Shown: one piece after another, positions 1 through 64,000 of the stretch | Layout of the letters: each line of letters starts with the position of its first letter | Position numbering within the stretch: the stretch's first letter is position 1 | From: a virus | DNA length: 64,000 nucleotides | IMG/VR virus record: IMGVR_UViG_3300046463_000548 | Location: 32,001 to 96,000 of that record | Reading direction: 5' to 3' (one strand) | Made by a program: the position numbers and the translations under genes | Notes under the pieces: generated by a model | The model's input: only the letters and a program-made list of their open reading frames with translations | The model's database searches: none | Told to the model about the DNA's origin: nothing

Positions 1-758
1 CCTGCGGGCGGGTCTTGCAAACGCAGAATCCGGATCGTGTCGAACACGGCACCGCCACCGGCCGAAATCGTTTGACCGCCTTGACCCGTCACCACCGAAG
101 CCTTGAAGTAACCGCCTGCGGGATTCGACTGAATGCTGATCGACTGCGGCACAACAAAGTTGCCCGTGTTCTGCGTGTTCGTATCCGGGTTGAATTTCGC
201 ATTGAACAGGGTGGTCCACGAGAAATCGAAGAACGCGCAGTTCGGGTCAAACGCGGCCATGTCGATGCTGGTTGCCCAGCGCAGCGCTTGAGGTGTCGTC
301 ACTTGCGGATTCCCTGGAGAAGCGGCCGATGGGTTAACGAAGTCTGCGAGGCTGAACTTCAAAGAGTCCAGATACACGCCACGGCCGAAGAAGTTGATCA
401 TCTTCGTCGGGGTCAGCGCCCAACGTGAGTAGAAGCCGAGAGTGTTCGGGACGCTCGAATACACGAGTTCGGTGTAGCCGAGCCACGGAGTCAGACCGTC
501 TTCCACCTCAGGCCACTGCGCTGCCATGAATTGTTCAACGCGTTGCTCATCGTTGACGTTGGTCAGATTCTTCGGGGCCAGCGTCACTGTCGTGATCGGC
601 ACAGAGCCGTCAGCCAGGACGAACGATTTCTCGGTGCCAGCGAAGGTCGTGCTCGCGATAGGGAAGAAGCCGACCACGTTTCCGGAGGTCGTAAGAACCG
701 GAAGCACGGTCTGTGTTGAGGGTGCTGCCAGCGGCAGACCATACTGATTTTGTGACAT
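1..758 (-). CDS. Putative virion structural protein (partial, runs off the left edge)
   Basis: ATG at 758 after AAGGAA; open frame MSQNQYGLPLAAPSTQTVLPV... to the window edge; T/S/G/N-rich like the other virion proteins here. Confidence 0.6.
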   Translation of the reverse strand, partial: MSQNQYGLPLAAPSTQTVLPVLTTSGNVVGFFPIASTTFAGTEKSFVLADGSVPITTVTLAPKNLTNVNDEQRVEQFMAAQWPEVEDGLTPWLGYTELVYSSVPNTLGFYSRWALTPTKMINFFGRGVYLDSLKFSLADFVNPSAASPGNPQVTTPQALRWATSIDMAAFDPNCAFFDFSWTTLFNAKFNPDTNTQNTGNFVVPQSISIQSNPAGGYFKASVVTGQGGQTISAGGGAVFDTIRILRLQDPPA

Positions 759-769
759 TTGGTGTTCCT

Positions 770-1153
770 TTATTGAGCGACGTTCTGTACCTTCACAAAA
801 CTGAGATTCGTACCCTGGCAAGTCACGCCGCACACACAGGTACCGCCTGACGGGTCGGTCTGAGTGATCAGTTCTTCATTCGGGAATAGCTCGGTACCCA
901 CGGGCTCTCGCCAACACACTCGAAGTTCTTGCTGCTGCGTGTTGGACAGATCGAGAGGGCCGTCTGTGATCGGCGCATAGGCGAAAGGCGTGAATGCTGA
1001 CGTGACGGGTGCACCTACGAGCGTCACAGTTGGCGCTGCCTGCACGGGCAGGAACGCGCCATCTGAGAGAACGAGGTCGGTCGTATCAACATCGATCACC
1101 TGTTGCGGTTGGCCGTTGACAGGTACCAGATACAAGCGAATGAAAGAGGGCAT
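770..1153 (-). CDS. Hypothetical protein, probably virion-associated
   Basis: 127-aa ORF with GGAG RBS, directly upstream of the 758 gene. Confidence 0.6.
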   Translation of the reverse strand: MPSFIRLYLVPVNGQPQQVIDVDTTDLVLSDGAFLPVQAAPTVTLVGAPVTSAFTPFAYAPITDGPLDLSNTQQQELRVCWREPVGTELFPNEELITQTDPSGGTCVCGVTCQGTNLSFVKVQNVAQ

Positions 1154-1195
1154 GGTTGCTAAGACTCCAGGGAAATGAGGGAATGCCCTATCAAA

Positions 1196-1960
1196 TTACT
1201 GCTTGTTTTTGGCTTCCTTTATGCGAGCCACGGCCATTGGGTAATATTTGTCGTCCTTCTCGATGCCGATGAAATTTCGGCCCGTGTTCGCACAAGCGAC
1301 ACCGGTCGTACCCGAACCCATGCAGTTATCTAATACCGTGTCACCCTCTTGGGTATAGGTGTTGATTAGATACTCCATCAACTGAACCGGCTTCTGCGTG
1401 GGATGCATGTGCCCTTTGCCGGACGGATTTGAAATCTTCACGACTGAGCGAGGAACCCGCTTACCATCGCTCTTTCCGAGATAGCCTTTCATGCCACCGC
1501 TTGTGACCCGCTTACCGCCCGTAGCGAAACCTCTGTCCCATGGCTCACCCGCCTCGAATTGCGGGTGATACCGCATAGGGTCTTTCGAACCCTGCGCAGC
1601 AGGAGCCTTACTGAATACGCATATGTCTTCGTGCACTTTCAAGGGTTGATACTTGGTGTGAACGAAATTACTGCCCTTGGTCTTCTCCCACACCCAGCAG
1701 TACTTGAATAACTTAATATTGCTGGCTATGAGCGTGGTCGTGAACGGCTGAGAGGCGGTCAGCACGATTGCAGCGTTGCGTTTTGTTATACGCAGATAGT
1801 GCTCCCAGAGAGGGGCGAATGCGATTATCGAGTCCCATTTGCAGGCAGTGGTTCCGTACGGTAGGTCACACAAAATAAGATCAACAGATTGGTCTTCTAT
1901 CTTGTACATTTTGTCCAGACAGTCGCCATGCATAACCCATGTCCAAGGTACTTTACTCAT
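1196..1960 (-). CDS. Orphan N6-adenine/N4-cytosine DNA methyltransferase (beta class)
   Basis: Catalytic DLPY near the N-terminus, HPTQKP, SAM-binding DNCMGSGTT near the C-terminus; no restriction endonuclease adjacent. Confidence 0.92.
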   Translation of the reverse strand: MSKVPWTWVMHGDCLDKMYKIEDQSVDLILCDLPYGTTACKWDSIIAFAPLWEHYLRITKRNAAIVLTASQPFTTTLIASNIKLFKYCWVWEKTKGSNFVHTKYQPLKVHEDICVFSKAPAAQGSKDPMRYHPQFEAGEPWDRGFATGGKRVTSGGMKGYLGKSDGKRVPRSVVKISNPSGKGHMHPTQKPVQLMEYLINTYTQEGDTVLDNCMGSGTTGVACANTGRNFIGIEKDDKYYPMAVARIKEAKNKQ

Positions 1961-2673
1961 TGATTCTGACTCGCTGACTTGATCACGTACATGATCTCGA
2001 ACTGCTCAACGCCGAATTCCTTGCACACCTGTTCCACTGGTTTGCTGTTGGTTGCCTTGATCGCTTCGCGCAGATTCAGCGCTTTGTCTGAGTCCATCAT
2101 CGAGAGCAGATCGTTGAACTTCAGGCTCGATTTGAGGATCGTTTTGACCTTGGCGAGGGGCACCATCCCCGCGAGATACTGGATGCACAGCTTCTGCACT
2201 TCCTTGCGCTTCGGGTACGGCGTGATGCGGTAAATCGAACCTTGGATCAGGTTGAGGAAGGCAGGCTTCGAGGCAATCAGTACGTAGTCAGATAGTGAAG
2301 GCTCGTTGACCGTCAGCGACCAGCTTGCCTCCGCGTCCAACGCGTGAACCAGCGCATCTTTTATCGAGTCCTCAAGAGACTTCGTGCGGCGCTCAGGCCA
2401 CAGCATCTGACTGACGTTGGACTGTCCGAGAGCGGTGCGCGCATCGCACACAAAGTAGATGAGGGGTGACCGCTTCGTCTTGATCTTCGGAATCGTTTTC
2501 AGCTTGTCGATCACGACAGGCCACGCTGGCTGCGCCGCAGATAAGCCGTCAATCGTCACGGCCATCGTGCGGATAAATCCCCCGACTACGGAATGGCTCA
2601 ACTGGAAGCGTTTCAGAATTTCTGACGCTTCGATAGGTGAGCAATCCACCAGGCCATAGGCGTTTAAAATCAT
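1957..2673 (-). CDS. Hypothetical protein in the replication/recombination cluster
   Basis: 238-aa ORF with 4-nt overlaps to both neighbours. Confidence 0.7.
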   Translation of the reverse strand: MILNAYGLVDCSPIEASEILKRFQLSHSVVGGFIRTMAVTIDGLSAAQPAWPVVIDKLKTIPKIKTKRSPLIYFVCDARTALGQSNVSQMLWPERRTKSLEDSIKDALVHALDAEASWSLTVNEPSLSDYVLIASKPAFLNLIQGSIYRITPYPKRKEVQKLCIQYLAGMVPLAKVKTILKSSLKFNDLLSMMDSDKALNLREAIKATNSKPVEQVCKEFGVEQFEIMYVIKSASQNQ

Positions 2674-4925
2674 TTGATTACCTTCTGTTGGTTCGGGAAG
2701 CCCTCAACGATTTGTGAGACACCTTTGTTTTTTACGACTGTGTAGACGTGTGCCCCTTCGATGATTTCCATCTTGGGGCTGAGGATGACGATTGACGGGA
2801 TCAGCGTGTTCATGATGCGCACGAGCTTCACGAACACCTGCGTCATCTCATCCGACAGACGCGCGGTCGGCTCGTCCAGGATCAGGACCGAGCTACGCTT
2901 CTTCGAGGGAACGAACGCGAGCAAAGCACACACCAGAATCAGCGTGAACAGCGTGGACTCAGCGCCCGACAAACGACGCACGTCGATGGGCTCCTTCGAT
3001 TCCGGCCGGTGGCACAGAATCTTGATGTCGGATTCCCACTTGAACTCGAACGTGAACTGTTCCGGTAGGATCATCGCCGCGTACTTATTCACGAGTGCCA
3101 TCAGCCGCTGACTGATCGCTTCAATGATCATCTTCTTGATGTTCTTGTCCTGGAACCCTTGGACCAGCAACTTCAGCGGCTCTTCGTCCTTCAGTTCCTC
3201 GCGCATCTCACGGAGCCGTGTGCGCATATCTGCCAGACGTTCCGACAGTGTTTCCTGCACTTCGAGCTTCGCCTGAAATCGTGCACACTTGTCTTGAAGC
3301 TCGTTCATCTGCAAAGCCAGATCGTGAGATTCGGCTGCTTCCTTGATCTGCTCCTTCGTCAGCTTCTGGAAGTCGATCACTGAATCCAGATGCGGTTCCA
3401 TGTATCGGAGCAGAGAACGGCGCTCGTTCAACTCTTCGATCATCTTTTTCAGGACGACCGTCTGAAGCTTCTTGCCCACGAACGGTTCGGGGCGCTCCGG
3501 GAGCTTGCACAGTTCCTCGTGCGCGTCTTCCCACTTGCTCAAACGATCTTCCTCAGCGCGCTCCTTTTCAAGCTCCGCCTTAAGCGTGAGAATGTCTGCC
3601 TTGTCCTTCCGGCGCTGATTGAGCGCTTCTTTGTATTCGCGGTACGCTTCGTGGTCCAGAAGCTTCTGCTTGATCGTCTTAATCTTCTTTTGGACCAAGG
3701 CGGGGTCTTTGATTTTGACCGGCTGTCCGCATGTTTCGCACTTGCCGTCTTCGAACTGTTCGGCGTGTTCTAGATGGTGTTTGTACACGCGCAGCAGCGT
3801 TTGCAGATCGCCTTCATCTTCTTCGGGTTTCTCCACGCGCGGTGGGAGTTCGACCCTAAGTCGGTCGCGCACCACGCGGTACGCATGGTCGGCGGCCTGC
3901 ACATTGACCGACTGATGCATCCGTAGCTCAGCCTGCGGGCCAGTCTTCTTGAACACGTCATCGCCGTATTTGTTCAGGAGCTTCGCGGCAAACGGCGAGA
4001 GCTTTTCGAGCATCCGCATGTACCGCTCGTTGTCGCGCTTGTACTGTTCCCAGCGCTCCGCGTCTTCGAGTTCGGCTCTACACTTTTTTAGCTCCCACGC
4101 GTTGTCCGATTGCAGGCGCTCGAATTCCTTGTGCGTGATTTCGCCTTCGGCCGTGGCATCCGCCAGAATCTGTATAGACTCCTTGGCGCTGTCGGCAAAT
4201 TGCATGAGTCGCAGAGTATCCTGCACGCCCGTGAACCGGTCCTGAAGCGTTTTAAGCTGCTTCCTGAGCCTTTTCACACGAGCTTCTAACTTCTCTCTTT
4301 CTTCTGTCGGTAGGATGTCTGCGCGTAGCTTGTCGGCTTGGGCCCGGAGTTCATCGTAGGCAGCGCGTACGCGTTTGAGGTTCGAGAGTTCGGCTGAATA
4401 CAGTTTCCGCTCAGCGTCGATCTTCGTTATGTTGAAAAATTCGGTGAAGAAACGCAAACGTTCCGCAGACTTGCCCATGACAAGCGGATGCGGAACGCGA
4501 GAATCGATTGCTACGTACGTGTCGTACTCTTCATCGGTCAGGGGCCACGCCTTTTCGATGTACGACTTGGCGATGGTTGGGGTCCGGAATTCCTTGTCAA
4601 CCCCGTCCTCCACGATCTTGATTTTTTCGCCGCGCCCCTTGGCTTGACGCTCAACCAAGATACGCTTGCCTGCGTAATTCGTGAATTCGAGAGACCGCGT
4701 ACCATGACGCACGCGGTCGGACTTCTCTCCAACGGACGGCGAGTCGTACACAATCTCGCGAGGCGCTCCGCCCAAGAACGACTTACCCACACCATTCGAG
4801 TTTTTCGAGTTTCGACCTCCAGCCCGGTTCAGGCCGTAGATCATCGAAATGCCGGGTTTGATGTCGAACTTCAAATCCTTAAACGGCCCCGTATTTTGAA
4901 GCCCAATACTGTGTAGATAATTCAT
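2670..4925 (-). CDS. SbcC/Rad50 (T4 gp46)-like SMC-family ATPase
   Basis: Walker A NGVGKS, long coiled coil with zinc hook CETCG, signature LSGAE, Walker B LILDEP. Confidence 0.92.
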   Translation of the reverse strand: MNYLHSIGLQNTGPFKDLKFDIKPGISMIYGLNRAGGRNSKNSNGVGKSFLGGAPREIVYDSPSVGEKSDRVRHGTRSLEFTNYAGKRILVERQAKGRGEKIKIVEDGVDKEFRTPTIAKSYIEKAWPLTDEEYDTYVAIDSRVPHPLVMGKSAERLRFFTEFFNITKIDAERKLYSAELSNLKRVRAAYDELRAQADKLRADILPTEEREKLEARVKRLRKQLKTLQDRFTGVQDTLRLMQFADSAKESIQILADATAEGEITHKEFERLQSDNAWELKKCRAELEDAERWEQYKRDNERYMRMLEKLSPFAAKLLNKYGDDVFKKTGPQAELRMHQSVNVQAADHAYRVVRDRLRVELPPRVEKPEEDEGDLQTLLRVYKHHLEHAEQFEDGKCETCGQPVKIKDPALVQKKIKTIKQKLLDHEAYREYKEALNQRRKDKADILTLKAELEKERAEEDRLSKWEDAHEELCKLPERPEPFVGKKLQTVVLKKMIEELNERRSLLRYMEPHLDSVIDFQKLTKEQIKEAAESHDLALQMNELQDKCARFQAKLEVQETLSERLADMRTRLREMREELKDEEPLKLLVQGFQDKNIKKMIIEAISQRLMALVNKYAAMILPEQFTFEFKWESDIKILCHRPESKEPIDVRRLSGAESTLFTLILVCALLAFVPSKKRSSVLILDEPTARLSDEMTQVFVKLVRIMNTLIPSIVILSPKMEIIEGAHVYTVVKNKGVSQIVEGFPNQQKVIK

Positions 4926-4964
4926 TCGCTGGTTCAGGAGAGAAGTGTTGTTTACACCATTTAT

Positions 4965-5276
4965 TTACTGCGGTATGGGCAAAATGTGCGGTCGGTAGGC
5001 TTCGAGCCCTGACGCCTCCCTCCCCGATATCAAGCAATCGGACAGCGACATGATCACGTGGCCCTTTGGCATGCTGTACCACGTGTCATCGAGTATGTAT
5101 TCCACCTCGAACAGCAGCCACGGACCGGTCAGGATCATGAATTCATTCAGTTCGCGCAGCAGTAAATAATCGGAGACGCGGAAATCTCGATCATTTACCC
5201 TGAACTCGAATTTCTTCCGGCCATCTACCAGCGCGGGGAAGTGCATTGCTGCAACCTTTAGATCATGGATTCGCAT
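4965..5276 (-). CDS. DUF3850/ASCH (PUA-like) domain protein
   Basis: HDLK...F...DGRKKFEFRVNDRDFRVSDYLLLRE pattern. Confidence 0.8.
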   Translation of the reverse strand: MRIHDLKVAAMHFPALVDGRKKFEFRVNDRDFRVSDYLLLRELNEFMILTGPWLLFEVEYILDDTWYSMPKGHVIMSLSDCLISGREASGLEAYRPHILPIPQ

Positions 5277-5466
5277 CGCGTACCTCCGTGATGATCGATG
5301 GGCTTAGCAACACCGTGGCAACGCTCGCGGGAAGCCATTCATCACTAATGCAGTAATCACCCCGGCCAGTTATCCACGCACGCCACTCCTTTTGAAGTAA
5401 CCACGGATTCTCTTTCGCGAATTCGCTACTTGGGTCTATACGAATGAATACATATTTAACCGTCAT
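5263..5466 (-). CDS. Hypothetical protein
   Basis: ATG at 5466 overlaps the upstream stop; MTVKYVFIRID... Confidence 0.55.
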   Translation of the reverse strand: MTVKYVFIRIDPSSEFAKENPWLLQKEWRAWITGRGDYCISDEWLPASVATVLLSPSIITEVRDANP

Positions 5467-5603
5467 TTTCGCTCCCGTTTCTGCTGACAGTGCGATACGC
5501 ACGCCATGATCATGAGAAGGGCGATGAGACCAACAATCGCCCAGTTCCTCAGAAATATCGAAACGCCGATTACGGCCAGCCCGCCAGCTAGCGCAGCCTT
5601 CAT
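5463..5603 (-). CDS. Small membrane protein (46 aa, not in the ORF track)
   Basis: MKAALAGGLAVIGVSIFLRNWAIVGLIALLMIMACVSHCQQKRERK; ATGA overlaps with both neighbours. Confidence 0.6.
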   Translation of the reverse strand: MKAALAGGLAVIGVSIFLRNWAIVGLIALLMIMACVSHCQQKRERK

Positions 5604-6739
5604 TTGCTCATCTCCTTGATGAGCGTGTACGCCTCAGCCGACAGCAGATCGGTTGCCGGAACTTGAAAGCTCATGGCTTCGGCCGCAATCTTGGTGATGC
5701 GTGAGTTGACCAGCGCGAGCGTTGACAGAGTCGGCTGGAACTCCTTGACCGCAGCGCTCAGTTTCTTGTTCGACTCGTTCCACCACACCTTGCGATGTTT
5801 CTCACCCTTCAGGACCTTGACGTTCAACAGGAGCTGAGCGCCCCACGTCACTTTCTTCATGAACTGGAAGGGATCGGACACGTCCATCAACGCGCGGTGA
5901 GCGGGTCCGAATTGCCCTGCGTACAGCGCGATGAGGAAATCGACGGCCAGCTTGTCGTCACTTGATTCCAACGACGACAGAACGTCACCGAGCGCTTCGA
6001 TAGACAGAAGGGCGGGCTTCTTGCCTTCCACGCCGTCGTAGTACTGCTGCAGGCCCTGGATCATGTTCGCGAGCGTACGCATAGAACTTTCCGACGCACG
6101 AGCTACCTGACGGAGAAGATCGCGATCTTCGTCCAACAGATACGTCAGCTTCTCGCCCTTTGCGACGCGGATCGCATACTTCAGCATGTCGTCTTCTGAC
6201 GGTGCCTGAAGGTGAAAGACCGTGCAGCGTGAGAGCAGGGCGCGGCCATGATTCGATGAGTTGAATTTCTCAGGCTCCGACGAGCCGAAAATCCACGTCG
6301 TGTGCGAACTGGGCTCTTCGACCGGCTTCAGCAGACCCTGAGCAGCCGTTGCGTTCGACATGAACTGCTGCGCTTCGTCCACGAGAATGAAACGGCGCTT
6401 GGAACCCATCGGCTTGAATTTCGACACACGCTCCAGATCGCGTACGTCCTCGATTGAGCGCTGAGTTGCAGCGTTCAGTTCCTTGTAGTCCTGCTGCTCT
6501 GCAACCGGCTTTTCATTCACAGCAGCCGCCAGACAGCGGGCGAGTGTTGTCTTGCCCGCTGAGAACGGACCGAAGATCGCAATAGCGTTCGGAATCTTGC
6601 CGGTGTTGACCATGCCGCGCATCCGCGTAACGGCTGCTTCCTGACCGATCACCCGATCTAGTGTCTGCGGCCGGTACTTGCGGTGAAGCGCGTTTTCTTC
6701 AGGGTCGGGAACTGCTGCTGCAGGTTTCTTGGTTGCCAT
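5600..6739 (-). CDS. Clamp-loader AAA+ ATPase, DNA polymerase III gamma/tau (DnaX)-like
   Basis: KYRPQTLDRVIGQE, Walker A GPFSAGKTT, Walker B ILVDEAQ, SRC motif. Confidence 0.9.
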   Translation of the reverse strand: MATKKPAAAVPDPEENALHRKYRPQTLDRVIGQEAAVTRMRGMVNTGKIPNAIAIFGPFSAGKTTLARCLAAAVNEKPVAEQQDYKELNAATQRSIEDVRDLERVSKFKPMGSKRRFILVDEAQQFMSNATAAQGLLKPVEEPSSHTTWIFGSSEPEKFNSSNHGRALLSRCTVFHLQAPSEDDMLKYAIRVAKGEKLTYLLDEDRDLLRQVARASESSMRTLANMIQGLQQYYDGVEGKKPALLSIEALGDVLSSLESSDDKLAVDFLIALYAGQFGPAHRALMDVSDPFQFMKKVTWGAQLLLNVKVLKGEKHRKVWWNESNKKLSAAVKEFQPTLSTLALVNSRITKIAAEAMSFQVPATDLLSAEAYTLIKEMSK

Positions 6740-6742
6740 GTT

Positions 6743-6991
6743 TTATTCGTCTGAGTCGTTCGTCGGTTCGTAGCGTTTGATTTCGCGGTCGATTGCATCC
6801 TCCACCGCGTTCCCGATGCGCTTCGGAATCACCCTTCTGTACATATCCATATCGGCACCGGGCGGCACGCTGTACGTCTCAGTAATGCCCATGCTCACCG
6901 GTTCGAATTTCGGTACCTGCACCGTTTTGTGGATCGTTATCGTTATCGAATCCGGTGTCGGGATCGGCGTAGATTTGGTGGAAGTCACCAT
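6743..6991 (-). CDS. Hypothetical protein (start uncertain, 6991 or 7075)
   Basis: Protein-like C-terminal part (ITITIHKTVQVPKFEPV...) ending just upstream of the clamp-loader gene. Confidence 0.55.
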   Translation of the reverse strand: MVTSTKSTPIPTPDSITITIHKTVQVPKFEPVSMGITETYSVPPGADMDMYRRVIPKRIGNAVEDAIDREIKRYEPTNDSDE

Positions 6992-7118
6992 AGAGTTCTG
7001 CCCATTCTGTGGACGGTCTAAACATCGTCCGTTGCTTACGTTTGCGCTGGCGTTCGTAGTCTGCCTGGAAGTCATCCAGTAGCTGTTTGCGCAGCGCTAC
7101 CCATTCACTTAGCTGCAT
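6879..7118 (-). CDS. Hypothetical protein
   Basis: 79-aa ORF overlapping the end of the Cas4-like gene and the start of the next ORF. Confidence 0.5.
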   Translation of the reverse strand: MQLSEWVALRKQLLDDFQADYERQRKRKQRTMFRPSTEWAELYGDFHQIYADPDTGFDNDNDPQNGAGTEIRTGEHGHY

Positions 7119-8007
7119 CCTTCAACTCTCTATTTACGAAAGCCCTCAGAGGCAGGTGATCGGACTGCTTGCCCAACCGGTACGCCTGCTTGAGTTGGTT
7201 GTACAGAACCTCGTCGTCCTTCTTGCAGACCGAGCACATGTCATTCGTGCACTTGTCGTATTCGAGCAGTGCCTTCACGTCGCTCCATGTCTCCGCATCC
7301 AGTGCGTCGTTGTGCGCGCGTCGATACCGTTTGATCCGGCGCAATACCTCTTCCCGTTTCGTATCGGTCAGAAGCCGTGCATACACGGGCGGTTCAACGC
7401 TGGGGTTGTCACGGAGAATGAACGCGTCCATGAATCCTTCGATCTTCTTTCCATACTGAATTTCGAAGAGGACTGCATAGACCTCGATCTGTTCGATATA
7501 GGCGGCACCCGGATTAGTCTTTTTGTTGGGCGCGGCCTTCACTGATGTCGTTTTGAAATCGAGAATCCACAACTTCCCTTTCTCATCTACGTACACCGCG
7601 TCGATGTGTCCCTTCATCCCCTTCGTGTCGATCCGCACCTCGTGATACTTCGTCGGAAATCCGCAGCACTCGTGCTTCAGTGACAGGCGGTGCCACTTCC
7701 CGCATTCGAGGCAGTGGTAGTCAGCGAGAAACCGGCCGCTCGCCGCGAGATACGACTGCATAACGTCGTGCACCACTGTTCCAACGCGCGTGTAGAAAGC
7801 GGTGCGCATCGACTGCGGTCGGTTCAAGCCGTATGAGGCGTGAGTAATGAAAAATTCGCGAGGACAAAAGGGGAGTTGTGAGGCGCGCAGCGAGAGGATT
7901 CGCATCGGTTCAACGCGCTCCATCATCACCGTGTTTTCAAGCGCGTTCGAATAAACGCGAAAGAAATCTTTGGCTATAGAAACAGATGTTAGGGGCCTCA
8001 CGCGCAT
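7105..8007 (-). CDS. Cas4-like PD-(D/E)XK exonuclease
   Basis: SQLPFCPR, GTVVH, GHIDAV, DFKT, QIEVYA and C-terminal CTNDMCSVC (1+3 Cys Fe-S pattern); extra CLEC...HECC insert. Confidence 0.85.
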   Translation of the reverse strand: MRVRPLTSVSIAKDFFRVYSNALENTVMMERVEPMRILSLRASQLPFCPREFFITHASYGLNRPQSMRTAFYTRVGTVVHDVMQSYLAASGRFLADYHCLECGKWHRLSLKHECCGFPTKYHEVRIDTKGMKGHIDAVYVDEKGKLWILDFKTTSVKAAPNKKTNPGAAYIEQIEVYAVLFEIQYGKKIEGFMDAFILRDNPSVEPPVYARLLTDTKREEVLRRIKRYRRAHNDALDAETWSDVKALLEYDKCTNDMCSVCKKDDEVLYNQLKQAYRLGKQSDHLPLRAFVNRELKDAAK

Positions 8008-8079
8008 ATAAAACCTTCAATTTTAGTGAACCAGTAATCAAATTCCCCTGTTTCTATACTTTATTTACTAGAGGCTTCT

Positions 8080-10608
8080 ATGATCGTGCAACTGACTGCT
8101 GCAGGGCAGGCGCTGCTAGAAGGCAATACGGGGCCAGTGACCGTCACGAGTTTCCAGCTTGGTTCGGCATACGGATACGTGCCCGAAGCATCAGACACAG
8201 GCATTCACGGAACCCTGGTATATACGGGCGTCCCATCAGCACCTCTCGCAGTTTCAGCAAACCTTGTTGCGTACTCGTCGTATCTCGATTACGACTTGGG
8301 ACCGTTCGAGTTCGGAGAAATCGGACTGTACGTCGGCTCAACGCTGTTTGCTCTGGCAACGGGCTCCGCTCCGATTTCGAAGAGCGCACCGGCCGCCAAC
8401 ACCTCAGGCAACTCGATACGAATTGATGCGTATGTATCGGTCGTCGGAACGAACTATCAAATGTGGTTGAACCTGGCTGAGTCCAGCAACGCTTTCCAGA
8501 TGGCGGTGCTTACCTCGCCCGATCTGTTGCCGCAGTCTCATCAAGCTGTCCCGAACGCGTACATAATTTCGGGCGTAGTAAATAGTCAGTCAGCGTTTCT
8601 TGCGTACACGGATAAGTTTGGTCTGTGGAACTTCGACGCGTATCAGTACGGGTACCAGACGCATGCGAATGTAGTTACGTCGGATTCGCAGTCGGTAACG
8701 ATAGCGTTGGACCAGTTTGTGTCGCAAATGCAGCCGCAGTATTTCGGCCAAGTGATTCTTGAGTTCACGAGCGGCGCTCTGTACTCAGTGTGTCGATACG
8801 TTGAGACAGCGATTGTGTCCGGCAACTTCGTGACGCTCGGTTTCGACTCACCTATCGCAATGCAGCCTGCGGCGGGCGATACGTTCGCGACGTTTGTTCG
8901 AGTGGCCGATTCGGAAATTCCGCAGTTCCCAGCGGCAACGACCTCCGAACTCGGTGGCGTTATTGTTGGCGAGTATCTAACGGTGCAGCCGAACGGGCTG
9001 CTCGCGGTGGATGCCGCAGCGCTCCCATACCCGGTGACTTCGGTCAATGGGCTGACCGGCGCGGTGGTTGTGCAAGCGACGAATAACAATGCTGCTTCAG
9101 GCGTGTCGTTGATTTCGAACTCAGGCGCAACGACAGGCGTTATCAGGCTGAAGACTATCGTTGCGGGCACGAACATCACAATAGCGCCGGACTCAAACGG
9201 CAACCTGCTGATTTCGGATACGTATGCACTTCCGATTGCGAGCCTCACTACACTTGGTGGAGTGAAAGCGCCTAGCGACGGCAACATCACGATTTCGGCA
9301 ACGGGCGTTATCGATCTGGGATTCACGCCCGTCACGTCGGTTGATGGGATGAGTGGCGCTGTCACTTTGCCGTTGGCTACGGCTGCTGCTCCTGGACTCA
9401 TGCAGGTTGGTACCGGCCTGTCAGTTACCAACGGAGTCGTTTCACTGAGCGCTAGCTCTCTCGTTACATCGGTGTCGGGCCAGACTGGTGACGTTGTTGT
9501 GCAGGCGACTAACAACAATTCAGCAACAGGCGTTTCGCTGATCACTAACAGTGGATCGACTACGGGCAACATCAAGCTGAAAACGATAGTGGCAGGCACG
9601 AACATCACGCTTGCGACGGATGCGAATGGCAATTTGCAAATCAACGGTACAGCCTCTCCCTACACGCTGCCGGTAGCTACCTCAACAGTCCTTGGGGGTG
9701 TGAAGCAAGGGGCTGGTGTGAGTATCGCAGGCGACGGGACCATTTCGGTTTCCGGGGTCGTGACTTCGGTATCGGGGCAGAGCGGGACAGTGACCGTGCA
9801 GGCGTCAGATAACAATGCTGCTACGGGCACGTCACTCATTGCTAACAGCGGAGCGACGACGGCTAACATCAAGCTGAAGACTATCGTTGCGGGCTCCAAC
9901 ATCACGTTGGCGGCTGACGGGAACGGTAATCTGCAAATCAACAGCGCTGCAGCACCCTACACATTGCCTGTAGCCACCTCATCTGTGTTGGGTGGTGTCA
10001 AGCAAGGCGCGAACGTCACCATTGCGGGCGACGGCACGATCAGTGTTGCGGCCTCACCGGTCACGTCTGTAAATGGGCAGACGGGTGCAGTAACTATCCA
10101 AGCGGCCGATACGTCAACAGCATCGGGAACAACGCTGATTTCCGATAACGGTACGGGCACAGGAACCATCAAGCTGCGTCGCATAGTGGCGGGTGCGGGC
10201 ATCGCCGTAGCTGTGGATGGTAACGGCAACCTTCAGGTTAGTGTGGCCAGCCAGTACTACGACGTGCCACTTGGCATCGCAGGAATTCCGGGTGCCAGCC
10301 AGATTGTCGGTCAGTTCGTCGCAGTGCGAACGATGAACTTCGCATCTAACTTTGTTGGGTCCGCTGGTTTCGCGACAGCTTCCGCCACGGCAAGCACGAC
10401 GTTCACCATCAACCGTATTCGCTCAGGCGCAACAACGGCAATCGGTACTGTGGTTTATGCAGCCTCAGGCACTGCACCTACGTTCACGACGACGGGCAGC
10501 GCAACGCAGCAGCTAATAGCCGGTGACATTCTGCAAGCTGTGGCTCCTGCAACAGCGGATGCGACGTTGGCCAACGCGACATTCACTCTTCTCGCTACGG
10601 CGGCTTAA
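8080..10608 (+). CDS. Tail fibre protein A
   Basis: N-terminal baseplate-anchor region shared with the 12193 and 43465 genes; repeated VTSVxGxTG / LKTIVAGxNIT / LPxAxxxxLGGVK modules. Confidence 0.85.
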   Translation: MIVQLTAAGQALLEGNTGPVTVTSFQLGSAYGYVPEASDTGIHGTLVYTGVPSAPLAVSANLVAYSSYLDYDLGPFEFGEIGLYVGSTLFALATGSAPISKSAPAANTSGNSIRIDAYVSVVGTNYQMWLNLAESSNAFQMAVLTSPDLLPQSHQAVPNAYIISGVVNSQSAFLAYTDKFGLWNFDAYQYGYQTHANVVTSDSQSVTIALDQFVSQMQPQYFGQVILEFTSGALYSVCRYVETAIVSGNFVTLGFDSPIAMQPAAGDTFATFVRVADSEIPQFPAATTSELGGVIVGEYLTVQPNGLLAVDAAALPYPVTSVNGLTGAVVVQATNNNAASGVSLISNSGATTGVIRLKTIVAGTNITIAPDSNGNLLISDTYALPIASLTTLGGVKAPSDGNITISATGVIDLGFTPVTSVDGMSGAVTLPLATAAAPGLMQVGTGLSVTNGVVSLSASSLVTSVSGQTGDVVVQATNNNSATGVSLITNSGSTTGNIKLKTIVAGTNITLATDANGNLQINGTASPYTLPVATSTVLGGVKQGAGVSIAGDGTISVSGVVTSVSGQSGTVTVQASDNNAATGTSLIANSGATTANIKLKTIVAGSNITLAADGNGNLQINSAAAPYTLPVATSSVLGGVKQGANVTIAGDGTISVAASPVTSVNGQTGAVTIQAADTSTASGTTLISDNGTGTGTIKLRRIVAGAGIAVAVDGNGNLQVSVASQYYDVPLGIAGIPGASQIVGQFVAVRTMNFASNFVGSAGFATASATASTTFTINRIRSGATTAIGTVVYAASGTAPTFTTTGSATQQLIAGDILQAVAPATADATLANATFTLLATAA

Positions 10609-10609
10609 T

Positions 10610-11542
10610 ATGTTTGCAATGAACTCTATGTGGTGGGGATCGGGGAAACCCCCGTTTCCTGCCTATAGCACGGGCGTGGGCATCTTCGGATCGAAGTTTG
10701 ACGCGATGATGAAATACGCGTTCACCAATAACGCGGTAGCCAATGGCACTGCGTTGGTATCCAACACCTTTGATGCTTCGGGCACTAGCACTCCGTCACT
10801 AGCGCTGTTTGCGGGCGGGCAAGATTCAGCCAACACAAAGATCGCAACGTCCTCGGTGTTGACGTTCGCTAGTGATTCGGTTTCTACGGGTGGCAACCTC
10901 AGGGTCTCGCGTGCACTGCCGAACAGTGTCGGCAACGCAACGATAGGCTACTTCGCAGGCGGTGATATTGGAACGGGCGGCTCATTCACTGGGTCTACGG
11001 CCGTTGACATCTACACGTATTCCAGTAACACATCAGCCTCAGGGACGGCACTGTCGCTGGGAATCAACGCATCAGCAACTTACGGCACTGCGACTATCGG
11101 TTACTTCTCAGGCGGTCAGGCATCCTCAGCTAGTCCCGCGTGGCAGGGTGCTACACAGAAATACACATACTCCAATAATTCGGCCACAACAGGAACCGCG
11201 CTGTCCGCAGTCAAGTCGTGGTGTGCAGGTATGAGTAACACCAGCCTAGGGATTATTGCGGGTGGTGGTAATTCGACGGGCGCGCTGGCGGTCACTGAGA
11301 AATACACCTTCGCTGGCGACGTTCGCACGCTTGGCACCAATCTTATGCAACCGCAATGGGGCGGAGCCGCTGCCGGAATAGCCTCGCTCGGTGTTGTAGC
11401 AGGGGGCGGTGCAACTGTAGGCAATGCCGCTGCCAAGACTTCGATCTATACCTATGCCGGTGACACTGTGGTCGGCGGTACTAATCTTCCCGCAGCCATT
11501 ACTTCCGCAACAGGTGTTTCGTCTACTCCGGGGCACTTCTAA
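10610..11542 (+). CDS. Kelch-like beta-propeller, putative fibre-tip/receptor-binding protein
   Basis: About six repeats of F/IAGG...KYTY/F...GTxL; ATG 1 nt after the fibre A stop. Confidence 0.65.
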   Translation: MFAMNSMWWGSGKPPFPAYSTGVGIFGSKFDAMMKYAFTNNAVANGTALVSNTFDASGTSTPSLALFAGGQDSANTKIATSSVLTFASDSVSTGGNLRVSRALPNSVGNATIGYFAGGDIGTGGSFTGSTAVDIYTYSSNTSASGTALSLGINASATYGTATIGYFSGGQASSASPAWQGATQKYTYSNNSATTGTALSAVKSWCAGMSNTSLGIIAGGGNSTGALAVTEKYTFAGDVRTLGTNLMQPQWGGAAAGIASLGVVAGGGATVGNAAAKTSIYTYAGDTVVGGTNLPAAITSATGVSSTPGHF

Positions 11543-11544
11543 TC

Positions 11545-12171
11545 ATGCACTATAAAACCAATCGACAGAACCATGATTTTCAGTTGGCATACTTTGTTGC
11601 CGGTTCGTGTAAAACACCCGATGCCGCTTGGTCTCTTCTATGCGACCTAAGGGATGATCGACAGGACGCGCTGAACCTGGCGAAGGCTGATTCGTTGCGC
11701 ACAGAAGCAAAGCGCATGCGTGCGCAAGCGATAGTGGACAGGAATGGTGTGACTGAAGCGGACAAGCTCGAAGCGCAAGCTGAATTGCTGGAAATTAACG
11801 GGTCGGCACAAACGACGCAGAAGAACATAGCGGCTGCTGAAGCCGAGCTTGCAATGATTCACAAGTTGCAGGAGCGTCTGCAACCGCTGCGTAAGTATGC
11901 ACACCTTCCGGACGCAGAAGCGCACGAGGCAGCGCAGGCTGAGGAATGGAAGCTCGAACTGATGTATCGAGCCGAGAATTTCATGTTGATGCAGGGTTCC
12001 ATACCGGTGGATCAGTTCGACACCATGCGTATGCACCCAGCGTTCACGACGGAGATTCTGCCGTTCCTGAACGAAATCCGTGCGCAGCTAGTTAATGTTC
12101 AAGGCGATCTGACGAAGCTCAAGTTTCTGACGCCAGCACTCGATATTCCGAAGCTGCTAGGCCACGCCTGA
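11545..12171 (+). CDS. Helical hypothetical protein, possibly a fibre chaperone
   Basis: 208-aa coiled-coil-like ORF between fibre genes. Confidence 0.6.
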   Translation: MHYKTNRQNHDFQLAYFVAGSCKTPDAAWSLLCDLRDDRQDALNLAKADSLRTEAKRMRAQAIVDRNGVTEADKLEAQAELLEINGSAQTTQKNIAAAEAELAMIHKLQERLQPLRKYAHLPDAEAHEAAQAEEWKLELMYRAENFMLMQGSIPVDQFDTMRMHPAFTTEILPFLNEIRAQLVNVQGDLTKLKFLTPALDIPKLLGHA

Positions 12172-12192
12172 ACAATCTAAAGGGGAATAATT

Positions 12193-14607
12193 TTGCTCGT
12201 TCAAATCACGAACGCGGGCGCAGCTTTGCTCGCAGCAAACTCAGGACCGATTGAACTGTCAACGTTCAAGCTGGGTTCTGCATACGGGTATATCCCGGAA
12301 TCAACAGACACGGATATTCACGGTACGCTCGTCAATACCGGTGCCCCTTCATCGTTCCAGGTGATTAACGCGAATGTCTTCAAATATTCCGTTTATCTGG
12401 ATTACGATCTTGGACCGTTTCAGTTTGGTGAGCTTGGACTCTTCACGACGGACGGTGTGCTGTTTGCGCTGGGTTCAAACTCGGTGCTCCTGAACAAGCA
12501 ACCCGAATCGGCGGGTGTGTTTTCGGGTAACTCGATTCGTCTCGATATCTATCTGTCGATTGTGGGTCAGAATTACGCGATGTGGTTGGACTATGCATCG
12601 TCATCCAACAATTTTCAGATGGCAGTCTTGCAATCAGTGGACAGCCTGCCGCCACCGCAGAGCGCAACGCCAAACGCCTACATCATCACGGGCGCGTCTT
12701 CGAGTCAGTCATCGTTTATGGCGTACACGTCGCAGACGGGACTCTGGAATTTCGACTGCTATCAGTACGCTAATCAGGCGGCTGCGACGGTCACGGCATT
12801 CACTCCCAATTCGATCACGATTTCGCAATCTCAGTATGTACCGGGAATGTCCCCAGCGTATCCGGGTGCGACGATCATCGAGTTTTCGAGCGGTGCGCTG
12901 TACGGGATTTGTCGCTACGTAGCGAACGTGACGTTGAGCGGCGGTAACGCAGTGCTCACGTTCGATACCCCGCTGATGCTGACACCGAAAGTAGGGGACA
13001 CGGTACTAGCGTTCGGGCGTCAGGCGCTGAGCACCACAATCCCTAACCTTCCGATTGCAACAACGTCATCGCTTGGTGCCGTGGTTGTTGGGGATACGCT
13101 GACGGTCACTTCAGGAGGTCTGCTGAACGTTAAGCCTACCTCTTATCCAGTGCTGTCGGTGAACGGTATGACGGGTGACGTTGTGCTGCAAGCCACCGAC
13201 ATTTCGGGCTTGGCGACTGTCGCAACGACCGGTTTGTATTCATCGCTTATCGGGACCCCGGCTCCGTACGCGTTGCCGGTCGCGACATCGTCAACGCTCG
13301 GAGGTGTGAAGGCTCCTTCAGATGGCAACCTGACGATTGGCCCCACCGGGATCATCGATCTTGGGTTCTCGCCCGTCAAGACTGTGAACGGCGGGTCTCC
13401 GGACGCGGCCGGAAATGTGGCGGTCGTGTTACCCGCTCCCGTGGGACTCGTTAACCCAACGGCCATTGATGCAGGCACCGACTTCAACACACTGAAAACG
13501 TGCGGCTTGTACTTCGGTCTGGATGCGAACGCTGCATCGTTTGTGAATGCGCCTTCGACAGCGGCGGGAGGCACGCTGGACATCGAGCCGTTCACAACAT
13601 CCGCAACTGGCGGTGACGTGATTCAGCGTTACCAGATGTCCAATGCGCTGTTTTTCCGGCGCTACACGCAAGCGTCAAACACGTGGTCAACCTGGACTCA
13701 GGTGTCAACGAGTTCTGCGCTTCCGATTGCGTCAGCTTCGACACTGGGTGGTGTCATGGTTGGGGCAGGACTGTCTGTTACAGGGGCGGGTGTGCTCTCG
13801 GCAAATGTTAAGAGCATCAACGGACAAACAGGAATCGTGGTGTTGGACGCGAGTTCAGTCGGTGCTCTTCCTTCAGATGTTGTGAACATTCCGGGCGGAG
13901 TGCCCTCGCTCGATATCAATACCGGGACTTCAAACCCCGATACCGACGCATACACGTATGGCCGGTTGCCGTTCTATCAGAACACCTTGGGCGACTGGTT
14001 CAATGCAGGGAAGTGGGATGCGTCAGCGAACCACGTGATCCAGTCACACACGGGCAACACGACAGCGGACACGAACACGTCACTGGTTTCCGGTGGACTG
14101 CAGACGATTGACATATCGTACAACGGCAAGGGTGTTACGGGTCTTTCCAATCCAGACTACGAGGCGGTCAACGCTGAGGGCATGGTCTATGAGGTGAGCG
14201 TCGCTGGAACCACAGCGCTGGATGGAATTAGCACGTGGAATGTGGGCGATTTGGCGGTGTGTATAAACGGCGCGTGGACTCGGATTCAGTCGGGCGCGGC
14301 TGCAAATTCGCTGACATCGAATAGCAGTTGGTATCGCACGAACCCGGACGGAACCTTGGAGATTGGTGGTCACCATGTAATGACGGCGGGTAGTACGACG
14401 ACGACTATAACGCTGCCTGTCACTATCGGTACCTATCTCAGCGGCTTGGTCACAGATATCGGCTCGGCCTGCTTCTCTGGAGGAATTGCGCCACTCAGTT
14501 CGACGCAAATCACGCTTTACGCACCTGCGTACTGGCTGGATAACACAGGGACTGCCGTTGCCCGTGGCGACTTCGATATGCAATGGCGCATCCTGGCTAA
14601 ACCTTAA
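12193..14607 (+). CDS. Tail fibre protein B
   Basis: TTG start after AGGGG; same N-terminal anchor as fibre A; LGGV and SVNG repeats; pyocin-knob-like and C-terminal PDGTLEIGG segments. Confidence 0.85.
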   Translation: MLVQITNAGAALLAANSGPIELSTFKLGSAYGYIPESTDTDIHGTLVNTGAPSSFQVINANVFKYSVYLDYDLGPFQFGELGLFTTDGVLFALGSNSVLLNKQPESAGVFSGNSIRLDIYLSIVGQNYAMWLDYASSSNNFQMAVLQSVDSLPPPQSATPNAYIITGASSSQSSFMAYTSQTGLWNFDCYQYANQAAATVTAFTPNSITISQSQYVPGMSPAYPGATIIEFSSGALYGICRYVANVTLSGGNAVLTFDTPLMLTPKVGDTVLAFGRQALSTTIPNLPIATTSSLGAVVVGDTLTVTSGGLLNVKPTSYPVLSVNGMTGDVVLQATDISGLATVATTGLYSSLIGTPAPYALPVATSSTLGGVKAPSDGNLTIGPTGIIDLGFSPVKTVNGGSPDAAGNVAVVLPAPVGLVNPTAIDAGTDFNTLKTCGLYFGLDANAASFVNAPSTAAGGTLDIEPFTTSATGGDVIQRYQMSNALFFRRYTQASNTWSTWTQVSTSSALPIASASTLGGVMVGAGLSVTGAGVLSANVKSINGQTGIVVLDASSVGALPSDVVNIPGGVPSLDINTGTSNPDTDAYTYGRLPFYQNTLGDWFNAGKWDASANHVIQSHTGNTTADTNTSLVSGGLQTIDISYNGKGVTGLSNPDYEAVNAEGMVYEVSVAGTTALDGISTWNVGDLAVCINGAWTRIQSGAAANSLTSNSSWYRTNPDGTLEIGGHHVMTAGSTTTTITLPVTIGTYLSGLVTDIGSACFSGGIAPLSSTQITLYAPAYWLDNTGTAVARGDFDMQWRILAKP

Positions 14608-14625
14608 TTCAAAACGGGGATTGAG

Positions 14626-14994
14626 ATGAGCAGACTGAAGTTGATAGCGCTGTGGTTTCTGGTCACGCTGTTCATGCCACTGTTCAGTGTTGTCATGCTG
14701 ATCCAAGCGGTAGTCGGATCGCATAGCAGAGCCAAAAATATGGCGTTAGCTCAAGACGAATGTGGAAACTCGATGTTCGGGGGACCTTCAACACAGACGA
14801 TGTCCTCGCGAGTTGGGGACGGTCTGATAGAAGGTAAAAGATGGGCCAAGATCATCGCTCCTGTTATCGATTTTTTATTCGGAGCCGGACATTGTTTGTC
14901 GAACGTCGATCTTGCGGCCGGTCTACTGACTGAGGCACAGGTGTCGGAAGTAGATGCAGCAGATAAAGAGCAGGGACTCCCCGCTCAATACTAA
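14626..14994 (+). CDS. Membrane-anchored hypothetical protein following the tail fibre
   Basis: Hydrophobic N-terminus; QDECGN...QTMSSRVG...IDFLFGAGHC. Confidence 0.65.
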   Translation: MSRLKLIALWFLVTLFMPLFSVVMLIQAVVGSHSRAKNMALAQDECGNSMFGGPSTQTMSSRVGDGLIEGKRWAKIIAPVIDFLFGAGHCLSNVDLAAGLLTEAQVSEVDAADKEQGLPAQY

Positions 14995-14998
14995 AACG

Positions 14999-15036
14999 AA
15001 GGCCCCAAGCAATCCTCTGCTTGGGGCCTTTGTCTT
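14999..15036. terminator. Intrinsic terminator between convergent genes
   Basis: 13-bp stem AAGGCCCCAAGCA / TGCTTGGGGCCTT. Confidence 0.8.
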
Positions 15037-15950
15037 TAACGAAAGAGTCCTTTGGTCTTCGGGTACATGACGCTGTGCAGATCGTGGTAAGGGCCGGGGA
15101 GTGAAATTACCGGCTTCTCCTTGTACAGCTTCCACTCATCTACGTCTGAGGGTGGTGCGCACGTATCCACAAGTTGCACGAGCTTGCGATTGCGGCGGAA
15201 TAGTTCGAGATTCTCTTGAATGAATCTGCGCTCCTTGCCGGTCGATTGCTTATACCAAGCCTGCAGCGTGCCGTGCTCTTCAAGCAGCTTCTTTGCAGTT
15301 ACAGGGCCGTAGCCCTTGATCGCAGGTATCGAGTCGCCCTTGTCGCCTATCAGCGTCTGGTAGTCCACCATCTGATCGACTCTGACGCCCTTGCGCGCTT
15401 CCGCGTCAGCCACCGTAATGAATCGCGGAGCCGCTTCTTTGGTTTGGGGGTCCTTGTACGAAGAGTCGTATAGCGAAACGTATTCGGTCAGGTACTGGTA
15501 TGCATCCTTGTCGGAGGTTCCGCAGATGACTCTGTATCTGTCTCCGTACTTGCGGGCTATCGAACACAGTACGTCGTCCGCTTCGTATTTCTTCGGTTGG
15601 TAGAAGCCCATACCGATTTGCGAGAACAGTTGGTAGATGGGATCAAGGAAATCGTACACGTCGAGTTCCGAGGCTGAACTGCGGTACCCATCGTCCACCG
15701 GTTCCGCGTGAGCCTTTCCGCTGCGTTCCCCCTTATATAGCGGATAAACCTTGTAGCGGAAAACGTCTGGGCCGTCGAACGCGCAGCACACGTAGTTTGC
15801 ACGTACCGCCAACGCGTCCTTGCAGATCATGCTCAACAGGCGGTAGGGAATGACTTCGGTCAACGGCCGGTTGGTCTTGGTCGTGAAGAAAATTCGGTGC
15901 AGATACCACGGACCGTCAGGGACAAAAATCGTCTCTCGTTTGCTTCTCAT
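15036..15950 (-). CDS. 5'-3' exonuclease / flap endonuclease (T4 RNase H / T5 D15 / PolI N-terminal-like)
   Basis: FDG...FRYKVYPLYKGER, YEADD, SDKD, LIGDKGDSIPAIKGYGPVTA (H3TH). Confidence 0.92.
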   Translation of the reverse strand: MRSKRETIFVPDGPWYLHRIFFTTKTNRPLTEVIPYRLLSMICKDALAVRANYVCCAFDGPDVFRYKVYPLYKGERSGKAHAEPVDDGYRSSASELDVYDFLDPIYQLFSQIGMGFYQPKKYEADDVLCSIARKYGDRYRVICGTSDKDAYQYLTEYVSLYDSSYKDPQTKEAAPRFITVADAEARKGVRVDQMVDYQTLIGDKGDSIPAIKGYGPVTAKKLLEEHGTLQAWYKQSTGKERRFIQENLELFRRNRKLVQLVDTCAPPSDVDEWKLYKEKPVISLPGPYHDLHSVMYPKTKGLFR

Positions 15951-16234
15951 TGCTCACCATGAAATGTGGATTCAACCACGATCTTGACGTGGGTGGTCGT
16001 CGCGTAGTCGGATTCGTCGGCTGTGTGGGCGTCGATAGCGCGCACCCGAAGATATGGATGAAACCTGGACTGGACCTCTGCCTGAAGCGCAGGGACCAGT
16101 TCTGCGTAGTCGTCGGCCGCGATGCCCGCTCCGCTCTGCTTCAGGAACGCGTGCATGAACAACAGAACTTCGCGTTCGTTTTCAACAATCGCACGTGATG
16201 CGCGCTGCGACGAAAGACCTAAAAGCTTCTGCAT
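15947..16234 (-). CDS. Hypothetical protein
   Basis: 95-aa ORF coupled to the exonuclease gene. Confidence 0.6.
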   Translation of the reverse strand: MQKLLGLSSQRASRAIVENEREVLLFMHAFLKQSGAGIAADDYAELVPALQAEVQSRFHPYLRVRAIDAHTADESDYATTTHVKIVVESTFHGEQ

Positions 16235-16336
16235 AGGTACACCCCCAATTCTTTATTTACTGCACACCGTGAAATTGCTGTGTGCAATGCATCGGGCATC
16301 AATTTCATCTCGGTAGTTCAGAAAAACGGAGCCTCT

Positions 16337-16744
16337 ATGCAGTTTGACCAAAAAGACCCATTTGGGTACCCGCTTGGCACCTATCTATGGGTGTTTGGGG
16401 TCGCGCTAATCGGGGGCGCAGTCAAGTACTTGAATCACAGTTCGAAATTCTCGTTCTATATCTTGTTTCGCGATCTTGTCACCGCGTGCTTCGCTGGGCT
16501 CTTGACCTTCTGGCTTTGCGAGTGGACCAACATCAACGGCCCGTTGTCCGCTGTGCTTATCTCGATAGCCGGATTGATGGGCACGCGTGCCTTGAGGGAA
16601 ATCGAAAATCTGTATCGGTTACGCATGGGTCTTCCTCCGGAATCTGACGAGGAACGGGAGCATCCCCAGAAGGTGGAAATTGACTTGAGGGTCAACGGGG
16701 GTGTTCAACAACGTCAAGGACGCACGGAGCACGAAGGGGATTAA
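16337..16744 (+). CDS. Putative holin
   Basis: Three hydrophobic segments, GGAVKYL...FAGLLTF...IAGLMG pattern, charged C-terminal tail, upstream of the endolysin. Confidence 0.8.
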   Translation: MQFDQKDPFGYPLGTYLWVFGVALIGGAVKYLNHSSKFSFYILFRDLVTACFAGLLTFWLCEWTNINGPLSAVLISIAGLMGTRALREIENLYRLRMGLPPESDEEREHPQKVEIDLRVNGGVQQRQGRTEHEGD

Positions 16745-16746
16745 AA

Positions 16747-17208
16747 GTGATTCTGACCAAAGAACATCTTTCGCTCAGGAGTATCCGGCGCGCTGCCGAT
16801 CATTTTCTGGCATTGTCCTCGCCGTTTGTCCTGGCAGCTTTAGTTGGTGTTGGGGGCGTGTGGTCGGTGGAACGTGCGCCCGCGCAGACCATTGTCGATA
16901 CGTCTACCTACTTCCAGGTTCGGGCGGGGCAGAGCCTGAACCTGGATGTCCCAGTGATCGTTCAGACGCAGGCACAGCGTGAGATGTATCGCACGTGGTT
17001 GACCGACGCGTCTGGGAACGTGGCCTACCGGTTCCCAGATCAAATGGTTCAGGACACAACGCGTCTGGACCTATCCAAACGACAGCTAACTGTTCCTACG
17101 TTCATCAAGAGCGGTGTGTACGTACTGCACGTAGAAGTGATCTATCCGTTCAATCCATTGAAGAACGGAACGATCCTGATGAGCGTTGCGACGCTGTACA
17201 TAGATTGA
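16747..17208 (+). CDS. Membrane-anchored beta-rich protein in the lysis cassette
   Basis: N-terminal hydrophobic helix followed by an Ig-like beta domain. Confidence 0.6.
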   Translation: MILTKEHLSLRSIRRAADHFLALSSPFVLAALVGVGGVWSVERAPAQTIVDTSTYFQVRAGQSLNLDVPVIVQTQAQREMYRTWLTDASGNVAYRFPDQMVQDTTRLDLSKRQLTVPTFIKSGVYVLHVEVIYPFNPLKNGTILMSVATLYID

Positions 17209-17216
17209 GTATAGAA

Positions 17217-17909
17217 ATGTCTACACCATCGAGCTATTCCATAAAAGCGGCTCAGCTTTCCGCATTCTGTCCGGCACTTCCACAAGCAACAGTATCGATC
17301 CTTGTTGATTCGATTAACGCGGCAATGGCGCGCTTCCAGATTGATCAGAGTCCGCGCCGGGTGCGTTATTTCATGGCACAGACGTGTTTTGAAACGGCGA
17401 GATACACCTCGTTTTCAGAAAACCTGATGTACACAACGGCTCAGCGACTGGTTGCGGTTTGGCCTACGCGGTTCACACTGCAGGCTCCGCTTCAGCCGAG
17501 CGTTAGCTATGTCCAAACGGGCCTGGCCTACGCCCCGAACTACATAAACAACCCGGAAGCGTTAGCGAACCTCGTGTACGCGAATCGCATGGGTAACGGG
17601 AGTGTTGAGTCGGGTGACGGTTGGCTGTTTCATGGCCGGGGTGCCATCCAGCTAACCGGGCGTGCTGCGTATGCAGCTTATGACAAGGCGGTGTACGGCG
17701 ATGGCCGCATTCTTGCCAACCCGAATCTCGTATCAAACATCAAAGACGCAATGCTGTCCGCTGCGTGGTTCTGGAGTTCCAACGGACTCAATGCGCAGGC
17801 GGATGCCGATGCGTTCACGCGCGCCACGCAAATCATCAATGGTTCGACGGTCACTGTTGCTCAGCGACTTCCTGTCTTGAATCTCGCGAATTCGACATTC
17901 GTCTGGTGA
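17217..17909 (+). CDS. Glycoside hydrolase family 19 endolysin
   Basis: FMAQTCFET, ENLMY, LANLVYANRMGNG, GRGAIQLTGR, SAAWFW, IING. Confidence 0.9.
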   Translation: MSTPSSYSIKAAQLSAFCPALPQATVSILVDSINAAMARFQIDQSPRRVRYFMAQTCFETARYTSFSENLMYTTAQRLVAVWPTRFTLQAPLQPSVSYVQTGLAYAPNYINNPEALANLVYANRMGNGSVESGDGWLFHGRGAIQLTGRAAYAAYDKAVYGDGRILANPNLVSNIKDAMLSAAWFWSSNGLNAQADADAFTRATQIINGSTVTVAQRLPVLNLANSTFVW

Positions 17910-17927
17910 GGAACGCGCTTGATTTAC

Positions 17928-17984
17928 CCAAGTTACTGGAATCGAGATGATTCACGACCACACGTCGGGGAGTAAGTAACTTGG
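17928..17984 (+). other. Predicted three-way-junction RNA structure upstream of fibre gene C
   Basis: 10-bp stem CCAAGTTACT/AGTAACTTGG enclosing GAATC/GATTC and CGAC/GTCG hairpins. Confidence 0.5.
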
Positions 17985-18024
17985 TCTCTACCAAATAAAT
18001 ACTGGCGCGATAAGAGGCAACCTA

Positions 18025-19851
18025 ATGGAAAGCGTATTTTATTATCCAGTGACCCTGCACAGGGGCGCTGTAGCTACACCTGTAGTCGCGGCGTGGGCCC
18101 AGTCACTTCCTAACAGCAACGATATTCAGAGTTTGGTGCTGGTGCTGTCCAGTTCGGAGGGCACGCAAGAGCCTGGTATGTATCTGTGGGATGGATCGCG
18201 TTGGCGTCTGACTATCCCATACCAGAACGTGGCCTATGCCATCATCAACGGCGCGCAACTCGATCTGTATTTTAGTTTGTCCGCACCCGTGCAAACACCC
18301 GCGACGGGAACGGTTGATGTTTGGCGAAACGCCATTGAATTCCCGACCACTTCACTCGCAAGCGAAAACAATCTCGTGTGGGGTGTTTCCTACGTGCCCG
18401 CTGTGGGCGCGGGTGCGGGGACGGTAACGTCGGTCAACAACGTGGGTCCTGACGGTACCGGGAACGTCTCAATCGCAATCTCGAACATTCCGGGCCTGCA
18501 GGCAGCGCTCGCGAATGCTGGTTCGGTCAAGACGGTGGATGGTCAATCACCCGACGCGAACGGCAACATTGTCGTTAGAGCGCAGGATAACAACGCAGCA
18601 TCAGGCGTGTCGCTTATCGCTGATTCGGGTGCGACCACAGGCAACATAAAGCTAACACGCCTAGTAGCGGGTTCAGGTATCACGCTCGCAGCGGATGCTA
18701 ACGGCAACCTGAAGATCAACGGTTCGTCACAGGGCGTAACGCAAGTTACCTCTGAAGGCACGGGGACTTCGTTGATCGGAAATGACGGGACGACGGGTGG
18801 TATCGCCATTCTCAAGTCGCTAGCTGCCGGTTCGAACATCACGATCACACCAGATGCACAGAACCAGACGCTGACCATTACTGCGAATCAGACTATCACT
18901 CCAGCTACAACCTCAGCGCTTGGTGGCGTTATCGTCAAGGCCGGTTTGTCTGTGGATGGTTCGGGCAATCTGTCTTTGGCCGCACCTACGGGTGTGAATC
19001 TCGGTGGCGTGAAAGCTGGTACCGGTATTTCGATAGCAGCAGACGGCACAATCTCAGCTTCCGGCGCGGTGACTTCAGTATCTGGACAGACGGGTGCGGT
19101 TGTAGTCCAAGCATCGGACACGTCAACTGCTTCGGGTACCTCACTAATTAGTGACTCAGGTGCTACGACTGGAAACATCAAGATCAAGCGCGTTGTTGCA
19201 GGCTCCAACATTACGTTGGCGGCTGACGGTAATGGCAACCTGCGGATCAATTCGACGTTGACCTCTGCGGTGACCTCGTTTGCAACGGGCACGTCAGGTC
19301 AGTTGGTTGGTGACATCGTATTTGCTGCGGGTCAGGCGATTTCACTGTCGAACACGGGCAACACGATTCAAATCAACGGTACAGGCGTTCCTGAGGCTCC
19401 CAACGACGGCGGCCTATACGGTCGTCAGAACCAGGGGTGGACGGCGATTCCTGCCACTTCGAATCCGATTGTTGAGGTCAACGGGCAAACGGGTACGGGG
19501 GCTGTGTTGTTGGTTGAGGCATCGCCTCCAGCTAATACCGCTGTCATCAAATCGCTGGTCGCTGGTGCCAACGTCTCGATCACCGATAACTCCGGGCTCA
19601 TCACGATCACTGCGTCGATACCTGGAGGCACGGTCGCTACTGTCAACAGCAAAGGACCCGATGGTTCGGGCAACGTGACGCTTGCTGCCTCTGATGTGTC
19701 TGCGCTTCCTATCGTAGGCGGAACTATGGGCGGGGCCATCAACATGAACTCATTCAAGGTCACGGGGCTACCTACGCCAACTGTTGGGAGTGATGCCGTT
19801 CCTCTCTCGCTCATCACGGGATTGGTAATTGACGGCGGCGTGATTGGTTAA
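18025..19851 (+). CDS. Tail fibre-like protein C
   Basis: Same repeat modules as fibre A; VPEAPNDGGLYGRQNQGW foldon-like motif; C-terminal IDGG. Confidence 0.8.
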   Translation: MESVFYYPVTLHRGAVATPVVAAWAQSLPNSNDIQSLVLVLSSSEGTQEPGMYLWDGSRWRLTIPYQNVAYAIINGAQLDLYFSLSAPVQTPATGTVDVWRNAIEFPTTSLASENNLVWGVSYVPAVGAGAGTVTSVNNVGPDGTGNVSIAISNIPGLQAALANAGSVKTVDGQSPDANGNIVVRAQDNNAASGVSLIADSGATTGNIKLTRLVAGSGITLAADANGNLKINGSSQGVTQVTSEGTGTSLIGNDGTTGGIAILKSLAAGSNITITPDAQNQTLTITANQTITPATTSALGGVIVKAGLSVDGSGNLSLAAPTGVNLGGVKAGTGISIAADGTISASGAVTSVSGQTGAVVVQASDTSTASGTSLISDSGATTGNIKIKRVVAGSNITLAADGNGNLRINSTLTSAVTSFATGTSGQLVGDIVFAAGQAISLSNTGNTIQINGTGVPEAPNDGGLYGRQNQGWTAIPATSNPIVEVNGQTGTGAVLLVEASPPANTAVIKSLVAGANVSITDNSGLITITASIPGGTVATVNSKGPDGSGNVTLAASDVSALPIVGGTMGGAINMNSFKVTGLPTPTVGSDAVPLSLITGLVIDGGVIG

Positions 19852-19866
19852 TGAGGGAAAAAGATA

Positions 19867-21141
19867 ATGAACGTTAATATTCCAGTCGCGCTCCCAAGGA
19901 TACTCACGGCGGGAGTAAAGCCGACAGCAGCGCAGCTTCTTCAGGGGCAATTGTCGATTAATCTGGTGGACCGCAAGCTGTTCACACTCGATAACACTGG
20001 GGCAATCCAACAGATCGGAGTGGCTTTATCGGACCTGTCTGCAGTCGCCGCCACGGGTAGCTATAACGACCTGAAAGACAAGCCAAACATCAGTGGATCG
20101 TATGTGCTGCCCGCTGCGACAGCTACTGTCTTGGGCGGTGTGTTGATCCCTACGGCGGCCGGGTTGTCAGTAGCCGCCAACGGGACACTTACCAATACGG
20201 GTGTGCTGTCCGTCAACTCGCGCACGGGAGCAATCACACTCACAGCTACTGACGTGGGACTGCCTACCGATCTTTTGTCGGGGCCTTCCACAACTGTGGC
20301 ATCGAAGTATCTACCGGCGTCGCTCGGTGGTGCGCTGACGTATCAGACGACGTGGAACGCATCAACGAACACACCTGCTCTCGCTTCGGGTGTTGGCACC
20401 AAGGGCTTCTACTACGTGGTGTCCGTGGCGGGTACCACCAATCTGAATGGGATAAGCACGTGGGGCGTAGGTGATTGGGCTATCTATGATGGCACAGCTT
20501 GGGGGCGCTTGGCTAACTCAAGCTCAGCCGTAGCGTCCGTCAATAGCAAGACGGGTGCGGTCACGCTTACCGCTGCGGACATTACAGGCTTCGCTGCGGT
20601 GGCAACGTCAGGCAACTACAACGACCTGTCGAATAAGCCAACGCCGTACTCGCTGCCCGTAGCGACTACCGCAGCAATCGGCGGTGTGATGCTGACAACC
20701 GCTGCACAGCAAGCGGGTAATTCCGCGACAGGCAAATTGGCGTCGGTTGCGACATCGGGCTCGTACAACGATCTTCTGAATCTGCCTGCAAATCCGAGCG
20801 TCGCGCGACTTCCGGTGAACGTGCAGGGAAATCCGAACGTCATCACCGAAGTGTTTTATGACTTCTCGCAAGCCTGCCAGTTTCCGCAAAACTTTGCGGG
20901 TTCGGTAATCACGGCGAAGCTCATATCAGGGACTACGGCCACCATTCGCATCATGCAATACAACACGGCCAATCCGTCAGGTGTGCAGGTGGGCACGATC
21001 AACGTCGATACGGTCAACGGCACGACGTTTAGTTCAGTGGGTTCCGTCACGTCCTACGCAATCGGGGATGAACTGTCATATCAGTTCGTGACTACGAACA
21101 TCTCGCGTTTCACCGTGACCCTTCAGGGCACGTGGCAGTAG
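19867..21141 (+). CDS. Tail fibre-like protein D
   Basis: N-terminal LLQGQLSINLVDRKLF (Mtd-N/hyaluronidase-type), VATSGxYNDL repeats, C-terminal domain resembling that of fibre A. Confidence 0.8.
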   Translation: MNVNIPVALPRILTAGVKPTAAQLLQGQLSINLVDRKLFTLDNTGAIQQIGVALSDLSAVAATGSYNDLKDKPNISGSYVLPAATATVLGGVLIPTAAGLSVAANGTLTNTGVLSVNSRTGAITLTATDVGLPTDLLSGPSTTVASKYLPASLGGALTYQTTWNASTNTPALASGVGTKGFYYVVSVAGTTNLNGISTWGVGDWAIYDGTAWGRLANSSSAVASVNSKTGAVTLTAADITGFAAVATSGNYNDLSNKPTPYSLPVATTAAIGGVMLTTAAQQAGNSATGKLASVATSGSYNDLLNLPANPSVARLPVNVQGNPNVITEVFYDFSQACQFPQNFAGSVITAKLISGTTATIRIMQYNTANPSGVQVGTINVDTVNGTTFSSVGSVTSYAIGDELSYQFVTTNISRFTVTLQGTWQ

Positions 21142-21163
21142 TAATCGCCAAGGAGAATAAAAA

Positions 21164-22309
21164 ATGGCTGTTCCGCAATTCATAGCAGCGCAAGAAGGTT
21201 TCGACATCTATCCGAATGGTGCCCTAGCTGCTAATTACCCGTGGTTCGTGACGAACGCCGCGCAGCAAGGCCAGATAAATTCGACGGCAGGTGCATTCGG
21301 TGGGTGTGCTTTGACGTTCCCGACTTCAGGTGCGGGATCAACGCTGGTATCGGGATTCGAGTATCAGTTCCCGTCCACCATGAGCATGATTCGAGGCAAC
21401 ACTGCGACGGCAGGTAAAGGGTCGTTTGCTATCAGTGGTTGGCTGAACATCAGCACTATGTCGGCAGGTTCAGGTACGTTGCTCGGCTTAGGTACGGCAG
21501 GTGTTCCGGGCTCGTTCTATCCGTTGCTCAACGTATCTAACAGCACTGCGGGTGGTACGAATCTCCAGTTCATAACAAACATCAACAGCCCGACATCATC
21601 ACCGTACAACTTCAACATTCAGTTGAACACGTACTACTGGGTGCAACTGCAATTCTCGTACTACAGCGCGACGAGCACCGCGTCATCAGCAGTCCTGCAA
21701 GCCACGTACACGATCAACGGTGCTGCTGTACAAACGGACATTCCAGTCACGTGGACCGCTGACGTGTTCTCTGGTGCTCAGATTGCCAATCGGTTGAAGT
21801 TCTACGCATCGAATTTCGTGTCCTATTTCTGGGACGATCTGATGATCCAGGCGGTGAGTGGTGCAGACACGAACTGGCCGTTGGGTGCTGGCGTTAACCC
21901 CACGCCGGAAACCGTACCGTCGATCAGTGCTCGACGCATCTATGCGCTGGCTGCAACCGGCAACGGTTCGCTGACACAGATGACGCCGTCTGGGGCTCAG
22001 CCGAACTGGCAGTCCGCTACAGATACGACAGGTGCCAACTACGTGCTTGCCACCGCCATAGGACAGACGGATACGTACAAGTGGAATGCCCCAGCAATGT
22101 CAGATGTGCGCGCAGTGTCGATTCGCGGCAATTCGAATCGCTACCAGAACTTGAATGGCTCGTTCAAGACATCAGCGGGCGGCACGCTGACACAGATGGC
22201 GACAAATAACGGGGCATCGCGCTACATCGGTATTGCAGAAACCGATGGGACGAATGCATGGACGACTGCGTCGATCAACGCTGCCGAGTTCGGCCAGAGT
22301 TCCAAGTAA
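21164..22309 (+). CDS. Virion beta-sandwich (lectin-like) protein
   Basis: S/T/G/N-rich; EGF...DDLMI...NYV pattern paralogous to the next gene. Confidence 0.65.
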   Translation: MAVPQFIAAQEGFDIYPNGALAANYPWFVTNAAQQGQINSTAGAFGGCALTFPTSGAGSTLVSGFEYQFPSTMSMIRGNTATAGKGSFAISGWLNISTMSAGSGTLLGLGTAGVPGSFYPLLNVSNSTAGGTNLQFITNINSPTSSPYNFNIQLNTYYWVQLQFSYYSATSTASSAVLQATYTINGAAVQTDIPVTWTADVFSGAQIANRLKFYASNFVSYFWDDLMIQAVSGADTNWPLGAGVNPTPETVPSISARRIYALAATGNGSLTQMTPSGAQPNWQSATDTTGANYVLATAIGQTDTYKWNAPAMSDVRAVSIRGNSNRYQNLNGSFKTSAGGTLTQMATNNGASRYIGIAETDGTNAWTTASINAAEFGQSSK

Positions 22310-22322
22310 GGAGTATCTAACA

Positions 22323-24542
22323 ATGACCCTCAAGTACATGCAAGGATTCGAGACGATAGTCGATGATTCCGATCTTCGCGCTCAAGGTTGGGCACCCAAT
22401 CCGGCCAAGGCTTCGGCACGCAACGTACTAACGATTCCCTCGGTTAGCGGAGTATCCGGCTTCAGCTTGCGGCCTATGGGACCTTACAACAACCCCCTTT
22501 CAAGTACGCTATGGGGGTCGGCTTCAGCTAATGACTTTGGCTATTTCAATACGGGCATCACTGTTAATCAGGCGTGGCTCGCAGGAGGCGTGACGTTTGG
22601 ATTTGGCATCAAGTTCAACAGCGGCACGCAGGCAAACTACGGAGCGGGATCAACACTAAACAGTAACCAGGCGTGCTTTGACGGCACACGATACTGGGCG
22701 CTACGCCGTATAGGTAGTTCGACCAATGTCGCTTTTTCGACCGACCTGGTTAACTGGACAGTAGCGCAGAATCAGCCGCCCATTAGTATGGACAGCACCA
22801 CTACCCTAGCGTACATGGGCGGCGGTGTGGTAGCCGTTACAGGCACGGGAGCCGCGAGTACCACTAGCCAAGTGGTTTACTACATTTCGAATCCTACAGG
22901 ATCGTGGTCTACAGTTACGCTAAGAGGTTCTCTGGGTAGTGCAGTGGTTACGGGATGCGCTGGACAGACAGGCAACGCCACCTACCCGCATGTAGTTAGC
23001 ATTGCTTCGGCTGCTGCAGGAACTCTTGGGTCCGTGTTTGTAGGCTCGCTAGGTGGTGCAATGTCCAGCGTCGTTACATTTACTACAACTATCTCTGCGC
23101 AGGCAACCGCGCGAATACGCGTATGCGGTACGATTGTTGTGGCGGCATCTACTAGTCTTCTTGCATCAGCAGACAACACGAGTGGGTCCTTCAATACGGC
23201 AGGTGCATGGACTACGTGTACTCCGTCAAGTTTCAATGGTTATGTGAATGATGTAGCCTACCATCCGACTTCGAATCAATGGATCATCGTCACATCTGCT
23301 GGTATCTACACCATACCAAACAGTGGGGGAAGTGCGGGTACACCTGCGGTACTGCCCTCTGCACCGGCAGCTACTGTTCGGTACTCCACGGTAGGTATGC
23401 TCAATGTGCATCTGGTTGGGACTACATTGATTGCCACCGGCCAGCAAGGTCACATTGTGATCTCGGCTGACGGAGGTAACACGTGGACAGAAAGTGGCGG
23501 TCATCTTTTGCCTGTCGGTACTTCAGGCATTGACTGGCGCACTACTATCTATGATGGTTCACGCTATGTGCTGTTCTCAGACACAACCAGCGGCGTTATA
23601 GCCACGACACCTGATCTGCAGACAAACTATATAGCTCAGTACGCTCAAGAGCCTGCCGAGGTTACTCAAGCTACAGGTAGTACTTTGCTGGGGACTGGAT
23701 TGATTCCGGGAAATGTGCCTTCCGCTACTACGGGGCAGTGGGCAATGGCCAATAGTAGCAATCCGGCGATGCTTCAAATCGGTCCAGTGTCTAGTGGGAG
23801 CCGCAACTACGTCCTTGACGCGTTCAACACGGGGCTTCCGCTGCTCACAGGCACGATCCCAACGACGACGCAGCTATATCATTACATAGAAATTAAGATG
23901 ATAAAGGCTGCGGCCACTGCTAACACCTTCACCGTAGCATTGTATATAGACGGGTTGTTGGCCGGGACATCGGCTTCTATTGCCTATGCGGGTGCGTCGG
24001 ACACAACGGCATTGCTGATTATGGTGTTCCAACGCAACGGCGTGTTTACGGCCATTGATGATATATACGTCACGCTAGACGATGGAGTGGCAGGTACGCT
24101 GCAGGGGCCGCTGGGTATCGTCAACATCGTAGCCCAACGGGGTGAAACCGATACGCAAGCGCAGTGGGTTAAGACGGGCTCGGCAGCATCGAATTCGTTG
24201 TCGGTGAACCAACCAGCGCTGTCCTCGTCTTCTGCTAACTACGTCACGTCGGCTAATGCGGGCGACAAAGACATTTATGGGTCAATCGATGCACTGCCAG
24301 CGGGTTACTCACCCAAGGCTATTCAGAACGAAGCGTACTTCACCAAGACCTCAGGAACTGCGCCGGTCGTTAATATCGGCTCGCTCAGCGGCTCTACCGA
24401 GAGTGACAGTGCCAACGCAACGATCAGCGGTGCGGGTACTACGTACGTGTCGCAGATTCTGGAGAAAGATCCGAACGGGAACGTTGCTTTGACTCCCGCT
24501 GCCGTGAACGCGATGAAGTTCGTGCTGAATCACATAAGCTAA
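22323..24542 (+). CDS. Virion protein with an inserted beta-propeller (BNR/Asp-box), putative receptor-binding protein
   Basis: STDLVNW and SADGGNTW Asp-boxes inside a frame resembling the 21164 protein. Confidence 0.7.
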   Translation: MTLKYMQGFETIVDDSDLRAQGWAPNPAKASARNVLTIPSVSGVSGFSLRPMGPYNNPLSSTLWGSASANDFGYFNTGITVNQAWLAGGVTFGFGIKFNSGTQANYGAGSTLNSNQACFDGTRYWALRRIGSSTNVAFSTDLVNWTVAQNQPPISMDSTTTLAYMGGGVVAVTGTGAASTTSQVVYYISNPTGSWSTVTLRGSLGSAVVTGCAGQTGNATYPHVVSIASAAAGTLGSVFVGSLGGAMSSVVTFTTTISAQATARIRVCGTIVVAASTSLLASADNTSGSFNTAGAWTTCTPSSFNGYVNDVAYHPTSNQWIIVTSAGIYTIPNSGGSAGTPAVLPSAPAATVRYSTVGMLNVHLVGTTLIATGQQGHIVISADGGNTWTESGGHLLPVGTSGIDWRTTIYDGSRYVLFSDTTSGVIATTPDLQTNYIAQYAQEPAEVTQATGSTLLGTGLIPGNVPSATTGQWAMANSSNPAMLQIGPVSSGSRNYVLDAFNTGLPLLTGTIPTTTQLYHYIEIKMIKAAATANTFTVALYIDGLLAGTSASIAYAGASDTTALLIMVFQRNGVFTAIDDIYVTLDDGVAGTLQGPLGIVNIVAQRGETDTQAQWVKTGSAASNSLSVNQPALSSSSANYVTSANAGDKDIYGSIDALPAGYSPKAIQNEAYFTKTSGTAPVVNIGSLSGSTESDSANATISGAGTTYVSQILEKDPNGNVALTPAAVNAMKFVLNHIS

Positions 24543-24554
24543 CGGGAGGCTTGA

Positions 24555-24917
24555 ATGGCTAATCCCGTAAAGGCTCAGGCTGTAGCTCGGCAGGTGCTAG
24601 TGCAGGCGAACCCTGTCGCCAAAGCTCAGGCAGTGGCCCGGCAGGTGCTGCTAACTCAGGGCACCTCGGTCAAAGCCTATGCCGTGGCTCGACAGGTGCT
24701 GGCGACGCCACCTACGAATACGCAAGATTCTAGTGTAGTAGTCGAGGCGGCTGCCTCAGGTTTCATTCCTGCACGAGATTCAGGTGTGGTCGTGGAAGTT
24801 TCGGCGGCTCTTCCGTATCAAGCCAACGACTCTGGCGTGGTGCTGGAGGTCGCTGCGGCTTCGACCGTAACGCCAGCGAAGCCAATGCAGCGCATCGTGT
24901 GGTTCACACCTAGCTAG
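24555..24917 (+). CDS. Small repeat-containing virion protein
   Basis: Three KAxAVARQVL repeats followed by three DSxVVxE repeats; GGAGG RBS. Confidence 0.7.
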   Translation: MANPVKAQAVARQVLVQANPVAKAQAVARQVLLTQGTSVKAYAVARQVLATPPTNTQDSSVVVEAAASGFIPARDSGVVVEVSAALPYQANDSGVVLEVAAASTVTPAKPMQRIVWFTPS

Positions 24918-24920
24918 GAG

Positions 24921-25232
24921 ATGACTATGTCTGATGTTCAACCCAGCATGAATTTGATCGTAGACGATGCGCGCCAGATGGTTCAGGTCTATGACTTCAA
25001 TCAGACTGACTGGAACGCCAACACGGTTTCGATTCCCGACGAATACACGATCCAGTTTCAGCCGTCAGTGGATCAGGGCGTATTGGACGGCATCGCAAAT
25101 GGTCGCGAGGTTTCGTACGCGACGCAGATGGCGTACGCGAATCGCCCGTTCGGCACCGGTTACATAACCGAGTCGTATACGGTGTCGCTGCAGCAGTTGC
25201 TTCCAAAAGACAGCACTACAACGACGGCATAA
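24921..25232 (+). CDS. Hypothetical protein
   Basis: 103-aa ORF with AGGAG upstream. Confidence 0.65.
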   Translation: MTMSDVQPSMNLIVDDARQMVQVYDFNQTDWNANTVSIPDEYTIQFQPSVDQGVLDGIANGREVSYATQMAYANRPFGTGYITESYTVSLQQLLPKDSTTTTA

Positions 25233-25313
25233 CAGCTAAAGAGTTGGGTACGTGAACTCGATTGAGAAAGCGTACCCAACGACATAGGAAGGTCAATTGA
25301 AGAAGGGGGTACC

Positions 25314-25598
25314 GTGAGAGTCGAAGCTGCAAACCGACTTGCCGCAGACGTACTGATGAACAATGAAAACGTGACTGTTGGATTTGATGAAAGCCGGGTA
25401 GGGCAGGTGCATGAGCTAGAGGGTTCCTCTGAACTGCCGATCTATCCGCTTCCTCAGGGACACAATCTGGACGACGGTGTGCTGAAGACGGGCATCGACT
25501 GTGATCCGGAGATGGCACCTATCGAACCCGTGAGCGATCCGGGAGTGCCTGAGCTAAACGCAGCGGCCCGCTTGGCAGCAGCGACACCGAATATCTAA
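25314..25598 (+). CDS. Acidic hypothetical protein
   Basis: GTG start after AGGGGG; AAxRLAA motif at both ends. Confidence 0.6.
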   Translation: MRVEAANRLAADVLMNNENVTVGFDESRVGQVHELEGSSELPIYPLPQGHNLDDGVLKTGIDCDPEMAPIEPVSDPGVPELNAAARLAAATPNI

Positions 25599-25696
25599 AT
25601 ACGTACTGTTCCCCAACACAATTTGATATATGCAGGGACTTTGCGGCAAGTAACGACCTTTACTTGCGTATCAATTTGGGCACGGGGAATACAGTT

Positions 25697-25909
25697 ATGG
25701 ACAAGGTGGACGAGGCTCAAGGGCTGATTGAAGACGTGAGGGAGGACCATATTTCGCACATTCGCTCACGCGTAGGCAAGTCGCTAATCTTCAGCGGCTT
25801 CTGTTACTACTGCTATGAGGGTGTGCGCTCGCCTCATATATTTTGTGATCTTGATTGTCGGGATGACTACGAACGCGAGCAGAGAATGAACAGAATAGAA
25901 GGCCGATAG
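25697..25909 (+). CDS. Small zinc-finger protein
   Basis: CYYC...FCDLDC; MDKVDEAQ N-terminus. Confidence 0.7.
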   Translation: MDKVDEAQGLIEDVREDHISHIRSRVGKSLIFSGFCYYCYEGVRSPHIFCDLDCRDDYEREQRMNRIEGR

Positions 25910-25922
25910 AGCAGAAGCCTCA

Positions 25923-25962
25923 AGAGCCCCGATCCCACAACGCAAGGGATCGGGGCTTTTTT
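25923..25962 (+). terminator. Intrinsic terminator
   Basis: AGCCCCGATCCC / GGGATCGGGGCT followed by a T-tract. Confidence 0.85.
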
Positions 25963-26004
25963 ATTGCAGTTTTATCCAAACTTGCAGAGCTAAGGAGTAA
26001 ATAG

Positions 26005-26397
26005 ATGTCCACAGTCATAGGAAATTGCACGGACTGTATCGTATCGCTTCCGGCGCAACCGACGCATGCGGTAAACCTTCGAGTCCAGACATCAGTGTCG
26101 GACAATATGGTGATCCGCGAGACCGGCGCGTACCAGCAGTCGTATGCGAACGAACAATCATCCGATCTGGTGGTGCAGATCGCAAAGTCGGGGAATTACG
26201 CGCTTCCGTCCGGGACCCAATTCCTCTTCTTGCGTGTGTCCGCGCCGGTCTCAGTGACGGCTGTCGCGGGTGGCGTGTCGATGACGTTCAACGTTGCAGG
26301 ATTTCTCATTCTGGATACGCCGTACTCCGCGATCCAAATTTCGAATCCGAGCGCAACAGCTACAGTAAATATGAATCTGACGTACATCCCAGCCTGA
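26005..26397 (+). CDS. Hypothetical beta-rich protein, probably virion-associated
   Basis: TAAGGAG RBS; flanked by two terminators. Confidence 0.7.
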   Translation: MSTVIGNCTDCIVSLPAQPTHAVNLRVQTSVSDNMVIRETGAYQQSYANEQSSDLVVQIAKSGNYALPSGTQFLFLRVSAPVSVTAVAGGVSMTFNVAGFLILDTPYSAIQISNPSATATVNMNLTYIPA

Positions 26398-26401
26398 AGG
26401 T

Positions 26402-26434
26402 AAAGCCCCGCGCCTAAAAAGCCCGGGGCTTTTT
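26402..26434 (+). terminator. Intrinsic terminator
   Basis: AAAGCCCCG / CGGGGCTTTTT. Confidence 0.75.
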
Positions 26435-26447
26435 CGTTGACTTTATA

Positions 26448-26476
26448 TTGACGAAATGTGCGGACGCTGCTAAATT
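26448..26476 (+). promoter_or_regulatory. sigma70-type promoter
   Basis: TTGACG-17 bp-TAAATT at the head of the accessory region. Confidence 0.6.
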
Positions 26477-26503
26477 TCGGGTAGGGTCTAGTAAATAGGG
26501 TGT

Positions 26504-27022
26504 GTGACTGACTCCAACGAGAAAAGAGAAATGGTACACACCGAACAAGAACTGTTTGACAAAGTTGTGGGGCACCTCGCGCAACAGAAGGTGAAGAGCG
26601 CGCTGTTTAACGAACCTACCGCGCTCGATTCGGAGGGCAACTGGTCCTGCCTTTATCGCGGGCCGAACAACACGCAGTGTGCGTTTGGTGTACTCATTCC
26701 TGATGCGGCTTATACGCCCTTCTTGGAGGGCTTCACGTGCAGAACGCTTCTAAATGAGGCGGAGCGAAAGGTTGCGGGAGAGGCTTTGGATGAATACCTT
26801 TTCACTTTGAATGAATATCGACTTAAAGAGGCGATGACTACCGCATTCGTGGACGCAATGATTCCGTTGATTCCGCACAAGGAACTTTTGCGAGGGCTAC
26901 AGGCCGTCCACGATTCAGACTCTGGCCCGGATTCGTGGGGCTGGCGGCTCGAAACACTCGCAAAACACTGCGGTCTGGAATTCGACCGTGCCGCGTTCGA
27001 ACAAAAAATGAAGGGTGAATAG
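26504..27022 (+). CDS. Hypothetical phage protein
   Basis: CLYRGPNNTQCAFGVLIPD...LQAVHD. Confidence 0.7.
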   Translation: MTDSNEKREMVHTEQELFDKVVGHLAQQKVKSALFNEPTALDSEGNWSCLYRGPNNTQCAFGVLIPDAAYTPFLEGFTCRTLLNEAERKVAGEALDEYLFTLNEYRLKEAMTTAFVDAMIPLIPHKELLRGLQAVHDSDSGPDSWGWRLETLAKHCGLEFDRAAFEQKMKGE

Positions 27023-27462
27023 TGAATCTCGCTAGAGAAAAAATCCTCGAAGTTCTGGACCAGCACGGGCCCCAAACTCGTTACGCTGATGCGTGGACAG
27101 ACGAACACCACATAGCGTTCGCTCAAGGGATTCTTGAAGCGGCCAGCGCGCAGCGTCCGGACATTTCGGAGTTTGAAGAACTGCTGGATGATCTGGCGGG
27201 TGCGGTTGCCGAGACGGCAGTATTCAACGTAACTCAGCGCTCGATGACCGTTCGTATGGTTCGGCCGCGCCGGATAGCCGTCCTGAAGTTCGTATCTGAT
27301 TTGGTGGCACGCGTTTCAAACAGGCAGCAAGCCGGTTACGTGATGAAACACAAGACGGGTCCTGCTCGTGGTTTTTCGTGGGATGCAAACGACAAGCAGT
27401 TCAGTGCCGACTGGATTCGAATCCCCGCATTTATCGAACAAAATGAACAAGACAAAAATTGA
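27022..27462 (+). CDS. Hypothetical protein
   Basis: ORF coupled to the upstream gene. Confidence 0.6.
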   Translation: MNLAREKILEVLDQHGPQTRYADAWTDEHHIAFAQGILEAASAQRPDISEFEELLDDLAGAVAETAVFNVTQRSMTVRMVRPRRIAVLKFVSDLVARVSNRQQAGYVMKHKTGPARGFSWDANDKQFSADWIRIPAFIEQNEQDKN

Positions 27463-28273
27463 AGCATTGCGCAACGAGCTACTGCAGGAAGCGGAACGGC
27501 TCAACCGGCCGACAGGCCAACTGGGGCGTATTGCGCGCAAATTGACTGCGATTCTTGAAGAGGAATTGACGCCAGAACAGGCTGGGAGTACTCCGGCTAA
27601 CAGATGGGCCAAAGAGGGCGAAGCGGACCCGCACGGCACGTCCTATGACTGCGAGCGGGCATCTTTGACGCTGGGCCAATACACGGATGACGAATTGGCG
27701 AACGGGGTTTTCCTGAACGCCGATCAGCCGATGAACATAGAGCGCATCCTAGCTCGCGATCCGAACTATCACGCGCCGATTGCCTGGCTCACTGCAGCGA
27801 AGGACCGTATCCGTTGGCTGTCACGTGCGCTCGTGCGCGCGGAGGGGGCGTCGCTTCCGTCGATCAATATCCGGTGCGAGACAACCTGCGACGGAGTCAT
27901 GGGAACAACGACGCTCAACGTGGTTCGGGTCGAGCGAGAGGATGACGGCAGCCTAACGGCAGTCACAGACTACTGGCCGAACGCCCACAGCCAGAAAGCG
28001 TTTCTTCGGGAGTTGATTCCGCAGCTTGCGGCTCTCTACCCAGAGAACGTCGGATGGGACTCTGGCTGGCGGTCAGCGTGCACGCGTGTTCTCAATGAGT
28101 TGGAAAAACGGGATACGTCGGCAACCATGACTTCCGCTCCGAGCGCGGGGATTTCGCTGACGCCTGCTCAGTGGGCTGACGTTTATTACTTCGCTCGCGC
28201 GTCTGAAATCGGTGAATTTTTGGGGCGTGCCGAGGAAGTTTTTAACGCCTCACTTGGGGAGAAGCGCCAATGA
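27443..28273 (+). CDS. Mosaic hypothetical phage protein
   Basis: Appears multi-domain; AAKDRIRWLSRAL segment. Confidence 0.65.
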   Translation: MNKTKIEALRNELLQEAERLNRPTGQLGRIARKLTAILEEELTPEQAGSTPANRWAKEGEADPHGTSYDCERASLTLGQYTDDELANGVFLNADQPMNIERILARDPNYHAPIAWLTAAKDRIRWLSRALVRAEGASLPSINIRCETTCDGVMGTTTLNVVRVEREDDGSLTAVTDYWPNAHSQKAFLRELIPQLAALYPENVGWDSGWRSACTRVLNELEKRDTSATMTSAPSAGISLTPAQWADVYYFARASEIGEFLGRAEEVFNASLGEKRQ

Positions 28274-28719
28274 ATCGAGAGTGCCTGTACAAGCTGATTC
28301 GAAGTTTCGGTTACACCACCGCTCCGCAGACAGACGAACTGGTTGGCGCGATTTTCTCAGCCATGCCCCCGTCAGAACCAGTCTATGAGGCGATGGCCAC
28401 GGACGAGGATCACATCGAAAACGGTCCGAAAGACATCTGGATGGATTGTGAACGCGTGTTCTTTGACCAGATGCAGGCACGTGAGGATATGCGAACGTGC
28501 ATCCTGTACACGGCACCACCATCAGACAAGTTCGTGAGCATCGAACTGCTCAAGGAGAAGGTTGAGAAGATGAAGGAGCCGCTCGATTCCAGCGTGACGC
28601 AGGAGCGGAGTAGCGGGTGGCGAGCGGCAGTGGAAAGCTTCGAGATTGAGTTCATTCCGGAGGCTAGAGAAGCGCACGCTGCGTTCTGGCGAGCGGCTGC
28701 GAAAGGGAGCAAATCATGA
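28270..28719 (+). CDS. Hypothetical protein
   Basis: ATGA-coupled; LYTAPP motif common in Ea22-like mosaic proteins. Confidence 0.6.
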   Translation: MNRECLYKLIRSFGYTTAPQTDELVGAIFSAMPPSEPVYEAMATDEDHIENGPKDIWMDCERVFFDQMQAREDMRTCILYTAPPSDKFVSIELLKEKVEKMKEPLDSSVTQERSSGWRAAVESFEIEFIPEAREAHAAFWRAAAKGSKS

Positions 28720-28958
28720 GAGGCGAGCAGCGGGAAGAGCAGCGCGCGCTGTTCGAGGAACGGGCGTTCAATCAGCGTTTCCTGATGTCGATCCGGAAAG
28801 TGGGCCAGGGCTGCATGACATTTCAGGCGGTAGGGTGCCCGACCAAGGCTGAATTTGTGAAGCGTCAAGCTGATGGCTCGTACGAGGACCAGACCCTCAA
28901 TGCAATGTGGTGGGCGTGGTGCGAAGCGGTCAGACTCAACAGAGGGGCGGAGGAATGA
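28716..28958 (+). CDS. Hypothetical protein
   Basis: ATGA-coupled ORF with GGGAG RBS. Confidence 0.6.
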   Translation: MRGEQREEQRALFEERAFNQRFLMSIRKVGQGCMTFQAVGCPTKAEFVKRQADGSYEDQTLNAMWWAWCEAVRLNRGAEE

Positions 28959-29299
28959 AGACGCTTAGTGGCAACCAAAAGGCGCTCGCCTTGAACCTGG
29001 CCAGGCACGCAGAGGAATCACACATTCTTGCGGGCAACGAGGTTTGTGCTGAACTCATGAAGCAGTGTGGGAGGACAATCCGCGAACTACTGGGGACTCG
29101 CATCGAACTGGACGATCTGGTGAAGGACGCTAGTGATCACCGACTGTCAGACGATCTGATAGGCAAGCGTTTTCGCATGCTCTTGAGTGATCCCACCTGC
29201 ACATGCGGCGTGCCCGTCGAAACGCCGCACGCTGAAGACTGCCCGATAACGTCACACGTGCGAGCGCTGTTCGCACAGTCCGGAGAGTACCCGTCATGA
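28955..29299 (+). CDS. Hypothetical protein
   Basis: ATGA-coupled; CTCG...HAEDC. Confidence 0.6.
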   Translation: MKTLSGNQKALALNLARHAEESHILAGNEVCAELMKQCGRTIRELLGTRIELDDLVKDASDHRLSDDLIGKRFRMLLSDPTCTCGVPVETPHAEDCPITSHVRALFAQSGEYPS

Positions 29300-29655
29300 G
29301 CGTCACACAAATAACGAACGAGCGGATTATCGAACTGCTGAACGAGGCAGATCGCGAAACGATTGAGTCCGAAGACAGTCAGGCGTTTTACATCCGGTTC
29401 GCGCGGAAGATTGAACAGGAGATGTCCCCGACGAAGGACGCGGAAGACGGAGCTTTGTTCCGTCATCTGGTTGAGCACGCGTGGGTATTCAAGACATCCT
29501 TCGACAAGGCCGGTCAGCCGACCCGGATCAAGGCTGACTTCAAAATCACGACGCTGACTAGCGACAGCATGGGCGACAGTATCCGTTCGCTGGTTCGTGA
29601 CTTCGGAAAAAACGCGGAAGCGCTAAGCGAGAAACTCAAAAATGACAACGACTGA
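29296..29655 (+). CDS. Hypothetical protein
   Basis: ATGA-coupled ORF. Confidence 0.6.
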   Translation: MSVTQITNERIIELLNEADRETIESEDSQAFYIRFARKIEQEMSPTKDAEDGALFRHLVEHAWVFKTSFDKAGQPTRIKADFKITTLTSDSMGDSIRSLVRDFGKNAEALSEKLKNDND

Positions 29656-31123
29656 ATGCGCGGTTGGTGGTTGCTCGAAGATCGGCTGCGAGGGCGGAAT
29701 CTACTGCTTCAACGCAGACGGCACGCGCAAGGAAGTGAGCGAGAGACAGAAGGAGCAGTTGCGGGACGCGTTCGCAGAGTACGCGGCGCGCGGCGCGGAG
29801 CAGCAGCCGGGGCAACCGGCCGTGAATCACCACGATTTGCTAAGCCGAGCGGCGCATCATCTGCGCGAGCACGGGAGTGAGTACGGCCACCCCATGCAGA
29901 CTGAGCTAATCGCGGAGCTTGAGGCTGCAGCAGCCCAGCCCACTGTGGGTCAAACGCAGACCGACGCGCCAGGTGATCTGGTCGTGTTGACAAACGACGA
30001 ATTAAACGCCCTGACGAAACAGCGCTTCGGGAACATGCATCAACAGTATGCAGAAGGATTCCGCCGCCTTATGCGGAGCGCCATCGAGGCAAATGCCGAG
30101 AAGGTGCGGGCTGCACCATCCGCCAGGGTCACCGAAACGCGAGTCTGCGGCGAGCGTGAGCATTGCATCAATTGCGGCACCTTTGCAGACCCACGTTGTG
30201 GATGTGAGCGGGGACGAAAGCTTGCCGCGTACTATCGAACTCCTGAGAATGCAGTGCCGCCGTCGTCCACGGCAGCGACGAGTTCAACGGACCGCTGCTA
30301 TGCACCCGCATGCGGCCAGTGGGACGGCAATGATTCGTGCACGTGCCAGCGAGTTACGGCAACAGAAGCGCAGCTTGAGAATTTTGACGTGGCAGTCCAC
30401 AAGTTGGCGACAACGCACGCACTGGATCGGACCGGCTCCGGTGGATGGATTTTTGAAAACCACAAGCTGTTCATTTTCGCACACGAGCTAGGCCCAAAGT
30501 ATTCGGCCGCAGGAAAGGATGTGTCGCTGACTGACGATGCGCGCGAATGCCTGATGGATGTCGTTAGCCATCACCATGACTTTCGGACTGCCTGCATCGA
30601 GGTGAAAGCATCCAATGAAACGACGCGCAGTGATGAGTCATATTGGCAAAAGCAAATCGAGGTGCTGGACCGCATGAGAGCGCAAGCGGAACGCGCGCTA
30701 GCTGCACGCGGACAGATTACGACGAAGCGTGACGAGCCCCGGCTAGATAAGCCCGCTCAGGTTGGGGGAACCCGATTTCATGCGGGAGTGAAGTGGTCCA
30801 CGGTAATCGCAGCCACGCAACGACACTTCGAATACATGCAGACCCCTGAGAAAGAGGCTGAACGGATCGAGAAAGGCAAGGCGCTTGTTGAGTATCTTTT
30901 GAGCGGGCAGGCCGCGTCACCGGAAGCAGCGGAGAACGAGGCACTGCTCAAAGCGCTAGCTGAATGCCGCGAGGCGTTCCCTGTGCCAGAGGCGGGCTCG
31001 ACGCTGGATGGCTATTGGGTGTCTGCGGTCGGTGACCCCTTCGAAGTTCCGGCTTACATACGCGCCGCGCTCGCTGCGCAAAAAGTTGCCGAGAACACGC
31101 AAAAACCAAACGTTAAAGGATAA
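29642..31123 (+). CDS. Large mosaic accessory protein (Ead/Ea22-like architecture)
   Basis: Cys-rich and helical segments joined by Ala/Pro-rich linkers. Confidence 0.6.
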   Translation: MTTTECAVGGCSKIGCEGGIYCFNADGTRKEVSERQKEQLRDAFAEYAARGAEQQPGQPAVNHHDLLSRAAHHLREHGSEYGHPMQTELIAELEAAAAQPTVGQTQTDAPGDLVVLTNDELNALTKQRFGNMHQQYAEGFRRLMRSAIEANAEKVRAAPSARVTETRVCGEREHCINCGTFADPRCGCERGRKLAAYYRTPENAVPPSSTAATSSTDRCYAPACGQWDGNDSCTCQRVTATEAQLENFDVAVHKLATTHALDRTGSGGWIFENHKLFIFAHELGPKYSAAGKDVSLTDDARECLMDVVSHHHDFRTACIEVKASNETTRSDESYWQKQIEVLDRMRAQAERALAARGQITTKRDEPRLDKPAQVGGTRFHAGVKWSTVIAATQRHFEYMQTPEKEAERIEKGKALVEYLLSGQAASPEAAENEALLKALAECREAFPVPEAGSTLDGYWVSAVGDPFEVPAYIRAALAAQKVAENTQKPNVKG

Positions 31124-31127
31124 TTAC

Positions 31128-31493
31128 ATGACATCCAAAGTCACGACGGTAACCGACGTGCTGATGGCGCGCATCGTTAGCGGACAGTACGTCCACGTTC
31201 TGCCCCCTCAGGATAAGTTGTCGCTTAACCTTAAGGTCAGTCGGACATCGGTGCGCGAAGCAGTCTCCAAGCTCGAAGTCTGGAATGTTGTCGCGGTTCG
31301 TCCCAAGACAGGCACGAAAATCAATCCGCCCAAAGACTGGTCTATGGTCAGTCTGCCGGTGGTAAAGTACCGGTTGATGTCAGAGGGACGCGGACTGAGT
31401 GTCGAAACGATAGACAGCCTGCTGGAAGAAATACGCGCCACTCTGCTGGAGGTTGTGACACCTAGCGCCGCCCCAGACACGGATGGTCGATAA
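31128..31493 (+). CDS. GntR-family winged-helix protein lacking a full effector domain
   Basis: RIVSGQY...LP...VSRTSVREAVSKLE...RPKTGTKI; only about 55 aa follow the HTH. Confidence 0.85.
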   Translation: MTSKVTTVTDVLMARIVSGQYVHVLPPQDKLSLNLKVSRTSVREAVSKLEVWNVVAVRPKTGTKINPPKDWSMVSLPVVKYRLMSEGRGLSVETIDSLLEEIRATLLEVVTPSAAPDTDGR

Positions 31494-31504
31494 AAGGCAA
31501 AGAG

Positions 31505-31732
31505 ATGAGTCCGAGGATCGACAGGCTCAAAGCAGGCCAGCGCGTGAGACTGGCTAACGGAGGACACGCGGTGATCCGCCAGCAGGATAGGGCGATGAAG
31601 CTGGTGACCGGCACGTCAGAGTACGGCGACCAATCGTTCATCTGGACGTATGACGGGGCCGCCGTTTCGTGTTTTTCCGTTTGCGTGCGTCAGCGTATGC
31701 CAACCCTTGACATCGTTGAAGTGTTGACCTGA
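31505..31732 (+). CDS. Hypothetical protein
   Basis: 75-aa ORF before a terminator. Confidence 0.6.
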   Translation: MSPRIDRLKAGQRVRLANGGHAVIRQQDRAMKLVTGTSEYGDQSFIWTYDGAAVSCFSVCVRQRMPTLDIVEVLT

Positions 31733-31751
31733 TTTTCGCGTATCTGGTACG

Positions 31752-31777
31752 ACCCGCTTCGGCGGGTTTTCTTTTTT
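31752..31777 (+). terminator. Intrinsic terminator
   Basis: ACCCGC-TTCG-GCGGGT followed by a T-tract. Confidence 0.9.
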
Positions 31778-31784
31778 CTAGTTG

Positions 31785-31813
31785 TTGACGGTCTGTGCAA
31801 AGTCACTTAGAAT
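31785..31813 (+). promoter_or_regulatory. sigma70-type promoter
   Basis: TTGACG-17 bp-TAGAAT. Confidence 0.8.
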
Positions 31814-31851
31814 GGACTTGTTGGTTGAGTGAACGACTGAGGGGAACGAAA

Positions 31852-32145
31852 ATGGCGGGTCAATATCTTGCACTTTGTCAGCGATGCAACGGCACCGGCC
31901 GGTATGATCGCGGTGCCTGTTTTGGTTGCCGCCCCTTCGGATCGTTGGGTTGGGTCCGGCGTGTGACCCGGGCGCGGGACGGTGCACAGGTTACCGCGAT
32001 CAGGGATGAAGCGGAAGGCCGGATTGACTGGGTCGTGATTTACGGCGCAACTCCAAAGCAGGCTGTGCAGATCGTGCAGCGGCAGATGCGTGTAGCACAG
32101 AAGCCCGGTGCGCTGATCGAAAGCGTGCGGGCCGTAGCTCTTTGA
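31852..32145 (+). CDS. Zinc-finger hypothetical protein
   Basis: CQRCNGTG...CFGC. Confidence 0.65.
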   Translation: MAGQYLALCQRCNGTGRYDRGACFGCRPFGSLGWVRRVTRARDGAQVTAIRDEAEGRIDWVVIYGATPKQAVQIVQRQMRVAQKPGALIESVRAVAL

Positions 32146-32161
32146 TCGAAGCGAGGACAAA

Positions 32162-32392
32162 ATGAAGAATCTCGGAACGGTGAACGGGTTTGTTGAAATG
32201 ACGGCGCGCATCAAGGGAAAGATGTTTTTCTTTGACGGAACGACGCTGGGTCTGACGAACGCTGCAATCAAGGCAGGGGCTGTCGAGGGAACCCGGATTG
32301 AAAGCGAGTTCGGAACGCACGTGCTGGAAGCGAATCCGTGCGAAACGCGCGTGCCCGAAAAGCTCTGGGCCGTTCGTGCTTCCAACAGCTAA
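32162..32392 (+). CDS. Hypothetical protein
   Basis: GAGGA RBS. Confidence 0.6.
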   Translation: MKNLGTVNGFVEMTARIKGKMFFFDGTTLGLTNAAIKAGAVEGTRIESEFGTHVLEANPCETRVPEKLWAVRASNS

Positions 32393-32437
32393 CCACTTCA
32401 CAATTGCACAAAACCACACAACGTAAGGAGCCACACC

Positions 32438-32764
32438 ATGTCGAACTTTCCGCAAAAATGGATCATCTGCGGGTGCTGCTCTGGCAACGGGCGCGTCGAG
32501 AATCAGGCGTTCTCCAACGGCTTCTCTTCGAGCGAGTGGGCAGACATGGACCAGGACGGACGGGACGCGTACATGCGCGGTGACTACGACGTTACCTGCG
32601 ATCCTTGCAGGGGTTCGGGCAAGGTGCAAGTCCCGGACGCGTCGCGTATGACGTTCGCACAGAAGCGCGAGTACGTGCTCGAACTGCGCGAGGCACGCGA
32701 AGAAGCTGCCGATCTGGCCGACATGCGCCGCGAAGAAGCCGCAGAGCGCCGCATGGGTTGCTGA
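32438..32764 (+). CDS. DnaJ-type CxxCxGxG zinc-finger protein
   Basis: CGCCSGNG...CDPCRGSG; TAAGGAG RBS. Confidence 0.7.
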   Translation: MSNFPQKWIICGCCSGNGRVENQAFSNGFSSSEWADMDQDGRDAYMRGDYDVTCDPCRGSGKVQVPDASRMTFAQKREYVLELREAREEAADLADMRREEAAERRMGC

Positions 32765-32787
32765 CCGAACACAAAGAAGGGGATGCA

Positions 32788-33054
32788 ATGAAAGTCATGA
32801 TTAACGATCAGCCGTACGTGTCGGTTGCCCTGCTCGAACGGGCGCTCGCTGCACACGGTGAAGCGCTCCAAGCGTACCGGCAACTTTGCGTAGAAACGAA
32901 CGGCTGGTCGATCCCGGAGGGCTTGACCGAGCGTCAGAAGGAAAACATCCGCGCGAGCCTCAACGGATTCGAACGACAGGCGGATCGCTCGGAGAAGGTG
33001 GCGGAAAAATTGCGTCGCGACATCGCTGCGCTGAACGAACAAGCATCTGCTTAA
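32788..33054 (+). CDS. Hypothetical coiled-coil protein
   Basis: AAGGGG RBS; MKVMINDQ... Confidence 0.6.
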   Translation: MKVMINDQPYVSVALLERALAAHGEALQAYRQLCVETNGWSIPEGLTERQKENIRASLNGFERQADRSEKVAEKLRRDIAALNEQASA

Positions 33055-33067
33055 CAAAGGAAAAACG

Positions 33068-33619
33068 ATGACCACTATTTGCTGCCCGTCCTGCGACTGG
33101 ACCGGCTATTCGTACGAAGCGAACAGCCTGACCAACGATCAACTTCGCGCACTGCAACCCGGCACGCCGGTACCGTACGGCGCGTGCCCGCTCTGCCGCA
33201 CGCCGCTCATTCCGGGCCAGGTCTTCGCGACCGACGAACTTCACCCGGAATTCGATTGGAACGCGGAACGTCCCGAACGTCAGAACCTCACGCAGTATCA
33301 GCGCGACTGCCTGGTGAACCTGATTGCGAAGCTGGTGCCGGACCATCCGGGTTTCCTGGGCTCGAACGAAATCGCGTTTGCTCTGCGCTCGACTATCGGG
33401 TCTGAAATCCCTATCGACTGCCCGCCGTTCAACCAGTTGACGTTGGCCCCGTACATGCAATCGTGGGTCTATCCGCTGCTGGTCGGCGCACTCTACGGTG
33501 AGCCGTATCCTGGACATCGTCGCCATGTGACAGACGACGCCGCACAAGTGCGCAACGCAGTGAAGATCAAGCGCATCGCGCCAGAACAGACGGGCAGCAC
33601 GGACGAGCTTCTATCATGA
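33068..33619 (+). CDS. Hypothetical protein with an N-terminal zinc ribbon
   Basis: CPSCDW...CPLC. Confidence 0.65.
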   Translation: MTTICCPSCDWTGYSYEANSLTNDQLRALQPGTPVPYGACPLCRTPLIPGQVFATDELHPEFDWNAERPERQNLTQYQRDCLVNLIAKLVPDHPGFLGSNEIAFALRSTIGSEIPIDCPPFNQLTLAPYMQSWVYPLLVGALYGEPYPGHRRHVTDDAAQVRNAVKIKRIAPEQTGSTDELLS

Positions 33620-33831
33620 CGACTACTGGACGCGAAAAGCGCATACCACTATCCGAGCGCGAGGTTCGGTTCATCATTAAGAAGGCGGGGCACCACCGGC
33701 CGCTTGAACTGACGTTTGGTCGGCGCGTGTGCCTGCGCGTCACGGATGAGAGCGCGTGGGCTATTCCGTACGTCATGGTCTGTCGCCTGCAAACGATAGA
33801 CCAACTCATTCAATACGGCGTGCTGCATTAA
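33616..33831 (+). CDS. Hypothetical protein
   Basis: ATGA-coupled ORF. Confidence 0.5.
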   Translation: MTTTGREKRIPLSEREVRFIIKKAGHHRPLELTFGRRVCLRVTDESAWAIPYVMVCRLQTIDQLIQYGVLH

Positions 33832-33864
33832 CCAACGTGCACGGCAAGTAATAAAGGAGAAGAA

Positions 33865-34164
33865 ATGTCGGTCGAAGATTTGCACGAAGTTGCAGGCGTC
33901 ACAGGTGGTCACGCAGTGGTCAAGATTCAGTCCGGGACCGATCACAAATGGATCGAGCTTTACGACGACGAGTGGGATACGATTCTCGGCACGCTGCCTG
34001 CGGAGACGGGCGCGGATACGATCAGCACAGTGCTAAGCATGATCAATCGCGCGTTTGATCGCGGCTTCGAAACGGGCAAGGCACGCAAGCAATACGAACT
34101 GTGTGAAGTGCTCGGAGTGCATCGGCTCGTGCGTGATCTGAAGGACGAAATCAGGGAAAGGTGA
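33865..34164 (+). CDS. Hypothetical protein
   Basis: AAGGAG RBS. Confidence 0.65.
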   Translation: MSVEDLHEVAGVTGGHAVVKIQSGTDHKWIELYDDEWDTILGTLPAETGADTISTVLSMINRAFDRGFETGKARKQYELCEVLGVHRLVRDLKDEIRER

Positions 34165-34349
34165 CTGGAGTGATAACGGAGAAAGAGTTGCCAAAGGGCT
34201 ACGCGTGCGAAGCTTGTGGCACGGAGCACCGGTTCCCTGCCTATGTGTACGCACACTGGGAGGTGCGGATTACGCACTCGTGCGACTGCGGGGCGAAGCA
34301 CAGCGTTCTGTGCGGCGTTGCTACACTTGTTGAACAAAACGAAGAATAG
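34161..34349 (+). CDS. Small zinc-ribbon protein
   Basis: CEACG...CDCG. Confidence 0.6.
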   Translation: MTGVITEKELPKGYACEACGTEHRFPAYVYAHWEVRITHSCDCGAKHSVLCGVATLVEQNEE

Positions 34350-34377
34350 TTGACGGTTTGTGCAGGACCTGTATAAT
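34350..34377 (+). promoter_or_regulatory. sigma70-type promoter
   Basis: TTGACG-16 bp-TATAAT. Confidence 0.8.
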
Positions 34378-34419
34378 CGGTTCTGTTGGTGTTGGAGGTG
34401 AAACGAATCGGGGATCGAA

Positions 34420-34662
34420 ATGAGCAAATTTACTGACCAGTTTGACGCGGTGGTGGCGGCGTTGAATAGTGCACCATTCGCCGCGCAAGTTGCTTGGGAT
34501 TCAGCAAGTTGCCATGCTCAAGACGTTCTTGGTGGCGAAGCATGCAAGTGGGAAACGGAGGCATTCAAGGAATACGTTGTCGGCTGCGTTGACCAAGCTT
34601 CGTACTTTCAGGAAAGCGCTGAGGCACGGGAGTTTTTCGAAGAATTCGGTATCTTTGGCTGA
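34420..34662 (+). CDS. Small acidic hypothetical protein
   Basis: First gene after the promoter; D/E-rich. Confidence 0.65.
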   Translation: MSKFTDQFDAVVAALNSAPFAAQVAWDSASCHAQDVLGGEACKWETEAFKEYVVGCVDQASYFQESAEAREFFEEFGIFG

Positions 34663-34672
34663 GGGGAACGGG

Positions 34673-35062
34673 ATGGACGGACAAGTGATCGACGTTTCTG
34701 TGTGCTCTGATCTGTACGTAGCGGGCCGCACCGAAGACGGTGAAATGTACACGGCCGAAGTTTATCTGGTGTGCGCTGAATTTGCGGACGGTTCCGTGTA
34801 CGCGCATAGCGAGCGCTTCAAGGGCTGCAAGATCGAAGAGTGGGCAGACGAAGACGATCACGGTACCGCGTTCGTTGACATCCGTGAAGAACAGAAGGCA
34901 AAGGCCGAGAAACTGGCTGCGCGTGTCAATCAGTGTGTGGCTACAGGCCGCAAGCTCGATCCGCAGTTCTGGACGTTTCATCGCACAGTGTACGGGTCTT
35001 CAGCCTACCTCCACGAAGTTGCAGAAATGACGCCACGCCAACGCGCGGGCGAACCGGATTAA
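34673..35062 (+). CDS. Hypothetical protein
   Basis: GAGGGG RBS; YGSSAY motif. Confidence 0.65.
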   Translation: MDGQVIDVSVCSDLYVAGRTEDGEMYTAEVYLVCAEFADGSVYAHSERFKGCKIEEWADEDDHGTAFVDIREEQKAKAEKLAARVNQCVATGRKLDPQFWTFHRTVYGSSAYLHEVAEMTPRQRAGEPD

Positions 35063-35073
35063 GGGAGTAGCAG

Positions 35074-35301
35074 ATGGGTATCAAGTACGCCGTAGAGCAG
35101 CGCCTTCGCTTCATTGATTTTTTGGTGTCTCACTACGGCACGATCAACAGGGAAGCGCTCACCGACTACTACGGTATCTCGTTGCCTCAGGCGTCTGACG
35201 ACATCGCTGAGTACAAAAAGATGGCACCGAATAACATCGTGTATGACAACACCAAGAAGACCTACGCAAGGGGCGCACTGTTCGCGCGGGTGTGGGACTG
35301 A
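35074..35301 (+). CDS. Stand-alone winged helix resembling the N-terminal domain of CapW-type WYL repressors
   Basis: EQRLRFIDF...GTINR..LTDYYGISLPQASDDIAEY...APNNIVYD...KTY; stops at 75 aa with no WYL/WCX domain. Confidence 0.8.
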   Translation: MGIKYAVEQRLRFIDFLVSHYGTINREALTDYYGISLPQASDDIAEYKKMAPNNIVYDNTKKTYARGALFARVWD

Positions 35302-35333
35302 TTTTTGACAGAGCGCTACCACTCACACAGGTC

Positions 35334-35741
35334 ATGAAAATAAACAATCCTTTTCCCATAGAGATTGACGAACTGATGGCCCAGATGGCTGCGTTCGAGG
35401 AAGCCAACACGAAAGCGTGTATGGGTCCTGCACAGCGTACGGAGGGATTTCTGCTGCTCGGTACCTTCGCGCAGGCATACGTAAGTCAGGAGGTGTCGAG
35501 TCGTTTTGTCGGCTGGGTGATGGCGTCCATGGCGAGCGGGCGTAGTGTCCTGCCTGAGCCCGGAAGTGCGCACGATCTGCTGCGCTGGTGCAAGAAGTAC
35601 GAAAGTGTCCTGTCCAGTAGTCTGCTAGCGATGGAGGCTTCGAAAACTGACGCTGAAATACTGGAAGACTGTAGGGGCATGCTCGAAGCGTTGCGCGAAA
35701 CAATTAAGGTTGCGGAGAGCGGACAAACAGTGCGTCACTGA
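35334..35741 (+). CDS. Hypothetical protein
   Basis: ORF in a co-directional array; not recognisably WYL-like. Confidence 0.55.
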   Translation: MKINNPFPIEIDELMAQMAAFEEANTKACMGPAQRTEGFLLLGTFAQAYVSQEVSSRFVGWVMASMASGRSVLPEPGSAHDLLRWCKKYESVLSSSLLAMEASKTDAEILEDCRGMLEALRETIKVAESGQTVRH

Positions 35742-35755
35742 CAAGGCAAAGGAAA

Positions 35756-36001
35756 ATGACAAAAGCACAGCTTCAGAAACGGCTCGATGCGCTGGCTTCA
35801 GAGATTAATGCAATCGCTGGGGAACTGACGAAGCAATACGGGGAGGGCGCGAATCTCTACTTCGAGGCTGGCGGCACCATCTACGCGCTGACGCCAGAAC
35901 GACGCGCTCCGTTCAACAGAGATGCAACGCCGAACGAGCGACAGGCGCGGGTCATTGCGTCGAGCAGCGAGTACTGCAACTTTGATTGCGGTGCTTGGTA
36001 G
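35756..36001 (+). CDS. Hypothetical protein
   Basis: AAGGA RBS; ends FDCGAW. Confidence 0.65.
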   Translation: MTKAQLQKRLDALASEINAIAGELTKQYGEGANLYFEAGGTIYALTPERRAPFNRDATPNERQARVIASSSEYCNFDCGAW

Positions 36002-36017
36002 CAAACACGGATAAACA

Positions 36018-36878
36018 ATGACAAAAAATCTTGATAACGAGCGCGCTGCATTCTCCGCATGGGCACGATCCAAGCGAGTAGCGGATAACGACTTTCACTT
36101 CTCCATCTGGCAAGCGGCGCTTGCATCCACTGCGACGAGTGATCCGGCCGCTGCCTTGCATGCAAGCCAGGTTCGAGCGTTGGCCGCTACCGTTCAGCGC
36201 CGAATCGACGCGTGCGGTGTCGCTGCGAATACGCCAGACGCTGATTATTTCGACGCGTCAACGAACTTGATTATCGCAGCGCGTGAACTGCTGTCTGCTC
36301 TGTGCGGCCAACCGGCCGATGCGACGCCTCTCGATGAGGACGCGTCCAAGGGTGCGACGTGCACTTATCCGCGATGCGCTTGTGCGCAGCCTTGCGCTAG
36401 TCGCGCCAATGGGGCGCGTGAAAAGTGCGCCGGGTGCATAGAGCGTTGCACCAACGATCCGCCCGATTGCTATGCCGCCAATGTGGCAATTGGGGAGCGG
36501 GGAATGTCTCTGCCTGAAGCTGGAACGGCCCTAGCTACAGCATTGGAAGGGGGGCAAGAGCCAGTTGGGTACGCATGGCAAAACGAGTTGGATGCCCTGA
36601 AAAATGGCGAAAAGATTAAGTGCCCGTTGTGGGCAAAGCCGGATGGTGATGAGGGGGAAGTGGCCCTCTATGCCGCCCCGCAACCAGCACAGGCACAGGT
36701 GAAGCTGACGGAGATTCAGCAGGCCATCGCCGACTATCACTTCGCTCTCGACACTCGCGCCCACGGCGGGGTTGCTCAGGACCGCGCGTTCAATGCGATT
36801 TGCAACGTGCTGGGCATGCACTGGAAACAGGGGGAGGAATTTGATCGACGCGCCAGAATGACGACGAGGACTGAATGA
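36018..36878 (+). CDS. Mosaic accessory protein
   Basis: QEPVGY...LYAAPQP linker motifs and a Cys-rich segment. Confidence 0.6.
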   Translation: MTKNLDNERAAFSAWARSKRVADNDFHFSIWQAALASTATSDPAAALHASQVRALAATVQRRIDACGVAANTPDADYFDASTNLIIAARELLSALCGQPADATPLDEDASKGATCTYPRCACAQPCASRANGAREKCAGCIERCTNDPPDCYAANVAIGERGMSLPEAGTALATALEGGQEPVGYAWQNELDALKNGEKIKCPLWAKPDGDEGEVALYAAPQPAQAQVKLTEIQQAIADYHFALDTRAHGGVAQDRAFNAICNVLGMHWKQGEEFDRRARMTTRTE

Positions 36879-37288
36879 AGGTATCTGAATTGACCGGCGC
36901 AACGCTGGACTACTGGGTCGCCCGAGCCGAGGGCTTCAAGCAAGCCGATGGGCATTCTGACCCGATGACGTTGCAGTTTCCTGCCGGAAGCCTGTACGAT
37001 TTCCAGTTCGGCTACACAGCGCCACCGTTTTCGAGCGCCTGGCGATATGGTGGCCCGATCATTCAGCGCGAGAACATCGGCTTTCGTCGCGAGCGCGGAC
37101 TGGACGGTAGTGAGTATTGGGCCGCAGTGGTTGACCAGTTGTATCTGCATGAGCAGGACATCTATCAGGGCGGCGCTAATGAGTTCGGCCCTACACAGCT
37201 AATTGCCGCGATGCGTGCTTGGGTCAAAAGCAAGTTTGGTGAGACCGTCCACCTGGACACACAAGGGGAAGTGACGCCCACTGACTGA
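36875..37288 (+). CDS. NinX-family (DUF2591) protein
   Basis: MKVSELTGATLDYWVARAEG...FSSAWRYGGPIIQRENI...GPTQLIAAMRA. Confidence 0.85.
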   Translation: MKVSELTGATLDYWVARAEGFKQADGHSDPMTLQFPAGSLYDFQFGYTAPPFSSAWRYGGPIIQRENIGFRRERGLDGSEYWAAVVDQLYLHEQDIYQGGANEFGPTQLIAAMRAWVKSKFGETVHLDTQGEVTPTD

Positions 37289-37355
37289 TGCAAACTGCAT
37301 ATGTCCATGCTGTGATTTACAATTCGACGTTGCGAAAAACTACAGAGAATAAGAA

Positions 37356-37577
37356 ATGCTGTTCTTTCGGGATCGAAAAAAGGGTACCGGCGACATACCG
37401 GTAGTAAGACAGTTCTCGCGCCACGGCAACGACACGCTAGTACGCTGCCCGTTCTGCGCGGAGCCCACGGTTATTGAAGGCCCTGACAGGCACGTTTTCG
37501 GCAAGAGCCTGGTGCATGGCTGCGGCCATTCATTCATCGTGGCACGGGACGCAGAATATGACCCGTCGATAGAGTGA
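37356..37577 (+). CDS. Small zinc-ribbon protein
   Basis: CPFC...HGCGH. Confidence 0.55.
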   Translation: MLFFRDRKKGTGDIPVVRQFSRHGNDTLVRCPFCAEPTVIEGPDRHVFGKSLVHGCGHSFIVARDAEYDPSIE

Positions 37578-37708
37578 TGCTGCTGCTGTAGCACGACACC
37601 TAGTGGGTTGGTTGAAGACTGGGGTGACAAACAGTTGAGCATCGGCAGCACAGCCAGAGCGAATGTGCATGGGCCGCAAACAATGCAGTCAAGCAAGGAT
37701 AGAACAGA

Positions 37709-38527
37709 ATGACAAAGGTGTCTCACGCGCCTCATGGGCTGGAAGCGTTTCAATGGCCGAAGCTGCCGGATTTACCGGCTCCGGAGAAGGTCGAGCTAAA
37801 AGGGCCATCGTTCGCGCACGCGCAACCGATCAACTACTTTACCGAGCATCAGATGCAAGGCTATGCAAACGCGTACGGCGAAGCTGTTCGTGCTGCCGTC
37901 ACGGCCGACAAGCTGGCGGTGCAAGAGGTGATGGGTTTCGATGAATTCTGGCGGATGCTTGCAGCGAAAGGCTACAGGTGCGATTTCGATAGAGTGGACA
38001 GTGCTTATTTCGGATACAAGTTGGCTATCGAACTTGCCGCGCAGTCTGCTGAGCACGACACAACTCCGCAAGACCGGGCAGGGTGGATTGATGCGAACGT
38101 GTCTGGAAATCCAACGCTGCTACAGGCCATGAAAAACATTGCGAACGCCGCTCCCGATAATGGCGCAGGCGATCACACGACAGCACAGCCGGTGCAGAGT
38201 GAGCAGGCGCGGACATCGGAGAACCTCATGGAAATGACCAATGAGACTTTGAAAGGCATGCGCGCGTTGCTGTCGAGACGCGCTAGTGCAGTTCAAGTGC
38301 TGCGCGAGCGGCTTGCCCAATCCAAGCAAGCCCTGACGACGCTATCAGCGATGAAGGGCGCGGAGCTTTTGCCTCTGATCGACGCGTACGGAGCAGCCGA
38401 GCGCCGGTTTGGTTACTACGAAGGGTCTGGCGAGGTCTTTAATGATGCGGTCAAGAGAGCAGAGGCACAATTGAACGGAATTCGCGCACGGGCCAGGGAG
38501 AAAACAGGCAATGGCAAAGTTGAATGA
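37709..38527 (+). CDS. Mosaic hypothetical protein
   Basis: 272-aa ORF; YFTEHQMQGYA motif. Confidence 0.6.
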   Translation: MTKVSHAPHGLEAFQWPKLPDLPAPEKVELKGPSFAHAQPINYFTEHQMQGYANAYGEAVRAAVTADKLAVQEVMGFDEFWRMLAAKGYRCDFDRVDSAYFGYKLAIELAAQSAEHDTTPQDRAGWIDANVSGNPTLLQAMKNIANAAPDNGAGDHTTAQPVQSEQARTSENLMEMTNETLKGMRALLSRRASAVQVLRERLAQSKQALTTLSAMKGAELLPLIDAYGAAERRFGYYEGSGEVFNDAVKRAEAQLNGIRARAREKTGNGKVE

Positions 38528-38876
38528 GGAAGCAAAAAAGCTGCTGGAAGATGCAACGGTGGAGCGGGCGGATTGGAGTGACCGAGAGTTGAACATCCAT
38601 CCAGATTTTGCGGCTGACTATCGCTCGTTTCTGAAAACATGGAGCAATCAGACGCCAACGGAAGACATGAAGTCGCTGTGCTTCTACTACTTCCGTATGG
38701 GATCAATCAGCGCCGCACTCACCCACGAAAAGAGCTTGCCACTGAGCGTGGAACAAAAAGCCGCTCTCGATCTGGCGGTGCTGAATCTCAAGACTCACGG
38801 CGATGATCAGTTGCTGGCTGCGGTAAAGCCGATCATCGAGTATTTGCAACGCGTTTCGCAAGCGCCAAGTATTTAA
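38511..38876 (+). CDS. Hypothetical protein
   Basis: GGGAG upstream; overlaps the previous gene. Confidence 0.6.
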   Translation: MAKLNEEAKKLLEDATVERADWSDRELNIHPDFAADYRSFLKTWSNQTPTEDMKSLCFYYFRMGSISAALTHEKSLPLSVEQKAALDLAVLNLKTHGDDQLLAAVKPIIEYLQRVSQAPSI

Positions 38877-38929
38877 CGAAGCAGCAAACAAACCGCAGTA
38901 GAACTAAAACCAAACCACGAGAGACCATC

Positions 38930-39133
38930 ATGTTGAGCAAAATCGCAACGCTGTTGAAAAAGGTTCTGTCCGCAACGAAGCGCCCGGAACTTCCGGAAGA
39001 CCACACCTGGAGTCAGGCGTCGATGACTGCTCAACGTGCCAAGGGCGAGATAGAAGCCCTGCGTCAGGAGTCAGGCAATCGAGCGGCCCCGGCCGATGGC
39101 GCACAAGGTCTGACCGACAGCGCTTCGGCCTGA
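38930..39133 (+). CDS. Hypothetical protein
   Basis: 67-aa ORF. Confidence 0.5.
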   Translation: MLSKIATLLKKVLSATKRPELPEDHTWSQASMTAQRAKGEIEALRQESGNRAAPADGAQGLTDSASA

Positions 39134-39150
39134 CGCAAAGGGGGCCGCAC

Positions 39151-39477
39151 ATGCTGCTGCTACTGCTGAAGCTGATAGCCAGGGCTCTTAGGCGAGCCCC
39201 CGATCCGAGGGCGACACGCCGCGCGCAGTGGGCGGCAGTCAAGTCCACGGCCCACATAACGCGCGATCCTGCGCTGATAGCGGCGATTGCAGACGCGGAA
39301 CAACGCGCTAACGAAGCGCTCAGGGAAACGTATGGCTCCGCTGCTATCGCACACCCCACGCCCAAGCAGGCAGATGAACTGTGCGGGCTGGCACTGCGTC
39401 TTGTCTCCGATACAGACGGGTACATCGTAACGAAGAATAGTGAGGATCAACATGTCGGATTGGATTCCCGTAGCTGA
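39151..39477 (+). CDS. Hypothetical protein
   Basis: AAGGGGG RBS. Confidence 0.5.
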   Translation: MLLLLLKLIARALRRAPDPRATRRAQWAAVKSTAHITRDPALIAAIADAEQRANEALRETYGSAAIAHPTPKQADELCGLALRLVSDTDGYIVTKNSEDQHVGLDSRS

Positions 39478-39637
39478 CGCGAAAGTAGACGGCCAACAGT
39501 GCGCCCTGAGGTTCCGTGATCGGTTGGCTTCGTATGAAATCGAAGGCCCGTTCGTTTTGCACGATGACGGCCAATGGTACCGGATCGACCCACCATCGCA
39601 ACTAACGGTCAAGCCGACGCACTTCCGCCTGCTGTAA
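39452..39637 (+). CDS. DUF551-like small protein
   Basis: MSDWIPV...PTHF; GAGGA RBS. Confidence 0.6.
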   Translation: MSDWIPVADAKVDGQQCALRFRDRLASYEIEGPFVLHDDGQWYRIDPPSQLTVKPTHFRLL

Positions 39638-39639
39638 GC

Positions 39640-39700
39640 GTACACACCGGGATTTACACAACCCGAAAAACGGTCTATAGTACATACGTCGTACACACAC
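39640..39700 (+). promoter_or_regulatory. vapBC promoter with probable operator repeats
   Basis: TTTACA(39653)-17 bp-TATAGT(39676), flanked by GTACACAC/GTACATAC repeats. Confidence 0.65.
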
Positions 39701-39717
39701 GATGTGAGGAACAACGA

Positions 39718-39954
39718 ATGACCACTACACGGGTTTTCAAGAACGGCAACAGTCAGGCCGTTCGTATCCCTGCTGAGCTTGCATATGACCGTACGGATAT
39801 CGATCTTGAAATCGAGCGCGTAGGGGACGAGATTCGCATTCGACCGATTGCCCGACCGCTGACCGGAGTGCTCAGGAAATTCGCGAAGTTCGGTGCAGAT
39901 TTCATGAGCGAGGGGCGCGGTGATCAGGAGCAGACTGAGCGGGAGGGTCTCTGA
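39718..39954 (+). CDS. vapB: VapB antitoxin (AbrB/MazE fold)
   Basis: MTTTRVFKNGNSQAVRIPAEL...EIERVGDEIRIRP. Confidence 0.93.
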   Translation: MTTTRVFKNGNSQAVRIPAELAYDRTDIDLEIERVGDEIRIRPIARPLTGVLRKFAKFGADFMSEGRGDQEQTEREGL

Positions 39955-40361
39955 TGCCCCGCTACATGCTCGATACCAACATGTGCATCTACCTGATGAA
40001 GAATCAGCCTGAGCAGGTAGCCAAGCGGTTTGCGCAATGTGTCGTGGGCGATGTGGTGATGTCTGCCATCACGTACGCAGAGCTTGAATACGGCGTGGCT
40101 GTTTGCGAAAACCCTGCACGCGAGCGGCGTAATCTTTCATCGCTGATCGAGGACATTCCGGTCGTTCCGTTTGATGCACCGGCCGCCGTTGCGTACGGGC
40201 CGATTCGGCAAGCCACCCGCGACAAGAAAAAGGACCATCTGGACAAGCTCATAGCAGCGCACGCGGTTTCCCTTGACGTTCTGCTGGTCACGAACAACAC
40301 AAAGGACTTCGTGCAGTATCCGGGCGTCCGTCTGGAAAACTGGCTTGATGAAAGCCACTGA
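39954..40361 (+). CDS. vapC: VapC PIN-domain toxin
   Basis: YMLDTNMCIY...ELEYG...DKLIAAHA...LVTNNTKDF; 1-nt overlap with vapB. Confidence 0.95.
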   Translation: MPRYMLDTNMCIYLMKNQPEQVAKRFAQCVVGDVVMSAITYAELEYGVAVCENPARERRNLSSLIEDIPVVPFDAPAAVAYGPIRQATRDKKKDHLDKLIAAHAVSLDVLLVTNNTKDFVQYPGVRLENWLDESH

Positions 40362-40373
40362 TCAGGGGTTCCT

Positions 40374-40742
40374 GTGGTTAATCTGAATGCGCTGTTCAAG
40401 CTGAAGAAGCCGTGTGAAAACTGCCCGTTCCGCAAGGTCGGAGCAATCCAACTGCGGCCGGGTCGTGTGGAAGCAATCGTTGACGGCTTGATTCGAAACG
40501 ATCAGTCCACGTTCCATTGTCACAAGACTGTGCATGGGCCGAAGGGTGGCGGTGACGGCGAACTGACGGGCGAAGAAAGCTACTGCACGGGCTCTATGAT
40601 CTACTTGCAGAAGATCGGCCAGCCGAACGTGGCGATGCGTATGGGTGCCGGGTTGAAGATGTTCAAGCCTGACGATCTGGCTGCTCAGTACGATGTCGTG
40701 CTCGATGAGATTCCAATCAACCACGAAACAGACGATGACTGA
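40374..40742 (+). CDS. Cys/His-rich hypothetical protein
   Basis: PCENCPFR...FHCHKT...CTG. Confidence 0.65.
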   Translation: MVNLNALFKLKKPCENCPFRKVGAIQLRPGRVEAIVDGLIRNDQSTFHCHKTVHGPKGGGDGELTGEESYCTGSMIYLQKIGQPNVAMRMGAGLKMFKPDDLAAQYDVVLDEIPINHETDDD

Positions 40743-41268
40743 ACACGATGACGATCTGACACAATGGGCAATCGAGCAGGCTTCAGCGCTGCGTTCGGGC
40801 CGTGTGTCTGAACTCGATCTGACCAATCTGGCGGATCAAATGGAAGGCTTGGCAAACACCGAAAAGAGCGCGGTCGAAGGACTTCTGGGAAGCCTGCTGG
40901 TGCAGTTGCTGAGACACGAGTTCCACTGGTCCCGCAGAGACAACGGGACGCGCGCAGCAGTGCAGGTAGCTCGTATGCGCCTGCTCAGGAAAACCAGCGC
41001 TCGCTCCCTATCCAAGCATATGCGGGACGAACTGGAAAAGGGTGAGGTGTACAAGCTTGCGCGGCTCAGTGCAGTGGTCCTAACCCGTTTGCCGCCTACG
41101 ATGTTTCCTGAAAAGTGTCCGTACACGCTGGAGCAGGTGCTGGACGAATCGTTCATACCGGAGTCGGGGTACCCGCTCAATCGTAGCGCCCCACTGGCGG
41201 CCGGTCCGACGCATCGAACCAGTAAGCGCGCAAAGAACCCAGCCAAGCAATCTAACCCAGAAAACTGA
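40735..41268 (+). CDS. DUF29-family protein
   Basis: HDDDLTQWAIEQASALRSGR..ELDLTNL...FPEKCPYTLEQVLD. Confidence 0.85.
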   Translation: MTEHDDDLTQWAIEQASALRSGRVSELDLTNLADQMEGLANTEKSAVEGLLGSLLVQLLRHEFHWSRRDNGTRAAVQVARMRLLRKTSARSLSKHMRDELEKGEVYKLARLSAVVLTRLPPTMFPEKCPYTLEQVLDESFIPESGYPLNRSAPLAAGPTHRTSKRAKNPAKQSNPEN

Positions 41269-41369
41269 GCCCGGAACCGCATCGTAGCATCGATTTTTAC
41301 TGTGATTTTTACAGAGGAATCGGGGCTAAAATGTGCCCTGAATGGGTTTGTACTCCAGAGTAGAAAAGA

Positions 41370-41996
41370 ATGAAAGTCATACTGCAAGCAGACGCCCGCT
41401 TCGATCTAAAGCTGACCGAAGCGCATGTTGAGCTATTGGTCCTGTACGCGTCCAGACACTACGATGCGAAGTGTCGCAGCACAGCGGTATCGATTCAGAA
41501 TCAGCATCATCCGTTCGAGGGTCTGCTCGTTGGATGGCGTAATACTCTCAACTTCTGGGCAGACAGCGGGAGCCCAGAGAAAAGCTACGTGACTGCCACC
41601 AGTTCGCAGATCGATCTGCTGCGAAAGGTTTTGGAGTTCCGCCAACCAGGCACGACGCCTGAGCAAGAAGCGCTCAGGTCCGAACTCCAGGATGTATTTG
41701 CGGACTGCTATCGTAAGTGGAACAACTTATATGATCAGTGGCGCGTAGAGTGGGATTCAGGCGCACAAAACGGCACTAAAGCGTGGACGGACTACCCGTT
41801 CACCGAACTGGGCGACACCCCGCACCAGAGGGCACCGATCCGCGAAGTCCGGGTGATCAGCTACGACGGGAACAAATACTGCAATGTCGAGGTCGCAGGT
41901 ATCCAGTCTTCGGTGAAGCTCGGCTACCTGTACACGGAGCCGGGGCGCTGCGGTGAAGTGCCGAAGCTGGACAGTAGACAAATTCGGAGGAATTGA
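41370..41996 (+). CDS. Two-domain hypothetical protein
   Basis: C-terminal AWTDYPFTELGD...YDGNKYC...KLGYLY module. Confidence 0.65.
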   Translation: MKVILQADARFDLKLTEAHVELLVLYASRHYDAKCRSTAVSIQNQHHPFEGLLVGWRNTLNFWADSGSPEKSYVTATSSQIDLLRKVLEFRQPGTTPEQEALRSELQDVFADCYRKWNNLYDQWRVEWDSGAQNGTKAWTDYPFTELGDTPHQRAPIREVRVISYDGNKYCNVEVAGIQSSVKLGYLYTEPGRCGEVPKLDSRQIRRN

Positions 41997-41997
41997 A

Positions 41998-42207
41998 GTG
42001 TCGTTAAGCCAGCAAGACCTGAACACTCTCGCTCAGTTGCATACGCTACGTGCGGCAGAAAAAGACGCAATCGACAAGGCGCTCAGGGCAGCAGTGCAGG
42101 AGATAGAAGCAGCCAATTTCGTAACGCTCGGAGACTCCCACCTTGCGGCCCTACAGGCAGCGCTGACCAGGTATTTCCTCGCGTCGAATCCGGACATCTT
42201 GCCGTAG
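41998..42207 (+). CDS. Hypothetical protein
   Basis: GGAGG RBS, GTG start. Confidence 0.6.
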   Translation: MSLSQQDLNTLAQLHTLRAAEKDAIDKALRAAVQEIEAANFVTLGDSHLAALQAALTRYFLASNPDILP

Positions 42208-42231
42208 CTGCAACACCCGTCAGGCCCAAAG

Positions 42232-42272
42232 AAAAAGCCCCCGAATCCAATACAGGAGACGGGGGCTTTTTT
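42232..42272. terminator. Bidirectional intrinsic terminator
   Basis: AAAAAGCCCCCG...CGGGGGCTTTTTT between convergent gene arrays. Confidence 0.8.
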
Positions 42273-42276
42273 GTTG

Positions 42277-42786
42277 CTAGTTGGTCGCTTCCGCTTTCAA
42301 CTGAGGGCCGAACGACAGGGGCAGCGGGTCGGCTGCTAGCTCGGTGTTTTTCTGCTCGACCCACAAGCGTAGCTGCGCGGTGTTAGGTGCATCGTAGGAC
42401 AGCGTGAGATGCGCACGGTAGTCCGGGAACGAGTGCTGCAACCCTTCACCCAGCAACTCGGAGTGCAGCCGCTGTAGGTCCGGAGAATCGAGATAGGCAA
42501 CGAGCACCGGCCGCTGCTTGTGATCGAGCCACACCTGCAGGCTAGTCACCGATCCTTTGCACACGCGATCTGCTGGCGGCTTTACACCGAACGGAAGATC
42601 ATGCTTGTGGTAAAGCACAGTCACGTGAAAATCCGTGGAGTGGTTCGGCTTGAACGGCGCACCCGACAGAAAGTTGCCAAGACTCAGGATCGACTGCTCA
42701 TCCGGATCGGCCCACACGTAGAGTCCGGAGCCCGAATCAGCCTCCCGGATTTGATCGTAGAGAATCTGCGCTTCTATCTTGAACAT
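42277..42786 (-). CDS. acb1: Acb1 / T4 gp57B-like 2H phosphoesterase (anti-CBASS nuclease)
   Basis: GLYV N-terminal motif, HVTVLY and HLTLSY HxT pair, LQVW...VLVAYLDS..L..LH...G..HSFPDY..H pattern as recalled for T4 57B. Confidence 0.8.
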   Translation of the reverse strand: MFKIEAQILYDQIREADSGSGLYVWADPDEQSILSLGNFLSGAPFKPNHSTDFHVTVLYHKHDLPFGVKPPADRVCKGSVTSLQVWLDHKQRPVLVAYLDSPDLQRLHSELLGEGLQHSFPDYRAHLTLSYDAPNTAQLRLWVEQKNTELAADPLPLSFGPQLKAEATN

Positions 42787-42898
42787 ACACTACCTTCATT
42801 GTTTATAGGGCTACCCGGATAGCATCGACCGTGAGCGCTGACTTTTGTGTTGATCGGTGTACGCTATCGCTTGCTGTCGTTTGGAACCCGCTATGCAG

Positions 42899-43465
42899 TC
42901 AACTCCATTTGATCGACATGATTTCATCGATGTCCTTTGCTGAAGCCAACTTGGCCTTTAGCTTTGAACGCGTCTGGAAAGCCTCCCACCCTTGTGCGGT
43001 TATGGCTGCGTTTAAGCCCTGAATATCTTTCAGTGTGAAGGGAACCGGGGTGTTATCTGACGATATCCAGTAGAACCCGCTGGGAGTTTCGCCTAGGATG
43101 GAATACGATTGCGCTGCTCTTGCAACAGATGCCGCACTTTCTGCATCAGCCTCAAACTTCTTGGTCACACCCCCCTCTGTAGTGAAGGAGATGTCGCTGA
43201 CCACAGCGGAGTTGTAAGAAGCAGTTATCGTCCTCTTCTGTGCTCCGCGTGCCTGCGACAACAGGAATTCAGGCGAGGGCGGAGATAGCTTGTCGTCATT
43301 TACTGTCCAGCCGCCTTGCACCGCGAGACAGGCTTGCCATTCGTCATGGCTCAGGGCAATCGCTTCTACGCCTTCTGGCACTGGACTGTCAGTGCTATCG
43401 TAGAAGGCAACGATAACCCCATTCTTATCATATGCTGCGTACTTCTGACCCATGTCGGTCTCCAT
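42899..43465 (-). CDS. Tail fibre assembly protein (DUF4376-like)
   Basis: Follows the fibre gene; FYD...P...WQACL; WISSDNTPVPFT. Confidence 0.75.
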   Translation of the reverse strand: METDMGQKYAAYDKNGVIVAFYDSTDSPVPEGVEAIALSHDEWQACLAVQGGWTVNDDKLSPPSPEFLLSQARGAQKRTITASYNSAVVSDISFTTEGGVTKKFEADAESAASVARAAQSYSILGETPSGFYWISSDNTPVPFTLKDIQGLNAAITAQGWEAFQTRSKLKAKLASAKDIDEIMSIKWS

Positions 43466-45084
43466 TAATAGCCTATTGCGAGCCAGTTAGCACCTTTCTG
43501 ATCGGCTCCGATAACAGCGGACGAATTTGTGAAACTCACAACTCCGCTGTAGTTGTTGTTGGCAACGTTTCCGGGGCCAAACAAAGAGACGCTGTTTAAT
43601 ACCCTCAAGCAAGCGTTAGGGAACGTAATAGGGAAATTAACGGTGGGGAACGTTTGATTGCCGGGGGTGGTGCCCCACTGGAGAATTAGTCCATCTGGTA
43701 AAACGTCATACCCGTTCCCTGCGAACAGCGTGCCGCTACCTAGTTTTCCGCGCATTGAAAACGGGAACCAGTCCGTCCAGTTAGCACCGTTGTTGTAGCC
43801 TTGTCGCCAGTACGGGGGATACCCACCGACACCGTGACTGTCGCCACCGCCTGTATTCCACGGATACGCGATCTGCGTGATGTCTGAGCCGTGCGCGCCG
43901 GACACACCGTCACCGATGTTGTGAACCCAGATGTTGCAGTTCCAGTTGATCGGCATGTTGGCAGGTAGGTTGCCCGAAGTCGCAATGTACAGCCCAGATG
44001 CAAGCGCGTTGCTGTTCAGATCGTCCGCACTGGTCAGTTGGCGTCCGCTGCTCGTTGACGGGCTCTGAAGCATGCCGACCGCTTGAATCACGCCCGGTTG
44101 CGGCATGTACAGGCCGGAACCACCGTACGCGAGACCAGGTGTGCCCACAGTGGCGAGAGGCGCGCTCGGAGGCGGGTCGATGATCTGCGAGTAGTAAATC
44201 TTCAGTCCCGATTGCGTGGACGAATACAGACGGCAGTGGCTACCAACAGCCGGTGAATTCAGCAGCGGGATATTGCTGTACGTGCCATCGTTCGTCACGT
44301 TCAGATTGAACCGGTAGTTAGCGCCTGACGTAACGATGCTCGACACTGACCGGAAAAATCCGTCCGGTGTTTCGAGGACCCACTGACGATTAGCAGATGC
44401 GAGCGCAGCAGGCGTGAACAGGGCCGGTGAAAACTCAACCCATGTCGTGGACGAGTTCAGGACCGGTGCCGCGTTGTTTACCTGATAGTAGGTCGTGCCC
44501 AGTGTCCACGCTGAGTCACTCGAATTTTGCAGGAGCGACGAATCACCTGAGGGGCTTAGCTCGCGCACAACGTACAGCGGAACATCGGGGTTAGCCGATA
44601 CACCGGGCGGGTACACGTCGGACCACTGGTAGATGTCCAAGACCGCAGGAGGTGCACTGACTGTGTCGATCTGGAACACGGCGACCGACTGCTCCAACTT
44701 CAAAAGGCAGTTGAACGTGTAGCTCGTTACGACGTTCGTGCCCAAGCTCGAATACTTCGTTTGCGGCTCGTCAAACACACCCTTTGCAAACATCACACCG
44801 CCATCCAGATACAGCGCGACTTCACCGAACTGGAAAGGACCGGCAGCGACCGGAATCTGACAGATGATGTTGAGCGTGTTGTTGCCGATGTATTCGTAAC
44901 TCGTTGGCACACCTGTGAAAAGCAGGTTGCCATTCAGACCGGCATCAGTGCGTTGCGGATCGTAGCCATAGGCCGATCCAACTTCAAAGCTGGTGATGTG
45001 AACGTAGGGACCTTCAGGCATCGCGGTTGACGCGACAGCAAGCCCCGCATTGGTGATCACCAGAAGTGGTGTGCCGTTACTCAT
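43465..45084 (-). CDS. Tail fibre protein E
   Basis: Same N-terminal anchor as fibres A and B; C-terminal LPDGLILQWG...FPITFPNAC...WLAIGY. Confidence 0.88.
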   Translation of the reverse strand: MSNGTPLLVITNAGLAVASTAMPEGPYVHITSFEVGSAYGYDPQRTDAGLNGNLLFTGVPTSYEYIGNNTLNIICQIPVAAGPFQFGEVALYLDGGVMFAKGVFDEPQTKYSSLGTNVVTSYTFNCLLKLEQSVAVFQIDTVSAPPAVLDIYQWSDVYPPGVSANPDVPLYVVRELSPSGDSSLLQNSSDSAWTLGTTYYQVNNAAPVLNSSTTWVEFSPALFTPAALASANRQWVLETPDGFFRSVSSIVTSGANYRFNLNVTNDGTYSNIPLLNSPAVGSHCRLYSSTQSGLKIYYSQIIDPPPSAPLATVGTPGLAYGGSGLYMPQPGVIQAVGMLQSPSTSSGRQLTSADDLNSNALASGLYIATSGNLPANMPINWNCNIWVHNIGDGVSGAHGSDITQIAYPWNTGGGDSHGVGGYPPYWRQGYNNGANWTDWFPFSMRGKLGSGTLFAGNGYDVLPDGLILQWGTTPGNQTFPTVNFPITFPNACLRVLNSVSLFGPGNVANNNYSGVVSFTNSSAVIGADQKGANWLAIGY

Positions 45085-45139
45085 TTACATACCTCTGTTA
45101 ATGATTGAAGTGCGGGCTCTCGCATTAGTGGTTTACCCG

Positions 45140-45152
45140 CAAAATGTTGATA
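45140..45152 (-). promoter_or_regulatory. IHF-binding site
   Basis: TATCAACATTTTG matches the consensus WATCAANNNNTTR. Confidence 0.55.
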
Positions 45153-45480
45153 AAATCCATTATGTCAAGTTCTGCTGCAACGCACCAAATGAATGAAATC
45201 AAATACATAGGTCAAGTAGCTGACCCTTTAATGAGTAAAAAGCGACAAAACAACACTTATTGCGTGCCCAGGCAACCAATATGCAATTGTTTTTCTGTGC
45301 AGCTATTGACAGTTTGTGCAACCCGTGCAGGTGCGAGTCATCGATGTCGAATCGAGCGGAAAAAGTTATCCACACGGCACTCAAGCCGCGTAGTTATCCA
45401 CGTGCAGGGGAGTTGTTCACAATGCGTGAGGCTTATCCAACGCTTCGCGACTTATGCACAGCGTTGGAGCGTTATGCGTA
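45140..45480. other. oriC/datA-like locus: IHF site, AT-rich tract and DnaA-box array
   Basis: TTATCCACA 45366, TTATCCACG 45394, TTGTTCACA 45413, TTATCCAAC 45433, TTATGCACA 45452, TTATGCGTA 45472; all in the same orientation. Confidence 0.7.
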
Positions 45481-46593
45481 CTGCTGCAGGATGTCGGAGA
45501 GGCGTTCCATGTTCGTGTGCAGCCGGAAGTCTTGCCGCTCGCGTGTCGTGTGCACGTAGCCAGCCGGACGTGTCGAACCATCGAAGAACACCAGGTACAG
45601 ATACTTGTAGCCCTTGTGCAGGGCCCCGCGAGCCTTGCGCGTAATCTCGTCTGTCACGCTTCCCCTATCGGCCGGGGGCTCGCTTGTGAGGTCGATCACC
45701 AGACCGCGCTTTTCGATCCACAGATCAGGCGCGTAGTCGCGTCCTTCCGAGCGATACGTTGGGCCGGATGTATCGATAGATTGCGCAGCGATTCCCTCAG
45801 TCAGGAGCCACGGAATCGCCACCTTTTGGGTGCCAACGACCAACCACGAAGCGCCGCCCGAATCGAGCCGTTGTGGGGCGTTTTTGAAGGCCGCACGCAG
45901 CGCTTCGACGGGTTCCAGAGGCGCGACCGGCAGCGCCTTTTTCTTGATACGCACGGGCACCGGCAGATCGTCTTCAACTTCGATCTTCAGGTTGTGTGTT
46001 GAGTCCCGGAGCTTTTCCCGCACCTCCCGCCGTTGGCTCGAACTGGTGCGTTTGCCGTTGCTGCGTTCTAGCTCGTTGCGCCGGTTTGATTCCACGCGTT
46101 TGGCTATCGCTTCCGGACGTGATCGCGGATCGACGGATGTCCCGTTGGAGCGTTCAAGCTCGCGATCCATGATCATTTCTTTGTACGTCTTCGAGCGACG
46201 TAGCGCGCGGCTTCGGTTTCTGAGTTCCGGCCGCTGCGCTACGTTCGTGTACTTGCCGCCTGATCGTTCTAGCTCGTTGCGTCTGCGCGTCTCGATCTTC
46301 GCCGGGTCTTTCCACGAGCACGCAGCAGAGCAGTAGCTGATGTACTTCAGTGCGCGTTTATCGAACCGGACCGTTTCGTTGCAGCCCGGAGTCTTGCACG
46401 TTGATCGCGCGTTAGGAAACAGGTGCGTGTAGAACTCAAGCTGATTGAACCGTGAGCCCAATGCGTCCTGCAATTCACTAAACAGTTCCGCGTCTATACG
46501 GTTGCGCAGCCATGCACTGAATCCACCTGGTCCGCTAGGTTTGGATAGCTGCAGCAGCCCCCTCACATCCTTTATAACAAGTTTCTGGTCCAT
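45472..46593 (-). CDS. Homing-endonuclease-like DNA-binding protein with a degenerate PD-(D/E)XK domain
   Basis: Zn finger CKTPGC...CSAAC, three ELERSxG basic repeats, YAPDLWI...VIDLTS. Confidence 0.6.
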   Translation of the reverse strand: MDQKLVIKDVRGLLQLSKPSGPGGFSAWLRNRIDAELFSELQDALGSRFNQLEFYTHLFPNARSTCKTPGCNETVRFDKRALKYISYCSAACSWKDPAKIETRRRNELERSGGKYTNVAQRPELRNRSRALRRSKTYKEMIMDRELERSNGTSVDPRSRPEAIAKRVESNRRNELERSNGKRTSSSQRREVREKLRDSTHNLKIEVEDDLPVPVRIKKKALPVAPLEPVEALRAAFKNAPQRLDSGGASWLVVGTQKVAIPWLLTEGIAAQSIDTSGPTYRSEGRDYAPDLWIEKRGLVIDLTSEPPADRGSVTDEITRKARGALHKGYKYLYLVFFDGSTRPAGYVHTTRERQDFRLHTNMERLSDILQQYA

Positions 46594-46725
46594 CTACATA
46601 TCCCGCAGTTTGCTTGCATATAGCTCAAATTGGGGTATGTGCGTGTAGCGCTTCAGATGTGTTGGGCTATACAACGTGCAATCTATATAGCGTTCGGCTG
46701 CTTTGCTTTGCTTTGCGTTTTGTGT

Positions 46726-47844
46726 TCAGAACAGACGGCTAGACTGTATGTTCAGTGCACGTTGCTGCTGATCCGATTGTAGACCGAACACGTAGTTGCG
46801 GAACCCATAGTTGATATCGAACATCACAGGGAACGACGGTTGACTGACCTTAGAGCCGGTTACCGTCAGTTGCTCTGTATCAGCCCATGACAGAGATATG
46901 ATCCCTGATTGGGTAGTTGAGTTGTTGGATGAGGGTTGCAGCGTCCCCTGTGTTTGGTTGTTACCAGCGAATCCTGAGAGCATCTTGATGAAGTACTGTC
47001 TCTGTGTAAGCTGTGCAGTAGTCGGTGAGTTAGCTGGGGTCATAAGCTTGCCGTTGATGAGGAACTGCGATCCATACTGAACAAACGACGTGCCCATTGA
47101 TCCGCTTTGTGTTCCCATGAATCCCCAGTAGGCTGACGTATCTGTCATGTTTACTGTTGAACCTAGCAGCTTGACGTAGCCATGGCTCGATGAATCCATG
47201 TTCCTCACTACATCTGCATAGATCGAATACAGAGCGATTGACGGAGTGGCTGGTGCTTGGGGGAGATTCAGGGCCACCCCTTCAAACGTGATAGACCCGC
47301 CGTACCTGTTGATTCCGTATAGAACCCATTGCGCGTTTGTTTGGCCTGTTGAGAACGTGATAGTCGGTCTCTGGAGGTCTTGCATATACTGTGATTTACA
47401 CTGTGTTCCGGAGACCAGCGTGTCGAAATCCCCGTAGTTGGAATCTCCGTAGAACGTGAATACGAGGTTAGCTCCGGTGTAGATCGCAACGTCTGACTGA
47501 GGGAACGCAAAGGTCTGGGAGGCGAGTAGCGCGATATACACAGAGCCCGTTATCTGCTGATTCGGAAACAGCGATTGGGCTGCTTGTACGGCTTTGGCTA
47601 TAGTCTGGAACGGCTGTGCTTTGGTACCCGGGTTCGTGTCTGAACCTGAGTTGGACACGTAGAAAGCGGTGAACGAACCGAAGTAGGAGTGGCTCCCAAC
47701 GTACACGCCATCTGCATTAGATTGAACGAGGTTACCGGGTTGCTGTGAAATCGGCACCTGAGTCGGGGGGATGGTTGCTGACGGGTCCATCGGCCGCGTT
47801 ACCTGAAGGGCTGAATCGTAAAACGAAGGAAGCTGGTATGTCAT
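46726..47844 (-). CDS. Baseplate-associated spike/fibre protein (pectin-lyase/DUF1565-like N-terminal motif)
   Basis: FYVSNSGSDTNPGTKAQPFQTIAKAV. Confidence 0.65.
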   Translation of the reverse strand: MTYQLPSFYDSALQVTRPMDPSATIPPTQVPISQQPGNLVQSNADGVYVGSHSYFGSFTAFYVSNSGSDTNPGTKAQPFQTIAKAVQAAQSLFPNQQITGSVYIALLASQTFAFPQSDVAIYTGANLVFTFYGDSNYGDFDTLVSGTQCKSQYMQDLQRPTITFSTGQTNAQWVLYGINRYGGSITFEGVALNLPQAPATPSIALYSIYADVVRNMDSSSHGYVKLLGSTVNMTDTSAYWGFMGTQSGSMGTSFVQYGSQFLINGKLMTPANSPTTAQLTQRQYFIKMLSGFAGNNQTQGTLQPSSNNSTTQSGIISLSWADTEQLTVTGSKVSQPSFPVMFDINYGFRNYVFGLQSDQQQRALNIQSSRLF

Positions 47845-47848
47845 GTTT

Positions 47849-49093
47849 TCACCAATAAGGGACGTACTGATTAGCTGAAAGCTGCGTGAACCCTTTGGGG
47901 TTGCACAGAAGGTTCTGGCGTTGGCCTACGATCTGGGCCGGAATCAGGTTTAGGCCCTGCGTGCGCTCGACCGGTACCGACGTATAGAACGGGATACGCG
48001 CGTCTGATCGGGTGGAACCTGGTACGGGCATCCACCCAACGGGGCCCAGAAGCACTGAATAGCCGGATGTCTGACCGTTCGTTGATTCGCCGCCCATTAG
48101 CGTTGAGGGAACCACTCCGCTTGTTGAACCCTGTCTGTCGGTCGCTGCGTATGCCGGTATGGAGTTGCCGTTCGTGTCTTTAATCCACGCAGTAGGCTGC
48201 CCCAGCATATAAACGCCGCTGTAGTTCGTGTTTGCCGGTGTTTGGGTCAGCGCACCCATCGGTATTTGAGGCGACACATCGAACGTGGGGGGAGCATCTG
48301 ACCCATACGAAAACAGATTGGACATCACGATTTCGTTGTTTGCCCACAGACCTATGGCCACGACCTCCGCATCAGTCCGTTCTCTCGTTTCGTCGTCCGT
48401 CACCCACATATCGAACGATATATCGACCGAATGCAACACGAGGTTGTAGTTGGCAATCTCGTAGAAGAACGAAATCAGCGTGGAGATATCCAAGCCCTGT
48501 AATCCGCCTTGCGCGACAATCGCCACGTGCGTTGTCGGGTACCACGTGCCTCCTTCCCACAGAGGTGTACCGATAGCCGCGTCTCCGTCCTTGAAAAAGT
48601 GCACGTAATCCTGCGTCCACAGACGTGACACCTGAAGCGATGAGCTTAGGCAGTAGTTGATGAAGTTGATAAACGACTGCGTGCCCTTGCCGAACCAGTA
48701 AGCACCGACCCAGCGCGCAATCGCCTGGTACGAGTCGTTGGATATGATCCCCGCGTTCATCAGCTTCATGCCAAGCATATTCACCTGTTTGACGAGAATC
48801 TGACGTTCGGGCTGTGACCACGCCTCAAACGGGATTAACTGCGCTTCTTCGACATACTGTGTTTCCAATGCAGGATTCGATACCCACATGTTTCGCAGAT
48901 CACCTAGAATCTCGGTCGGGATATCGACTGAAGCTTCGAACACATCGTCAATCGCATCCATAAATTCAACGAAATATGGGTTCTGCGCCATGTACGGCGG
49001 AAGAAGGATTGAACGCGGGGTCCGGTACCCCAAACGCTTGTTCTCAACCGGATTCGTGGATGGAACATCCAGCGTGTACTGATATTGAGTCAT
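47849..49093 (-). CDS. Baseplate wedge protein (P2 gpI / T4 gp7-like)
   Basis: Follows the gp6-like gene; LLPPY...KGTQSFINF. Confidence 0.65.
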   Translation of the reverse strand: MTQYQYTLDVPSTNPVENKRLGYRTPRSILLPPYMAQNPYFVEFMDAIDDVFEASVDIPTEILGDLRNMWVSNPALETQYVEEAQLIPFEAWSQPERQILVKQVNMLGMKLMNAGIISNDSYQAIARWVGAYWFGKGTQSFINFINYCLSSSLQVSRLWTQDYVHFFKDGDAAIGTPLWEGGTWYPTTHVAIVAQGGLQGLDISTLISFFYEIANYNLVLHSVDISFDMWVTDDETRERTDAEVVAIGLWANNEIVMSNLFSYGSDAPPTFDVSPQIPMGALTQTPANTNYSGVYMLGQPTAWIKDTNGNSIPAYAATDRQGSTSGVVPSTLMGGESTNGQTSGYSVLLGPVGWMPVPGSTRSDARIPFYTSVPVERTQGLNLIPAQIVGQRQNLLCNPKGFTQLSANQYVPYW

Positions 49094-49102
49094 GGATCAT
49101 CC

Positions 49103-50950
49103 TTAACCTATCGAGCTACGTGACGGCTGGCCTGAATCGATCTGCTGCTGACGCTCTGAATAGAACACGTTGATAACCGGAGGCTGAGCCAGCGTGTTGT
49201 ACTGGATAGGCGTGTTAGCTATCGTTGTGGGCGTCGGTCCCGAAGGCGTCAGTGTCCCGTTGTCCGTGAACGTGTAGGTAGCTGCGGATGTTGCCGCAAC
49301 CGTCGTCAGAATCCCCAGACTTGCGCCCGGTGCACGTCCCCACACTGTGTACGACGCAGCGTCCATCACTGCGGGCCATGTCAGCGTGATTCCGTAGTCG
49401 GCGGTTGTCGAAACGACCTGAGGGAATACCCAGTTCGTTGGGGTTCCCGACTGCCCATTCGTCAGCGTCGTTGAAATCGCATAGCCGTACACCAGTTCAC
49501 CAAGCGATCCGCCACCTGGAACGAGCGTGTACGTGATTTGCGGGCTTGTTGGAGCCGTCACGATCATCGGCCCTGTCGGGGACAGCACCTCTACGTACGA
49601 AATCTGTCCGGGGCTCGATTTGAATGCTGCGCGCTCAAGATCGGATTCATAGAAGTTCGTCCGAAGCAGGCCGGGGCGTGGAGCAAACAGCTTTATGATC
49701 GCGTCCGTCACCTGCGTCTGCACCTGTTGCGGAAGCGCAGAGTTGAAGATGTAGACGTTCATCTGCACGGTGCGCGGGACCGCAATGGGCTCCTGCCACA
49801 GGAAATAGCATGAGTACATGCTCACAGCCTGACAGTAGTCCGTGAACTCCTTGATCTGCGCTTGTGACCATGGGCTGGTGGTGAGTCCCGACACGCGGAT
49901 CACGTTCATCCAGCGGTAGTCGCTCGGATTGATTTCGCGCTGCGCTTGTGTCACCGCATCAACGATTCCGGGAAACGTTGCGACGGTCGCGAGATACTGC
50001 GATTTTGTGACTGCTGACTGATACGTGCCGAACCCGCCTGATGCCACGTTTTTGTACGCGAGAGTCGGATTCTGGTTCGATCCGCCTTGCGGATTGTCAG
50101 TCATCACGCCATAGATCAACGGGAATCCGGTGACCGTGACTTGTGTGCCCGATGTCGTCAGCGAGTTGCCGTTTGCACCATGAGTCACCGGGTACGTGAT
50201 AACGACCGTGTCCGAGACTTGCGGAATCGAGCCGAACGCTTGCAACGTGCCGAACTGCGCAGACGTTCCGCCCAGGTTGCCGAACTGCAGGAGCAAACGC
50301 CCATCGCTTGTCGTAATGTCCGCGTATCCAGGAAGTCCATCGAAGTTCCACAGACCGCCATACGATTTCGGGATAATCGTGCTGTTGATCTGAACAGTCA
50401 CGTCCTGATCAGAGACCACAAACGCATCCTGCGAGCCCACAAACGTCTGGCGCTCGGTGCCCAGGCCGTTCATCTGGTAAGAGTACAGTTGCCCCTCATA
50501 CAGCGTCACAGCCAGCGGAATATTCGCTTTGAAGGTCAGCGCGTCACGGTTGAAGAAGTAGTTACCAGCGGCTGAGAATTGCGTGTAGGGCGGAAGCGTG
50601 ACATCGACCGGACTCGTGATCGACGCGGGAGCCTGAGCGGGCAGACAGCGAGCAATACGCAGGCCCTGCATTTGCGTGATTGACAGGATCGCTGAATCTG
50701 ACTGTGCGGTTTCAGCGAATGCGTCCTCCGCTTCGCGGATCACACGGCCTTGTGCAAATGTGCCGACAGTCGAAACCAGTTCGATTAGCGTCTGCGAGGT
50801 CTGCGTCGTGAGGTTACCGACCCAAACAGGTTTCTGTTGCAAATAGGCTTGAAACTGCTGCACGAATTGATCGACATCGGCAGTCAGGTCGCTCAGTACA
50901 AGCGTTACTGCTGGCGTCGATGTGGTGCTTGAGGTAGCGGGCGTAGACAT
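49103..50950 (-). CDS. Baseplate wedge subunit (T4 gp6 / P2 gpJ-like)
   Basis: EDAFAETAQ...SI, THGANGN, GGS...AVTKSQY; follows the gp25-like gene. Confidence 0.8.
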   Translation of the reverse strand: MSTPATSSTTSTPAVTLVLSDLTADVDQFVQQFQAYLQQKPVWVGNLTTQTSQTLIELVSTVGTFAQGRVIREAEDAFAETAQSDSAILSITQMQGLRIARCLPAQAPASITSPVDVTLPPYTQFSAAGNYFFNRDALTFKANIPLAVTLYEGQLYSYQMNGLGTERQTFVGSQDAFVVSDQDVTVQINSTIIPKSYGGLWNFDGLPGYADITTSDGRLLLQFGNLGGTSAQFGTLQAFGSIPQVSDTVVITYPVTHGANGNSLTTSGTQVTVTGFPLIYGVMTDNPQGGSNQNPTLAYKNVASGGFGTYQSAVTKSQYLATVATFPGIVDAVTQAQREINPSDYRWMNVIRVSGLTTSPWSQAQIKEFTDYCQAVSMYSCYFLWQEPIAVPRTVQMNVYIFNSALPQQVQTQVTDAIIKLFAPRPGLLRTNFYESDLERAAFKSSPGQISYVEVLSPTGPMIVTAPTSPQITYTLVPGGGSLGELVYGYAISTTLTNGQSGTPTNWVFPQVVSTTADYGITLTWPAVMDAASYTVWGRAPGASLGILTTVAATSAATYTFTDNGTLTPSGPTPTTIANTPIQYNTLAQPPVINVFYSERQQQIDSGQPSRSSIG

Positions 50951-50960
50951 GAATTAAGCC

Positions 50961-51383
50961 TTACGTATTTGTTGTACTCACACTGAAACTGACGGCGGAA
51001 GGCTGTAGATTCAGATTGATGGTGAATGCGATACGCACCTGATACCCCGGTAGCGTCATATCAGGCGTCACATACGAGTTTGAGTTATCGAGCGTGATGC
51101 GTGGCTCCCACCGCTGTAGAGCCTGGATCATCGCCACGTTCATTTTGTTCGCGGTTGATTGATCAATGGGCTCTTGCAGGAACTGGTACCAGAGCGAGCC
51201 ATACAGGGGCTGAAAGATTCGGGAGCGTGCGCCAATCGCACAGTTGCAGATGTTGTAAATTGAGTTCTGCACAGCCAGAACGTTGGGCAGTCGGTCGGGG
51301 GCCGCATTCAGCGTGACAAGACTATTTACGTCGATCCACGTTGCCCCGTTCAGTGAGATTTGGTAATTCGTTAGTTGTGCCAT
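50961..51383 (-). CDS. Baseplate gp25/gpW-like protein
   Basis: AVQNSIYNI...GARSRIFQPLYGS...LQEP...ALQRWEPRI. Confidence 0.88.
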   Translation of the reverse strand: MAQLTNYQISLNGATWIDVNSLVTLNAAPDRLPNVLAVQNSIYNICNCAIGARSRIFQPLYGSLWYQFLQEPIDQSTANKMNVAMIQALQRWEPRITLDNSNSYVTPDMTLPGYQVRIAFTINLNLQPSAVSFSVSTTNT

Positions 51384-51388
51384 AGCTA

Positions 51389-52174
51389 TCAAATCTGCGG
51401 GGTAGGTGTGTTGGTATTTCGCTGCGACCCATCATCGTCATACACGTGGAAATGCTCGTTGTAGAACGTGCGCATGTTCGCCATCGTTTGGCCATTGCCG
51501 GTGCTCGTGCTGTCCGTGATGTCGCCGCCAGCCGAAATCGTTGTGCTTGCGACGACTGGGCCATTGAACTGGTGGACAGATGCTGTATACGACGCGGGGC
51601 CTGACGCGTTCAGGTTGAACGCTGAACAATTGATGTTCGCGGTACCCGTCACCTGGAACTGCAGATTCCCTGCAACCTGATGCGTTTCGGTGGCTTTCAC
51701 CACCTGAACAACGTTGCCCGCTTGATCGTAGGAAATCGTGTCGCCTGACTGATGGGTCCACACCCACGTACCGGCTGACATATCGACTTGCAGCGAATTG
51801 CCTTGCGGATCGACAAAGCCCCATCGTGTGGGTACGTTGAACCATGGGTGCGCGTTAGGCTGCGTGTAGAGCGTCTGATACAGAGGCTTGTGCTCATCCC
51901 CGTTCTGAAGCTCTACCATGACCGTAGACCCCACCTGAGGAAAGCCGTAGACCCCATAGGGGCCCTTCGGGCCTGTACCGAAACCAAAGGGGGAATCCTT
52001 GATTGCGCCGATCCACGGAACAGCGCCCTGCGTCGGATCGAACAGGCCGGGTACCGTTGCCTGGACCCTGGCGATGCCCAGTGAGTCCGTGTTCACAGAT
52101 ACCGTGCCAGCGTAATAGCCTTGCCCGTAGTCTTCTTTGTGTTGAACAGCATCGTTGATTGTGTTGAGCGGCAT
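51389..52174 (-). CDS. Baseplate central spike (gp5/gpV-like)
   Basis: OB-fold D.LGIARVQATVPG...W...PQVGSTVMV..NGD..KP; C-terminal HFH metal-binding apex. Confidence 0.85.
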   Translation of the reverse strand: MPLNTINDAVQHKEDYGQGYYAGTVSVNTDSLGIARVQATVPGLFDPTQGAVPWIGAIKDSPFGFGTGPKGPYGVYGFPQVGSTVMVELQNGDEHKPLYQTLYTQPNAHPWFNVPTRWGFVDPQGNSLQVDMSAGTWVWTHQSGDTISYDQAGNVVQVVKATETHQVAGNLQFQVTGTANINCSAFNLNASGPASYTASVHQFNGPVVASTTISAGGDITDSTSTGNGQTMANMRTFYNEHFHVYDDDGSQRNTNTPTPQI

Positions 52175-52177
52175 AAA

Positions 52178-53299
52178 TCACCCTGACGTATAAGGAGTAT
52201 TCACACCCTGGCGAACACCCAAAATCTTTTCTGCGTATTGCGCACCCGCCACCAGAAGCGAACGGCCGCCCACGATGTACGTACCTGAGTACGCTATGTC
52301 CTGCTTGTTGACATCTGAGTCCACGGCAAACGTGAACGTATCGAGAAGCTTGAATGTCGTAGGCGTCTGGATCAGAAATTCGACATCAAGCGAATACAGA
52401 TTCGCGATGCGCATGTTCTGGTAAATCGCGCTCTCATAGTTCGCATGCGTGTTGCCTACGTCGATGCCGCCGAACGACTGATATCCTCTCGCGACAGTCT
52501 GCTTAACCGTTGAGTTGAAGAGGGGGCTTGAAACGTCTGGAGAGAAGGTGACCTGTTCGTTCGCTATGCTAAGGTTCGCCCCCACCATAGACTGCGCGTA
52601 CCGGGTGTTCTGATAGCCGGTCATCTTGTTTGCGATACCGGATTTCGCTTTCGGGTTGTAATCGGCCGCTGTGTACGCGCCTGATTGATACTCGCCAAGA
52701 ATGACTGTCTGCGTAGGTGCCGGGAGCTTCGTCACGTCCCGATAGACCATCGAGCCATCGGGATTAACTCCTAGCTCCATGTACGACGTTGCCGACGCAT
52801 AGCCACGACGCTTTATGATGTTGGCGAACTCGCCGTACGTACGGTTTCGAGGCATCCACAACTGGGCGTCGTTCGTTGAGTCTCCAGAGAACGTCATTCC
52901 GCATTTGCTTGCGATCTGCTGGAGCGCCGCACTCGACGTGCCCTGAATTCCACCTATCGACGTGCCTGCCCAATACAGGGGGAAGTCCAGATAGCCGTCC
53001 ACCTCATAGGTGAAGCCGTTACCGTTAAAATCCTTCGTGTGGTGAAACTTCCGGAAGTTGTAGGTAACGGTAGGAGATGCGAGCGGTTTCAGCGTAATCC
53101 GGATCGGTATGCCGTCCTGAAGCTCAAGCTGATCGAGCGAGTGCAAACCATCGAAGATGGAGAAGTGACAGAGCGGCAGGATTCCACGCGTCCACCAACT
53201 GATCTTGAGGAAGTTGAGCGTGTTGATAGATTCGAGCGGAAATTCCTGATTGTTTATGAACAGCGATACTTCAATTTTCCCCTCAACAACGTATCCCAT
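52178..53299 (-). CDS. Baseplate hub (gp27/gpD-like)
   Basis: Size and position between the LysM-type and spike genes. Confidence 0.65.
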   Translation of the reverse strand: MGYVVEGKIEVSLFINNQEFPLESINTLNFLKISWWTRGILPLCHFSIFDGLHSLDQLELQDGIPIRITLKPLASPTVTYNFRKFHHTKDFNGNGFTYEVDGYLDFPLYWAGTSIGGIQGTSSAALQQIASKCGMTFSGDSTNDAQLWMPRNRTYGEFANIIKRRGYASATSYMELGVNPDGSMVYRDVTKLPAPTQTVILGEYQSGAYTAADYNPKAKSGIANKMTGYQNTRYAQSMVGANLSIANEQVTFSPDVSSPLFNSTVKQTVARGYQSFGGIDVGNTHANYESAIYQNMRIANLYSLDVEFLIQTPTTFKLLDTFTFAVDSDVNKQDIAYSGTYIVGGRSLLVAGAQYAEKILGVRQGVNTPYTSG

Positions 53300-53306
53300 T
53301 TGTACC

Positions 53307-53657
53307 TCAGATCGTTACCGACGCCTGCTGAGTGGACTTCTGCTTACTCAGGTATGCGAGCAGCGCGCTCTTCGTCGGTATGTTCAAAACAATGCCAATC
53401 GCTATATCTGAAAGCGGATCGGAATAGCCGTTGTATGCGAGCAGGCCACGCCATAGCGAGGTATCACCAAAGAACCGATAGCTGAGACCCGGCAGGTTTG
53501 CCATATCCGTTGCAGTCAGTTGGTACTGCGTCTGCGGCTGCACGTTGAACCGTATGTTTTTGTACGCGGACCGAAAAATGTCGTAGTTTTGTCCGGTTGA
53601 ATCCAATGGCGTGTAATTCGACCAGTTGAAGTCCCCGGTGTAGCCGATAAAAGGCAT
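53307..53657 (-). CDS. gp53/gpX-like LysM baseplate protein
   Basis: LPGLSYRFFGDTSLWRGLLAYNGYSDP...G.VLNIP. Confidence 0.8.
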   Translation of the reverse strand: MPFIGYTGDFNWSNYTPLDSTGQNYDIFRSAYKNIRFNVQPQTQYQLTATDMANLPGLSYRFFGDTSLWRGLLAYNGYSDPLSDIAIGIVLNIPTKSALLAYLSKQKSTQQASVTI

Positions 53658-53668
53658 GAGTCACCCCA

Positions 53669-54628
53669 TCAAAGACTGAATGTGTATGCCGAATTTCCCG
53701 ACACACCGAACGAGTTGGACTGCGGAACGCCAGAGCCGGAAGGCAGCGAGAACTGCGAAGCTGATGCCGTAGCTGGAGTTGAGTTCGCGCCGGGATTGAC
53801 AAACAACGACTCCAAGTCGCCCTGTGTCAGCATGAACAGAGGCTTGAACGTGACTGTTACGCGTGCATGGTGTGGAAGCCCAGTCTTTGCGTCGAAGTTC
53901 GACAGGAACGTCTGACGCACGCCAGTGACAACCACCGAATCGAACTTTAGATAGTTGCCAATCCAGATCGTGATCGGATTCTTGACCAGCGATTTCCAGT
54001 AGGCGGCAGAGCCGATGCCAGGATTCTGCGTGATCGACTGTACCGCTGCACTGTTCGATCCGTCCGTTGTCTGCGTGTTCGGGTCCGTCATCTGACCGGA
54101 CTGTGTGCCGACCCCCAACTGACTAGCGGCACCACCCGCAAGGTTTGAGGCACCTTGAAAGAGCGCACCCAGTACGGAAGAGCCGGATGAAAAAGCGGTC
54201 TGCAGAGTGGTGATCGCAGCAGAGCCCGCAGCCGCCCAATCGATGTAGGGCCCGGGACTCGACAGGAAACCAGTGGCCGAACTAACCGAGGGCATCACCA
54301 TCTTCAACAGATTCACGATGTTATTGCGCACATCGGCTACAGGATCGGACTCTGTGTGGAATTCAATCTCAACAGCGAGTTCGGTATCGGTTGACCCCGA
54401 CCAAAGCTGTGCGGTAAATGCCTGCACCGCAAGCTTGGTTCCCATTAGAGCCGCACCGATGTTGATTACCTTATTGTTGCTCAGGCCCTGAGGCAGCATC
54501 TGCTCATATGTCGCGCCCACATCCATTGCAAATGATTCAGGCATTGGTGCTTCGACAGTGAGCGTGCTCGACCCAGAATTGTTAGACAGCGTCTGCTGTA
54601 TAAGCACAACGTAACTCGTATTAGCCAT
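53669..54628 (-). CDS. Tail tube initiator (gp48-like)
   Basis: PMPESF...LWSGS...ITIWIGNYLKFDSVVVTGV...P..ARVTVTF; position in the module. Confidence 0.6.
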   Translation of the reverse strand: MANTSYVVLIQQTLSNNSGSSTLTVEAPMPESFAMDVGATYEQMLPQGLSNNKVINIGAALMGTKLAVQAFTAQLWSGSTDTELAVEIEFHTESDPVADVRNNIVNLLKMVMPSVSSATGFLSSPGPYIDWAAAGSAAITTLQTAFSSGSSVLGALFQGASNLAGGAASQLGVGTQSGQMTDPNTQTTDGSNSAAVQSITQNPGIGSAAYWKSLVKNPITIWIGNYLKFDSVVVTGVRQTFLSNFDAKTGLPHHARVTVTFKPLFMLTQGDLESLFVNPGANSTPATASASQFSLPSGSGVPQSNSFGVSGNSAYTFSL

Positions 54629-54635
54629 AGCTATC

Positions 54636-56069
54636 TCACGTATTTACTGCGATCATTTCGCCGTTCTTTCCGGTCAAGATCGTCTTGCTTCCTGATGGCT
54701 GAGGCAGCAAGCCACCCGCGCCTGGCTGCGACTGAGCGACCTTCGAGGGGGTTGTTGCTGCGTTTGATATCGTGGTTCCGGGCTGCACCGAAACACCAGA
54801 GTCAGCTACCCTTGTGGGATTCGCGTTGGTAGCTAGCAACGCAATGACTTCGCGTGCGCGGTTGCCGACCTGTGTGAACCACGCGCTCGAAGTCAGCGAT
54901 TGAACCGCGCCTTCGATGTTGAACATCTGCATGAACTTGGTGAACTGCGGCCAGCGCTTCCACCACGACGCACCCATGTTGTACGTAAGGTCGATCATTG
55001 CCCCCTGACCCTTGGGATTCAGCCGGTCGAAGTTTGGAATCTGCATTGCGGCTTTCTTGTGAGACTCGAAGTCCTTATCGAACAGAGCCATCACTTCCTG
55101 CATGCTGAATTCGCGGTTCCACTCCGGGGGTAGCGATCTGCCGTCACCGATCAGGTGACCTACCCCGACGGTCCACAGTCCGCGTGAGTCCTTATAGGGC
55201 TTCGTCTTCACACCCTCGTGACGCATGATCATCTTTTTAGTGTCTGCGTCACTGCCGGACAAATTGGTTGCTACTGCGTCACCTGCTGCGTGCGGTGCTT
55301 CGGCAACAATCGCTTTACCGCTATCTGCGACGGTTGGTGTGGACGTTGGTGTGGACGTTACCGGCGATGAAGGGGCGATAAACGATGCGCCGTGATCGGC
55401 AGCAGTCTGCGCATCGGGAACATCAGACAGCGCAGCTTCGTTTGCGAGGCTCGAAGAAACAGTGTCTGTTGGCGCTGATTCAGTAGACGAGCCCTTGAAG
55501 AACTTGTCGTAGACGTACCAGGCCAAGGCCGCCACACCGCCAGCAATGGCGATGAAAGGCCACAGTTCCGGATTGACCCCTATGAACTCAAGAACGCCCA
55601 TGAAGATAGGGCGGATCAGCCATTCGAGGACACCGCGAATTGCGTAACGTACAACTGTTTTAACGACATCCCAAATGGCTTCTAGCGCGAAGCGCATGAT
55701 GCGCTTTATAACGGTTTTGAGCACCTTCTTGATCGTGCTCTCAACTAGGCGTTTGATCAATTTCTTGCCCAGACTCTTGAAGAAGTCCGCGCGTTCTCGC
55801 CTCTTAACTTCTGCAAGGATGTCTACAGACTCAAGCATCGCTTTCACGATGTCGTCTTTGTCAGCGTCCGTCAGTTTCGATGAGTGATACTCGCCCAACG
55901 CTTCGAACGTCCATTCAACAGTCGGCGTGTTCTGCGCGTTGGGCACGACCATGATGTCCAGCAGATCGTCCAGAGGCATTTCACCAAGAGATGCCATGAC
56001 CCGCTCTTCATCAACGTCGTCCGATTCCTTGAGGGGAACCAGCGACGCGGCATCCATTAGTGTTTGCAT
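54636..56069 (-). CDS. Tail-associated GH24 (T4-type) lysozyme with an N-terminal helical/transmembrane region
   Basis: HEGVKTKPYKDSRGLWTVGVGH, DLTYNMG, S.WFTQVGNRA. Confidence 0.88.
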   Translation of the reverse strand: MQTLMDAASLVPLKESDDVDEERVMASLGEMPLDDLLDIMVVPNAQNTPTVEWTFEALGEYHSSKLTDADKDDIVKAMLESVDILAEVKRRERADFFKSLGKKLIKRLVESTIKKVLKTVIKRIMRFALEAIWDVVKTVVRYAIRGVLEWLIRPIFMGVLEFIGVNPELWPFIAIAGGVAALAWYVYDKFFKGSSTESAPTDTVSSSLANEAALSDVPDAQTAADHGASFIAPSSPVTSTPTSTPTVADSGKAIVAEAPHAAGDAVATNLSGSDADTKKMIMRHEGVKTKPYKDSRGLWTVGVGHLIGDGRSLPPEWNREFSMQEVMALFDKDFESHKKAAMQIPNFDRLNPKGQGAMIDLTYNMGASWWKRWPQFTKFMQMFNIEGAVQSLTSSAWFTQVGNRAREVIALLATNANPTRVADSGVSVQPGTTISNAATTPSKVAQSQPGAGGLLPQPSGSKTILTGKNGEMIAVNT

Positions 56070-56071
56070 TG

Positions 56072-57958
56072 CTAACCTGTGAAGTACGGTGTGTTCATCA
56101 TCATCAGAGAGTCATCGGTACCCGTATGGAAGTTGAACGTTGACATGCCAATCTGAGGACCTCCCTTGGAGGGGCGGTTATCTCCGGTACCCGCTGACGC
56201 GGCCATACCTGCGGCAACCCCTGTGTTAGGGACCGCAACACCAGCCGCCATAGACGCGGACTGAGCGGGCGCTGAGGTCGTTGATGTCGTGTTGCTGATT
56301 GAGGTAGGACCCGATACGCTTGAGCGATTTCCACCAATCGTCGTTGTCGAACCCCCAACGTTCACTGAAGACTCGCCTGGGTTCGTGGTGGTGCCACCGA
56401 CCGAAGTTGTGGAGCCCTCAAGATTCACCTTGTCCGCACCAACAGTAATTCCCAGCTTGTTTGCAACCCACGACTGCCAACTTTGATTCCCCGTTTCCCC
56501 TTGCGGTTTAGCTGACGCAACGCTCGCATTGGGATTGTGGTCCCTGTTAGCTGCGTCCATCTTCGCCATTTCCGCCTTTTGTTCCGGCGTCAGGTTGTTG
56601 ATGTCTGCATGGCCCGCCTTAGGTCCCGTAAGTTTCGCTGCCGGACCATTGCGTGATGCGTCAACGTCCTTCTGAGTTACCGTATCCGACTTTGGATGCA
56701 GCTTTTCGAGCACCCAATCGAGCACCTCATGCGCCTGTTTCCCGACCCAATCCCACGCTTCACCGACCGCCTTTTTCAGGTTGTCCCACGTTGCGTACTT
56801 GGTGATCAGGTCACCGATTGTCTTAAACAGTTGCGGATTCGTTGCCATCAGGAGCAGAGCGGAGCCCAAGGTTTTTAGCCAGCCCCAGCCCTCGTCGTCA
56901 TCCTTTTTCTTCTTGCCCTTCGATGGATCACCGACAATCGACTTGTACGAATTCCAGAACGTGTCCGCTCTGTTCTCGTCCTCTTCCTTCTGGTCTACGG
57001 TTGACTCGTCATCCTTTTGCAGGAAGTCCATCAGCTTCTGGTAAAGCGATGTCTGGTCGGTTGCGGCCTTCGTGATCGCCTGTTCTGCGGCCGAACTCAG
57101 CGATATTGAGGTTGAAGCAACGGACGACTTCGCGTGAGGTTCCATACCTCCGGTCTGATCCGTCAACGCCCTATGTTCAGCGGGACGCACAAGCTGCATC
57201 GCGTTGTCTACAATCGTGTGAGGCTCTACGTCCGTCACAGCGTGTGGGACACCACGACGCATAGGCATCAGGTTCGTGCCGTCAGCATCCAGGATTTCCT
57301 GATGGCCTGGGGCGGGCAACGCTAGCTGACCGCCGTGCGCGGCCTTCCCACGTGAGGCTGCGCGTTCCTTGTTGATCTGTTCCGCAAGATCGCGAAGCGT
57401 CGTCTTGAACACGTCGGCAATCTTTTCGATCAGCGACGTTTCGCGAGTCTGCCAGCGATTCGCATCAGCTTCGAGCAGCGACTCTTCCAGCAAGTCGTTC
57501 GCAGCAAGTAAATCGCTAGTCGAAGGAAGATCAGTCGGCAGCGCCTCGTGCACACCTGTGAAGCCGGTGTTCATCGTCTTCGTCAAATCCTCGTTGGATT
57601 CGAGGGCAGACAGTTCGATGAATTCCTTGATCGTTCCGACTATGTTCGGCTCGATTGTCTGGAGTGCTGCGTTAAGCGCTTTCTCATAGGCCGTCAGGTT
57701 GTCTGCGTTGTCTGCGCGGATACCCTGTTCCAACTGTGCGTACGACGCTTCGAATTTCTTCGCCTGCACTTCGGATGCGGAGATTGCCTGTGCGAATGTG
57801 GTTGCTGCGAGAGACGAAAGACCGTTCAGGACCGAAGAGACTCGCGAGAAGTCTGCGGTGGATGCTCGACCCTGAACGATGTTGTTGAGTGACGAGCCTG
57901 CGCTGTTTTGCAGGCTCTGCCATTTCTTTGATGCCTGATCACTATTGAACCCAGCCAT
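56072..57958 (-). CDS. Tape-measure-like protein
   Basis: Helical A/S-rich protein with a hydrophobic segment, downstream of chaperone-like genes. Confidence 0.55.
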   Translation of the reverse strand: MAGFNSDQASKKWQSLQNSAGSSLNNIVQGRASTADFSRVSSVLNGLSSLAATTFAQAISASEVQAKKFEASYAQLEQGIRADNADNLTAYEKALNAALQTIEPNIVGTIKEFIELSALESNEDLTKTMNTGFTGVHEALPTDLPSTSDLLAANDLLEESLLEADANRWQTRETSLIEKIADVFKTTLRDLAEQINKERAASRGKAAHGGQLALPAPGHQEILDADGTNLMPMRRGVPHAVTDVEPHTIVDNAMQLVRPAEHRALTDQTGGMEPHAKSSVASTSISLSSAAEQAITKAATDQTSLYQKLMDFLQKDDESTVDQKEEDENRADTFWNSYKSIVGDPSKGKKKKDDDEGWGWLKTLGSALLLMATNPQLFKTIGDLITKYATWDNLKKAVGEAWDWVGKQAHEVLDWVLEKLHPKSDTVTQKDVDASRNGPAAKLTGPKAGHADINNLTPEQKAEMAKMDAANRDHNPNASVASAKPQGETGNQSWQSWVANKLGITVGADKVNLEGSTTSVGGTTTNPGESSVNVGGSTTTIGGNRSSVSGPTSISNTTSTTSAPAQSASMAAGVAVPNTGVAAGMAASAGTGDNRPSKGGPQIGMSTFNFHTGTDDSLMMMNTPYFTG

Positions 57959-57961
57959 CTT

Positions 57962-58114
57962 TTACCCCACGTACTGTTTTCCTTCCTGTGCCGCTTTGAT
58001 ACGGTCATCCCGCCGCGCCTGTGCAGCATCGGAAAACTGCTGGAATTGATAGATAGGGGTGTCCTCGCTGATCTGAACGTGGTATTCGCTCAGAATCAGC
58101 AGATGCCTATCCAT
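57962..58114 (-). CDS. gp51-like small hub/tail assembly protein
   Basis: MDRHLLILSEYH...TPIYQF; immediately after the gp26-like gene. Confidence 0.5.
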   Translation of the reverse strand: MDRHLLILSEYHVQISEDTPIYQFQQFSDAAQARRDDRIKAAQEGKQYVG

Positions 58115-58127
58115 CACTTCCTTGGCG

Positions 58128-59471
58128 CTAGTTAGCGGGAAAGAAGCTGTGGGCAGCAAGCGAAAGCTTACTTTCGCTCATTGCACCACACCCCTTGCAC
58201 TGGATTTTTACGGTTTGATCTACGCCATAGTTACGAACTGCTTTGTCGTAGTCCTTAATTAGCTGCACCTGATCAGGAGTCGCGTTCTCAACGATGGCCA
58301 CACGCTGATCCAACGTCAGATGAAGCTCCTGATGTTGGATGTGCGTAGCCAACTGCGCGAGGAACGAAAACTCAGCACGCTGATCCGGGTCCTGCATCTT
58401 CGGATGCTCTGCGAATTCGATTACATCGCGCATCGTCGGCGGACGAAACACCATGGTCGATGCGTCGCTGAAGTGATAAATCTCCGGGTCAGGAATCGTT
58501 TCGAGTTCGGTGACTTTGACTGACGCGTTGGTGATGACTTGCGAAATCTCCAGCGACGATTCAGGAAGAACTGCCGCTTCGATTTCCGCGTAGTGCTCGT
58601 CCGTCATCTGGCCCGCGCGCACCATCGCCTGGAAGTCGATCAAGCGCAGACCATTCTCTACGCGACGTGTATGCTCCGGGTTCTTGCATCTCGTGGTGTG
58701 CACGAAATTCGATTTCGTGAATGAGTTCTGACGCAGCCAGAACAGCACGAAGTAGAAATCAGGTAGCGTCAGTTCGAACGCGAGAGGCACGCCATTCCAT
58801 GCCGGATCACTCGTGTACAGAACAGAAGACACAGCCTCAACTACAGGCTGCAGCGACTGCTCGCGATGCGCCTTCTGGAGCTTGGCTATATGCTTGGCGA
58901 GAAACGGCTTTGCATAGAGGTCCTTGAACCCGTAAAAGGCGAAATGCGAGGGCAGACCCAGCGAGAATGAGGAACCATCCGCGACCGGTGTCTGAAACCC
59001 GGGCATGGGATTGCCCACTTGATTTTGTGTATCCGGCGCGGTCTCGTGCTGTTGCATGGACTGATGGACCCACGAGAAATCATCGGCCGCTGGTACCTGC
59101 GGTTGCACAGCCTGAGCAATCGGCCGTTGCTGCGTTTGCGGGGGCCGTGATTGAGCCTGTTGCTTGGCCTGCGGAGGAACGCGGTGCTGAACCATCGGAG
59201 ACGGCTGCGGTTGAGCAGCCGGTGCTGCATGCGTTTGCGTTTGAGCCAGAGCCATCTGGTCCAAGCTCTGCGCGTGCATTGCAATGCCAGGACGCTGCGG
59301 CTGCTGTACACGGGGACCTTGGTCCTCAGTCGGCACCATCATCGGAACGCCCGGGAGCTTGATCGGCTTCGGAAAATGCGCGACGCTTTTCATGCGGTCC
59401 TGTTGGGCGCGTGCCAGTGCATCCTTTTTGTCCTGCGTAAATGGCATGAATTCTGTCTTCTTTTCAGACAC
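58128..59471 (-). CDS. gp26-like baseplate hub/tail assembly chaperone with a Q/P-rich N-terminal extension
   Basis: LPS...Y...KPF, DFYFVLFWLRQNS, FRPPT, C-terminal CKGCG...SFF. Confidence 0.7.
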   Translation of the reverse strand: MSEKKTEFMPFTQDKKDALARAQQDRMKSVAHFPKPIKLPGVPMMVPTEDQGPRVQQPQRPGIAMHAQSLDQMALAQTQTHAAPAAQPQPSPMVQHRVPPQAKQQAQSRPPQTQQRPIAQAVQPQVPAADDFSWVHQSMQQHETAPDTQNQVGNPMPGFQTPVADGSSFSLGLPSHFAFYGFKDLYAKPFLAKHIAKLQKAHREQSLQPVVEAVSSVLYTSDPAWNGVPLAFELTLPDFYFVLFWLRQNSFTKSNFVHTTRCKNPEHTRRVENGLRLIDFQAMVRAGQMTDEHYAEIEAAVLPESSLEISQVITNASVKVTELETIPDPEIYHFSDASTMVFRPPTMRDVIEFAEHPKMQDPDQRAEFSFLAQLATHIQHQELHLTLDQRVAIVENATPDQVQLIKDYDKAVRNYGVDQTVKIQCKGCGAMSESKLSLAAHSFFPAN

Positions 59472-59500
59472 GTTGTTAACTCCGGTTTATGAGCAAGAAT

Positions 59501-60655
59501 TTAGAGTGAGGCGAAGCCCGAACCAACGGCATTAATCCCGCGTTGAAGCAGGGCAGAGCCCGCGTTGGTTATCACTGAACCAAAGCTGTTGATGGTTGCG
59601 GTTATCGCGTTGTTAGTGCCGTTTTGAGCCACCGAGCCGGGAAGGATTGAACCCGCGTCCACCAGGTTCACGAAAACGTCCCCGACTTCGAAGGTCACTT
59701 GATTGATGATCCGGTTGCTGTTGCCAGATTCCATGGCGTACGACTCAACGTTAGACGGCCAGCATTCGGTGTACTCGACAATCGCGAGAACGTTCGACGT
59801 AACGTCCAGCAGGTAGATGAAGATCGGAAACTTGTAGTCGGAAGGACGACCCCAACCACCTCCCATACTCGCTGCCTGATTAGCGGAGAACGGCGTGATA
59901 ATCGCGTTCTGCCACGCCTGTATGTAGGTCAGCGCAACGTTTGATGAGTCCGCGTAGATTCCGAGACGCAAGCTGCCGACTGAATACTTCGCTGGGTACG
60001 CACGCGGGCGGCCCTCACGGAAAATGTGCTGAGCCTCAAACGTGCGGAAGGGCAGGGTAGCCTGCTCAACGTAGTACCACGGAAGCTGCGCGGCGTTAGA
60101 TGTTGCAATCTGGCCGCCCAAGGCCGATGTCAACCCACCGGCCAGTGCTGAACTCAGGTTCGATAGAATCGAACTGGAAGTCGCATTGGATGCCGTCTGG
60201 TTCGAGCCGGGAGTAATCACGGGCATCTGCGCGTACCACGTGTACGCGAGCATAGGATCGGAGCGAGCTTGCGCACCAGCCAGATCGTAGCCCGGGTTGA
60301 TACCGTTATTTGACGAGCTTTGGAAGGAGGTCCCGGGACTCGAAAGCACGGAGCCGGAAGACGCCATCCCACCTAAGCCGGATATAGCGGCCGAAAATGC
60401 GTTTGCCGGGGCCGAGGCGAGCGTAGAAACCGCTGCAGAGACATTCCCCGTGAGTAGGTCACCGGCTGCACCAACGACCGAACCTAAGGCCGATTTGACG
60501 GTATTGGACGCGGCACCTACGACATTGGATACAACTGTGTTCTTGGCGTTTGAAACGGCACCGGTAATGCCAGTCTTGATACTGTTGATCTGGCCTTTGG
60601 TATTTACTTTGATTTGACTTTCGGCGGAAGATACTGCATCGGAGAGAAACGACAT
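59501..60655 (-). CDS. Tail-tube-fold protein (gp54-like) with an S/G/A-rich extension
   Basis: VEQATLPF...YPAKYSVGSLRL...YIQAWQ...YTECWPSNV...VTFEV. Confidence 0.65.
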   Translation of the reverse strand: MSFLSDAVSSAESQIKVNTKGQINSIKTGITGAVSNAKNTVVSNVVGAASNTVKSALGSVVGAAGDLLTGNVSAAVSTLASAPANAFSAAISGLGGMASSGSVLSSPGTSFQSSSNNGINPGYDLAGAQARSDPMLAYTWYAQMPVITPGSNQTASNATSSSILSNLSSALAGGLTSALGGQIATSNAAQLPWYYVEQATLPFRTFEAQHIFREGRPRAYPAKYSVGSLRLGIYADSSNVALTYIQAWQNAIITPFSANQAASMGGGWGRPSDYKFPIFIYLLDVTSNVLAIVEYTECWPSNVESYAMESGNSNRIINQVTFEVGDVFVNLVDAGSILPGSVAQNGTNNAITATINSFGSVITNAGSALLQRGINAVGSGFASL

Positions 60656-60678
60656 AGGGCAGACCTTTCAAAAGGTGC

Positions 60679-60735
60679 GCCCTAACAATGAATGACAGGC
60701 GTTTGAACCTCTAACGCCTGTCTGTGCGTTAGGGC
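60679..60735 (-). promoter_or_regulatory. Long interrupted hairpin in the 5' leader of the 60655 gene
   Basis: GCCCTAAC/GTTAGGGC plus GACAGGCGTT/AACGCCTGTC stems. Confidence 0.6.
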
Positions 60736-60779
60736 AAAAAAGAGGGCGGCAAACCCTCGAAGGTCTTAGCGCCGCCCTT
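60736..60779 (-). terminator. Intrinsic terminator
   Basis: AGGGCGGC...GCCGCCCT followed by CTTTTTT on the minus strand. Confidence 0.75.
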
Positions 60780-60862
60780 GATACAGTTACATGCAAGCCC
60801 CCTTCCCTATGGGAATTCCGTGGCCCTTGCTCAAAGCCAACTTGCATGCACCTGTTCGAGTT
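60736..60862 (-). ncRNA. Candidate small structured RNA
   Basis: CAATTTCAT motif upstream, three-way junction closed by CATGCAAG/CTTGCATG, then a terminator. Confidence 0.4.
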
Positions 60863-60878
60863 ACTATGAAATTGGAGG

Positions 60879-61337
60879 TCAGTTGCCCCAGATCATCAAC
60901 AACGCCGGGTCTACCGGGATATAGCCATTAGGTGCTGGTCTCAGCAGTGATATGGAATCCGGCGCGAGCCGCCCCTGCGGAGGCAAGTAATAGCCGTTGT
61001 TTCTGGCGTCATCAAGAACGACCATCTTGGGATCGGCCTTCGGCACGTACAGGTCACGCTGAATCAGCGTCCGTGTGTTTTCCACTTCTTCCGGCCAGTG
61101 CTCTTCTGTCCGATAGGCAATCCAGTCCTTGGCTAGTTCCGGCTTTACGAGCAGGGTCAATCCGAGTCCTGAAAGCATACGTTCCGGCTGCTTGTCGAGA
61201 CCAACGACCACCACCTCTGAGTACTGTTGACGGGCGTTAGCCAGCAGCGTAAGACAGTCGCGAAGCATCTGCCCTTCAACTGCTGGCGTGTACTTCGTGT
61301 AAGTCACACCGATGTAGAAAATACGAGGCTTTTTCAT
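60879..61337 (-). CDS. Hypothetical protein
   Basis: ATGA-coupled ORF. Confidence 0.65.
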   Translation of the reverse strand: MKKPRIFYIGVTYTKYTPAVEGQMLRDCLTLLANARQQYSEVVVVGLDKQPERMLSGLGLTLLVKPELAKDWIAYRTEEHWPEEVENTRTLIQRDLYVPKADPKMVVLDDARNNGYYLPPQGRLAPDSISLLRPAPNGYIPVDPALLMIWGN

Positions 61338-61561
61338 CTCTTTGTCCCCTTAGCTAGGGCTCGCGCTTTCTCCAGCGGAACCAGATAGACGCGATCATTT
61401 GATGTCAGAGTAAATCGCACCAGGTCAGGATCAGAGGACTGACGAACTCCAAACTTTGTACCTTTCTCCAAAGTAACACTGCTCGTTATCTTCAACGACC
61501 GGCCGCTGTAAGTGAACCAGTCGAAGTTTTCCTCAGTTTTCTTCAGAAGGAAGCTGTACAT
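61334..61561 (-). CDS. Hypothetical protein
   Basis: Coupled to the portal stop codon. Confidence 0.6.
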   Translation of the reverse strand: MYSFLLKKTEENFDWFTYSGRSLKITSSVTLEKGTKFGVRQSSDPDLVRFTLTSNDRVYLVPLEKARALAKGTKR

Positions 61562-63456
61562 TATTTGTAATTCCCAAAACCCGGAAGCGTTGCGCGGCCC
61601 AGCTTTTGCACGTTAGCCCGACGCAGCTTCTCCTGATAGTGCGGGTCACCATCGACCTTCTTCGCGATCTTCATAATCTGATCGTGCGCACGGTGGCGAC
61701 GGTCTGCCATCGCCGCAGAAGGGATGTGCCGAACCTGATCGGTTTTCGTCAGCGCCCACGCATCACCCGAATCACCGAAGTCACGTGAAAGCAGGGGCTT
61801 GCGGTACGCGCGTTGCTGCATGAGGTTTGCGCTCATCGACGTATGCTGGTTAGTCCGTTCGATCAATGCGGAGAGTTCCGGCTGCTCTGCGTCATCGATT
61901 TCACGCTCGTCATCATCGAACTCGTTGGAGAAATGATCCTCGCCCTCGTGCGATGTATCCTTGCCGGTGAATTCCTCCAGGCGCTGACGCAACACCTTGT
62001 CTTCATCGAGGTCGCGTACCAGCGCGTCCGGGTCGATCTTTGCAGCGGCCATCCACATCTTGAGAGGGATAGGGACGCCCTTTTCCGAAGCCATTTCGAG
62101 CAGTTCCATCATGTTCTCTTCGCCCTTCGCTTCAAGCTCCTTGTGCCAGTGAAGCTGCGGCATCTTGAGGTTCGAACGGTTGGCGCGGTTGAACAGGAAG
62201 TCCACAATCTTGCCGCTCTTCGCTTTGTTCTTCGGATCGACATACAGATCGTTGACCACAGCAATCAGCGGGAACAGCTTCGCGTAGAACACGCGGTCCG
62301 TCAGGTCTGTGCGGTAGCTATTCATCGTTTCGAGGAACGTTGAATATGCAGACTCTGCTGCCGCGTACGACGATTCGCCAGACAGGAACGACTCACTGAT
62401 GCCCAGCGCCCGGAGCTTGTACGGAACAAGCACATCGGCCATGTCCGTCCACTTCCAGAAATCGCCACCTGGTCGGATGTCTGCAGCCTGCACCGAATTA
62501 CGTGTCGAAATCCATCCGCCCAACGGGTCGAATTCGGCCTGCTGGAACTGCGATACGAGCGCCTGGAGTTCTTCGCCGGTCGGAGTCCAGTTGTCATCGC
62601 CAGCCGTCAGGTGAGTCATCGCGCGTTGACGACGCTGAGCCTCAACAAGCGTCCCACGGAACAGCGTCTTTTCGATCAGATACATCGGCAAGATGCGGTG
62701 CAAGTAGGACGTGTATGCGCGGTCCGTTGTTGAACGGCGCGGGACGAACAGTGTGGTCACCGGGTCCAGCGTGAACGCGCCCGACTTCAGCATGTCCAGG
62801 AACTGCGGAGGCATCGAGTCGAGATACTTCCGCGCGTACTCTGACGTGTCGTGCATGAACTGCTGTGTTGACTGTCCAACACGCACATTGATCGTCGGGT
62901 CGATACCCCAGAACGGGGAGGGGATCACGGCGCAGGACAGCGCGTCATGAATCAGCGTGTCCATGAACTGCTTTGAACGGGGATCGAACACCAACGATCC
63001 ACAGAAGAAACCATCAGTCAGGTGAGCCGTCGATATCGTAGGCATCATCTGGCGGAGGTTCAGTCGGTCTAACGCCTCTTCATAGAACTTCAGTTCTTTC
63101 TCTTCCAGACCGCGCAGTTCCCAATCGGAGAACGGAAAATGCGACTGGATGTCCACAGACGAACCCGCTGTGTTATCGAACAGATACATATCCCGGTAGA
63201 ACAGGGCTAGGGTAGAGGTGTCGATCAGATGCGGGTCTGCCGGGATGATACCCGTCATGTAGTACTGGTAGTTCGACTGCCAAAACCCGTTCACGGACAT
63301 TGATGCGCCGCCCGATGTTCCGCTCATACCCATGCTTGCGGTCACCTGCGTCATCGAACGCGGGGACGCACGGTGTACGATGGTGTTCCCCGGTGATTCG
63401 CCCATCATGTTTATTGAGCCGTTTGTAACGCCCAAAATGCGCTTCTTGCTGTACAT
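61561..63456 (-). CDS. Putative portal protein
   Basis: About 630 aa; FYRDMYLFDNTAGSSVD...PFSD, KLRALGISESFLSGESSYA, as recalled for large-myophage portals; ATG 63456 with AGGA RBS. Confidence 0.7.
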   Translation of the reverse strand: MYSKKRILGVTNGSINMMGESPGNTIVHRASPRSMTQVTASMGMSGTSGGASMSVNGFWQSNYQYYMTGIIPADPHLIDTSTLALFYRDMYLFDNTAGSSVDIQSHFPFSDWELRGLEEKELKFYEEALDRLNLRQMMPTISTAHLTDGFFCGSLVFDPRSKQFMDTLIHDALSCAVIPSPFWGIDPTINVRVGQSTQQFMHDTSEYARKYLDSMPPQFLDMLKSGAFTLDPVTTLFVPRRSTTDRAYTSYLHRILPMYLIEKTLFRGTLVEAQRRQRAMTHLTAGDDNWTPTGEELQALVSQFQQAEFDPLGGWISTRNSVQAADIRPGGDFWKWTDMADVLVPYKLRALGISESFLSGESSYAAAESAYSTFLETMNSYRTDLTDRVFYAKLFPLIAVVNDLYVDPKNKAKSGKIVDFLFNRANRSNLKMPQLHWHKELEAKGEENMMELLEMASEKGVPIPLKMWMAAAKIDPDALVRDLDEDKVLRQRLEEFTGKDTSHEGEDHFSNEFDDDEREIDDAEQPELSALIERTNQHTSMSANLMQQRAYRKPLLSRDFGDSGDAWALTKTDQVRHIPSAAMADRRHRAHDQIMKIAKKVDGDPHYQEKLRRANVQKLGRATLPGFGNYK

Positions 63457-63493
63457 GTGTTTAATCCTGTTGTTCGATGCACTCGTACACGGC

Positions 63494-63991
63494 TCATTGC
63501 CTTGACCTTCGCGCGTATCGGTTAAAGTCGGCATTCCGGAAGGCCAAACGTATGCATAGGTTCAGCTTTGTGTCAGAGGCGATTTCTCGGTATTCCGCAC
63601 GTTGAACCATGCGCAGGGTGTACCTAGCGCTCGCACCGTTCTTGGCTATGAACTTACGGACAACGAAGATGCCAACGCCTTTCGGAATGTCGCCCTTGAT
63701 CGTCTCGTAGGTCTTGGAACCAACTACGAAAAACAATTTATTCGAGTAGTCCAGATACTTGGGCCACTTACCTGCACGGTGATCCACGTAGAAATCAGCG
63801 GGGCAGCTTTTGATTTCGCAGATGACGACTTCGCCTTTCATGTTGACGGCGAGTAGGTCTGCACGCAGCGCCCCGCTTGGGTTTAATCCGACCTCCGCAT
63901 TCACCGCATAGCACTTATCTGTGTAATACCTTCGCACCTGATCCTTCAGAAGCTGTGCGATATCCTTGCGGGTCATCTGTGTTTTGATCAT
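63494..63991 (-). CDS. MmcB-like PD-(D/E)XK endonuclease
   Basis: EVGL...RADLLAV..KGEVVICEIKS..ADF..D...KWPKYLDYSNKLFF. Confidence 0.8.
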   Translation of the reverse strand: MIKTQMTRKDIAQLLKDQVRRYYTDKCYAVNAEVGLNPSGALRADLLAVNMKGEVVICEIKSCPADFYVDHRAGKWPKYLDYSNKLFFVVGSKTYETIKGDIPKGVGIFVVRKFIAKNGASARYTLRMVQRAEYREIASDTKLNLCIRLAFRNADFNRYARRSRQ

Positions 63992-64000
63992 CGTTGAAGG

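Follow-up and report, generated by a model that had tools for sequence, protein, structure and literature searches.

A conserved phage-borne family of stand-alone CapW/BrxR-type winged-helix heads lacking the WYL sensor

The window analysed in this study, a stretch of 64,000 nucleotides (positions 32,001 to 96,000 of the record IMGVR_UViG_3300046463_000548), lies within a virus record from rhizosphere metagenomes. Its sequence and ORF list contain, at 35074-35301 on the + strand, an ORF with an ATG start that encodes a protein of 75 aa, referred to here as the head protein; a ribosome-binding site (GGGAG, 35063-35067, +) can be read 6 bases 5' of the ATG. The preliminary description had spoken of a complete gene with its own ribosome-binding site, and this is what lies at the locus. 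The head gene is the third gene of an operon. ORF 1 (34420-34662, +; 80 aa) gave no family match, and ORF 2 (34673-35062, +; 129 aa counted from an internal ATG) weakly matched PHROG 1507, where no function is assigned; its TAA at 35060-35062 stands 11 bases before the head gene. Downstream follows an ORF of 135 aa (35334-35741, +), likewise without family match, and no terminator-like site was found on the + strand between the head gene and this ORF. The same order (80, 129, 75, and 135 aa) is present on a related phage contig, which encodes P0001, a head protein with 97% identity. A block of small same-strand ORFs without known function or family match surrounds the head gene. CxxC pairs are frequent in several of the small early ORFs (31795-32145, 32438-32764, 33068-33619, and 34161-34349); in the one at 32438-32764, the DnaJ CXXCXGXG zinc finger was matched weakly and below the threshold (E = 7.7e-4). 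An antisense ORF of 87 aa (35059-35322, -) overlaps the head gene, and similar antisense frames were seen in 30 loci; the most likely reading of these frames is that they mirror the conservation of the sense gene and do not represent a further gene.

The promoter scan detected TTGACG-16-TATAAT, with 11 of 12 consensus positions, at 34350-34377 (+). The near-consensus sigma70 promoter that had been noted upstream of the head gene thus exists; however, it is located about 700 bp away and, since ORFs 1 and 2 lie between, it belongs to the operon and is not the head gene's own. It is one of a family of near-identical promoters with a TGTGC element in the spacer. The core pattern TTGAC-N4-TGTGC has 17 matches in the 153.7-kb record, and most copies on the + strand are followed by a well-spaced TAtAAT and then by a conserved TTCTGTGG; the form of the family is TTGACGnTTTGTGC...GTAtAAT...TTCTGTGG. 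In the window, its sites are found at 26448, 31785, 34350, and 45306, the copy at 45306 being devoid of the -10 element; record-wide (G000:C1), sites are found at 4212-17123, 58448-66350, 129266, and 150091. They are probably early promoters, recognized by the host polymerase. Their conserved spacer and post -10 elements exceed the needs of sigma70 and could be the site of a regulator.

The clamp loader of the phage shares 54-55% identity with its counterparts in two Burkholderia jumbo phages (BcepSauron and BcepSaruman) and in Ralstonia phage phiRSL1, and the phage also encodes an SbcC-like protein and a baseplate wedge subunit. The carrier is a BcepSauron/phiRSL1-like jumbo phage, in which the head gene is an early accessory gene. 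Within the phage collection, no head match was found in BcepSauron and phiRSL1, the nearest cultured relatives, and megablast of the region against the same collection gave no match. Four large ORFs (8080-10608, 12193-14607, 18025-19851, and 19867-21141) have PHROG 9625 and tail-fibre-like segments in common, so that host recognition by this phage may rely on a module of several fibres.

Only the DNA-binding head of CapW-type proteins had been recognized in the 75-aa product, and comparisons with known structures bore this out. In a phmmer search of the PDB sequences, the protein matched P. aeruginosa CapW (7tb5, E = 3.3e-15), with chain residues 19-88 alone being aligned, followed by S. maltophilia CapW (7tb6, E = 5.7e-10) and E. 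fergusonii BrxR (7qfz, E = 1.3e-8); further matches were to the head of R. leguminosarum CapW and to that of Acinetobacter BrxR. With a profile built from 51 family members, the E values were 8.6e-24 for P. aeruginosa CapW, 5.9e-22 for S. maltophilia CapW, 7.6e-16 for E. fergusonii BrxR, 2.7e-14 for R. leguminosarum CapW, and 1.1e-10 for Acinetobacter BrxR. As this profile scores CapW above BrxR, the head-only family is nearer to CapW than to BrxR. The family assignment was also confirmed by the Pfam domain WHD_BrxR (PF26109), which is precomputed on all 24 of 24 near-length homologues. Our search of the query against the Pfam, PHROGs, NCBIfam, and PADLOC profiles returned no match; the Pfam set used did not contain PF26109, so this result is uninformative, and a full-length relative searched against the same set gave WYL only. 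The resemblance to the CapW-type head alone is far beyond chance.

The AlphaFold2 model of the head protein has a pLDDT of 96.3 and consists of a helix at residues 5-21, a helix at 26-33, a recognition helix at 37-50, and wing strands at 55-58 and 63-66. Foldseek superimposed it on the CapW/BrxR heads (7tb6, 7qfz, and 7tb5) with TM scores of 0.92-0.96 and an rmsd of 0.5-1.1 A, and the next fold class, comprising other wHTH folds, followed after a clear gap at E > 1e-2. The predicted structure contains the three-helix and two-strand wing fold of the WHD_BrxR (PF26109) family.

The WYL sensor that follows the head in CapW-type proteins was described as missing, and the six-frame searches agreed with this. 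No WYL domain (PF13280) was detected at E <= 1 in six frames of the 153.7-kb record, which represents 63% of the estimated genome. When the full-length relative P0064 (303 aa) was searched against the six frames of the record, its residues 13-81 alone were matched, and no WCX or linker part was found. A full-length WYL regulator gene that was recently truncated, or that is decaying, could look similar, and the domain homology itself, but nothing further, speaks for such an origin. Against it, the near-length homologues, which are 53-97% identical to the query, all have 73-84 aa, while a search at all lengths (815 matches at E <= 1e-3) returned full-length proteins with at best only about 50% identity. 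Among 174 proteins from both searches, 57 are stand-alone heads, and 32 more carry extra N-terminal sequence, nearly all of them having the same end. A tree was built from 119 head domains (82 head-only rows including the query, 29 full-length regulators, and 8 short rows). All 82 head-only rows fall on one side of a branch with an SH-aLRT support of 95, and all 29 full-length regulators on the other; the 8 short rows fall among the full-length heads, do not have the C-terminus of the head-only family, and are taken for fragments. Furthermore, the C-terminus is at the same position or within two residues of it in 42 of 42 IMG/VR relatives. With a separate clade and a fixed stop, recent truncation of a full WYL gene is ruled out, and we attach practically no probability to the remnant origin as a whole. 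By this tree, the head-only proteins are a single old clade and did not arise by repeated capture from host regulators.

Some members of the head-only clade carry additional parts. P0027 has an extra N-terminal CI-type HTH (HTH_3, E = 1.7e-13), and P0036 and P0049 have N-terminal zinc-ribbon-like CxxC pairs, which suggests that the head is reused as a module beside others that may bind DNA or mediate dimerisation. In Burkholderiales genomes, a few matches score like the full-length clade and lie in frames of 103-129 aa (G346:C1:1801667-1801885, G108:C2:566138-566356, and G310:C79:31771-31989); cellular regulators that were truncated independently, or whose genes are split, could explain these.

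The head-only clade is mostly viral. Clusters of the same length and family in the Atlas are labelled 65-83% viral, and a search of IMG/VR and bacterial genomes, made with an alignment of 17 close rows, yielded 42 IMG/VR carriers of 7.7 to 233 kb. Bacterial copies were found in Paraburkholderia, Sulfuriferula, Luteimonas, and a Desulfuromonadales MAG; three of them are present as the same DNA in IMG/VR provirus records, and the copy in Paraburkholderia tropica has an excisionase and an integrase nearby. Among 50,697 phage records, the sole match was gp088 (CPT_Sonora_088) of Stenotrophomonas phage Sonora. The head was the only gene common to the four loci compared first, and no neighbour gene common to all head-bearing loci was found, the phages and proviruses being unrelated. 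Beyond close relatives, the only recurrent neighbour among 50 loci was a DUF5131 gene (PF07505), present in seven. This gene adjoins the head gene or lies within 2 kb of it (at 10231-11274 in locus L003, and also in L010, L012, L032, L033, and L044), and the loci linked to it include Paraburkholderia proviruses.

The residues by which CapW and BrxR contact DNA were compared with those of the head-only clade. In S. maltophilia CapW, the mutations R32A and S42/Q45/S47 to alanine were designed to disrupt DNA binding (PMC9122588). In the phmmer alignment (offset 6), R32, S42, Q45, and S47 correspond to R26, S36, Q39, and S41 of the query, which are conserved in 96, 85, 76, and 65% of the head-only clade, respectively. 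The contacts listed in PMC9122589 for the crystal structure of Acinetobacter BrxR with DNA include R11, S37, R38, Q39, Q40, H59, K64, and Y66. By the profile alignment, in which the BrxR chain numbering is +3, R11, S37, Q40, H59, K64, and Y66 correspond to R10, S36, Q39, Y57, K62, and Y64 of the query; in the clade, R10 is invariant, and Y57 is conserved in 90%, K62 in 81% (with R in a further 17%), and Y64 in 91%. The base-reading R38 of BrxR, in contrast, has its equivalent at the hypervariable position 37 of the clade, and the entropy reaches 2.7-3.5 bits at positions 37, 42, 45, 46, and 49, the expected base-reading positions. Most of the residues conserved family-wide map to BrxR contacts that are not given as base-specific in PMC9122589. 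Because the DNA-contact residues of CapW/BrxR are conserved, it is a well-founded inference that the protein binds duplex DNA via the CapW/BrxR surface.

A different set of residues distinguishes the clade from full-length proteins. Y5, A6, R12, L17, Y21, D31, Y32, and R72 are conserved specifically in the head-only clade, whereas full-length heads instead conserve W5, G/S6, E12, R17, W20, D28, and P72. The head of full-length proteins is packed onto the linker helices and onto the WYL domain of the partner (PMC9122589, PMC11662680). We infer that the changed positions correspond to this interface between head, linker, and WYL domain, which was probably rebuilt for life without it. The absence of the domains normally used for dimerisation, raised early on as a caveat, holds: the chain stops short of the linker helices by which the BrxR/CapW dimer is held together (PMC9122589, PMC11662680). 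Since even dimeric E. coli CapW binds its site at about 3 uM (PMC11662680), a monomeric head should bind weakly. A compensation of the lost dimer avidity by charge was not seen, as the net charge of the query is +1 and that of the clade no higher than that of full-length heads.

CapW/BrxR-type WYL repressors, which act from palindromic operators that overlap the -10 of the promoter they control, gate many bacterial defence systems, from which they are released by ssDNA. A head without its sensor might act as follows. It would bind double-stranded DNA as CapW and BrxR do, using the helix residues R10, R26, S36, Q39, and S41 and the wing residues Y57, K62, and Y64. As there is no WYL/WCX sensor, ssDNA could not release it or switch it off, and binding would be constitutive. 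As the canonical dimer interface is missing, binding would have to involve a monomer, a pair templated by the DNA, or a new interface, which could use the clade-specific Y5, A6, R12, L17, Y21, D31, Y32, and R72. The 228-bp gene travels alone and is packed in operons without flanking non-coding DNA, which makes a target supplied by the host somewhat likelier than one supplied by the phage. The leading candidate would be an operator from which a CapW/BrxR-type regulator controls a host defence or stress locus; sitting there, the head could cover the -10 region of the promoter and dampen de-repression in the course of infection. Occupation of host CapW/BrxR-type operators by the head is possible, and we put it forward tentatively. 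Rather doubtful is the fuller proposal of a repressor mimicry, in which a dedicated phage family of sensor-less heads would act on host defence operators controlled by WYL proteins and block the infection-induced up-regulation of CBASS, BREX, or other systems.

The early accessory position of the gene and its patchy spread among phages are circumstantial evidence for an anti-defence role. De-repression of WYL-controlled defence raises the levels of defence proteins and improves protection against phages with counter-defences, which the cells can then overcome (10.1101/2025.11.13.688357), and this would give a phage a selective reason to block it. In the same source, the WYL repressors of two V. 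cholerae systems are reported to respond to the same cue and to be operator-specific, without regulatory crosstalk, and in PMC9122588, CapW mutants that repress constitutively still protect via CBASS against lambda. Full-length relatives of the head adjoin ubiquitin-like/E2 genes, or an HNH-domain gene and a weak Lactamase_B match; the query gene is not beside a defence operon and lies in the early block of the phage, among ORFs without known function. One of five bacterial genomes carrying a provirus copy contains a full-length head. In a sample of 401 Burkholderiales genomes, 54 contained a head match, and the frames concerned were almost always about 290-340 aa long; against the resulting base rate of about 12% for full-length heads, the five genomes show no enrichment of host regulators. 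When the recognition signature (positions 37, 42, 45, 46, and 49) was compared with 85 cellular heads, a weak test as these were not taxon-matched, the best match of a head-only protein averaged 2.45, against 2.39 +/- 0.05 for column-shuffled controls, and a ten-position signature compared with the same cellular heads was likewise null against column-shuffled controls. Sonora gp088 and CapW of S. maltophilia C11 differ at all six of the six variable recognition positions compared. Recurrent inverted repeats in the 153.7-kb record are at chance level (127, compared with 116-147 in shuffled sequence), and two is the highest number of occurrences of any half-site; in the upstream regions of the nearest full-length relatives no clear palindrome was found. 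To repress host defence operons in a signal-blind manner is a plausible role for the head, but one that these results do not support.

The head might instead regulate the phage's own genes, for example by shutting off or tuning early promoters, and have no anti-defence role. A small wHTH protein from an early operon would fit such a function, as would the features of the early promoters beyond the needs of sigma70, i.e., the TGTGC spacer and the TTCTGTGG after the -10, and, in P0027, the fusion of the head with an HTH of the CI type that phage repressors typically have. We nevertheless judge this unlikely, as the promoter element with its -10 was not found in the 6-20 kb stretches of other head loci, where a single chance-like match without a -10 was obtained, and the record has no recurrent palindromic site. 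In addition, the head is the only gene that carriers have in common, it sits inside tightly packed operons without an upstream region of its own in the loci inspected, and it has no match in BcepSauron and phiRSL1. Binding to host DNA outside of defence loci, either in other stress or DNA-damage regulons of the WYL type or as a loose coating by a host-takeover factor, would also agree with a conserved DNA-contact surface, an early accessory block, and a gene that travels alone. That the conserved residues are mostly at BrxR contacts not given as base-specific, and that the base-reading positions vary strongly, points in the same direction. The closest cellular relatives, however, are defence-associated repressors by their architecture and neighbourhood, and for a coating role one would look for a higher net charge than that of full-length heads, but the query has just +1; we therefore give this alternative a low probability, too.

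An action by protein contact, in which the head docks via the clade-specific face of helix 1 on a host CapW/BrxR-type regulator or another partner, appears improbable. It would account for the replacement of W5, R17, W20, and D28, conserved in full-length proteins only, by another conserved set in the clade, and the packing of the full-length head against the linker helices and the partner's WYL domain (PMC11662680) provides a surface for it, of which these residues are the putative interface. Yet a pure protein binder would have no need for DNA-contact residues, which are strongly conserved here, and the new surface could equally serve self-association or cover an exposed core. Among the possible DNA targets, host CapW/BrxR-type operators, held tentatively, are the ones we prefer.

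What we report is a complete, conserved, and phage-borne member of the CapW/BrxR wHTH family that consists of the head only, has its DNA-contact residues intact, and is encoded in an operon with an early-type promoter. The databases already tag these proteins with the domain name, so that their existence is recorded, but not their biology. In a full-text literature search and in targeted reading of the CapW/BrxR papers PMC9122588, PMC9122589, PMC9122601, and PMC11662680, of the BREX survey, and of 10.1101/2025.11.13.688357, we found no phage-encoded or stand-alone CapW/BrxR heads; nor did the literature searched contain a report of counter-defence by shutting host defence promoters via a repressor head. 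A conserved, mostly viral clade that keeps the DNA-binding head alone is the form expected of a signal-blind mimic. If the head holds host defence promoters shut, counter-defence would act on transcription and not on the defence proteins. If it instead regulates phage genes, the head domain would work without its usual dimer scaffold. As a cultured carrier exists in Stenotrophomonas phage Sonora (gp088), either answer is reachable by ordinary assays.

Among the proteins of cultured phages, the hypothetical protein CPT_Sonora_088 belongs to the same head-only family, shares 62% identity with the query over a protein of 75 aa, and is likewise encoded inside a same-strand array of small genes. 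Sonora itself is a 64-kb siphovirus of the Mesyanzhinovviridae and thus unlike the jumbo carrier described here; the compared neighbourhoods have no other gene in common. A structural match (TM 0.89) was obtained with a 97-aa hypothetical protein of Pantoea phage vB_PagM_LIET2. Compared to BrxR, the BREX-associated WYL regulator (PDB 7QFZ and 7T8K), the query has the same head fold (TM 0.90-0.95) and the same Pfam domain, WHD_BrxR, but the match of the family profile is weaker than to CapW (E = 1e-10 to 8e-16 versus 1e-22 to 1e-24), and the WYL and C-terminal domains of BrxR are both absent from the query. CapW (PDB 7TB5, 7TB6, and 9C5G), the CBASS-associated repressor with a wHTH-WYL-WCX architecture, has the same wHTH head, with 46% identity between the query and P. 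aeruginosa CapW over 70 residues and, for CapW heads, TM scores of 0.92-0.96 and an rmsd of 0.5-0.7 A to the model. In contrast to CapW, the query has no linker helices, WYL, or WCX, and therefore neither ssDNA sensing nor the canonical domain-swapped dimer, and helix 1 of the head-only clade has a conserved residue set that differs from that of CapW. Finally, the CapW gene is located upstream of a defence operon, whereas the query gene belongs to an early operon of a phage.

Follow-up and report, generated by a model that had tools for sequence, protein, structure and literature searches.

A 387-bp non-coding gap in the tail operon of a giant, uncultivated phage carries five DnaA-box-like 9-mers, all on the plus strand, with start-to-start distances of 28, 19, 20 and 19 bp. 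Their sequence and conservation indicate that they probably form a selected docking array for host DnaA. The stretch analyzed here (64,000 nucleotides, referred to as the window) corresponds to bases 32001-96000 of a 153,706-bp IMG/VR virus contig with an estimated completeness of 63%, whose source is rhizosphere metagenomes. DNA and protein matches placed the phage nearest to jumbo myophages of Burkholderiales (phiRSL1, BCSR5, Motura and BcepSauron), and a clamp-loader-like gene is present, in agreement with the original prediction of a large myophage with its own clamp loader. An intergenic gap of about 390 bp inside a phage tail operon had likewise been predicted correctly: tail genes flank the gap, and all genes around it are encoded on the minus strand (Table 1).

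The 9-mer TTATCCACA at 45366, predicted as the one perfect box, is the sole exact copy in the whole contig. Box 1, at the other end of the array, lies 8 nt from the stop codon of the adjacent 373-aa gene P0001. With up to two mismatches allowed and a span of 100 bp, the densest same-strand cluster of the contig consists of these five 9-mers, which fall within 95 bp. To assess chance, 300 first-order Markov simulations of the contig were scored for the largest same-strand cluster within 100 bp. The maximum was two boxes in 113 runs, three in 183 and four in 4, and five were reached in 0 of the 300 runs. Tandem Repeats Finder detected no tandem repeat, and a blastn comparison of the gap with the whole contig revealed no further copy. 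A sixth 9-mer, TTATGCGTA at 45472..45480 (plus strand), was discarded. It has three mismatches, coincides with the last codons and the stop of P0001 and has no counterpart box in the relative L009. Of the six same-orientation boxes originally proposed, the five in the gap exceed chance and are conserved, and the proposed 19-20 bp register holds for the starts at 45394, 45413, 45433 and 45452, without the one at 45472.

Table 1. Coordinates of the gap, its boxes and neighbouring features, and of loci used for comparison. Positions refer to the window unless stated otherwise.
Feature	Position	Strand	Remarks
Baseplate wedge gene	49103-50950	-	
Tail protein gene	47849-49093	-	
372-aa protein gene	46726-47844	-	
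373-aa gene P0001	45472-46593	-	Stop adjoins gap
Non-coding gap	45085-45471		387 bp, from P0001 stop (45472) to tail-fibre start (45084)
DnaA box 1	45452..45460	+	TTATGCACA; fits TTWTNCACA; 9/9 in L009
DnaA-like box 2	45433..45441	+	TTATCCAAC; 2 mismatches, weakest of five; L009 TTGTGCACA, 7/9
DnaA-like box 3	45413..45421	+	TTGTTCACA; 2 mismatches, G at W position; 9/9 in L009
DnaA-like box 4	45394..45402	+	TTATCCACG; 1 mismatch; L009 TTATTCACA, 7/9 identical
DnaA box 5	45366..45374	+	TTATCCACA; exact; nearest AT tract; identical in L009
Terminator-like hairpin and T run	45370..45393	- (operon strand)	Long spacer plus box 5
Early-promoter box TTGAC(G/A)-N3-TGTGC	45306..45319	+	Between AT-rich element and array; 13/14 identical in L009
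Conserved AT-rich element	45140..45280	-	About 140 bp; 89% identical in L009, 74% in L010
23-bp motif TTGACATAATGG-N3-TTATCAAC	45146..45168	-	Most conserved part of AT-rich element
IHF consensus WATCAANNNNTTR / TATCAACATTTTG	45140..45152	-	Exact; sole one in window
Tail-fibre gene	43465-45084	-	Phage_tail_fib N-terminal domain and Gp53-like_C; downstream of gap
DUF4376 protein gene, then Acb1-like gene	beyond tail fibre	-	
(t/c)aGTAAATA sites	54647, 16260, 8068, 7137, 4968	-	
(t/c)aGTAAATA sites	25997, 26491	+	
DnaB_C helicase (DnaB family)	contig 22403-22888	-	461-aa frame; early region, outside window
ParB_N-like domain	contig 14575-14802	+	Sub-threshold; 348-aa frame; early region, outside window
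Example phased array	L090 9080-9389		
Example phased array	L041 13125-13313		
Example phased array	L088 6904-7073		

Comparison with L009, whose neighbouring protein is 88% identical, provided a footprint of the array. The five boxes of L009 start at 6136, 6156, 6176, 6195 and 6224; read in the direction of the operon, they are spaced 20, 20, 19 and 29 bp apart, compared with 19, 20, 19 and 28 bp in the window. Between the two sequences, 41 of 45 box positions were identical (91%) versus 17 of 50 positions in the inter-box spacers. Four-fold degenerate sites of the adjacent gene were 57% identical, and the 46 bp beyond box 5 were 47% identical. Since the 9-mers are conserved while the spacers and the surrounding DNA drift, the boxes are under selection. 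In a strain from run X5, about 98.5% identical over the stretch, the array was intact and free of indels, with a G45402T exchange in box 4. The array is known in two lineages only, so that this footprint consists of one pairwise comparison and one near-identical strain; run X7 leaves 45212-45573 uncovered, and the runs comprise contigs only, without ends, strands or a depth profile. In summary, the cluster exceeds chance in number, is uniform in orientation and regular in phasing, and combines conserved boxes with free spacers. The spacers (45375-45451 in the window, 6145-6223 in L009), at 34% identity close to random, turned over faster than synonymous sites.

Conservation of the boxes did not extend to the other relatives. 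The array is absent from L003-L007, L010 and L011, and no three-box array exists anywhere in the complete genome of BcepSauron (L006). A homologue of P0001 is missing from L003, L004, L005, L006 and L007; in the first three of these, the homologue of the 372-aa protein ends approx. 9-36 bp before the fibre gene. Where a gene of the P0001 family is present, the junction with the fibre gene occurs in four states, with gaps of 0, 236, 387 and 558 bp. The genes abut or overlap in L011-L013 and also in L137-L143, which carry DUF7487 homologues of 38-39% identity. The 236-bp gap of L010 contains the AT-rich element only, in opposite orientation, while the 387-bp and 558-bp gaps are those of the window and L009, respectively. 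By sequence comparison, the P0001 gene and the gap are both optional. Because the gap element is optional and is lacking in relatives, one of them represented by a complete genome, it is ruled out as the essential origin for this group of phages.

The product of P0001 had no match in Pfam or PHROG. It combines a zinc ribbon and three basic ELERSxG repeats with a C-terminus of the PD-(D/E)XK-like type, in which E-x-K reads D-L-T in P0001-P0004 and E-V-K in the distant homologues (DUF7487). Close homologues were found in metagenomes. Judged by these features, P0001 looks like a decayed gene of the homing-nuclease type that became fixed at one locus. Such a neighbour, together with a tail-fibre junction that is a hotspot with four different states, would suit a functionless passenger, namely a leftover piece of an origin from a bacterium or plasmid, or debris of a recombination hotspot, that travelled with a mobile 373-aa gene. 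We regard this as highly improbable, given that the boxes have outlasted both their spacers and the four-fold degenerate sites next door, and that no similar sequence occurs elsewhere in the contig.

Features of the boxes themselves point to DnaA as the likely binder. Among the ten boxes of the window and L009, the freely varying position is the N of TTWTNCACA, and the two flanking bases are mostly (C/G)T as in R4-like AGTTATCCACA. Box R4 of E. coli is a strong box with the same type of flank. The [C/G]T flank also agrees with that of 333 boxes from other phage arrays, which were identified by scanning IMG/VR for three copies of TGTGNANAA at 19-21 bp, a pattern that leaves two box positions free. 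Phased same-strand arrays were found in at least 118 other viral contigs (L019-L136). At the free positions, G and T predominated overwhelmingly, which amounts to the exact DnaA box, in contigs ranging from 19 to 70% GC. Recurrence of the exact box over this range argues for a universal host protein rather than many phage proteins. A DnaA DNA-binding domain (Bac_DnaA_C) is not encoded on the contig itself. Among the matches listed, arrays comprised 3 to more than 17 boxes (up to 17-25) with a spacing of 19-21 or 11-12 bp, and a dnaA signature was detected near none of the 118 loci, which sets them apart from mis-binned chromosomal origins. Thus, the suggestion that such a locus is unusual for a phage was not borne out. 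The literature search on DnaA-box sinks or arrays in phages returned only the T5 case discussed below and general DnaA reviews.

The other arrays occupy long non-coding regions. Seventy of them had enough flanking sequence to determine the gene context; 24 were found between divergent and only 2 between convergent genes, a ratio that places the arrays in promoter regions. They are often located beside terminase or lysis genes, and some occur in microvirus-like contigs (Phage_F, REP_ORF2-G2P). The array of the window resembles them in having same-strand TGTGGATAA(C/G)T boxes in non-coding DNA without dnaA. However, most of the others have more and better boxes and occupy long divergent control regions or sites next to terminase or lysis genes, whereas here five boxes of mixed strength reside in a co-directional late operon and are present or absent among close relatives. 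Bacterial genomes share the two-turn phased architecture, and dnaA lies within 8 kb in 10 of 80 sampled loci (L151-L230). Bacterial arrays of exact boxes were frequent in Chloroflexota (Anaerolineae), Competibacteraceae and Glycomyces.

Iteron origins of plasmids offer another comparison. In those of P1, F and pSC101, direct repeats recur at about 20 bp next to AT-rich DNA, together with DnaA boxes and an IHF site, and the whole iteron is conserved. In contrast, only the 9-bp cores are common to the repeats described here, P0001 matches no Rep family, no Rep gene accompanies the repeats, and homologues of the neighbouring gene occur without them. A related alternative is that the repeats are iterons for a phage protein, either the nuclease-dead 373-aa neighbour or a factor reading the TTGACG-N3-TGTGC boxes of this phage. 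The array abuts the 373-aa gene and includes a single perfect DnaA box; moreover, the boxes begin with TGTG, and the 14-bp phage box ends with TGTGC, one copy being located only 46 bp away (45 bp in L009) from box 5. Nevertheless, we consider a phage reader very unlikely. Homologues of the 373-aa protein are encoded at the same locus without any repeats, and conservation is restricted to a 9-bp core whose degeneracy is of the DnaA type and whose flank is of the R4 type. Other TGTGnAnAA sites of the contig are scattered single copies only, one of which overlaps an early-promoter box.

The second part of the gap is an AT-rich element. Its AT-rich tract, noted in the original prediction, is real and extreme: positions 45141-45240, with 33% GC, form the lowest 100-bp window of the contig (mean approx. 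55%), and the lowest 170-bp window is likewise located at this tract. In L010, the element is inverted relative to the genes and occurs without boxes, indicating that the AT-rich element and the array are separable modules. A search of the element against Rfam at a permissive threshold returned two sub-threshold snoRNA chance matches only, and RNA folding gave no structure signal (z = +0.56). Its bipartite pattern had no match among metagenome contigs.

Within the AT-rich element, the 23-bp motif recurs without any change in L009 and L010. It can be read as an extended -10-like TGnCATAAT, after which comes a DnaA*-like TTATCAACA (45145-45153), and is oriented toward the fibre gene in the window and L009. 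Twelve further exact matches were found at viral and metagenome loci (L014-L018, L144-L150), several of which are the same sequence in both collections. These loci are always intergenic and belong to unrelated phages, and the motif was found 0 times in 596 Gbp of bacterial genomes. Two other motif families place a near-consensus DnaA box beside TTATCAAC. The 23-bp motif is possibly a phage-specific promoter or operator, and is treated below as a putative promoter. An upstream partner, AAGTCnTTGATT, often precedes the motif by about 25 nt.

Other proposed elements of the gap fared less well. The exact IHF consensus is present and conserved in L009 and L010, but its occurrence matches chance expectation (1 found in the window vs 1.2 expected), and A45141G breaks it in strain X5. 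The near-match at 45197-45209 was rejected as a feature. The GGTCA-N6-TGACC palindrome exists at 45210-45225; one of its arms, however, is lost in both L009 and L010. None of the open reading frames of the gap (166, 99 and 61 aa) matched a protein family significantly; the best E value, 0.048, falls far short of the cut-off, and L010 does not keep the frame.

The locus had been likened to oriC and datA, and either a DnaA-dependent phage origin or plasmid maintenance had been proposed. Similar to E. coli oriC, it combines same-direction boxes of mixed affinity and helical phasing with an IHF consensus and nearby AT-rich DNA (PMC5742627). In oriC, however, the IBS is located between R1 and R5M, and strict DUE-R1 and R1-IBS spacings are required (PMC5742627). 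In the window, 213 bp separate the IHF consensus from the array, the AT tract is found on the other side relative to the box orientation, the spacing is two turns instead of 11 bp, and relatives do not conserve the element. At 55-225 bp from the array, the AT tract is situated on the 3' side with respect to the orientation of TGTGGATAA. In the oriC sequence of E. coli, the DUE lies on the 5' side of R1. No AT-rich DUE was found at a fixed spacing on the R1 side, and the intervening 46 bp were the poorly conserved segment beyond box 5. Cumulative GC skew showed neither a turn nor an extreme at the array; its extremes are located elsewhere. Inspection by eye revealed no DnaA-trio or 13-mer repeats beside the array. 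An integrase was not found within the available 63% of the genome, and the only partition-type signal was a sub-threshold ParB_N match. Taken together, the polymorphic IHF site outside the boxes, the position of the AT tract, the optional nature of the insert and the absence of a skew turn speak against an oriC layout, and the latter two findings as well as the missing integrase and the weak ParB_N signal against a main phage origin or plasmid maintenance.

An auxiliary origin is a less demanding version of this idea. The AT tract would be opened or marked by DnaA or by transcription, and the phage DnaB-family helicase would be loaded at a site that is not essential. T4 has several origins. 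In the window, the only DnaA array of the contig neighbours its lowest-GC 100 bp, and the inverted TTATCAACA faces the array across the AT tract, in an orientation like that of R1 and R4. The IHF consensus is kept in L009 and L010. Genes for a DnaB_C helicase and a clamp-loader-like protein are present, and a replication initiator was not recognised. Furthermore, the two-turn arrays beside dnaA represent a genuine oriC-type architecture in some bacteria, and the array could work like a DnaA-oligomerisation region. We nonetheless rate an auxiliary origin as rather unlikely. Relatives do without the array, the AT-rich element of L010 stands alone and inverted, and the layout, IHF polymorphism, absence of 13-mer or DnaA-trio-like repeats, drift next to box 5 and unturned GC skew described above all weigh against it. 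A more far-reaching version, in which the mobile cassette would be a portable, host-DnaA-triggered auxiliary initiation site that loads the phage DnaB-type helicase and spreads among jumbo phages beside a decayed homing-nuclease gene, appears quite improbable.

A DnaA sink had been proposed as well. Here, amplified boxes would titrate or inactivate DnaA and thereby prevent the host from starting further rounds of replication. The boxes are genuine and under selection, and some other phages have 10-25 perfect boxes, which looks titration-like. E. coli datA is also an intergenic set of same-direction DnaA boxes downstream of genes with an involvement of IHF (PMC5742627). In datA as in oriC, however, the IHF site is located between the DnaA boxes (PMC5742627), and no IHF consensus occurs inside the array of the window, so that the proposed datA layout was not confirmed. 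Just five boxes are present, one of them perfect and two fitting TTWTNCACA, and relatives manage without any. Mixed affinity and strict phasing are better explained by cooperative assembly than by maximal titration. Host takeover by a DnaA sink is therefore quite unlikely in our view.

Conserved host DnaA boxes in non-coding DNA of virulent phages with their own replication genes have a precedent in the injection-stop (iss) region of T5-like phages (bioRxiv 10.1101/866236, Davison). A role of these boxes in replication has been argued against, and the commonest variant, termed the DnaA* box, is TTATCAACA (bioRxiv 10.1101/866236), the same sequence as at 45145-45153. The T5 boxes differ in being paired at a distance of 3 bp and in lying inside inverted repeats that belong to the terminal repeat. 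In the window, five same-strand boxes are spaced by 19-28 bp, lack flanking inverted repeats and occupy an internal, optional position in a tail operon.

Our preferred, though tentative, reading is that of an optional cassette which joins DnaA docking to a promoter-like AT element and acts locally in cis. Local transcription control as the main output of the array is possible, albeit doubtful. According to this model, the gap would be a horizontally acquired, non-coding cassette of two separable modules, inserted into a gene pair that abuts or overlaps in those gapless relatives carrying the 373-aa gene. The first module, five same-strand 9-mers of mixed strength phased by two turns, would serve as a docking site for DnaA, the replication initiator of the host, which would probably bind as a cooperative oligomer whose formation depends on the DnaA level. 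The second, the 140-bp AT-rich element, would contribute a phage-specific, promoter-like TGACATAAT followed by TTATCAAC and pointing toward the tail fibre. Bound immediately behind the stop codon that ends the upstream gene, and perhaps forming a loop with the inverted TTATCAACA at the promoter, DnaA might act as a gate or insulator for transcription into and out of the cassette. Expression of the fibre gene would thereby be tied to the DnaA state of the host.

Cis-acting transcription control was ranked first because the cassette interrupts a once-coupled gene pair, because the promoter-like motif is joined to a DnaA*-like box, and because the boxes are phased and of mixed affinity, properties that would suit a level-sensitive switch. 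DnaA is an established transcription factor, including at pR/ori-lambda of phage lambda (PMC8203912), where it is described as stimulating transcription (Szalewska-Palasz et al. 1998, cited in PMC8203912). The shared feature would be the action of host DnaA, on phage DNA, upon a promoter of the phage; lambda differs in possessing an initiator and iterons of its own, and its boxes are unrelated in layout and number.

Several observations weaken the presumed transcriptional output of the cassette. A sigma-70 consensus scan of the region yielded 0 promoters, and the -10-like hexamer has a C at -12, which speaks against a promoter. A simple fibre promoter fits poorly, as the inverted motif of L010 points antisense into the upstream gene. 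Classical activation or repression is disfavoured by the distance of about 200 bp between array and motif, and L009 shows no clear conservation of the terminator-like hairpin. The transcription and auxiliary-origin readings are, in our analysis, not mutually exclusive. In lambda and T4, transcription activates origins.

Promoter-like sequences of the phage itself were also surveyed. The contig contains 17 copies of the 14-bp early-promoter box, most of them followed by TAnAAT; the copy at 45306 lacks a -10 element in either direction. The complete family reads TTGACG-N3-TGTGC-N8-TAnAAT, with window copies at 26448, 31785, 34350 and 45306 (plus strand). Three inverted copies of the box provide the other strand with a TTGCAC -35 element, with TAAAAT or TATAAT 16 nt further on. 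A second sequence, (t/c)aGTAAATA, occurs 35 times in the contig (approx. 13 expected), several times just upstream of gene starts, and is a candidate late promoter. As the operon strand carries no late-type GTAAATA from 51329 to the fibre gene, transcription of the operon probably must cross the array.

While host DnaA boxes on virulent T5-like phage DNA were already known, the present data add that helically phased DnaA-box arrays are widespread in uncultivated phages and that one of them is an optional insertion inside a late operon. Close relatives with no insert, with the AT-rich element alone or with both AT-rich element and array constitute a natural experiment. This junction series allows the effects of DnaA docking on transcription, initiation and host shut-off to be compared. 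If the array is a portable cis element, it would illustrate the way in which phages make a cell-cycle protein of the host part of their own programme. The tail-fibre module downstream of the gap ends with a gene for an Acb1-like (anti-CBASS) 2H-phosphoesterase (42277-42786, minus strand), whose position is kept in the relatives L009, L137 and L143.

Follow-up and report, generated by a model that had tools for sequence, protein, structure and literature searches.

A conserved homing-endonuclease-like protein of the DUF7487 family with a degenerate active site ahead of the tail-fibre gene in phiRSL1-like jumbo phages

Homing endonucleases can carry second roles that do not involve cleavage: I-TevI is an autorepressor, and further examples are the LAGLIDADG maturases and WhiA. 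Catalytically dead derivatives of such enzymes are a known phenomenon in other folds. Among nucleases with a PD-(D/E)XK motif, T7 endonuclease I mutated at E65 or K67 binds DNA without cleaving it, and there are enzymes that do not have the canonical lysine, for example BamHI (E-x-E) and BglII (E-x-Q). DUF7487 is a catalogued, uncharacterised viral family of endonuclease-like proteins that is widespread in large phages and giant viruses; a literature search found no paper naming it. Here we describe a new, conserved Q-D-D-T clade of DUF7487 whose gene has a constant position in front of a tail-fibre gene.

The sequence analysed, subsequently called the window, is a stretch of 64 000 nucleotides from an IMG/VR virus record of 153.7 kb with an estimated completeness of ∼63%. 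The record represents a phiRSL1-like jumbo phage: its baseplate and tail proteins are 51–61% identical to their counterparts in Ralstonia phiRSL1, Burkholderia BcepSaruman/Sauron and BCSR5, and Achromobacter Motura. The ORF of interest (45472..46593, minus strand, ATG to TAA) encodes a DUF7487-related, homing-endonuclease-like protein of 373 aa with a degenerate active site, referred to as the window protein. Its upstream flank is a homologue of phiRSL1 ORF196 (372 aa, 46726–47844), with the baseplate wedge genes farther upstream, and its downstream flank is a tail-fibre gene (539 aa, 43465–45084). The initial annotation, made from the letters of the window and their open reading frames, had described the ORF as interrupting a run of structural genes. 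This is correct, as baseplate and tail genes lie on both sides of it and the two flanking genes are joined directly in phiRSL1.

In an exhaustive phmmer search the window protein matched 17 representatives. The matches to the DUF7487 proteins P0005 (E 1e-70), P0007 (2e-67) and P0006 (2e-58), each of which passes the Pfam DUF7487 cut-off, cover nearly the full length. All scanned matches outside the clade of the window protein (P0005–P0020) belong to Pfam DUF7487 (PF24308), and several DUF7487 homologues also match Tn7 TnsA_N or Phage_endo_I weakly. The window protein itself has no Pfam match even at E ≤1 and fails the gathering threshold of the DUF7487 HMM (27 bits); its close relatives P0002–P0004 are likewise below this threshold, whereas orthologues that are 38–40% identical to the window protein exceed the cut-off. 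These four sequences, the window protein and its three close relatives, define what we call the window clade. A protein atlas grouped the window protein with DUF7487 clusters (score 0.94), and PHROG 3339, ‘homing endonuclease’, matched it marginally (E 0.003). The putative homing endonuclease F-LimVIII of Dickeya phage LIMEstone1 has the N-terminal repeat module as well. No match to the window protein was obtained in NCBIfam or, by tblastn, in GenBank phages, and a sequence search of the PDB gave chance matches only (E 0.6). NUMOD3 repeats (PF07460) were not matched by Pfam in the window protein. As a separate observation, a neighbouring atlas cluster at 0.90 carries NUMOD3 and TnsA_N, which we record as a lead only. 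A profile search of a set of 5.8 billion proteins returned at least five proteins; when we scanned for more family loci, IMG/VR yielded one new locus and the metagenomes none. The same genome also contains a second DUF7487 gene at ∼27.5–28.3 kb of the record, outside the window, which has an intact QGYE/PD/EVK set and a different zinc-ribbon N-terminus.

In order to describe the architecture of the protein, we used an AlphaFold2 model of all 373 residues that was built on 20 homologues and has a mean pLDDT of 85.8. The protein starts with a part of four helices (residues 1–60, 46414..46593, minus strand, as are all parts given here; pLDDT ∼90), for which we found no known fold, the best PDB match having a non-significant Z of 3.8. 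It is followed by a four-cysteine zinc ribbon (residues 61–98, 46300..46413), recognised from cysteine conservation and from short beta strands in the model. The cysteines C66, C71, C88 and C92 (CKTPGC ... YCSAAC) occupy columns that are ≥90% conserved in the 20-sequence alignment, the model places them in a small beta ribbon, and a weak zf-FCS match in one relative supports the region. The zinc finger that had been noticed in the initial annotation is thereby borne out, with four cysteines that are nearly invariant in 20 family members. The same is true of the three basic ELERSxG repeats. They correspond to three basic helical repeats (residues 99–200, 45994..46299), a putative DNA-binding module delimited from motif positions and pI: both the sequence and the model show that ELERSxG starts each of three helix–loop–helix units, at residues 107, 145 and 174, and the region has a pI of 11.4 and contains 30 lysines and arginines. 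Residues 1–205 folded separately reach a pLDDT of 90.3; compared with known structures they have no significant solved relative (Foldseek best E 1.6, VIA-align best Z 3.8). A linker (residues 201–242, 45868..45993), disordered at residues 203–226 with a pLDDT <50 there, leads to the C-terminal domain (residues 243–373, 45475..45867; pLDDT ∼90).

VIA-align compared the C-terminal domain to TT1808 (Z 7.5), TnsA (Z 7.2), DrdV (Z 7.2), I-Bth0305I (Z 6.8), Vsr (Z 6.7) and I-Ssp6803I (Z 5.0), with Hjc also among the matches. Nearly all of the top 50 matches are nucleases or non-catalytic proteins of the restriction-endonuclease fold (Z 5–7.7), and the weak top matches of Foldseek are of the same kind. 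With moderate confidence we assign the domain to the restriction-endonuclease-like PD-(D/E)XK fold, every single Z being below 8 and the support coming from the consistency of the list. Searched against predicted viral structures (BFVD), the whole model matched zinc-ribbon ‘endonuclease-like’ proteins, DUF7487 proteins and ‘putative homing endonuclease’ proteins from large phages and giant viruses, with E values down to 1e-13.

The catalytic motif (E)...PD...(D/E)-x-K is incomplete in the window protein. The C-terminal motif reads Y-A-P-D290-LWIEKRGLVI-D301-L-T303-S, and the corresponding block in the family consists of PD, ∼10 residues and then (V/I)E(V/I/T)K(S/G). D290 (45724–45726, minus strand), preceded by P289, is the aspartate of PD and is kept. 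D301 (45691–45693, minus strand) takes the place of the family glutamate and is an acceptable residue there, T303 (45685–45687, minus strand) replaces the lysine and Q256 (45826–45828, minus strand) replaces the helix glutamate of QGYE. In the 20-sequence alignment PD and E-x-K are kept in all 16 homologues outside the window clade and QGYE in 14 of them. A family profile places PD...E-x-K on D55, E65 and K67 of T7 endonuclease I, in an alignment that is weak (E 0.08) and exact in register. It had been noted from the window alone that the Y-x-P-D-LWI motif is not followed by E-x-K; the alignment confirms this, with D-L-T at the position where 16/16 outside homologues have E-x-K. The combination Q/PD/D-x-T is common to all four members of the window clade (the window protein and relatives at 88, 72 and 71% identity), and two loops beside the active site are deleted throughout the clade. 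Since all four members share the change at three of the four catalytic positions, it presumably occurred once, in the ancestor of the clade. A search of the clade for a substitute catalytic lysine found no clade-specific invariant lysine: K295 is an arginine and K257 an asparagine in two clade members each, and K321 is family-wide and as such not clade-specific. The description of the protein as homing-endonuclease-like and probably nuclease-dead agrees with these results, namely a predicted PD-(D/E)XK fold in which three of four catalytic positions are changed clade-wide.

Eight lineages have orthologues at the same site, directly preceding the tail-fibre gene. Four belong to the window clade (the window, L001, L004 and L005–7) and four carry orthologues with an intact active site (L008–12, L013, L014 and L024). 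The stop codon overlaps the start codon of the tail-fibre gene by 1–11 nt in all four intact lineages, and in L005 stop and start abut (TAAATG); this arrangement points to translation that is coupled to that of a late structural gene. Two relatives do not have the gene, namely phiRSL1, where the flanking genes are separated by a gap of 22 bp, and BcepSaruman. Insertion between conserved genes together with presence and absence among relatives is what is expected of a homing endonuclease. Pairwise identities of the protein track those of both flanking genes, with the groupings (window, L001), (L004, L005) and (L013, L024). Thus, among these few and deeply diverged taxa, we saw no conflict with the phylogeny of the flanking genes that would signal horizontal mobility. 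As it has diverged in step with its flanking genes and groups as they do, the gene looks like an old resident that was lost from or never gained by some lineages, unlike a recent invader.

All four genes of the window clade are intact, without stops or frameshifts. Within the clade dN/dS (Nei–Gojobori) ranges from 0.10 to 0.18 for the whole gene and from 0.11 to 0.31 for the nuclease-like C-terminal domain, compared to 0.11–0.16 for the upstream gene and 0.06–0.26 for the tail-fibre gene; as dS is saturated (>1) for most pairs, these values are rough. The least saturated pair, the window and L001 (dS 0.8), gives 0.10 over the full gene and 0.11 over the C-terminal domain. Identities among clade members are 66–87% in the C-terminal domain and 69–90% in the N-terminal half. 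Between the window clade and the intact lineages identities are 50–56% in the N-terminal half and 15–35% in the C-terminal domain, and intact lineages compared with each other share 25–54% of the C-terminal domain. The initial annotation had offered a decaying mobile endonuclease as an alternative. This does not hold, because the four genes are intact and their dN/dS of 0.10–0.18 is similar to that of the flanking tail genes; the gene is not decaying but kept under selection, and is presumably functional.

Next to the 3′ end of the gene lie five DnaA-box-like 9-mers in the same orientation (45366..45460, plus strand). They start at 45366 (exact TTATCCACA), 45394, 45413, 45433 and 45452, i.e. 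at spacings of 28, 19, 20 and 19 bp, and the nearest box ends 12 bp from the stop codon of the gene. The array is the only box cluster in the whole 153.7-kb record and contains its only exact TTATCCACA. Between the window and L001, 41/45 box positions are conserved compared to 37/96 spacer positions. Given this phylogenetic footprint, in which boxes are conserved far above spacers, we take the array to be functional. The stop codon had been placed within a last DnaA-like box. The sequence over the stop codon, TTATGCGTA (45472–45480), is indeed in phase, 20 bp after the previous box; however, it matches TTATCCACA at only 6/9 positions (5/9 in L001, in which the codons Y-A-stop dictate these letters), which is no better than chance, and we discounted a sixth box.

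The array was found in the window and L001 only. Beside the gene it is absent in L004, which has a spacer of 236 bp without boxes, in L005–7, which has no spacer between the gene and the tail-fibre gene, and in L008–12, L013, L014 and L024. Neither of the complete relatives phiRSL1 and BcepSaruman contains a DnaA-box cluster anywhere, their box counts being equal to those of a reversed-pattern control, and we rejected the array as a conserved origin of this phage group on these grounds. Since the array is present in two of the four window-clade lineages and in none of the four intact ones, the catalytic change predates it and is independent of it; the array thus appears to be a late, lineage-specific acquisition nested in a clade that already was without the catalytic residues. 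This distribution does not support the proposal of the initial annotation that the protein acts with the adjacent locus as an initiator. Homologues do not consistently co-occur with DnaA-box arrays, and the distant ones keep E-x-K and are unlinked to DnaA boxes, both of which the annotation had named as evidence against its proposal. Gene and array looked linked; they are now separated, and the array needs an explanation of its own.

Between the array and the tail-fibre gene, alignments revealed a conserved non-coding element of ∼190 bp (45140..45330), subsequently named element X. It is AT-rich with IHF-like sites, and contains a conserved match to the IHF consensus and a GGTCA-N6-TGACC palindrome. 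L001 and L004 also contain element X, which has the same orientation in L001 and is inverted in L004. The core motif of element X, GTTGATAA-N3-CCATTATGTCAA, was also found in five further viral contigs, none of which encodes a homologue of the DUF7487-related gene or of its flanking genes; as these contigs are unrelated, element X appears to be an independent module. A plus-strand ORF over element X (45144–45644) was dismissed, its frame being broken in L001 and L004 according to the alignment. On the other side of the gene, the upstream spacer (46594..46725, minus strand) holds a 21-bp motif, ACGCACATAYCYCAATTTGAG (∼46621–46641), that is conserved in all four loci of the window clade and unique within the window; it is a candidate promoter or operator of the gene. 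A sigma-70 promoter scan of 44900–46900 found no promoter. A TTGAC-N4-TGTGC copy at 45306 was considered as a promoter and rejected, as it has no −10 element, unlike three real promoters with this motif. An Rfam search of 44900–46800 returned a single sub-threshold chance match of snoRNA type.

Taking family membership, architecture, fold, residue changes, synteny and selection together, we consider it reasonably likely that the window protein is a domesticated descendant of a homing endonuclease, probably a non-cleaving DNA binder, which may act locally as a regulator. It would derive from a viral DUF7487 homing endonuclease that was free-standing and combined a zinc ribbon and basic helical repeats in tandem with a PD-(D/E)XK nuclease of the T7-endonuclease-I/TnsA type, and the gene would for a long time have occupied the position directly ahead of the tail-fibre gene in phiRSL1-like jumbo phages. 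The tetrad E-D-E-K would have become Q-D-D-T, and two loops of the nuclease domain would have been shortened, in the ancestor of the window clade; afterwards the protein would have been kept intact by purifying selection. The present product is most likely a DNA-binding protein that recognises specific sequences without cleaving them and is produced along with the late tail genes; in it the basic N-terminal half would serve recognition and the dead nuclease fold could provide an extra DNA contact or dimerisation. It might regulate its own gene or the tail-fibre gene locally, in the style of I-TevI autorepression, and the site of action could be the conserved upstream 21-bp motif or an ancestral homing site near the tail-fibre start. 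These parts differ in strength. Cleavage has probably been lost, judging from the residue changes. Three things point to DNA binding: the strongly basic repeats with the zinc ribbon, the modular way in which homing endonucleases are built, and the higher conservation of the N-terminal half. Since the gene is retained intact under selection, the protein most likely works as a non-cleaving DNA binder. The local regulatory role is a guess from the resemblance to I-TevI autorepression, which we make with low confidence.

Other explanations have to be weighed against this one. The protein could still be an active homing endonuclease with a non-canonical site, homing into relatives without the gene, with D301 as second acid and water or another residue in place of the lysine. 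The retention of PD290 and of an acid at 301, the purifying selection on the nuclease-like domain and the sporadic distribution, with the gene absent at the same junction in phiRSL1 and BcepSaruman, would all fit this, and lysine-less PD-(D/E)XK enzymes provide a precedent. However, three of four catalytic positions changed together (E to Q, E to D and K to T), loops on its flanks have been lost from the site, E-x-K persists in each of the 16 other family members and the clade offers no specific invariant lysine instead (295 being K/R and 257 K/N). Furthermore, the divergence of the gene equals that of its flanking genes, with no sign of recent horizontal spread. We judge continued activity to be unlikely; given that lysine-less enzymes exist, some residual or altered cleavage may nevertheless persist. 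A neutrally decaying remnant, functionless after fixation, would explain why catalytic residues were lost, why the nuclease domain has diverged more than the N-terminal half and why the window protein falls below Pfam detection; we disfavour this reading and give it hardly any credence. Four lineages with ∼30% amino-acid divergence and a synonymous divergence of at least 0.8 show not one stop or frameshift, dN/dS (0.10–0.18) equals that of the neighbouring structural genes, and both parts of the protein are equally well conserved among clade members (C-terminal domain 66–87%, N-terminal half 69–90%).

The dead protein might instead bind the adjacent array, and the two together could be an origin of replication, a complex that titrates DnaA or a nucleoprotein complex with a regulatory role. 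In favour of this, the array is genuine, has no second copy in the record and shows a footprint, its 19–20 bp spacing resembles that of iterons, and both known arrays, in the window and in L001, adjoin a gene of the window clade. Moreover, the array directly follows the gene, a layout of initiator beside site like that of lambda O/ori. Against this, half of the window-clade lineages (L005–7, with no spacer, and L004, whose 236 bp hold no boxes) and all four intact-orthologue lineages are without an array, and the catalytic loss, being common to the four clade members, is older than the array. Replication in the group does not depend on a box cluster, given that phiRSL1 and BcepSaruman contain none, and because the boxes fit the consensus of host DnaA, no phage-encoded binder is needed to explain them. 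We regard this explanation as quite improbable. A version restricted to the lineage of the window and L001 is that the dead protein was recruited there as a partner of the newly acquired five-site array plus element X, so that the tail operon would contain a phage-borne nucleoprotein complex that resembles an origin or sequesters DnaA; to this we assign a very slim chance. A domesticated, probably non-cleaving DNA binder with a local role is the reading we prefer.

Homing endonucleases are expected to decay after fixation; the gene of the window clade lost its catalytic residues and has nevertheless been kept by selection while the protein diverged by ∼30%, at a constant position before the tail-fibre gene, a determinant of host range. 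Comparison of the clade with intact orthologues at the same locus is a natural one, to which the intact paralogue in the same genome can be added. Together they make it feasible to study the function of a domesticated PD-(D/E)XK homing endonuclease, and possibly offer a first functional handle on DUF7487.

The closest known relatives are the DUF7487 proteins themselves (PF24308; PHROG 3339; F-LimVIII of LIMEstone1), which have the same zinc ribbon, tandem basic repeats and C-terminal nuclease fold, have similar carriers, namely large myophages, and are annotated in places as putative homing endonucleases. From these the window protein differs in having no Pfam match and in carrying Q-D-D-T instead of E-D-E-K. 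T7 endonuclease I and TnsA, both E-D-E-K nucleases, have the same fold as the model (TnsA Z 7.2, rmsd 3.9 over 104 residues), and T7 endonuclease I has the same order of motifs as the family profile, in a weak alignment (E 0.08); at the positions equivalent to its E65 and K67 the window protein has D and T. The zinc-ribbon and repeat half of the window protein is absent from both enzymes, and their roles in junction resolution and transposition are unlike that envisaged here. I-Ssp6803I (2ost, Z 5.0) and I-Bth0305I (3r3p, Z 6.8) are homing endonucleases of bacteria and phages that are built on the restriction-endonuclease fold, as is predicted for the window protein, and I-Bth0305I also pairs an N-terminal DNA-binding region with a C-terminal catalytic domain. 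These two are intron-encoded and active, whereas the gene described here is free-standing and its product has no catalytic lysine; a PDB sequence search found no sequence relationship between them and the window protein. The folds of I-TevI (GIY-YIG) and of the LAGLIDADG proteins differ from that of the window protein, for which a regulatory role is suggested by analogy. What it may share with I-TevI, the LAGLIDADG maturases and WhiA is the concept of a scaffold kept for nucleic-acid binding or regulation after, or beside, cleavage.

Five DnaA-box-like 9-mers lie between the gene for the 373-aa homing-endonuclease-like protein and the tail-fibre gene, at 45366-45460 on the plus strand, and are spaced 28, 19, 20 and 19 bp apart. 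When the array was compared with that of the closest relative, L001, 41 of 45 box positions were identical versus only 37 of 96 spacer positions. No other cluster of such 9-mers was found in the whole 153.7-kb record, and the array has no counterpart in phiRSL1 or BcepSaruman, two complete relatives that lack the gene. Since the phasing is iteron-like, the arrangement suggests a nucleoprotein array, for which host DnaA or some other protein is the candidate binder.

Between the array and the tail-fibre gene we found a conserved non-coding element of ∼190 bp, here called element X (window 45140-45330; L001 7330-7560; L004 3095-3310). It contains a match to the IHF consensus on the minus strand (TATCAACATTTTG) as well as a GGTCA-N6-TGACC palindrome, and in L004 its orientation relative to the flanking genes is opposite. 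Five unrelated viral contigs (L016-L020) share the core motif, GTTGATAA-N3-CCATTATGTCAA, and for some of them the alignment places it apparently ∼170–220 nt upstream of a putative gene start, in the same orientation. Element X may be a portable promoter or leader, or else a regulatory module that is invertible or mobile. The spacer ahead of the tail-fibre start is ∼170 bp longer in L001 than in the window; the extra region (L001 7560-7680), which has no counterpart in the window, contains a short ORF of ∼17 codons with a ribosome-binding site.

On the other side of the gene (45472-46593), ∼30–50 nt upstream of its start codon, a 21-bp motif (ACGCACATAYCYCAATTTGAG, 46621-46641, minus strand) occurs once within the window. 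It is kept in all four loci of the clade with degenerate catalytic residues, the remainder of that spacer being divergent, and L008, whose orthologue is intact, has a related sequence, CCCAATTT, upstream of that gene. The motif is a candidate promoter or operator.

The tail module ends with a gene for a 169-aa 2H-phosphoesterase (42277-42786, minus strand), conserved in L001, L008 and L013. Its product carries the PHROG label ‘RNA ligase’, and the syntenic genes of relatives match Pfam Acb1 (anti-CBASS). Directly past the tail-fibre/Acb1 block, the contig of the relative L013 bears a LEM-3-like GIY-YIG nuclease gene (6230-7156, minus strand), a further endonuclease-type insertion close to the host-range module.

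Outside the window, the same genome encodes a second DUF7487 protein of 274 aa (G000:C1, about 27493-28317, minus strand; locus L021, 1372-2196). Its QGYE, PD and EVK motifs are all intact, and the protein is likely to be an active homing endonuclease of the phage; its N-terminus is a CPxHG/DUF723-type zinc ribbon, unlike that of the 373-aa protein.
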